From the NCBI GenBank assembly GCA_016235455.1, contig JACRKZ010000035.1, forward strand, positions 1 through 26,392: a DNA stretch of 26,392 nucleotides. The letters run 5' to 3'. Source of the DNA: Armatimonadota bacterium. GTDB taxonomy: Bacteria; Armatimonadota; UBA10988. The translations under genes were made by a program, and so were the position numbers. Every line of letters begins with the position of its first letter. Within the stretch, counting starts at the first letter, position 1. This document shows positions 1 through 26,392 of this stretch, piece by piece. A model generated the notes under the pieces. The model had not been told where the DNA came from, made no database searches, and saw only the letters and a program-made list of their open reading frames with translations.

Positions 1-2829
1 CAGGCTGAGGCAGCTGGGCGAGTACGCCGACCCGCACGCGCTGCCGCGGTACATGGGCCAGGTCAGCGCGCCGCGTTGGTCGGCCTCGCGCAGGCGGCGC
101 AGGTCGTCCCAGGCCTGGGCGATGCGCGGTTGCCGTTCGGTAGGCACGGCGCGGCGCTCCAGGTCCCGCAGCAGGCGCTCGGCGTCGGGGAACTGGCGGC
201 CCTCGACGCAACTGCGCGCAAAAGCGAAGAGCAGCACCTCGCTGGCCTCGCGGCGCTCGGCCTCGCGCTTGAGCCGCTCGCGGACCGAGGCGTCGCGGCC
301 GAGGCGACCGAGCGCCATGGCGGCGTTCCACTTGGATTCCTCGCTGCCCGAACGCAGACTGCGCAGCAGGAGGTCGGCGCTACGGGTGCGGTCGATCTCG
401 GCCAGGGCTTCGGCGGCTTGTTCGCGAACCTCCTCGACTTCAGCGGACTGCACTTGCTCGACCAGCGGCAGCACGGCGTGGCGCGCGCCGAGTTGGCCCA
501 GCGCGTAGGCCGCCTGCTGCTGCTGTACCGCGTCGCCCTGGGTCAGGGTGACCACGATCTGCTGGTCGACTTCGCCCAGCAGCGCCAGAGCGGTCTCGCG
601 CACCGTGGGCTCGGCCTCCTGCAGACTGGCCAGGAGTGTGGGTAGCACGGCTTGATGGTCGAGCCGGCTGATCATCGCACGGAGCGCATCGCGCAGTTCG
701 GGTTGGGGCGAGTAGAGCAGGTCGATGCACAGCACCATCTGCTGGCTGACGGACAGCTCGCTGGCCCGCTGGAACCAGTAGTCGACCTCGAAATTCTCGG
801 CGGCCGCGCTGCGGATGGCCAGCTCCAACTCCTCGGGCGTGAAGCTCAGCCGACGCCGCACCTGGTGGATGAGACCCAGCTTCTCCTTGTCCAGCAGCAG
901 ACCGAACCGCTCGAAGTTGTTCAGCTCGCGGTGCAGCAGGTCGTCGACGTCCTTGGCTTCGGTCTCCGCGGCCTTCAGGTACGGCTCCAGCCAGCCAGCC
1001 ACATACTCGTGGCGCAGCTCCCAGGCGTCTTTCTCGCCCAGGCTCAGGCGGTGCAGGAGCTTCTGCTCCTCGAGCGCCTCGAGCACTTCGCGCACCGTGT
1101 CCAGGTCAGTGCCCGTGTCGACCGCGCACTCCTCGGCCGTGAGCACGGCCTTGGTGCGCTGCGCGGTGACGCAGTTGACCAGAATGCTGCGCGCGAGCGT
1201 CTGCCGACGGAACCAGAAGCCGCGCAGGCGCTGGTCGAGGATGCCGCCGATCATGCGCCGCGCCGGGCCGATGCGCCGGTAGACCTCGTAGCCGATGCGT
1301 GTCTCGTCCTCCTCGACCGCGTTGTGCAGCACGTCGCAGGCGAGTTGCAGTTCGACGGGCAGAATGCCGTCCACGGTGCTCAGGTCGTCGAGCACATGCG
1401 TGGTCACCAGTTCGTCGAACCGCAGCCGGAACCGGCCCAGCGAGCGTTGGATGGCGTGGTAGGCCTGGTCGCGCGTCAGCCGCGGCAGGTCCACGACTTC
1501 GGTGTAGATGGTCGGCAGCACCGGCTGCAGCTCCACCAGCCGGTGGAAGAACTCGCGCTGAACGACGATGAGCAGATGGATCAGGTCGCCGGGGATCGAC
1601 AGCAGTTCGGCCACCTGCTGCGCGAAATCGAGTCGGGTCTGCGAGCCGAGGCGCGTGAACAGCTCCTGGGCCTGGTCGAGCACCAGCACCACGGGCCGGT
1701 CGTAGGTGTCAGCCAGGATGGTCGCCGCCTCGGCCAGGTTGACTGCTTCACGGCCGGCTGGCAGCAGGACTTTCGCGGCCTCGAACAGCGCGGCGATGGG
1801 GTCGTTGAGGCAGCGCGCGTAGACGCCTTCGTACTCGTGCAGCCGCAGCCAGGGGATGACGCCGGCCGCGGCGAGAGAGGTCTTGCCGACGCCCGACTCG
1901 CCGGTGAGCACGGTCAATGGGGAGACCAGGCAGCGCCCGCTGAGGCGCACGACATCGTCGTCGCGCGCGGGCAGCAGGTGGCCCTCCTCCTCGGTGTAGG
2001 GATCGAGGAACTTGAACGGGCGCGGCGGCCGTCGGCGTGTGCCGGCGCGTGTCTTCATCATCTCCTGGGCGGCCAGCATGTCGGCCGACGGGCGCGCATG
2101 GAGGTCGTGCGCCTCCACTTCGCGGAAGGGCATGCCGCAGGCCAGCAGGATGTTGCGGACGGCCTTGAGCGCTTCGTCGCACCACGGCAGGAACACCGCC
2201 TCCGCCGCACGGCGCTGGGCACGCTCGGTGCTGGTCAGATCGATGCGCATGACGCCCTCGCGGGGGTCGATGAGCCCCACGGAGACGCCGTACTCATTCG
2301 GCCAGCGTTCGACCTTGTCCGGCTCCAGCTCGGCCTTGGGTGGCAGCGGGCAGTCGGTGTGTTCGGGGTCGAGCCGCTCGGCCACGTGCAGCACCGCGAC
2401 CACGCGGTGCAGGTCGACCGCGCAGCCGCCCAGGTAGGCCCAGCGTGGCGCGCGTGGCAGGCGGGTGATGTCGTTGGCTACCTCGCACACTCTGCGCAGC
2501 GTGGCGGCGAAGGTCTGGTCGAGCGACCAGTGGTCGGGCTCGCGGATCAGCCATTGGCGCGCGAACTGCCCCTCGGCGCTGAGATCGTGCGCGGCGCAGG
2601 CGCAGAGCAGCAAGCGGATCTCGGCCGGCGCCAGTGTGCCCAGCACGCGTTCGGGGATCATCCGCGCGGCGCAGGTCTCCGCCGTGCGCCAGTGGTCCTC
2701 GCCGTGGGCGGCGGTCAGGCGGCCTTCGGCCAGGGCCACGCGCAGCCGGTCGCGGAAGGCCAGCCACGCGTCGTAGTCCGCTTCTGATCGTGCCAGAAGC
2801 GAGCCGGCCAACATGCCCGGCTGTTCCAT
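1..2829 (-). CDS. STAND NTPase (nSTAND1-like) with N-terminal degenerate HD-type domain, HEAT repeats and probable C-terminal PQQ-like beta-propeller; 3'-truncated by window edge (>943 aa)
   Basis: Absent from the ORF track because it has no stop in the window; translated by hand from ATG at 2829, with GGAG 7 nt upstream and an open frame to position 1. Motifs: AHGEDHW...LLLCACAAHDL (HD-like); PFKFLDPYTEEE; Walker A LTGESGVGKTSL (GESGVGKT at 1902-1879); Walker B PVVLVLDQAQELFT; GILPVELQLAC; WELRHEYV; HEAT-like VRETALALLGE, QQAAYALGQLG, VREQAAEALAEI, KWNAAMALGRL; WPMYRG at 60-43. Confidence 0.9.
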   Translation of the reverse strand, partial: MEQPGMLAGSLLARSEADYDAWLAFRDRLRVALAEGRLTAAHGEDHWRTAETCAARMIPERVLGTLAPAEIRLLLCACAAHDLSAEGQFARQWLIREPDHWSLDQTFAATLRRVCEVANDITRLPRAPRWAYLGGCAVDLHRVVAVLHVAERLDPEHTDCPLPPKAELEPDKVERWPNEYGVSVGLIDPREGVMRIDLTSTERAQRRAAEAVFLPWCDEALKAVRNILLACGMPFREVEAHDLHARPSADMLAAQEMMKTRAGTRRRPPRPFKFLDPYTEEEGHLLPARDDDVVRLSGRCLVSPLTVLTGESGVGKTSLAAAGVIPWLRLHEYEGVYARCLNDPIAALFEAAKVLLPAGREAVNLAEAATILADTYDRPVVLVLDQAQELFTRLGSQTRLDFAQQVAELLSIPGDLIHLLIVVQREFFHRLVELQPVLPTIYTEVVDLPRLTRDQAYHAIQRSLGRFRLRFDELVTTHVLDDLSTVDGILPVELQLACDVLHNAVEEDETRIGYEVYRRIGPARRMIGGILDQRLRGFWFRRQTLARSILVNCVTAQRTKAVLTAEECAVDTGTDLDTVREVLEALEEQKLLHRLSLGEKDAWELRHEYVAGWLEPYLKAAETEAKDVDDLLHRELNNFERFGLLLDKEKLGLIHQVRRRLSFTPEELELAIRSAAAENFEVDYWFQRASELSVSQQMVLCIDLLYSPQPELRDALRAMISRLDHQAVLPTLLASLQEAEPTVRETALALLGEVDQQIVVTLTQGDAVQQQQAAYALGQLGARHAVLPLVEQVQSAEVEEVREQAAEALAEIDRTRSADLLLRSLRSGSEESKWNAAMALGRLGRDASVRERLKREAERREASEVLLFAFARSCVEGRQFPDAERLLRDLERRAVPTERQPRIAQAWDDLRRLREADQRGALTWPMYRGSACGSAYSPSCLSL

Positions 2830-2844
2830 GCCACTGCTCCCAGG

Positions 2845-5496
2845 CTAGTCGCTCGCCGGGGCCAGGAGGGCATCCAACCGGCTGAGCGCCGTTTCATCCA
2901 AGCCGCCGCGCAGCGCCGCCTCGCGGTCGGCGGACAGTTGCGGCCAGTGTGCCAGCCAGAGCGCGGGCCGAGGGTCGCCGCCCAAGGCCAGGGCTTGCCG
3001 GGCCGCGGCGAGCGCCACGCCGGCATCGCTGGCCGTGACCATGGTCTCCAGCAGCAGCGGCAGGTCATCGGGCCCGAACTCGGCGTGGACGTTGAAGGCC
3101 ACCCACTGATAGGGCTGCTCGCCCACCGAGGCCATGCGCGTGAACCGCAGCAGGTCCCCGTCGTCCAGGGCACGGTCTTGCCCCGAGCGCAGGCTGGCCA
3201 ACTCAAAGTAGCACCCGGCGCCGTGCAGGTCTACCAACATACCGACAATCGCGTCGCGGTCATCGATGAACAGCGGCCCGTCGAGTCGGCCGCAGACATA
3301 ACCGGTCTCCGGCGCGCCGGCAGTCTCCACGCCCATGGCCATGCCGCGGCGCAGCAGCAGCCGCACGTAGCGGTTGGGCGCGAAGTCGGCCTTCTCCGCG
3401 AAGATGCGCTGGGGCAGCAGAATGCCGAAGCCTTGCAGTTTGGCGCGCTGCTGGCCATCCGGGCCAGCCTGGACGGATACGACAAAGCCTTCGTGCCAGG
3501 AGATGTCGACCGCGCGCAGTGCCTCGCGGGCCACGGCGGCGCAGGCGGCGGCCTCGGGGTCGCCTGTGCCTTCGGCGGCGACCAGGGCGGTGATCAGGTC
3601 GTTCACCGCCGGCCGGTCCTCGGGCGCTCGGCGCCAGGTCACAAACGCCGCGGCGAATTCCGACCAGGGCGCGCCCAGCTCGACGAACCAAGCCACCAAC
3701 CGGCGGCGGGCCGCCTCGTCCAGGCTGGTGTCGTTGAGCCGGCGCGTGAGCGCGGCGGACAGGCCCGGCAGTTCGCCCGGTTCGAACTGGTCGAGCATCT
3801 GGCACAGCTCGGCGGCGCTGGCCTGCTCGATGCGATGGTGCACGCCGGCGAACAGATTGGCGCCGATGCCGGCCAGTTCCACACGCAGTTCGTCGCGCGT
3901 GCGCAGCGACTCGACCAGCCGCAGCGCGGTGTTCATCTGCTGCTCGTCTGGCGCGGCGCTCGGCGCGGTGCGCTCCGCGGCGCGCGACAGCCAGTGCGTC
4001 ACCTCGGTGCGGGCGTCGGCGTCGGCCAGCAGCGCCTCCAACTGGCCCTGGTTCTGCAGGTGCCAGAGGCAGGCCCAGCCCGAGCGCTCCGGCAGGTCCT
4101 CGTCGCGCAACATGCGCAGCACGTCGTCCGGGCTCAGTCCGGTGGTCACCGGCTCCATGAGTCGCTGCACGACCTCAGCGTCGATGGCCTTGCCCCGAAT
4201 CTCCTGCAGCAGCGGCAGCAGCGACACGAGCACCTCGGCGGGCACCGGCTCCTCGCCGTCAAGCAGCGATTCCACCCAACTCGTGAAGGTCTCGGCATTG
4301 CCCGGCGCGGCCAGCGCGTTGGCCAGATCGGGATGGCCGCTCAGCGTGGGTACCAGCAGGCGCGTGAAGCCAGGCGACAGGCGGTCGCGCAGATGGTGGA
4401 GCTGATTGGCCAGGCTCTCGGCATCCAGGCTGGCCAGCAGCCGCGCCAGGCAACGGCGCAGCGGCGCGTGAAGCAGTTCGCGGCTCCACAGGTCGTCCAT
4501 GGTGGCGATGGCCGTGGTCATCACGTAGCCATAGCCCGAACGGCGCTGCTCCACATGCCGCACCACGCGCTGCAGCCAGGGCTCGGCCTCGGCGTCGCTG
4601 TCTTCTGACGAGAGCAGATTGTGGCAGGCAGGCACCGCCGCCAGGTTGCGCAGCAGGCTCAATCCGAACGGCAGCAGGTACTGCGTCCAGCGCACCGGGA
4701 AGCCTTCGGCCAGCAGCAGCTTGAGGCAGGCCACGGCGCCGGTCGATGTCTCCTGGTCCTCTTCGTCGACCGCGCGCACCAGCGCGTCGGCCATCTGAGA
4801 CAGGTAGATCTGCACCTCGTCGTCGAAGTAGACCTGCCGGATGCGGTCGACCAGTTCGCGGCGCGTGTCGGGCGATAGGCGCCGGTCGAACACGCGCGAC
4901 ACCAGCGCCGAGAGCGTGGCCCGCATGTTGCGTTCGGCCAACAGCCCGGCGGCGTGCGACGCTTCCTCGTCGAGGTCGGTCTTGTAGAGGATGCCCAGCA
5001 GGCGGCGGTTCTCCTCTTCGTCGTCACCCTCGCGGCGTTCGGTGCGTTGGGCCACGGGTTCGGGCGTCCAGTTGTCCGGCCGGGCCACGGCGGCGCGGAA
5101 GCCGCGCTCATCCTCGATGAGGAAGTTCAGCTCGATCTCGTCGCCCACGCGCAGGCTCTCCGAGCGCAGGTGCGGCACGAAGTCGGCGCGGCGGAACTTG
5201 ACGCGGAAGCCATCGTCCGTGAGCGCCACGCCGCCGTCGTCGTCGAGCAGCTCAATGCGCGCGTCGTAGCGGTCGACCTCGTCCAGCGCCGCCAGGGAGA
5301 TGTCTTCGGCCGTCAGCCCTTCGCGGTTCTGGCCGACCTGGAAGCGCACCGCGCAGCCCGGCGCCGGCGAGGCCGAGGTGCGGAAATGTGACAAGTGGAA
5401 GAACACATCCGACCCGTCCGAGCGGGTGATGAACCCGTACCCCTTGCGCGGATTGTAGAACTTGATGATCCCTAGCTCACGCCCATCACCGTCCAT
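2845..5496 (-). CDS. Large cold-shock/OB-fold domain protein (883 aa): N-terminal CSD, further degenerate OB-like segments, long alpha-helical core
   Basis: ORF 2845..5529, start moved to ATG 5496 (GGGAG upstream). The N-terminus GIIKFYNPRKGYGFITRSDGSDVFFHLSHF carries the CSD RNP1 (KGYGFI) and RNP2 (VFFH) motifs. The central part is Leu/Ala-rich and helical. Confidence 0.85.
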   Translation of the reverse strand: MDGDGRELGIIKFYNPRKGYGFITRSDGSDVFFHLSHFRTSASPAPGCAVRFQVGQNREGLTAEDISLAALDEVDRYDARIELLDDDGGVALTDDGFRVKFRRADFVPHLRSESLRVGDEIELNFLIEDERGFRAAVARPDNWTPEPVAQRTERREGDDEEENRRLLGILYKTDLDEEASHAAGLLAERNMRATLSALVSRVFDRRLSPDTRRELVDRIRQVYFDDEVQIYLSQMADALVRAVDEEDQETSTGAVACLKLLLAEGFPVRWTQYLLPFGLSLLRNLAAVPACHNLLSSEDSDAEAEPWLQRVVRHVEQRRSGYGYVMTTAIATMDDLWSRELLHAPLRRCLARLLASLDAESLANQLHHLRDRLSPGFTRLLVPTLSGHPDLANALAAPGNAETFTSWVESLLDGEEPVPAEVLVSLLPLLQEIRGKAIDAEVVQRLMEPVTTGLSPDDVLRMLRDEDLPERSGWACLWHLQNQGQLEALLADADARTEVTHWLSRAAERTAPSAAPDEQQMNTALRLVESLRTRDELRVELAGIGANLFAGVHHRIEQASAAELCQMLDQFEPGELPGLSAALTRRLNDTSLDEAARRRLVAWFVELGAPWSEFAAAFVTWRRAPEDRPAVNDLITALVAAEGTGDPEAAACAAVAREALRAVDISWHEGFVVSVQAGPDGQQRAKLQGFGILLPQRIFAEKADFAPNRYVRLLLRRGMAMGVETAGAPETGYVCGRLDGPLFIDDRDAIVGMLVDLHGAGCYFELASLRSGQDRALDDGDLLRFTRMASVGEQPYQWVAFNVHAEFGPDDLPLLLETMVTASDAGVALAAARQALALGGDPRPALWLAHWPQLSADREAALRGGLDETALSRLDALLAPASD

Positions 5497-5531
5497 GACA
5501 CCACTCTCCCGCCGAGCAATCAAGCCCAATG

Positions 5532-5560
5532 AGGTTACTCTTCGCCAGCTTCAGGGGCAA
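5532..5560 (-). promoter_or_regulatory. Candidate sigma70 promoter for the CSD-protein/STAND operon
   Basis: Minus strand TTGCCC (5560-5555) - 17 nt - TAACCT (5537-5532), 35 nt upstream of ATG 5496, in a locally AT-richer stretch. Confidence 0.5.
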
Positions 5561-5715
5561 TCCTTCCGTTGTCTGAGCGATCTGGGCAGGCTGGGTGCGG
5601 TGGTGGAGTTGGGGGGCTGGGGCCGGCGGTCGGCGCAGTCCGGCGCGTCCGACAATCCGCCCCAACGCGAGCGCGGCTGCCGATCGTGCCCGCCGATCGT
5701 TGCCGCGCAAGGGCT

Positions 5716-5721
5716 TACAAT
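5716..5721 (+). promoter_or_regulatory. Candidate -10 element of copA
   Basis: TACAAT 20 nt before ATG 5742, followed by GGAG. No canonical -35 at 17 nt spacing. Confidence 0.35.
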
Positions 5722-5741
5722 GACCGCACACGGAGCGACCA

Positions 5742-7889
5742 ATGGCCAGGGCTGACGGGACCGAAGTGGTGCGACTGGCGGTAGGCGGCATGAAGTGCGC
5801 CGGCTGCTCCGCCGCGCTGGAACAGGCACTGAGTGGCGCGGCCGGTGTCGAGCGCGCGGCGGTCAGCTTCGGCAACAGCTCGGCGGAGGTGACCTTCGAC
5901 CCCGAGCGCATCGACCTCGATGGCCTGCTGGTGGTGGTGCGCGACACGGGCTTCCAGGCCACGCTGGCCGGCGACCAGGCCGATGCGGAGCAGGAAGCGG
6001 CGCACGGGCGAGAGATGGCGGCGCTGCGTCTACGGCTGGCCGTGGCCGTGCCCGTCTCGCTCGTGCTCATGGCCGGCATGTGGCTGGGTCCGCTGGGGCT
6101 GGCCGCGCAGGCGGCTCTGGCCCTGCCGGTGTGGGCCTGGGCCGGCTGGCCCTACCACCGCGGCGCTGTGTTGGCCGCGCGCCGGCGTCGGGCCGACATG
6201 AACAGCCTCATCTCGCTGGGCTCGAGCGTGGCTTACCTGGCCAGCTTGGGCATGTGGGCGCGCGGCGCCCACCACACCCATCTGTACTTCGACACGAGCG
6301 CGATGATCGTCGCCTTCATCCTCATCGGTCGTTACCTGGAATCTCACGCGCGCTACCGCACCCGCGCCGAGTTGCGCGCTCTGCTGGCGCTGCGGCCGCA
6401 CGAGGCCCGGGTCTGGCGCGACGACCAGTGGCTCATGCTGCCCGTGGAGCAGGTGCTCATGGGCGACCTGCTGGAGGTGCGGCCCGGCGAGTCGGTGCCG
6501 GCCGATGGCGTGGTGACCGAGGGGCAGGGCGATGTCGACGAAAGCCCGGTGACGGGCGAGAGCGTGCCGGTGCTCAGGCAGGCGGGCGACACGGTGGTGG
6601 GCGGCACGCTCAACCTGACCGGCCGGCTGCATGTGCGGGCCGAGGCCGTGGGCGCGGCCACCATGCTCGGTCGCATCATCGCTATCGTGCGCGCGGCTCA
6701 AGGCAGCAAGGCCCCCATCCAGCGTGTGGCCGACCGCGTCGCGGCGGTGTTCGTACCGGTCATCGTGGCCGTCGCCGGCCTGACCTTCCTAGGCTGGCTG
6801 GGCTCCGGCATCGAGCCGGCACTGACCCGCGCCGTGGCCGTGCTGGTCATCGCCTGTCCGTGCGCCGTGGGTCTGGCCACGCCGACCGCCATCATGGTGG
6901 GCACCGGGCGGGGCGCGCGGCTGGGTCTGCTGATCAAGGGCGGCAGTGTGCTGGAAGCCGCCGCCAGCGCCACGCGCGTCGTCTTCGACAAGACCGGCAC
7001 GCTGACCGCGGGCCGGCCCGAGGTGGTGGCGCGACTGGCCTTCGACGGCGATGCCGAAGCTCTGCTGCGGCTGGCCGCGGCGGTGGAGCAGGCCAGCGAG
7101 CATCCCTTCGGCCAGGCCATTCTGCGGGCCGCACAAGGGCTTAATGTGCTCAGCGCGACGGACTTCGCCGCGTTGCCGGGCCGCGGCGCCCGCGCCGTTG
7201 TGGACGGTCGGCTGATTGAGGTCGGCCGACCCGAGGATCTGCTGGGCGACCTCACCTTGCCCGCCGACTGGGCGGAGCAGGGCTGGTCGCCGCTGGCCGT
7301 GCGCGTGGACGGCGTCACGCTGGGCGCGCTGGCCCTGGCCGATGTGCCGCGAGCGGAGGCGGCCGCGGTGCTGCGCAGCCTGGCTGGCATGGGTTTGAAG
7401 ACGGCCATGCTCACCGGGGACGACGGTGCGGTGGCCCGTGCCGTGGCGGCTGGCCTGGCCATCGACGAGGTCGCCGCGCGGCTGCAGCCGGAGCAGAAGG
7501 GCGAGCGGCTGACCGCCTGGCGCGCGGCGGGCGAGCGCGTGGTGATGGTCGGCGACGGCATCAACGACGCACCGGCCCTGGCCCTGGCCGATGTGGGCAT
7601 CGCCATGAGCGGCGGCACCGAGGTGGCGCTGGAAGCGGGCGATATCGCGCTCACTCAGCCCGACCTGCGGGGCGTGGTGTCGGCGCTGGCGCTCAGTCGG
7701 GCGGTCATGGCGACCATCCGCGCCAACCTGTTCTGGGCCTTTGGCTACAACGTGGTCATGGTGCCTCTGGCCATGGGCCTGGTGCCCGGCTGGCAGATCG
7801 GCCCAATGTGGGCGGCGGCGGCCATGGCGGCCAGCTCGGTGACGGTGGTCGGCAACAGCCTGCGTCTGCGCGGCTGGCGGCCAGGCTAG
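5742..7889 (+). CDS. copA: Copper-translocating P1B-type ATPase
   Basis: HMA domain GMKCAGC, TGES, CPC, DKTGTLT, SEHP, GDGINDAPAL, plus YN and MAASS transmembrane motifs typical of Cu(I) P1B-1 pumps. Confidence 0.92.
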   Translation: MARADGTEVVRLAVGGMKCAGCSAALEQALSGAAGVERAAVSFGNSSAEVTFDPERIDLDGLLVVVRDTGFQATLAGDQADAEQEAAHGREMAALRLRLAVAVPVSLVLMAGMWLGPLGLAAQAALALPVWAWAGWPYHRGAVLAARRRRADMNSLISLGSSVAYLASLGMWARGAHHTHLYFDTSAMIVAFILIGRYLESHARYRTRAELRALLALRPHEARVWRDDQWLMLPVEQVLMGDLLEVRPGESVPADGVVTEGQGDVDESPVTGESVPVLRQAGDTVVGGTLNLTGRLHVRAEAVGAATMLGRIIAIVRAAQGSKAPIQRVADRVAAVFVPVIVAVAGLTFLGWLGSGIEPALTRAVAVLVIACPCAVGLATPTAIMVGTGRGARLGLLIKGGSVLEAAASATRVVFDKTGTLTAGRPEVVARLAFDGDAEALLRLAAAVEQASEHPFGQAILRAAQGLNVLSATDFAALPGRGARAVVDGRLIEVGRPEDLLGDLTLPADWAEQGWSPLAVRVDGVTLGALALADVPRAEAAAVLRSLAGMGLKTAMLTGDDGAVARAVAAGLAIDEVAARLQPEQKGERLTAWRAAGERVVMVGDGINDAPALALADVGIAMSGGTEVALEAGDIALTQPDLRGVVSALALSRAVMATIRANLFWAFGYNVVMVPLAMGLVPGWQIGPMWAAAAMAASSVTVVGNSLRLRGWRPG

Positions 7890-8437
7890 TCGAGCGGCAC
7901 GGCGTCGAGCACCGTGGCGGTCAGCGCCGCATCGCCGCCGGCGGGCAGCAGCACGCCCACCACCACCATGGCGCCGGTGCCCGTCTCGGCGACGGCCAGC
8001 CGGCCGTGCAATGTGCCGGAGCGATCCTCGGGCTCGACCGCATCCACGTCCAGCCAGCGTCCGCGCCGTGCGCCGTCACGCGACCAGTCGCCGGCGGCTT
8101 TGGCCTGCCGAGGCCAACGCAGGAACGAGGCGCGTAGGCGGGCCAGCATCGCGCCCGCGACATCGGCGCCCTGCCGAGTCCGCAGGCGCGCCACTTCGGC
8201 GGGCGTGTAGCGGCAGTAGACCACCAAGGGCGCCGTGGCGCCGTCGGGCGCATAGACCTGCACCAGGTCGCGTTCGGGCGCCACCTGCGGCCGGGGTTCA
8301 TAGCGCACCCAGCCGGCCGGCAGCCATTTGGGCGCCGATGCGGCGCGCGGCAAGGGGCCGATCTCGATCGGCGGCTCGGGTTGGGCACAGCCGCCCAACA
8401 GGCCCGCGACAACCAGCAGCAGCAGGCTAGGGCGCAC
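7886..8437 (-). CDS. Hypothetical lipoprotein (183 aa)
   Basis: Within ORF 7886..8548. A GTG start at 8437 gives MRPSLLLLVVAGLLGGC (lipobox LGGC) and overlaps the upstream gene end by 11 nt. Confidence 0.65.
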   Translation of the reverse strand: MRPSLLLLVVAGLLGGCAQPEPPIEIGPLPRAASAPKWLPAGWVRYEPRPQVAPERDLVQVYAPDGATAPLVVYCRYTPAEVARLRTRQGADVAGAMLARLRASFLRWPRQAKAAGDWSRDGARRGRWLDVDAVEPEDRSGTLHGRLAVAETGTGAMVVVGVLLPAGGDAALTATVLDAVPLD

Positions 8438-9182
8438 GGCGCGAGCCTGTGGTGGGCACGTTGACCTTGCCAGGCGGCAATGGTGTTTCCAGGCCGGCGT
8501 CCTTGACTCCGGTGACCGCGACGGTCTCCAGCACGGCCTTGGCCTCATCCAAGCCGGCCTCGTCGGGGGCCACGGCGGTGAACACGTAGAAGCTGCCGCC
8601 CCGCGCCTCGCCCAGGTAGATATCCACGAAGGTCTGCGCCGACTGGCCGTCGGGCTTGGGGTCGGAGGCCTGGTAGCGCAGCACCTTGCCGCGCGCCAGC
8701 GAGACCGATGACCAGGCCTTCTCGGAAACGAGCCGACCGCTCGGCTCGGTGCCCTTCCCGGCGGCCGGGGAACCCATCACCTGGTCGCGCATGCGGTTGG
8801 CGACTTCGTCGAACGGCTCCTTGCCCTCCTGCATCGAGCGCTTCTTGAGCGCCTCATAGGCCCGCGCGGCGACGCCCACGAAGAGCACCGCCGGCAGTTC
8901 GGCATCGGCCTTGTGCAGCAGTTTGGCGCCGGGTCCGGCAGTCGATGGCGCGACGCCTTCAGCCCAAGTCGAGGGCAGGTCGAGCTTGACGCCCATCTCC
9001 TCGAACCGCTTGGGCGCGGTGAGCACCTGGTCCTTAGGGGTTTCGGCGACGATCAGCGGCGGCACCTCGGCCGGCATCACCGGCTTGGCGCTACCGGCGC
9101 GGTCGGCGCGCCGGCAGGCGCTTGTGAGCATCGCGGCCACCAGGGCCAACACCAGACCGCTTATCAACCTCACGCGCACCAT
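8427..9182 (-). CDS. Hypothetical lipoprotein (251 aa), possibly PsbP/DcrB-like fold
   Basis: ATG 9182 with GGAG upstream. Signal MVRVRLISGLVLALVAAMLTSAC (lipobox-like TSAC). Segment GVKLDLPSTW and C-terminal beta strands (FVDIYL, FYVFTAV) resemble the PsbP-like pattern. A TATACT -10-like hexamer lies at 9211-9206. Confidence 0.7.
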   Translation of the reverse strand: MVRVRLISGLVLALVAAMLTSACRRADRAGSAKPVMPAEVPPLIVAETPKDQVLTAPKRFEEMGVKLDLPSTWAEGVAPSTAGPGAKLLHKADAELPAVLFVGVAARAYEALKKRSMQEGKEPFDEVANRMRDQVMGSPAAGKGTEPSGRLVSEKAWSSVSLARGKVLRYQASDPKPDGQSAQTFVDIYLGEARGGSFYVFTAVAPDEAGLDEAKAVLETVAVTGVKDAGLETPLPPGKVNVPTTGSRRAP

Positions 9183-9220
9183 TCGTCTCCACATCGACGG
9201 TGCCCAGTATACGCCAGGAG

Positions 9221-10573
9221 TTACACCCGACGCGCCTGCCAACGTCCGCGCGCGAACAACCACGACATCATCGCTGCCTCGATGAGCACCGTGGCGCCGA
9301 TGCTCAGCCACACGCCCCTTGGCCCCAGGCCCAGCCGCTGGGCCAGCGCGAAGGCCAGCGGGATGCGCAGCAACGTGCAGACCAGCGAGACCGTGGGCGC
9401 GACGGTATCGCCCGCGCCGACCATGGCCGAGTTGAGCACCACGCGCAGGCCGCCGGGCACCTGCACCCAGGCCGCCATGTGCAGGTAGTCGGAGCCGGCC
9501 GCGATGACGCCGGCCTGCGGGTTGGCCATGAACAGCGCCAGCAGGTGCGGTGCGTTGAGCCCATAGCCCAGCGCCACGAAGCCCAGCGCGAGCGAGAGTT
9601 GACCTACCGCGGCCCACGCCGCCTGGCGCGCCTGCTCGGGCCGGCCAGCGCCCAGATTCTGGCCGACCAGCGTCGCCGCCGCCATGCCGAACCCGACGCA
9701 CAGGAAGTGCGCCAAACCCTCGATGGTGTGGCCCAGACCAAGCGCGGCCACCGGCGCATCGCCGAACGGCGCGAGGATGCGCACCAGGAACACGTAGACC
9801 GAACTGAACAGCAGTCCCGCGGCGGCCACCGGCAGCCCCAGCCGCAGGAAGGGCAGGCACTCGCGCGGGTGGAACTCGACGCTCAGCCGGTCGGCCATCT
9901 TGCGCCGGTGCAGCAGGCCCAACACCAGCGTATGGGTGACGACGACCATGGCCGTGACCAGCGCCGAGCCCTTGACACCCATGGCCGGGATCGGCCCCCA
10001 GCCGAGGATGAACGGCGGGTCGAGCAGGCTGTTGATGACCAGGCCGATACAGAACACCTTGAGCGGCGTGCTCGGATCGCCTTCGGCGTTGTAGATGGTG
10101 ATCATCGCCGCGGCGACAAAGTTGACGGGCAGTACCGCGAAGGTGATGGTCAGAAACTCGCTGGCGGCCTTGGCCACGGGCGGCGAGAGATGCTGCCAGG
10201 CGAAGACGTGCGGCATGAGCAGCAGCCCAGCGACGGCCACGCCGGTGCCAATGCTGAGCGCCAACGCCATGCCGTGCCGGATGGCCACGGCCTGCTCATG
10301 CGTGTCGCCCGCGCCCACGGCGCGCGCCACCTTGGCCTGCAGCCCGGCGGTGAACAGCTGGCTGAGCGCGAAGGTCGACCAGATGAGGAAGTTGCTGGCG
10401 CTGACGGCGGCCAGCCCGACCTGCGGGTCGGTCAGCCGGCCCACCCAGTACTGGTCGACGATGAAGTTGGCGAAGCGCACCAGATGCGTGGCGAAGGCCG
10501 GCAGCGCCAGCGCCCAGACGGCGCGTCGCAGCGGCATAGAGAGGTAATCTGGGCTGACCCGCGAGCGCTCCAT
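9221..10573 (-). CDS. MATE family efflux transporter (450 aa)
   Basis: ATG 10573 (MERSRVSPDYLSMPLRRAVWALALP). Motifs IVDQYWVGRL, GDPSTPL, LDPPFILGWGPIPAMGVKGSALVT, LVGQNLGAGRPEQA, GAGDT; about 12 hydrophobic segments. Confidence 0.93.
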   Translation of the reverse strand: MERSRVSPDYLSMPLRRAVWALALPAFATHLVRFANFIVDQYWVGRLTDPQVGLAAVSASNFLIWSTFALSQLFTAGLQAKVARAVGAGDTHEQAVAIRHGMALALSIGTGVAVAGLLLMPHVFAWQHLSPPVAKAASEFLTITFAVLPVNFVAAAMITIYNAEGDPSTPLKVFCIGLVINSLLDPPFILGWGPIPAMGVKGSALVTAMVVVTHTLVLGLLHRRKMADRLSVEFHPRECLPFLRLGLPVAAAGLLFSSVYVFLVRILAPFGDAPVAALGLGHTIEGLAHFLCVGFGMAAATLVGQNLGAGRPEQARQAAWAAVGQLSLALGFVALGYGLNAPHLLALFMANPQAGVIAAGSDYLHMAAWVQVPGGLRVVLNSAMVGAGDTVAPTVSLVCTLLRIPLAFALAQRLGLGPRGVWLSIGATVLIEAAMMSWLFARGRWQARRV

Positions 10574-10591
10574 CGGTCCATCCGGCCTGCC

Positions 10592-10621
10592 ATTATGCGC
10601 GGCGGGTAGCGGTTTGGGCAA
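10592..10621 (-). promoter_or_regulatory. Candidate sigma70 promoter of the MATE gene
   Basis: Minus strand TTGCCC (10621-10616) - 18 nt - CATAAT (10597-10592). Confidence 0.4.
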
Positions 10622-10707
10622 CTGGCATCCGTGGCGAAGCGCCGGCCACGGCGCCCGGACCCATGGCGCGCCGCACCATCGGACGCACAACCTGTCCGGC
10701 GCCCGCA

Positions 10708-10736
10708 TTGACTCAACGCCCGATGCCAGAGAGAAT
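10708..10736 (+). promoter_or_regulatory. Candidate sigma70 promoter of the BtuF-like gene
   Basis: TTGACT (10708-10713) - 17 nt - GAGAAT (10731-10736), followed by GGAGG and ATG 10754. Confidence 0.45.
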
Positions 10737-10753
10737 GCGCTCTGGAGGCGGGC

Positions 10754-11686
10754 ATGTCCAAGCGGCGTCTGTGGGTTGTCGCCGGTCTGGCCGTACTTGT
10801 CGGTCTGGCCGCGTGGCGGCTTGTCCCCCGGCCCGCGGCGCCGACCGCCGCACCGGCTGGCACCAGGGCGACCGCCAATCGCGTGGCGACGCTCAGTCCC
10901 GCGCTCAGCGAGATCGCCTTTGCCATCGGCGCCGGCACCAAGGTGTGCGGGGTGGCCGACTTCACCATCTACCCGCCCGAGGCCGACAAGCTGCCCCGTC
11001 TGGGCGCTTTCATCAACCCCAACCTCGAGCTGTTGGCCTCGCTCAAGCCCGATCTGGTCGTGGTGCAGGGCCAGCACGACAAGGTGCGTGACTACTGTCG
11101 CGACCATGGCCAGGCCTTTGCCGCCTATCCGCTGGACAAGGTGGAGGATGTCTTCACCATCGGCGCCGATCTGGGCCGCCGGCTGGGCTGTGCCGCTTCG
11201 GCCGAGCGCGCGGTGGCGAGCTGGCGCGCCGAGCTGGCGGCGGTGCGCGAGGCGGTCAAGGGCGAGCCGCCGGTCAAGACCTACCTGTCCATCGGTCGGC
11301 CCGAAGGTCGGCTGAGCGCGCTCACCACCTGCAACCAGAAGACCTTCCTGAGTGAACTGCTGGCCGTGGCCGGCGGCCAGAACGTCTTCGCCGACGCGAT
11401 CGAGCAGTACCCGCAGCCGTCGCTGGAGTCGCTGGTGCAGCGGGCGCCCGAGGTGATCCTCGATCTGCAGCCGGGCAGCGGCATGGGCGGATCCGCCAAA
11501 CAGGCCTCCCGGGCCGACTGGCAGGCGGTGAGTTCAGTGCCCGCGGTGCGCAACGACCGCATCGTTGTACTGTCCGAAGACTACCTGCTCATTCCAGGGC
11601 CGCGCCTGACGCAGACCGCGAGGTTGTTGGCACGGGCTTTGCACCCTAAGTTATCGGCTCAACTGGCCGATCCTGTGGGAAGGTGA
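10754..11686 (+). CDS. Helical-backbone metal receptor / BtuF-like cobalamin or iron-chelate ABC substrate-binding protein
   Basis: N-terminal membrane anchor; RVATLSPALSEIAFAIG, PNLELLASLKPDLVV, FLSELLAVAGGQNVF, VPAVRNDRI, PGPRL motifs of the periplasmic binding protein 2 family. Confidence 0.88.
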   Translation: MSKRRLWVVAGLAVLVGLAAWRLVPRPAAPTAAPAGTRATANRVATLSPALSEIAFAIGAGTKVCGVADFTIYPPEADKLPRLGAFINPNLELLASLKPDLVVVQGQHDKVRDYCRDHGQAFAAYPLDKVEDVFTIGADLGRRLGCAASAERAVASWRAELAAVREAVKGEPPVKTYLSIGRPEGRLSALTTCNQKTFLSELLAVAGGQNVFADAIEQYPQPSLESLVQRAPEVILDLQPGSGMGGSAKQASRADWQAVSSVPAVRNDRIVVLSEDYLLIPGPRLTQTARLLARALHPKLSAQLADPVGR

Positions 11687-11729
11687 CCGTTCGCGGTTGT
11701 CCAACGAGTGTAGGGAGGGAACCAAGCCG

Positions 11730-14117
11730 GTGACGAGTTGGCACACCAGGCCGCAACGGCCGCGCCGCAGCAGTCTGCTGATGGTGCTGTTGGCGTTCGT
11801 CACCGCCCTGGCGGCCCAGCCGCAGGTGCCGCCGATCATCCCTGACCTGCCCACGCGGCCCGCGGAGCAGGCGCAGCCGCCCGAAGCCGTGCAGCCGCCG
11901 GCGGCCGTCGAGAACGACCTGCAGGCCGACAGCCGCACGCAGCCGGTGGAGTTCGGCGACACGCTCGACGTCACCGTGCCGCGCTATCCCGAGTTCACCA
12001 AGGCCTACGCCGTGGGCCGTGACGGTGCTATCGTCGTGGACATTGTCGGTCCGCTGCCCGTGCGCGGGCTCACCGCGCCGCAGGTGGAGCGGCTGCTCAC
12101 CGAGCGCCTGTCGCAATGGCTGCGGCAGCCCCAAGGCATCAGCGCCCGCATCGCCTCGCGCCGCATGAGCGTGCGCGTGCTGGGCCATGTCGAGGAGCCC
12201 GGCGCCAAGGTGCTGCCCAAGGGCGCCAGCGTGCAGGAAGCCATCGCCGCGGCGCGCGGGCTGGCGGTGGGCGCGGTCATGACGCGTATCGTCATTCGCC
12301 GGCAGCGCGACGGCTGGGTCGAGGAGCTGCCGTGCGACCTCAAGGCTTTCCTGGAGGGTCGCGGGCGCCTGCCCGAGCTGGCCCCGGGCGACGAGGTCTT
12401 TGTGCCCAAGATGGCCATCGACGGTGCGTTCGCGCGGCCGGTGACCACCGACGACATCGCCGCGGCCATGCCGGCGCCGAAGGTTCTGGTGCTCGGTGCG
12501 GTACGCACACCCGGCGAGCTCGTGCTACACGAGGGGGTCAGCCTGCCCGCCGCGCTGGCGCAGGCTGGCGGCGCACTGGAGACGGCCGACCTGGCGCGGG
12601 TGCGGCGCATCCCGGCGGGCCAGGGCGCGCCCGAACCGTTTGATCTGGCCGCCTGGCTGACCCAAGGCGGGCGCGCTCCGCTGCTGCGGGCCGGTGACGT
12701 GGTGGTCGTGCCCAGTCGTGAAACTATCGGGCCGGTGGTACGGGTGTCCGGTGCGGTGGCCAAGCCCGGCCCGGTACAGTTGATGCCTGGCAGCGATGTG
12801 CAGGCAGCCCTGGCCGCGGCGGGCGGTGCCTTGCCGGCGGCCGACCTGATGCGGGTGCAACTGCATCATCGCGACGGGCAGCAGATAGTTCGCGACATCA
12901 TCGACCTCGACCGCATACTGCGCGAGGGCAATCCGGCGGCGTTGGTCGCCGTGCGCGACGGTGACACGGTCTTTGTGCCGCGCGCCGCGGGCGTGGGCGC
13001 CGGTGGCGTCGCCACGGTGCATGTGTTCGGCGCGGTGCAGCGGCCGGGCGCCTATCCGCTGAGCGACACGCGCTCGGTGCTGGCGGCGTTGGCCATGGCC
13101 GGCGGACCGCTGCCCACGGCCGATGCGGAGCGCGTGGCCATCACGCGCGCCCCCGGCGTCGCGGGCGAACGGTTGCTGAGCTTCGACCTGCGCGCCTACC
13201 AGTCTGGACGTAGCGAGACCATGCCGCAACTGGGCGACGGCGACGTCGTCGAGGTACCCAGCTTCGAGGTCACGGTGACCGGCGAAGTGGTGCGGCCGGG
13301 CACTTGGCCGCTGCGCCCAGGCACCAACCTGGTCGAGGCGTTGGCCGCCGCCGGTGGTCCGAGCCCGACCGCCGACCTGGGTCGCGTCATCGTGGTGCGG
13401 CGTGTCGCCGCCGGGCAGCCGGCCAAGCGCGAGGCTGTGAACCTGCGATTGTACCTGAGCCAAGGCGACGGCCAGGCGGCCGCTCCGGCCGCGGTGCCAA
13501 CGCTGGGCGCGGGCGATCTGATCAGTGTCGAAGCCATGCCGGCCGACTCCCGCGCCGTGCTGGTGCTGGGCGCCGTGCAGCGGCCGGGCGCCATCTCCGT
13601 GGCCGACGACGGCATCACGTTGGTTTCGGCGTTGGCCCAGGCCGGCGGACTGCTGCCCACGGCCGACCGCGCCGCGGTGCGCGTGTTGCGCGTGGACCAG
13701 GGCCGCAACGAGTTGATTGCGCTGGCGCCGGTCCTGGCCGGCACGGCGACCATGCCGCGGGTCAGCCACGGCGATGTGGTCAATGTCGAGGAGACCGGCC
13801 GCGCGGGCAGTGGCGTCCTGGTGCTGGGCTCGGTCACCAAGCAAGGCTGGGTGTCACTCGGACCGGGCGTGCAGACCGTGTGGGACGTCATCGGCGCGGC
13901 CGGCGGCATCGCGCCAAACGCCAAGATCAGCAGCGTGCGCTGGGTCCACGTCGGTGGCAAGGCCGAGACTGTCGACCTGACCCGCTACATGCGCGGGCAG
14001 GCGGCGCCGGTGATGGCCGAGGGCGATGTGCTGGTCGTCGGCTACAACGCGCAGACGCGCTCGGTGTGGGAACGCATCCTGGAACTCATCCCCATGGTGA
14101 CCTGGTTCGTGAACTAG
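11730..14117 (+). CDS. Polysaccharide export protein (Wza/KpsD-like): Poly_export domain + 7 SLBB repeats
   Basis: GTG 11730 after AGGGAGG. Sec signal; GDTLDVTV...VGRDGAIVVDIVGPLPVRGLT export motif; seven V-x-V-x-G-x-V-x-x-(P/Q)-G...A-x-G...GD-x-V units; C-terminal amphipathic SVWERILELIPMVTWFVN. Confidence 0.9.
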   Translation: MTSWHTRPQRPRRSSLLMVLLAFVTALAAQPQVPPIIPDLPTRPAEQAQPPEAVQPPAAVENDLQADSRTQPVEFGDTLDVTVPRYPEFTKAYAVGRDGAIVVDIVGPLPVRGLTAPQVERLLTERLSQWLRQPQGISARIASRRMSVRVLGHVEEPGAKVLPKGASVQEAIAAARGLAVGAVMTRIVIRRQRDGWVEELPCDLKAFLEGRGRLPELAPGDEVFVPKMAIDGAFARPVTTDDIAAAMPAPKVLVLGAVRTPGELVLHEGVSLPAALAQAGGALETADLARVRRIPAGQGAPEPFDLAAWLTQGGRAPLLRAGDVVVVPSRETIGPVVRVSGAVAKPGPVQLMPGSDVQAALAAAGGALPAADLMRVQLHHRDGQQIVRDIIDLDRILREGNPAALVAVRDGDTVFVPRAAGVGAGGVATVHVFGAVQRPGAYPLSDTRSVLAALAMAGGPLPTADAERVAITRAPGVAGERLLSFDLRAYQSGRSETMPQLGDGDVVEVPSFEVTVTGEVVRPGTWPLRPGTNLVEALAAAGGPSPTADLGRVIVVRRVAAGQPAKREAVNLRLYLSQGDGQAAAPAAVPTLGAGDLISVEAMPADSRAVLVLGAVQRPGAISVADDGITLVSALAQAGGLLPTADRAAVRVLRVDQGRNELIALAPVLAGTATMPRVSHGDVVNVEETGRAGSGVLVLGSVTKQGWVSLGPGVQTVWDVIGAAGGIAPNAKISSVRWVHVGGKAETVDLTRYMRGQAAPVMAEGDVLVVGYNAQTRSVWERILELIPMVTWFVN
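13029..13666 (+). repeat. Intragenic near-identical DNA segments shared by SLBB repeats 4 and 6
   Basis: 13029-13052 vs 13569-13592 match 23/24; 13085-13123 vs 13628-13666 match 36/39 (offsets 540 and 543, in frame). Confidence 0.6.
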
Positions 14118-14131
14118 TCGGAGGTCCAATC

Positions 14132-15529
14132 GTGACCGGGAGTGCGCAGACCATGTCGACTGAACCGGGCTTTGATCTGGCGGTCTATGCGCGCGTGCTG
14201 CGTCGGCGGTTCCCGCTGTTCGCGGTGCCGGTGGTGCTGCTGACCTTGCTGGTCGGCGGCGGCAGCTTCATGCTGCCCGATATCTACCGCGCCACGGCCA
14301 CGGTCATCGTGCGGTCCGAGGGCGAGGCCACCAAGGGCCTGGCCGTGGCCACCGAGATCACCAAGCAGCTGGGTGGCGTGGTGCAGGCGTTGCGGCAGCC
14401 GGCGGAGCAGAAGCGGGCCTTCGAGACGGTCAAGAAGGACCGGCCCAGCCTCAGCCTCAACAGCGCCATCGAGGACTTCGAGAAGGGCCTGCTCATCGAG
14501 AGCAAAGAGGATGGGCAGGACCTGATCGTCACCATCTCCTTCACCAGCACCCCGCAATCCTACTGTCTGTCGGTCGTCAATGCCTTCGCCGCCGAGTTCA
14601 AGCGCTTGGGCGAGCAGTTGGTGGCCAACTCGCTCGACGTGTCGGTGGACTTCGTCTCATCACAACTGGCGACGCAGAAGCAGCGCATGGCCGACCTGGA
14701 GCAGCGGCGGCGCACAGTCGAGGGCCGGCTGGCCAGCGACCTGGGCGACCTGGCGGCGCGCATCGACGATCCCGATCTGCCCAAAGCCGTGAGCGACCGG
14801 CTGCGCGAGGACCAGGCCAACGTCGATCGGCTGGCCGCTCAGGTCGCCGCGCTGGAGACCCAGACCGCGCGGCTGCGGCAGGAGATCGCCACCACGTCGC
14901 CGACCTCGTCGGCCGTCGACCCGCCGGAAGGCTCGTCCGAAGCGAGGCTCGATGCGGCCATCGGCGAAGCCCGCAGCCGCCGCGCGGCACTGCTGGCGCG
15001 CTACACCGAGCAGCATCCGCAGGTGGCCGCCATCGACCGCGAACTGGTGGATCTGGAGCGCCGGCGCGCCGAGGCGCGTGCCGAAGCGCTGCGCCGCGGT
15101 CAACGGGCGCCCTCCAATCCGGCCTACGAACAGCTTCGCCGCGACCTGGTGCCGGTCGAGGGCCAGCTCGTCGCCGCGCGTACCGAGCGGAGCCGAGTTG
15201 AGGGCCGCGTGGCGCGGCTGTCGCGCATTGCCTCGGAGCTGCCGACGCTCGAGAAGGAGCTGTCCGGCCTCAAGACCGAGCAGGCCGCTGTCAAGGCGAC
15301 GTATGCGCAACTGCTCGAGCGCAAGCAGAACCTCGACGTGAACCAGAGCTTTGAGGAGAGCCGCGACAGCGGACGGTTCGAAGTGCGGCCCGCGGGCACG
15401 GTGCCGCCGCCGCCCAAGGTGGCCCCCGCGCGACCGACCTATCTCGCCGCCGGGCTGCTGGTCGGGCTGGCCATGGGTCTGGGCTTCGTGCTGCTGGCCG
15501 AATGGGGCGAGCGCTCTCAGCGCGTCTGA
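14132..15529 (+). CDS. Polysaccharide co-polymerase / chain-length determinant (Wzc/GumC-like, no kinase domain; 465 aa)
   Basis: GTG 14132, GGAGG 7 nt upstream. N-terminal TM + PDIYRATATVIV, long coiled coil with YTEQHPQV, Pro-rich segment then C-terminal TM; ends with no Walker A domain. Confidence 0.88.
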   Translation: MTGSAQTMSTEPGFDLAVYARVLRRRFPLFAVPVVLLTLLVGGGSFMLPDIYRATATVIVRSEGEATKGLAVATEITKQLGGVVQALRQPAEQKRAFETVKKDRPSLSLNSAIEDFEKGLLIESKEDGQDLIVTISFTSTPQSYCLSVVNAFAAEFKRLGEQLVANSLDVSVDFVSSQLATQKQRMADLEQRRRTVEGRLASDLGDLAARIDDPDLPKAVSDRLREDQANVDRLAAQVAALETQTARLRQEIATTSPTSSAVDPPEGSSEARLDAAIGEARSRRAALLARYTEQHPQVAAIDRELVDLERRRAEARAEALRRGQRAPSNPAYEQLRRDLVPVEGQLVAARTERSRVEGRVARLSRIASELPTLEKELSGLKTEQAAVKATYAQLLERKQNLDVNQSFEESRDSGRFEVRPAGTVPPPPKVAPARPTYLAAGLLVGLAMGLGFVLLAEWGERSQRV

Positions 15530-15540
15530 CGGAGTCTGCC

Positions 15541-16869
15541 ATGGGCCGCGACCAGCGCCTGATCGCCTGCGCCGCCGGCTCCGCGGCGGTGGTCGGCACG
15601 GCGTTGTTCTGGCTGATCGGCCACGGTCTGTCGCCGGAGCTGCTCATCGCGGCCGTGTTGGGCCTGGTGGTGGTGGTCGCGGCGCTCGTCGAGCCGTTCT
15701 GGGCGCTGCTCCTGCTGCTGGTGGTGGTCTACCTGCGGCCCGCCGACCGCCTGCCGGCGCTGGCGCCGTTCCGGCTGCAGTTGCTGATGATGGGCATCAC
15801 CGCGTTGTTTCTGATCATCCAGCAGTCGCTCGCCGATCGACCGCCCCGCCTGCGCCATCCCGCCAACGGCTGGGTGCTGGCCTTCCTGGCTGCGGGCCTG
15901 TGGGCCACGCTGCCGTCGCAGGGCCTGGCCTACACGGTCAAGGTGCTCAGTGAAGGCATCGGCAGCTCCATGCTGCTCTACTTCCTGGTGAGCAATCTGG
16001 CCCAGACCGGCCCGCGCTTGCGCGCGGTGGTGTGGACCCTCGGCGTGATGGGCGCGGTGAACGTGGTGCTGGCCGTGCTCTCACTACGCGCCGGCGGCAA
16101 CCAGTACGCCGGCCGCCTGGCCGGTGTCGGCCTGCTCAACGACCCCAACGATCTGGCGCTGAGCCTGGTCATGATCGTGCCGCTGCTGCTGGGGCTGTGG
16201 CAGGGCTCGCGTGGCCCGGCGCGGTTGGGTGCCGGCGGTCTGGCCGCGGTGCTGGTGGCGGGCATTCTGGGCACGCGGTCGCGCGGAGGTTTGCTGGCGC
16301 TGCTTGCGGTGCTGTTCCTCACGGGCTACCGGCGGATCCGTTCGCCGCGCTGGCGCGTGGTGTACGTCGTCCTGGCGCTGGCGCTGGCGCTGGGCACGGT
16401 GCATCGCGTCTTCGCCGCGCGCGGCTACGGTCTGACCAGCATGGGGCGCGACATCAGTGTGCAGGGGCGGTTGACGGCGTGGAAGGGCGGCCTGCGCATG
16501 ATGGCCGACCATCCGCTGCGCGGCGTCGGCCTGTATCAGTTCCCCACCGCGTTCCTGGCCTACCGGCCTAAGGACTTCGAGTTCGTTACGCTGACCGCGC
16601 ACAACAGCCTGATCCTGGTGGCTGGCGAGCTGGCCTGGCCCGGTCTGTTGACGTTCCTGCCGCTGCTGGGCACGCTGCTCGTGGCGGCGGCGCGGGCCCG
16701 ACGGCAGGCGCCGGAGCGCGATGAGCCCGAGCTGCGGCAGTCGGTGGAGTTGTGTCTGGCCGGCTGGATGGTGGCGGCGATGTTCCTGTCGCAGAGCTAC
16801 CATGTCTGGCTGTATATCGGGGCCGGCCTGGTGGTGGCTGCCGATCGCGGCAGGGAGACAGCGCGATGA
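15541..16869 (+). CDS. O-antigen ligase / Wzy polymerase family membrane protein (442 aa)
   Basis: ATG 15541 after GGAG; multiple TM segments; NDPNDLAL, TRSRGG, HPLRGVG, TAHNS motifs of the Wzy_C family. Confidence 0.88.
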   Translation: MGRDQRLIACAAGSAAVVGTALFWLIGHGLSPELLIAAVLGLVVVVAALVEPFWALLLLLVVVYLRPADRLPALAPFRLQLLMMGITALFLIIQQSLADRPPRLRHPANGWVLAFLAAGLWATLPSQGLAYTVKVLSEGIGSSMLLYFLVSNLAQTGPRLRAVVWTLGVMGAVNVVLAVLSLRAGGNQYAGRLAGVGLLNDPNDLALSLVMIVPLLLGLWQGSRGPARLGAGGLAAVLVAGILGTRSRGGLLALLAVLFLTGYRRIRSPRWRVVYVVLALALALGTVHRVFAARGYGLTSMGRDISVQGRLTAWKGGLRMMADHPLRGVGLYQFPTAFLAYRPKDFEFVTLTAHNSLILVAGELAWPGLLTFLPLLGTLLVAAARARRQAPERDEPELRQSVELCLAGWMVAAMFLSQSYHVWLYIGAGLVVAADRGRETAR

Positions 16870-18578
16870 GGCGGTTCCGGCTGGTGGTGGCGGTCATTCT
16901 GGCGCTGGCGACGGTGGCGCTGCTACGCTACGCGAGCCACGACACGCCGCGCGCGCGGGCGCGCCAGACCAGCGTGTGGGCAGTGTCGGACCTGGTCACC
17001 GTGCGGCCCGACGACGCGCCGACCGCGAGCAACGCGGTGTGGGACGGCAAGTCGGTGCGGCTGCAGGCGGCCCGCAACGAGGTGGTGGCGTGGCAGGTGG
17101 CGCTGCGCCCGGCCAGTCCGGTCGCCGCCGGGCAAGTGACCTTGCCGGTGCTGACCAGCGACAAGGCCAGGCTGCCCGCCGAAGCCGTGACGGCCTTCAC
17201 AGAGCACCTGCTGACGGTCAAGGTGCCCAGTCAGGAGTCGGAGAGCAAACCTGCGTTGGGCCAGATGGGTGTCGGCGAGTTCGCCAACCAGCTTCTGCCG
17301 CTCATACCGGGCGACGCCAAGCACGGCACGTTCCAGGCCGCCGCGGGCCGTGCTGCCGCGCTATGGTTCGAGGTGGTCGTGCCGACCGACGTGGCGCCGG
17401 GCCTGTATCGCGGCACGCTGGCCCTGACGCTGATGCCCGGCCAGAAGGTCGACGTGCCGGTGGAATTGCGCGTGCTGGCACTGACACTGCCGCGCGAGAC
17501 GCATCTGCGCAACTGGTTCTACTACGGACCGGAGCAGCTGGAGGGCTTCTACGGCGCCGGCGGCAAGGCCGTCGAGTCAAGCTTCCGCCGCCTGGCCCAC
17601 GACCATCGCATCAACCTGGCCCCTGAGCTGTACCCACCGTCTGACGCCGCGCGGCGCGCCGCCTGGTGGTCGGAGCAGCATCCTTGGATCGACGGCACGG
17701 CCTACGAAGCTGGCCCGTGCGCCGGGGTGGCGCAGCCGGTGGTGCCCATCGGTCTGCCCGACCGCGAGCAGGCCACGGTCGAAGCCGTCGCGCGCGCTGC
17801 GGTGGCCGCGGCTGGCGAGCATGGCCTGGGCGACCGACTGCTGCTGTATGGCTACGACGAGCCGAACGACCGCGAAGCCTACGACGCGGTGCGCCGCATC
17901 GGCCGCTGGGTCGACGACACCGTGGGTGATCGGCTGCCGCTGATGGTCACGGAGTCTATCGCGCCGCAGGACCCGGCCTGGGGCAGCCTCGAGCCGGCGG
18001 TGGACATCTTCTGCTCGGCCCAGTCGAGTTCGTCGGACATGCGCCGCTGGCACGAGCGCGGCGGCAAGGTGTGGGTCTACAACGGCGGCCTGGCCGGCCC
18101 GGGCCTCATCGACTGCCCGCTGACCGGCGTGGCGGCTTGGGGGCCGTGCGCCTGGCGGTTCGATCTCGATGGCTGGTTCCAGTGGGACACGCTCTACTGG
18201 CGCCAGAAGCACGTTGGCGCGGAACACCTGACCGACCTCTACGTCGAACCACTGACGTTCGACGAGACGCTCAAACGGCGCGCCGACGGCAGCCTGTATC
18301 CGGCCCGCGATGCGCTGCGGCTCAACGGCGACGGCGTCTGGTTCTACCCCGGCGAGCCGGTGGGCCTGGCTGGCCCGGTGGCCACGCTGCGCGCCAAGGC
18401 CTTCCGGCGGGGCGCGCAGGACTACGAATACCTGTGGCTCCTGGCTCAGAAGGGCCAGCGCACGCGCGCCGGCGAGTTGGCCAGGCGCCTGTCCACGGGC
18501 CGCTTCAGTTACGAGACCGACGCCGATGCGTGGTCGCAGGTACGCGCCGAGGCGGCGCGCCTGTTGGTCGGAGAGTGA
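16866..18578 (+). CDS. Exported/anchored GH123-like (DUF4091) glycoside hydrolase (570 aa)
   Basis: ATG overlaps the upstream stop (ATGA). N-terminal hydrophobic segment; AARNEVVAWQV, VPTDVAPGLYRGTL, YGYDEP (adjacent acidic pair), NGDGVWFYPG...LRAKAFRRGAQDYEYLWLL (DUF4091-type C-terminus). Confidence 0.8.
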   Translation: MRRFRLVVAVILALATVALLRYASHDTPRARARQTSVWAVSDLVTVRPDDAPTASNAVWDGKSVRLQAARNEVVAWQVALRPASPVAAGQVTLPVLTSDKARLPAEAVTAFTEHLLTVKVPSQESESKPALGQMGVGEFANQLLPLIPGDAKHGTFQAAAGRAAALWFEVVVPTDVAPGLYRGTLALTLMPGQKVDVPVELRVLALTLPRETHLRNWFYYGPEQLEGFYGAGGKAVESSFRRLAHDHRINLAPELYPPSDAARRAAWWSEQHPWIDGTAYEAGPCAGVAQPVVPIGLPDREQATVEAVARAAVAAAGEHGLGDRLLLYGYDEPNDREAYDAVRRIGRWVDDTVGDRLPLMVTESIAPQDPAWGSLEPAVDIFCSAQSSSSDMRRWHERGGKVWVYNGGLAGPGLIDCPLTGVAAWGPCAWRFDLDGWFQWDTLYWRQKHVGAEHLTDLYVEPLTFDETLKRRADGSLYPARDALRLNGDGVWFYPGEPVGLAGPVATLRAKAFRRGAQDYEYLWLLAQKGQRTRAGELARRLSTGRFSYETDADAWSQVRAEAARLLVGE

Positions 18579-18580
18579 CG

Positions 18581-20311
18581 ATGACGAGATGGACGATGGT
18601 TGTGCTGCTGGCCGGTTGCCTGGCTAGGGGCCAGGAGGTCCAGCCGATCAGCGTGGGCCAGTCCATCTGGCGTCAGCAGCTCACCCAGCGCGAGATCGAG
18701 CGGCCCGACGGCACCAAAGGCCAGGTCCGCGCCGACGCCTACGGCTTCCGGCTGAAGACGGCCACGCAGGTGCGCGTGGTGCTGCGCAGCCACGGCACGC
18801 TGGTGGCGGTGATCAGCGATCCCGCTCACCTGGACGCCAAGGGTCAGCCAACCGAGTTGACCACGCTGCGGGCGGGTGAGGTGTTCGCCAAGGAGCTGCC
18901 TGGCGGCGAGTACATGGTGCTGGTGGCCGGCGATGTGGCGGTTGCGGCGGCCTACCTGCTGACCGTGGCCACGCCGCCCAAGGCGGCGGCCAGGCTGAAG
19001 GCGGTCACCGTCGAGCAGGCCGCGGGCTCCAAGGTGGTCGGTGCGTGGCAGTTGCCCAGCGCGCCCAAATCGCTGGCGCTCAGCCCCGATGGCGCCCAGG
19101 CCGCGTTCCACGACGGCACCGCCGCGTGGGTGGCCGACCTGGCCTCGGGCGACTGCTACCGGGCCGGCGGCGATGTCGGCCGGCTCCGCCGGGTGCTGTT
19201 TTCGCCCGACGGCTGGAGCCTGATGCTCGTGGGCGACACCGGCGCGAGGCTGTTGGCCCTGCCGGATCTGGTACCGTTCCTGGCGCTCAAGCCGTCGCCC
19301 GGCGCGGATGGCAAGCCGCGCCCGCTGGCCGACGCGGCGTTCTGCGGTCAGGAGCAACGCGTTGCGCTGTTGCCGGCCCAGGGCAACGTCATCCTTACCT
19401 CCCCGCTGCCCGACGACACGGCCACCTTGCCCAACACTGCCGGCGCCGCGCTGGACGGCGCTGGTGAGGCCGGCTGGTTCGCGCTGCGCCAGGGCGACCG
19501 GCGCTTCACGGTGGTCGAGGCGGACAGCCGCAAGCCCTTTGGCCAGACCACGCTGGCCGCTACGCCGGCCGCTTTCGCTGTCTGCCCGGCCGAGCCGGCG
19601 ATCGCCGTGGCGGGGCCGGGTGTTTCGCAAGTGTGGCGCGCAGTGCCGGGCGCCGAGGGCTGGAAGCTGCCGGACGTGCGCGCCGTGGCCTGGGCGCAGG
19701 ATGGACGGCTGTTCGGCGCCGATGGCCAGGGCGTGGCGCAGTACCTGAAGGACGTGCCCAACCGCCTGCAGCCGGCGCTGGTGGCCGACTACCTGGCGTT
19801 GAGCAGCGGCGAGAAGCCCAAGCTGCTGGCGGTGAGCGCCAAGGGCGATGCAATCTTGTGGGATCTGGTGGAGCCCGAGCCCAGCGAGGACGAGGTCAAC
19901 CTGGCCAAGGCCAAGCTGTCGTATGCCACCGGACTGGCGGCCTTCCGGGAAGGCAAGATGGTCGAGGCGCACGCGGCGTTCGCCATCGCGCGCGACCACC
20001 TGGGTCATCTGCCGCGCAAGGACGACCTGCCGGTGGTCGAGTGCCTGTGCTGGCTGCGCTCCAGCCAGGCCAGCTACATGCTCAAGGAGTGGGACCGCTC
20101 GCGTACCGAGGCCGTGCGGCTGGTGGAACTGGCCAAGGCGCTGCCGGCCGGTGAGGAGCGCACGTTCTACGTGTCCATGGGCCTCTATCGCCAGGCCGAC
20201 GCGCTGTGGGAGGCCGACCGCCGGCCCGAGGCAGTGCCCATCTACCGGGCCTCGCTGGAGGCGGGCCTGACCGGTCCCGCCGCCGCCGATGCGCGCACCA
20301 AGGCGCCGTAG
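18581..20311 (+). CDS. Secreted protein with N-terminal beta-sandwich (PPC-like), WD40-like propeller and C-terminal TPR-like helices (576 aa)
   Basis: ATG 18581 after GGAG; short signal MTRWTMVVLLAGCLARG; DAYGFRL...LPGGEYMVLV; LALSPDG, VLFSPDG, VAWAQDG, AILWD blades; YATGLAAFREGKMVEAHAAF and AVPIYRASL TPR-like. Confidence 0.75.
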   Translation: MTRWTMVVLLAGCLARGQEVQPISVGQSIWRQQLTQREIERPDGTKGQVRADAYGFRLKTATQVRVVLRSHGTLVAVISDPAHLDAKGQPTELTTLRAGEVFAKELPGGEYMVLVAGDVAVAAAYLLTVATPPKAAARLKAVTVEQAAGSKVVGAWQLPSAPKSLALSPDGAQAAFHDGTAAWVADLASGDCYRAGGDVGRLRRVLFSPDGWSLMLVGDTGARLLALPDLVPFLALKPSPGADGKPRPLADAAFCGQEQRVALLPAQGNVILTSPLPDDTATLPNTAGAALDGAGEAGWFALRQGDRRFTVVEADSRKPFGQTTLAATPAAFAVCPAEPAIAVAGPGVSQVWRAVPGAEGWKLPDVRAVAWAQDGRLFGADGQGVAQYLKDVPNRLQPALVADYLALSSGEKPKLLAVSAKGDAILWDLVEPEPSEDEVNLAKAKLSYATGLAAFREGKMVEAHAAFAIARDHLGHLPRKDDLPVVECLCWLRSSQASYMLKEWDRSRTEAVRLVELAKALPAGEERTFYVSMGLYRQADALWEADRRPEAVPIYRASLEAGLTGPAAADARTKAP

Positions 20312-20323
20312 CCGAGGACGTCG

Positions 20324-21007
20324 ATGCGAGTCCATGTCCTGCAACACGTGCCGTTCGAGGGGCTGGGCAGCATTCTGGCCTGGTGTCAGGCACGCGGCGC
20401 GACGGTGTCGTTCACGCTGTTTGGCGTTTCGCCCGAGCTCCCCGATCCCGACCAGGTCGACCTGCTGGTCATCCTGGGCGGCCCGATGAGCGTCAACGAC
20501 GAGGCTGAACTGCCTTGGCTGGCTGGCGAGAAGCGCTTCGTGGGGGAGATGGTGCGCGCGGGCCGCGCCGTGCTAGGTATCTGCCTCGGCGCGCAGTTGA
20601 TCGCGTCGGCGCTCGGGTCGCCGGTCTATCCGGGGCCACACAAGGAGATCGGCTGGCACCCGGTCTTCGCCGACGCCGGCCCAGCCGAGACCTTCGCCTT
20701 CGCCGCGCAGGTCGAGGTCTTCCATTGGCATGGCGAGACGTTCGACCTGCCGACTGGCGCGGTGCGGCTGGCGCACAGCGCGGGCTGCGCCAACCAGGCG
20801 TTTCAGGTTGGCGCCCGCACCATCGGGCTGCAGTACCATCTGGAGACGACGCCCGAGAGCGCCGAGGCGATCATCACCCACTGTGCCGATGAACTGGTGC
20901 CGGCGCCTTACGTCCAGAGCGAGGCCGAACTGCGCGCGGCGCCCGGCTCGCGGTATGCCGCGGCCAATGCGCTGATGGCCCGCGTGCTCGACTACCTCGT
21001 GCGCTGA
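20324..21007 (+). CDS. Class I glutamine amidotransferase (stand-alone, GMP-synthase-like GATase domain)
   Basis: LQHVPFEG, LGGPMSV, GICLGAQ (catalytic Cys), HWHGETFDLP, QYHLE (His-x-Glu). Confidence 0.93.
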   Translation: MRVHVLQHVPFEGLGSILAWCQARGATVSFTLFGVSPELPDPDQVDLLVILGGPMSVNDEAELPWLAGEKRFVGEMVRAGRAVLGICLGAQLIASALGSPVYPGPHKEIGWHPVFADAGPAETFAFAAQVEVFHWHGETFDLPTGAVRLAHSAGCANQAFQVGARTIGLQYHLETTPESAEAIITHCADELVPAPYVQSEAELRAAPGSRYAAANALMARVLDYLVR

Positions 21008-21022
21008 ACTAGCGGTCGAGCG

Positions 21023-21847
21023 TCATTCGCCCCAGAACGCCTCGCAGGCGCCAAAGAAGTAGGTCTCAATCTGCTCGGCCGACAGGCCCAGCACGTCGCG
21101 CATCAGGTCCAGGTCCTTGCGCACATGCACCGGCGCGTTGGCCGCCAGGTTTGACGGCGAGCCGTCGACGCCGAACATCAGCCGCTCCACGCCGCAGAAC
21201 GGCACCGCCTTGCGCAGGGCGTCCTCGCGCCAAGCGTCCGGCGTGCCTCGACAGGTGTCGATCCACATCTGGCAGCGCTCGGTCTGGTAGCCGCCGGCGG
21301 CGCGCATGCGGCCGAACACGGCAATGCACTCGTCGGTCCACGGCCAGCCGATGTGGGCCAGCGAGAAGCGCAGCCGTGGCCAGTTGAGGAGCGCCTCGTA
21401 GAGCACCGGCCGGCAGAAGCGCGAGCTGTCGCCCATGCCGTACAGGATGCCGCTGTGGAACTGGATCGGCTTGCCCAGCTCCTGCATCTTGTCGTACAGC
21501 GGCGCGACCAGCTCGCCGCACGGCTCCCAGTGGTCGGGGATCAGCTTGGTGCCGCGCAGGCCCAGGTCGGTCAGACCGCGCTCCATTTCCTCGATCATGC
21601 CCTCGGCCCGCGGGTTGGCGAAGATCAGGCCGCGGATACGCACCGGATCGGCGGCTTGCACGGCGGCGACGTGCTCGATGGCCCGGCGCACCTCGGTGCG
21701 TGTGACCGGCTCGCGGTAATCGCGCCCGCTGCCCGGATAGGCCGAGAACAGGTTGATCCGCTCGATTCCAGCGGCGTCCATCTGCTCCAGCACGTAGGCG
21801 CCCGTCTCATCGCCGCGAAGATGGCTGTGGCAATCCCAGATGCGCAT
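21023..21847 (-). CDS. Amidohydrolase_2 family metal-dependent hydrolase
   Basis: DCHSH metal motif, GLRGTKL, PIQFHSG, LAHIGWP, RLMFGVD. Confidence 0.9.
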   Translation of the reverse strand: MRIWDCHSHLRGDETGAYVLEQMDAAGIERINLFSAYPGSGRDYREPVTRTEVRRAIEHVAAVQAADPVRIRGLIFANPRAEGMIEEMERGLTDLGLRGTKLIPDHWEPCGELVAPLYDKMQELGKPIQFHSGILYGMGDSSRFCRPVLYEALLNWPRLRFSLAHIGWPWTDECIAVFGRMRAAGGYQTERCQMWIDTCRGTPDAWREDALRKAVPFCGVERLMFGVDGSPSNLAANAPVHVRKDLDLMRDVLGLSAEQIETYFFGACEAFWGE

Positions 21848-21852
21848 GACCG

Positions 21853-21889
21853 ACTCCCTCGGCGGGCCATTCGACCGCGCCGAGGGAGT
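21853..21889 (-). other. 12-bp perfect stem-loop between the ATPase and amidohydrolase genes
   Basis: ACTCCCTCGGCG (21853-21864) pairs with CGCCGAGGGAGT (21878-21889), 13-nt loop. No U-tract on either strand. The 3' arm on the minus strand contains the amidohydrolase SD. Confidence 0.7.
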
Positions 21890-21900
21890 TCCTGTCGCGG

Positions 21901-23229
21901 TTACCAGGTAATGCCGAGCACGCGCGCCGCTTCGTCCGGCGTGGTCACCCCGTCGATCACCAGCCGCGCCGCATGGCCCTGCATGGTGGGCAACGTGCCG
22001 GTGAAGGCTAGTTCGCGCAGCGTGGGCTCGGGTTCGCGCGCGGCGATGGCGTCGGCCAGCGCGCTGCTGACCTCGACGATCTCATAGACACCGGTGCGGC
22101 CGCGGAATCCGCTCTGGTGGCACGCCGTGCAGCCCCGGCCGCGGCGCCACGGGATGCCGCGGTCGGCGATGCCCAATGCCTCGGCCACGCTGGCAGCCAG
22201 CGGCGCGCGCACCTCCTCGGCACACTCGGGGCAGACCTTGCGCACCAGCCTCATGCCGACGATGCCACGCAGCGAACTGCTTACCAGGAACGGCTCCAGC
22301 CCGACGTCGAGCAGGCGCGAGATGGTGGCCACAGCGTTGTAAGTGTGCAGCGTGGTCAGCGCCAGGTGCCCGGTGATGGCGCATTGCACCAGCATCTGCA
22401 GGCTCTCCAGGTCGCGGATCTCGCCGACCATGATCACATCGGGATCCTGCCGCAGCACCGCGCGTAACAGGTAGGCAAAGGTGACGCCGCGCGCCGGGTT
22501 GACACTGGATTGCGCCACCCAGGGCAGGTCGAACTCGACGGGATCCTCGACCGACACGCAGTTGATCGCCTCACCGGCCAGCAAGCGCACGAGCGCATAG
22601 AGCAGCGTGGTCTTGCCCGAGCCGGTGGGCCCGGTGACCGTCACCATCCCGTGGGGCAGTCTAGCCAGTCGCTGCAGAGCGGCTTCCTCTTCGGGGAACA
22701 GCCCGAGCTTGTCCCACGGCGCGAGGGCCGTGGTCTGGTCCAGGATGCGCGCGCACAGGCGCCCACCGTGGATTCCCGGCAGGAAGCTGCCGCGCAGGTC
22801 AAGGCGCTTTTCGCCGTGCCCGAAGGCCAGGCGGCCGTCGGCCGGCAGGTCGGTGTTCTCCGGCGGCATGGCGAACAGCGTCTTGAACCGCGCCAGGACC
22901 GCGCGCGCCGCGGCGATGGGCAAGCGGTCGACCTCGTGCAGCGCGCCGTCGATGCGCAGGCGCACCACGCCGCCGTCGCGCTCCAGGTCGAGGTGGACAT
23001 CGCTGGCACCGGCCTCGATGCCGCGCCGCAGGTAGTCGTTGGCCCGCCGCACGGTGGAGTCCTCGGTGGACTCCGTGACGATACGCAGCACCTCGCGGGT
23101 GCGCTCCAGCAGGTCGCGCAGGCGCTCGTCGCGTGCCAGCCGGGCATCGATCGCACCGCTCTCGGCAGCGGTCAGTTGGCCGCGTAGATAGGCCACCAGG
23201 TCGTCTTGGGTCGGGCTGAAGTCAGACAT
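21901..23229 (-). CDS. PilB/GspE-family secretion ATPase with N-terminal anti-sigma-like helical domain (442 aa)
   Basis: ATG 23229 (AGGAG upstream, 8-nt overlap with the sigma gene). GASDVHL, RLRIDGALH, PADGR, Walker A GPTGSGKTT, Asp box SVEDPVE, LRQDPDVIMVGEIRD, His box TGHLALTTLHT, CPEC...CTAC Zn motif, GRTGVYE. N-terminus DDLVAYLRGQLTAAESGAIDARLARDERLRDLLERTR. Confidence 0.9.
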   Translation of the reverse strand: MSDFSPTQDDLVAYLRGQLTAAESGAIDARLARDERLRDLLERTREVLRIVTESTEDSTVRRANDYLRRGIEAGASDVHLDLERDGGVVRLRIDGALHEVDRLPIAAARAVLARFKTLFAMPPENTDLPADGRLAFGHGEKRLDLRGSFLPGIHGGRLCARILDQTTALAPWDKLGLFPEEEAALQRLARLPHGMVTVTGPTGSGKTTLLYALVRLLAGEAINCVSVEDPVEFDLPWVAQSSVNPARGVTFAYLLRAVLRQDPDVIMVGEIRDLESLQMLVQCAITGHLALTTLHTYNAVATISRLLDVGLEPFLVSSSLRGIVGMRLVRKVCPECAEEVRAPLAASVAEALGIADRGIPWRRGRGCTACHQSGFRGRTGVYEIVEVSSALADAIAAREPEPTLRELAFTGTLPTMQGHAARLVIDGVTTPDEAARVLGITW

Positions 23230-23773
23230 CGTCCATCTCCTGGAGAACGGCGCGCAAGCGGCGCCGCGCGGCATGGAGCCGCGACTTGATCGTGCCGAGC
23301 GGCACGCCGAGCTGGTCGGCGGCGATGCGTTCGGGCAGGTGCTGCTCGGCCACCAGACGCAAGACGTCGCGCTGGTGGGCGGGCAGCGTCGCCGTGGCCG
23401 CAACCAGGCGCCGATGGGCCTCGCGCTGTTGGGCCGCGAGGGCGGCGTCGACAGCGGGTGGTTCGGGCACTTGGTCGAGCGGCTCGGTGGCGCGCCGCGC
23501 CTCGCGGCGGCGCAGGTTGAGCCAGTGGTGTTCGGCACGACGCAGCACGAAGGCCGCGAAGCGGCCCGTGGCGCGGTAGTCAGCGCGGCTGGTCCAGAGC
23601 GCGATGAGCAGATCCTGGACCGCGTCGTCCACCGCGGCGGCATCGCCGAGTAGCGGTGAGAAGTAGCCGGCCAGGCGCGGCCGCCAGCGGCAGACGAGCT
23701 GCGCGAACGCGTCGGCATCGTCATGATCCCGGATGCGCTCCATCAGCTCGGCATCGCTCAGGCAGTCGACCAT
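23222..23773 (-). CDS. ECF-family RNA polymerase sigma factor
   Basis: SDAELMERIRDHDDADAFAQLV, region 2 VDDAVQDLLIALW...FAAFV, region 4 LPAHQRDVLRL...IAADQLGVPLGTIKSRLHAARRRLR. Start is ATG 23773 (GGAG 8 nt upstream) or GTG 23779. Confidence 0.93.
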   Translation of the reverse strand: MVDCLSDAELMERIRDHDDADAFAQLVCRWRPRLAGYFSPLLGDAAAVDDAVQDLLIALWTSRADYRATGRFAAFVLRRAEHHWLNLRRREARRATEPLDQVPEPPAVDAALAAQQREAHRRLVAATATLPAHQRDVLRLVAEQHLPERIAADQLGVPLGTIKSRLHAARRRLRAVLQEMDDV

Positions 23774-23791
23774 CGGCACGGCTCCACCTGA

Positions 23792-23818
23792 TCAGGTCGC
23801 GGCCGGCGCCAAGGTTCA
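23792..23818 (-). promoter_or_regulatory. Candidate ECF-type autoregulatory promoter
   Basis: Minus strand TGAACC (23818-23813) - 16 nt - CCTGA (23796-23792) directly upstream of the ECF gene; the AAC-containing -35 is typical of ECF promoters. Confidence 0.45.
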
Positions 23819-23831
23819 CGCACCGGCGCGG

Positions 23832-25091
23832 TCAGGTGCCGTTCTTCGCGATCTCTTGCCGCAGGCGGTCGGCCTGCGCCTTGTCGAGCGTGTCCAGCAG
23901 CCGGGCCTGCTCGCCGGCCAACGACTTGTGGCCCAGGTTCAGGTAGGTGATACCCAAGGCGTAGCGCAGGTTGGCATGCCGACCGTCGAACGACAGCCCC
24001 TTCTGGCAGGCGGCCAGTGCGTCGTCATAGCGGCCAAGCGAGTTGAAGCAATCGGCCAGGTTGGAGTAGGCCAGCGCCATGTCGGGCTTGAGCGACAGCG
24101 CCTTGTTCAGATAGCCGATGGCCTCGTCGGTGCGCTTCTGGCGGAAGCTGACCACGCCCAGATTGTTGAAAGCGATGGCCAGCGTGGGATCGATCTTCGT
24201 CGCGCGCAGGTAGCATTCGCCGGCGCGGTCCAGATTGCCCAGCTTCTCATGGCAGATGGCCATGCGCAGCCACACATCGGCCACATCAGGGTCGCGCCTG
24301 GTCGACTCCTCGAAATAGCCGAGCGCGCCCTCGAAGTCGCCGCGGCTGAAGGGCCGCAGGCTGCACTTGTCGAGCAGTGCCGTGGAGCTGGCGCGCCAGT
24401 CGCCCGGCACTTCCTTGGCGCAGTCGGCCAGACTGCGCATCGGACCGGCGCGGAGCGCCTGGATGTAGGATGCCGGCACGGCGAAATTGAGTCCCTGGCC
24501 CGCGGCGACCACCTTGTTGTCGGTGGTGATCGTGCTGGTCTGCATACCGACCACCTGGCCTTGGACATTGAAGACCGGTCCGCCGCTGTTGCCCGGCGAG
24601 ATGGCTGCCGTGTGTTGCAGTACCGTGCCCAGCGTGGGCAGCTCGCGCAGCGCCGAGATGATCCCGACCGAGCTGGTCCATTCGAGGCCCAGCGGCCCGC
24701 CAATGAGCAGCACGGTCTCGCCTTCGGCCGGGAGCGCGGCGGTGGTGGCCAGGGGCGTCACATCGATGAACGAGCGGTCCAGCGCGCAGAGGGCCAAATC
24801 CCAGTTGCGTTCCTCGGCCAGCAGCCCCACGATTTTTGCATAGCGGCCGTCGGCCAAACGGATCTCGGCGCGATCGCAGCCGCCGAGGACGTGGCGGCAG
24901 GTGACCATGCGGTCGGGTCCGATGAGCCAGCCCGTGCCGGTGCCTGGCAGCGCCTTGGCCGGGTCGTAGGCCACAATCGACACGACAGCCGGCTTCACCG
25001 TGCGGATCAACTCCGGCAGATCGGCTGCCGCGGTAACACCACACGCCAGCCAAATCACCAACCAACAGACTGACGGACGCCGCATCTTCAT
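23832..25091 (-). CDS. Exported trypsin-like (S1C/Trypsin_2) serine protease with C-terminal TPR repeats (about 419 aa)
   Basis: Signal MKMRRPSVCWLVIWLACGVTAAA; catalytic triad motifs VTCRHV, DLAL, ISPGNSGGP; about 5 TPRs (AIAFNNLGVV, ALAYSNLAD, LRYALGITY). Alternative start at 25085. Confidence 0.9.
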   Translation of the reverse strand: MKMRRPSVCWLVIWLACGVTAAADLPELIRTVKPAVVSIVAYDPAKALPGTGTGWLIGPDRMVTCRHVLGGCDRAEIRLADGRYAKIVGLLAEERNWDLALCALDRSFIDVTPLATTAALPAEGETVLLIGGPLGLEWTSSVGIISALRELPTLGTVLQHTAAISPGNSGGPVFNVQGQVVGMQTSTITTDNKVVAAGQGLNFAVPASYIQALRAGPMRSLADCAKEVPGDWRASSTALLDKCSLRPFSRGDFEGALGYFEESTRRDPDVADVWLRMAICHEKLGNLDRAGECYLRATKIDPTLAIAFNNLGVVSFRQKRTDEAIGYLNKALSLKPDMALAYSNLADCFNSLGRYDDALAACQKGLSFDGRHANLRYALGITYLNLGHKSLAGEQARLLDTLDKAQADRLRQEIAKNGT

Positions 25092-25094
25092 CGA

Positions 25095-25107
25095 TGCTAT
25101 GATAGCA
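25095..25107. promoter_or_regulatory. Palindromic bidirectional extended -10 element
   Basis: TGCTAT-G-ATAGCA reads TG-C-TATGAT on + and TG-C-TATCAT on -, inside a 31-bp divergent intergenic gap. Confidence 0.6.
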
Positions 25108-25122
25108 CTGGGAGTCGTAAAC

Positions 25123-26100
25123 ATGAGGGTGGTTCTGGTCGGCGGTTCGGGCCATGGGTTCAACCACCTTCAGGTCTGGCGGAAGCTCCCCGGACTGACG
25201 CGACTGACGGTCGTTGGCCGCGATACCGGCCGGTTGGCCGAGCTCGCCGCGCAGTACGAAGTGGCTACCAGCCTCGACCTTGCCGCGGCGCTAAGCGAAG
25301 CCGATCTGGTGGACATCGCCACTCCCACGGATACCCATTTCGACCTCGCGCGCCAGGCTGTTGCCGCCGGCGTGCCGACCATCGTCGAGAAGCCGGCGTG
25401 CCGCACCGTGGCCCAGGCCGAGGCGCTGGCCGCCGAGGCCGGCTCGACGCCGCTGGCCTGCGTGCTCAACTACCGCTGCTCGCCTGTCTGGCTGCGGGCG
25501 CGTGAGTTGGTGGCGTGGGGCGCCATCGGCCGGCCGCTGTTGTCCATGTGGCCGGTGCTGGCCGACAACCGGCACCTCATGGTGGGTGATGGCTTCCGCG
25601 CCGATGCCGCGCGCGGCGGTGGCGCGCTGCTTGACGGCGCGTTCCACATCGTGGGCCTGATGCCGTGGGTGCTGGGTACGCCGATGCGCGCCGTGACCGC
25701 CTGGCTGGGTCGCCTGGCCAGCGCGCCGCCCGCCGGCGAGGACACTGCCATGGCCATCTATGAGCACGATGGCGGCGCGGCGCAACTGACCTACTCGTGG
25801 GCAGTGCCCAATCCGGCGCGCATGCCCGCCGCCACGCTTATCGGCACGGATGCCACGCTGCTCGTGCCGCGCTCGGCCAAGCAGCCCATCGAGCTCATCC
25901 GCGACCGCGAGACCAGCGAAGTCGACCTGGGCGAGTACCGCACCTGGCCGCGCAACGACCTGGGCAACGCGCTGACGCGCTTCGCCGACAACCCCGCCGC
26001 GGCCGCGGGCGAGACTTGGGCCGCCGCTCTGGGGATGCAACGCATGGTGGAGCAGACTGAACTCGCCGCCTCGACGGGCGCCCGCGTCGTGCTCGGATGA
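25123..26100 (+). CDS. Gfo/Idh/MocA family oxidoreductase (325 aa)
   Basis: ATG 25123 after GGGAG; Rossmann-like VVLVGGSGHG, DLVDIATPTDTH, IVEKP, NYR, GGGALLDGAFH, GEDTA. Confidence 0.92.
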   Translation: MRVVLVGGSGHGFNHLQVWRKLPGLTRLTVVGRDTGRLAELAAQYEVATSLDLAAALSEADLVDIATPTDTHFDLARQAVAAGVPTIVEKPACRTVAQAEALAAEAGSTPLACVLNYRCSPVWLRARELVAWGAIGRPLLSMWPVLADNRHLMVGDGFRADAARGGGALLDGAFHIVGLMPWVLGTPMRAVTAWLGRLASAPPAGEDTAMAIYEHDGGAAQLTYSWAVPNPARMPAATLIGTDATLLVPRSAKQPIELIRDRETSEVDLGEYRTWPRNDLGNALTRFADNPAAAAGETWAAALGMQRMVEQTELAASTGARVVLG

Positions 26101-26392
26101 GCGCGCTCTGGCTGGCGCTGGGCAGCTATCTGGTGGTCCTGCCGGCGACGCAGCGGTTGACCGCCGGGCCGCTGGTGCTGGCCGTGTTGGTCGCCGTGCT
26201 GCTGCGACTGCCGCGCTGGCAGGCCCGACCCGGTGACGGCCCGTCGCTCGACGCCGACCATGCCGCACTCCGCGGCTGGATAGAGCAACTCGCGGCACTC
26301 GCTCACCGGCGCGTCAGCCGTGTCGTCGTGGTTGAGACCGCCGACGTCGCCGTGAGTGTCTGGGGGCGCACCGTGGCGTTGCGCGCCGCCGA
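26097..26392 (+). CDS. Membrane protein, partial (possibly the N-terminus of an M48/HtpX-like peptidase)
   Basis: ATG overlaps the oxidoreductase stop (ATGA). Hand translation MSALWLALGSYLVVLPATQRLTAGPLVLAVLVAVLLRLPRW...HAALRGWIEQLAALAHRRVSRVVVVE, open to the window end. No HExxH is visible yet, so the family call is tentative. Confidence 0.6.
   Translation, partial: MSALWLALGSYLVVLPATQRLTAGPLVLAVLVAVLLRLPRWQARPGDGPSLDADHAALRGWIEQLAALAHRRVSRVVVVETADVAVSVWGRTVALRAA

Follow-up and report, generated by a model that had tools for sequence, protein, structure and literature searches.

Results

Organisation of the locus

The window, by which we mean the whole 26,392-nucleotide stretch of DNA analysed here (Armatimonadota bacterium, contig JACRKZ010000035.1), carries on its minus strand a gene for an ECF sigma factor, followed by a gene whose product joins an anti-sigma domain (ASD) to a pilus-type ATPase. 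This two-gene architecture is confirmed, and comprises the following features:

23792..23817, minus strand: ECF-type promoter-like element (GAACCTT, 11 nt, CGACCTGA) upstream of the sigma gene
23222..23779, minus strand: ECF (group IV) sigma gene (Pfam Sigma70_r2 39.4 bits, Sigma70_r4_2 40.7 bits)
21901..23229, minus strand: ASD-ATPase gene, 442 aa, with its ATG 8 nt inside the sigma gene
23065..23229, minus strand: predicted zinc-free class I anti-sigma domain, residues 1-55 (alignments, hhalign, AF2 models, VIA-align)
21925..23055, minus strand: GspE/PilB-type ATPase core with N2 and C-terminal ATPase domain, residues 59-435 (PF00437)
22609..22632, minus strand: Walker A motif GPTGSGKT, residues 200-207 (motif inspection)

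The sigma factor possesses regions 2 and 4 only, as is typical of the ECF type (group IV), and passes the TIGR02937 sigma70-ECF model with 67.5 bits (cut-off 42.9); its best NCBIfam equivalog, PRK12513, stays at 83.9 and thus under the cut-off of 206. Translation probably begins at the ATG at 23773, which yields 183 aa, is conserved across the clade and corresponds to the form on record in a public protein collection; the alternative GTG at 23779 would yield 185 aa. The overlap with the ATPase gene described in the earlier note is seen in the ORF coordinates: it comprises 8 nt (ATGTCTGA, 23229..23222), and a GGAG lies upstream of the ATPase ATG. Because the genes overlap in this way, they are probably co-transcribed. 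Neither a terminator nor a sigma-70-type promoter was detected at their junction or downstream of the second gene.

Pfam scans of the 17 further ORFs of the window detected no pilC/gspF, pilin or secretin family, in agreement with the earlier note. These ORFs include polysaccharide export genes, transporters, a STAND NTPase and metabolic enzymes. Clustering across 15 loci leaves only the sigma factor and the ATPase as conserved (the remaining clusters are shadow ORFs), without any platform, pilin or secretin gene conserved nearby. Likewise, none of the genes that flank the cassette in the window (trypsin-like/TPR, amidohydrolase, GATase, Gfo/Idh, GH123-like) has a counterpart at the 15 related loci, apart from a single match of TPR to TPR.

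A GspE/PilB-type core without the N1 domain

The T2SSE domain (PF00437) covers residues 59-435 with an E-value of 1.3e-98 and 330.5 bits (cut-off 24.9). Besides Walker A, the Asp box EDPVE, Walker B (DPDVIMVGEIRD), the His box TGHLALTTLHT and a CxxC...CxxC tetracysteine site are intact, and with a domain above the cut-off and all four catalytic motifs the protein is a member of the T2SSE superfamily. The AF2 model of the 442-aa protein has a mean pLDDT of 89.2, and Foldseek matches its ATPase to PilF (5oiu_B, E 6.5e-46, TM 0.79/0.90) as well as to EpsE and Geobacter PilB; solved GspE, PilB and PilF structures share 35-38% identity with it, at TM values of up to 0.90. The protein had been described before as a complete PilB/GspE ATPase devoid of a transmembrane segment and of an MshEN/N1D domain, and our data bear this out: Pfam gives no T2SSE_N/MshEN (N1) match in the 442 residues, and the highest 19-residue Kyte-Doolittle mean, 1.58, lies inside the P-loop helix and indicates no transmembrane segment.

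One reading of such a core is that the cassette serves to produce the ATPase, which would itself be a functional motor of a pilus or secretion machine: unengaged ATPase would sequester the sigma factor and limit its own synthesis, and there would be no separate regulon. The intact catalytic motifs, the tetracysteine site and the structural match to PilF, PilB and EpsE speak for this explanation. However, the protein lacks the N1/T2SSE_N domains of canonical GspE and PilB and falls far short of the NCBIfam equivalog cut-offs for GspE (TIGR02533, 367.4 versus 630.25) and PilB (TIGR02538, 334.3 versus 675.65), the matches beginning at model positions 87 and 160, respectively. A quick tree places the ASD-ATPases on long branches outside a tight clade of 28 canonical PilB proteins; this tree carries long-branch warnings, needs at least 3-4 label changes and does not show the ASD-ATPases to be monophyletic. 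Moreover, 6 of 23 aligned members bear one catalytic substitution each (Walker A K to R in two, Walker B E to A in one, the His box in three), which implies that ATP hydrolysis may not be needed everywhere. Considering also that the genome already holds three stronger PilB/GspE paralogues and that no machinery gene is conserved beside the cassette, we find it unlikely that an accessory motor under feedback control is what the locus encodes, although the promoter searches reported below provide one further argument in its favour.

A zinc-free anti-sigma domain at the N-terminus

The N-terminal peptide quoted in the earlier note is present as written, and the domain that it belongs to consists of three helices (residues 8-15, 21-33 and 35-54). 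Searches with this segment by itself return little: residues 1-70 alone gave no anti-sigma match against Pfam and PDB sequences, the window's own N-terminus has no Pfam match to zf-HC2 at E <= 10, and a word-based search with the N-domain retrieved three proteins only (itself, P0002 and P0003). The best rows for residues 1-70 alone, GAUT_1 (0.0038) and GDP-6-deoxy-D-mannose reductase (0.018), were taken as chance.

The affinity of the domain emerges from its relatives. The window N-terminus is colinear in alignment with relatives carrying C..HxxxCxxC, and three of seven aligned members pass the Pfam zf-HC2 (PF13490) cut-off of 22.2 bits (L011 31.6, L031 44.5 and L033 45.2 bits); zinc-free family members reach 12.6-17.7 bits. 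The profile comparison with anti-sigmas that had been proposed is positive by this route: hhalign links the window clade to zinc-type family members at 97.4% (E 9.7e-12) and to 10 ordinary sigma-linked transmembrane anti-sigmas from other phyla at 93% (E 3.5e-7). Compared with the PDB, the family profile finds RslA (3hug_B, 7.4e-6), DdvA (0.0018), RsiW (0.0087) and ChrR (0.02). A VIA-align comparison of the model of residues 1-62 (pLDDT 79.7) with 48,161 PDB chains returned four chains at Z >= 5, all of them anti-sigma domains solved with a sigma (RslA 6.2, RsiW 5.8, MucA 5.3, RskA 5.1), in a range below 8 that can reflect a common helical arrangement. Foldseek found nothing at E <= 0.001 for the N-domain model, and the two rows at E 7.2 are both anti-sigmas. 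An ordinary GspE N1 subdomain, the result by which the earlier note would have been refuted, is thus not present; the comparisons instead support residues 1 to about 55 as a zinc-free class I anti-sigma domain with detectable homology to known ones.

The earlier assignment stands with respect to anti-sigma homology, but its zf-HC2-like label does not. The four zinc-ligand columns read S/R/D/L in the window protein, which has neither Cys nor His there, and the ZAS/zf-HC2 signature (H-x3-C-x2-C with an upstream Cys, above 22.2 bits) is found in relatives and is missing from the window. Since the four ligands are absent, the domain is best classed as a non-zinc ASD and not as a strict zf-HC2/ZAS member.

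The earlier note had further supposed that the domain holds the neighbouring sigma factor, and an interface between the two is indeed predicted, but weakly. With the window's own sequences, complex prediction of sigma and ASD scored 0.58 against 0.33 for the best control, which we grade as weak support: 58 of 80 solved complexes attain the mark applied, as do 2 of 110 mismatched pairs, and scores of 0.60 or less come from 7 of those 80 together with both mismatches that passed. At least 96% of the contacts agree between runs and the partner has a pLDDT of 74 or more; since structures of sigma/anti-sigma complexes have been solved, however, the pass may come from memorised examples. We infer that the anti-sigma domain binds the adjacent sigma factor.

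Distribution and conservation of the cassette

Of 401 sampled Armatimonadota genomes, 42 (about a tenth) carry the cassette, at 43 loci that span at least 19 family codes. A family-specific sigma gene lies immediately upstream in 42 of the 43 loci (29 of 30, and 13 of 13 further ones), with junctions that range from overlaps of 4-29 nt to gaps of 2-108 nt. The adjacency is more than chance, and the genome search suggested earlier has shown homologous ATPases to be linked to ECF genes. PF13490 and PF00437 stand together in 33 of 34 database matches. Public annotation lists family members as 'GspE/PulE family protein', 'Flp pilus assembly complex ATPase component TadA' or 'T2SS/T4P/T4SS family ATPase', and their anti-sigma part has been overlooked.

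The C..HxxxCxxC motif is kept in 31 of the 43 family members, and all four zinc ligands are lost at 12 of the 43 loci, which belong to at least five family codes and have retained the sigma gene in all twelve cases. The ATPase is kept in every complete member, whether a zinc site is present or not. Loci that are zinc-free and nevertheless carry the ATPase argue, together with the intact catalytic motifs of the window protein, that the ATPase matters and that zinc or redox sensing is not the shared mechanism. An RsrA-like switch, in which oxidised ZAS cysteines release the sigma factor and the ATPase is incidental, could invoke the 31 members with an intact motif, and PMC7406223 reports that zinc motifs are over-represented among soluble class I anti-sigmas. 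Such a switch is, however, impossible for the window protein because no Cys or His occupies the four positions, and the retention of the ATPase irrespective of the zinc site speaks against it as well; we consider it hardly credible.

Alternatively, the loss of the zinc site in the window clade may have ended sigma binding, and the gene would be an orphan PilB-like paralogue beside an ECF sigma gene. The replacement of all four ligands and the missing Pfam zf-HC2 match agree with such a decay, as does a paralogue in the same genome, sister to the window protein, which has no ASD and possesses a degenerate Walker B and His box. On the other hand, G002, G003 and P0002 share with the window's own genome (G000) the 8-nt overlap as well as a conserved promoter and N-domain sequence, and N-domain identity, where measured (P0002, P0003/G002), is 76-87% compared to 72% overall. 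The twelve zinc-free loci all have their sigma gene, the complex prediction was weakly passed with the window's own sequences, and about 44% of class I anti-sigma domains are without a zinc motif according to PMC7406223. A vestigial domain is consequently an improbable explanation.

Promoter and putative regulon

The promoter-like element lies at the same distance from the sigma ATG in G002 and G003. Of 28 upstream regions, 24 contain a two-block GAAC...CGTT/CATT/CGAC pattern, which was defined after the data were seen; 500 shuffles gave a mean of 0.66 (maximum 4). The cassette is probably autoregulated via this conserved ECF-type promoter. In seven genomes (G000, G002 and five f22 genomes) the operon's own copy is the single exact match to the motif, and this is the further argument for the feedback-controlled motor mentioned above.

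Motif searches of the genomes did not find a regulon beyond the operon. The pattern with up to two mismatches shows no clear excess over controls in most genomes, and with one mismatch the excess in f1 genomes resembles coding sequence. Relaxed motifs gave six further non-coding candidates in the window's own genome, none of them convincing, one being located 179 nt upstream of a prepilin-like gene. A motif-like site that is conserved upstream of a secreted 220-aa protein in two g33 genomes is ambiguous, as it also contains TATAAT. Armatimonadota genomes are described in PMC4959169 and PMC4072686 as having many ECF sigmas and pseudopilins and few operons; this would fit a regulon that is scattered and difficult to detect.

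Discussion

Proposed mechanism

We propose that the two genes form a self-contained, autoregulated sigma/anti-sigma cassette in which the ATPase body controls sigma release, a reading to which we assign a probability of roughly 65%. The ECF sigma factor would be co-produced with a soluble 442-aa protein, in which no linker domain separates the anti-sigma domain from the N2 and C-terminal core of a hexameric-type ATPase; the ATPase would stand where ordinary anti-sigmas have their transmembrane or periplasmic sensor. The anti-sigma domain would keep the sigma factor inactive on the ATPase until a change in the ATPase body (its nucleotide-bound, oligomeric or docked state) sets it free, and the freed sigma factor would transcribe at least its own operon from the GAACC...CGAC/CGTT promoter. 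Computation shows the architecture, the homology of the individual parts, the close and conserved gene linkage and the conserved promoter directly; that the state of the ATPase controls sigma release, and that the sigma factor may have targets beyond its own operon, is our inference. The release routes put forward in the earlier note, namely nucleotide state, docking on the pilus platform or hetero-oligomerisation with the true PilB, are conjectural.

A more specific version of the cassette reading, drawn by analogy and quite tentative, is that the ATPase hexamer is a sigma-sequestering platform, which could signal directly to RNA polymerase how a type IV pilus or T2SS is operating, or the ATP/ADP state of the cell. 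Such a checkpoint would resemble that of FlgM/sigma-28; it would have come about by fusion of the anti-sigma domain to a motor paralogue, with up to six sigma factors per ring and their release on docking or nucleotide exchange.

Comparison with known systems

The inputs known for anti-sigmas are membrane or periplasmic domains, redox-active zinc sites and small ligand-binding modules. If our reading is correct, a hexameric motor ATPase would constitute a new class of input for ECF signalling, and a direct wire would run from a family of ATP-driven machines to transcription. The earlier note knew of no characterised example, and our literature searches likewise found no paper on a fusion of an anti-sigma with PilB or GspE; an anti-sigma domain on a pilus or secretion motor ATPase thus appears to be undescribed in print. 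The word 'ATPase' does not occur in the main texts of PMC7826278 and PMC7406223, and the latter paper mentions 132 ASDI subgroups that were discarded for Pfam domains making an anti-sigma role unlikely ('data not shown'). With no more than two genes and a promoter that can be recognised, the cassette lends itself to reconstruction and testing in vitro or in E. coli, for which the source organism need not be cultured.

Class I anti-sigmas such as RslA, RsiW, RskA, ChrR and MucA share with the window protein the N-terminal three-helix domain, the position of the gene right after that of the ECF sigma, and profile similarity, to which a similar fold may be added tentatively. In contrast to them, the window copy is zinc-free, and it continues into a cytoplasmic GspE/PilB core where they have either a small cupin or redox module or a transmembrane helix plus periplasmic sensor. 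With the extension ATPases GspE, PilB and PilF of T2SS and type IV pili it has the N2 and C-terminal core and all motifs in common, but it differs in the missing N1/T2SSE_N/MshEN domain, the lack of platform, pilin or secretin genes alongside, and its long branch. In Myxococcus xanthus, PilB is a signalling protein for exopolysaccharide production according to PMC5544727. This is a comparable case of a pilus assembly ATPase that passes information to a regulatory pathway; however, the canonical PilB acts through other proteins, whereas here a dedicated paralogue would itself carry the predicted transcription-factor-binding domain. The working analogy for reading the status of a machine is FlgM/sigma-28, in which the hold of the anti-sigma is tied to the state of flagellar assembly: FlgM is small, secreted and not fused to a motor ATPase, and the link of the window protein to a machine is conjectural.

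Organization of the gene pair

The 6.5-Mb draft genome (70% G+C) to which the window (contig C36) belongs contains an ECF sigma factor gene and, directly after it, the gene of an ATPase with an N-terminal anti-sigma domain (ASD-ATPase), an arrangement that the earlier note had read correctly, coordinates included:

23779..23222, minus strand: ECF sigma gene, likely start ATG at 23773
23229..21901, minus strand: ASD-ATPase gene, 442 aa

The ATG of the ASD-ATPase lies 8 nt within the sigma gene (bases common to both: ATGTCTGA), and the two genes are translationally coupled. The sigma start at 23773 is kept in the two closest relatives and yields a 183-aa protein, the form present in the public protein collection. 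Pfam recognises Sigma70_r2 and r4_2 in the sigma factor and T2SSE (PF00437) on residues 59-435 of its partner. Three absences had also been claimed and are borne out: T2SSE_N/MshEN has no Pfam match in the 442-aa protein, no TM-like stretch was found in it, and Pfam scans of 17 other window ORFs revealed no pilC/gspF, pilin or secretin families.

Other genes of the window are:

23832-25163, minus strand: secreted trypsin-like peptidase with TPR repeats, ending 14 nt before the sigma promoter element
11697-18578, plus strand: polysaccharide export/assembly cluster (Wza-like protein with six SLBB stretches, Wzz-like, Wzy_C O-antigen ligase-like and GH123-N-like proteins)
1-5529, minus strand: STAND NTPase (nSTAND1) with HEAT repeats, beside an 894-aa protein in which an N-terminal cold-shock domain is the sole recognised part

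The trypsin-like/TPR neighbour is not kept at other loci. In genome G038 the protein divergent from the sigma gene resembles the TPR region of the peptidase (34% over 106 aa), the TPR parts alone matching.

Distribution of the cassette

The pair of sigma and ASD-ATPase genes is a cassette co-inherited across a phylum. When a profile built on the first ~100 residues was searched against 401 Armatimonadota genomes, the matches separated sharply: 42 matches in 41 genomes span the model from its start with E <= 1e-18, and generic PilB matches, covering the ATPase part only, come next at ~1e-15. With one borderline match (genome G336), which is also a member, the total rises to 43 loci, found in 42 genomes that represent at least 19 family codes. 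A sigma factor recognised by a family-specific profile is encoded directly upstream in 29/30 and 13/13 of the loci examined, genome G210 holding the sole locus without it, so that the genome search proposed in the earlier note returned a recurrent pair (42 of 43). Across 15 loci with flanks, sigma factor and ATPase are conserved and nothing else. By record titles the phylum is Armatimonadota, except for one record labelled Desulfobulbus sp. and two without a phylum. In a large protein collection, 33 of the 34 matches to the zinc-type N-domain described below combine PF13490 with PF00437; the source names of these proteins give the ATPase alone.

Some loci deserve separate mention. In G003 a frameshift beyond about residue 95 breaks the ASD-ATPase (L003:1498-3119, minus strand) in two, and the sigma factor of G388 (L154:1123-1856, plus strand) is in two frames; both splits are either assembly errors or decay. 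Genome G035 has two cassette copies, both of zinc type (L033 on G035:C278 and L161 on G035:C432).

Identity of the N-terminal domain

Searched alone, the N-terminal segment of the window's protein found no anti-sigma match in Pfam or in a PDB sequence search; its identity could be settled because relatives resolve what this segment alone does not. The same gene pair occurs in other Armatimonadota families, whose ATPases start with a textbook C..H-x3-C-x2-C motif. The window's protein is colinear with these zinc-type members along its entire length, the four ligand positions being S, R, D and L. Three of seven aligned members pass zf-HC2 (31.6, 44.5 and 45.2 bits; Pfam cut-off 22.2), and zinc-free members score 12.6-17.7 bits. 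A profile of the first 62 residues of the window clade matches the zinc-type N-termini (97.4%, E 9.7e-12) as well as ten ordinary anti-sigmas (93%, E 3.5e-7), which are sigma-linked, single-pass membrane proteins of other phyla. Among solved structures the family profile found RslA, DdvA, RsiW and ChrR.

The AF2 model of residues 1-62 (pLDDT 79.7) consists of three helices. Compared with 48,161 representative chains, it reaches Z >= 5 with four only, RslA (6.2), RsiW (5.8), MucA (5.3) and RskA (5.1), all of them anti-sigma domains solved with their sigma factor; for a helical domain such scores are modest, and Foldseek on its own gave no significant match to this model, so that the predicted fold is supporting rather than decisive. 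Given the alignment of relatives and the zf-HC2, profile and structure comparisons, the domain is a class I anti-sigma domain of a zinc-free kind. The anti-sigma assignment of the earlier note is thus upheld as regards class I. Its zf-HC2 part is not: the motif defining the ZAS/zf-HC2 subfamily is absent, and the domain should be kept out of that subfamily.

The ATPase body

The full-length AF2 model (pLDDT 89.2) resembles PilF, EpsE and Geobacter PilB (35-38% identity, TM up to 0.79/0.90). Walker A, Asp box, Walker B, His box and tetracysteine site all conform to the canonical pattern in the window's protein, in agreement with the complete PilB/GspE ATPase described previously; among 23 aligned family members, six have a single substitution at a catalytic position. 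The NCBIfam scores are well below the equivalog cut-offs (367 versus 630 for GspE, 334 versus 676 for PilB), and the matches start at model positions 87 and 160, therefore the usual N-terminal domains are absent. Three stronger PilB/GspE paralogues exist elsewhere in the genome. A quick tree places 28 canonical PilB together in a compact clade with short branches; the ASD-ATPases fall outside it on long branches, their monophyly not being supported.

Several related ATPases lack the anti-sigma domain. A PilB-like paralogue of ~382 aa in the window's own genome (L150; C169:32636-33832, plus strand) reads ISDLPD in the Walker B region versus VGEIRD in the window's protein, has a degenerate His box, is sister to the ASD-ATPases of the window and G002 (99 SH-aLRT, long branch), and seems to be a duplicate that has decayed. 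At L073:8557-9726 (plus strand) a second PilB-like ATPase, lacking an anti-sigma domain, lies immediately downstream of its genome's ASD-ATPase. At L025:1306-2814 (plus strand; G037:C137) a GspE/PilB-type ATPase bears an HTH_17 DNA-binding domain (56.1 bits) where an N1 or anti-sigma domain would be. Armatimonadota may more generally have joined regulatory domains to a GspE/PilB core.

Promoter and regulon

A two-block ECF-type element precedes the sigma gene in 24/28 loci, a descriptive count, as the pattern was defined post hoc (shuffled control: mean 0.66, maximum 4). In most lineages it reads GAAC(C/A)TTTT, 10 nt, GC(G/A)TTCT; in the window, as in G002 and G003, it is GAACYT(Y), 11 nt, CGACCTGA. 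An exact match is found a single time, at the operon, in each of seven genomes, namely the window's own, G002 and five f22 genomes; G003 has one additional, coding-sequence-like match. Relaxed motif searches found no credible further targets. Autoregulation of the cassette appears well supported, because the conserved element precedes the sigma gene and exact matches sit at the operon. That the operon is the sole exact match is also consistent with the main rival reading, in which the cassette has the ATPase as its output and the sole role of the anti-sigma domain is negative feedback on ATPase synthesis; we consider this unlikely.

A weak window-clade promoter match at C169:67765 (minus strand) in the window's genome, 179 nt ahead of a gene whose product has a prepilin-type N-terminus (LTLVELIVALAL), is probably due to chance. 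A cassette-promoter-like site, GAACATTTTCATTT..TGCGTCTTATAAT, is kept in two genomes of one genus (L146:2109, minus strand, G362; L147:1241, plus strand, G062), 46-52 nt before the gene of a secreted protein of ~220 aa; given the TATAAT within it, it may be an ordinary promoter.

Proposed sigma binding and release

The complex prediction suggested in the earlier note does yield an interface between sigma factor and anti-sigma domain, scoring 0.58 versus 0.33 for the best control (contact agreement >= 96%, partner pLDDT >= 74). The mark it attains is reached by 58/80 solved complexes and 2/110 mismatches; scores of 0.60 or under comprise just 7/80 solved complexes and both passing mismatches, and the pass may reflect memory of solved sigma/anti-sigma complexes. 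The prediction is thus a weak one, hinting that the domain may bind its cognate sigma factor.

We favour, with a probability of roughly two in three, a cognate soluble anti-sigma that has the ATPase as its regulatory module. The domain would hold its sigma factor on a cytoplasmic protein with an intact GspE/PilB core, and release would be controlled by the ATPase body. The zinc site is present in 31 of the 43 loci and lost in 12, which fall into at least five family codes, and every locus retains the ATPase; both facts argue for the ATPase, not zinc/redox sensing, as the shared mechanism. Judging from the scattered catalytic substitutions and the long branches, motor work may be less important than nucleotide binding and oligomeric state. 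That the protein signals the energy state, or the status of a pilus or secretion machine, is a tentative and rather doubtful extension.

Comparison with known systems

ECF sigma factors, class I anti-sigma domains and GspE/PilB cores are each already known; full-text literature searches found no description of their combination. FlgM/sigma-28 offers an analogy for an anti-sigma that reports on a machine. An unfused neighbourhood is found in another phylum: in an Anaerolineales MAG (L079:6290-11263, plus strand) the genes of an ECF sigma factor and of a small TM anti-sigma of zinc type directly precede those of two small predicted-secreted proteins, a canonical pilB and, after it, a pilC-like gene (named by eye). 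The main texts of two large ECF/anti-sigma surveys (PMC7826278, PMC7406223) do not mention an ATPase; the latter dropped 132 subgroups, which are unlisted, with 'unlikely' Pfam domains. The nearest published concept is that of M. xanthus PilB taking on a signalling role (PMC5544727). Our analysis, which should be of high interest to researchers working on ECF signalling and on type IV pili, contributes the zinc-free form, a count across the phylum and the promoter.
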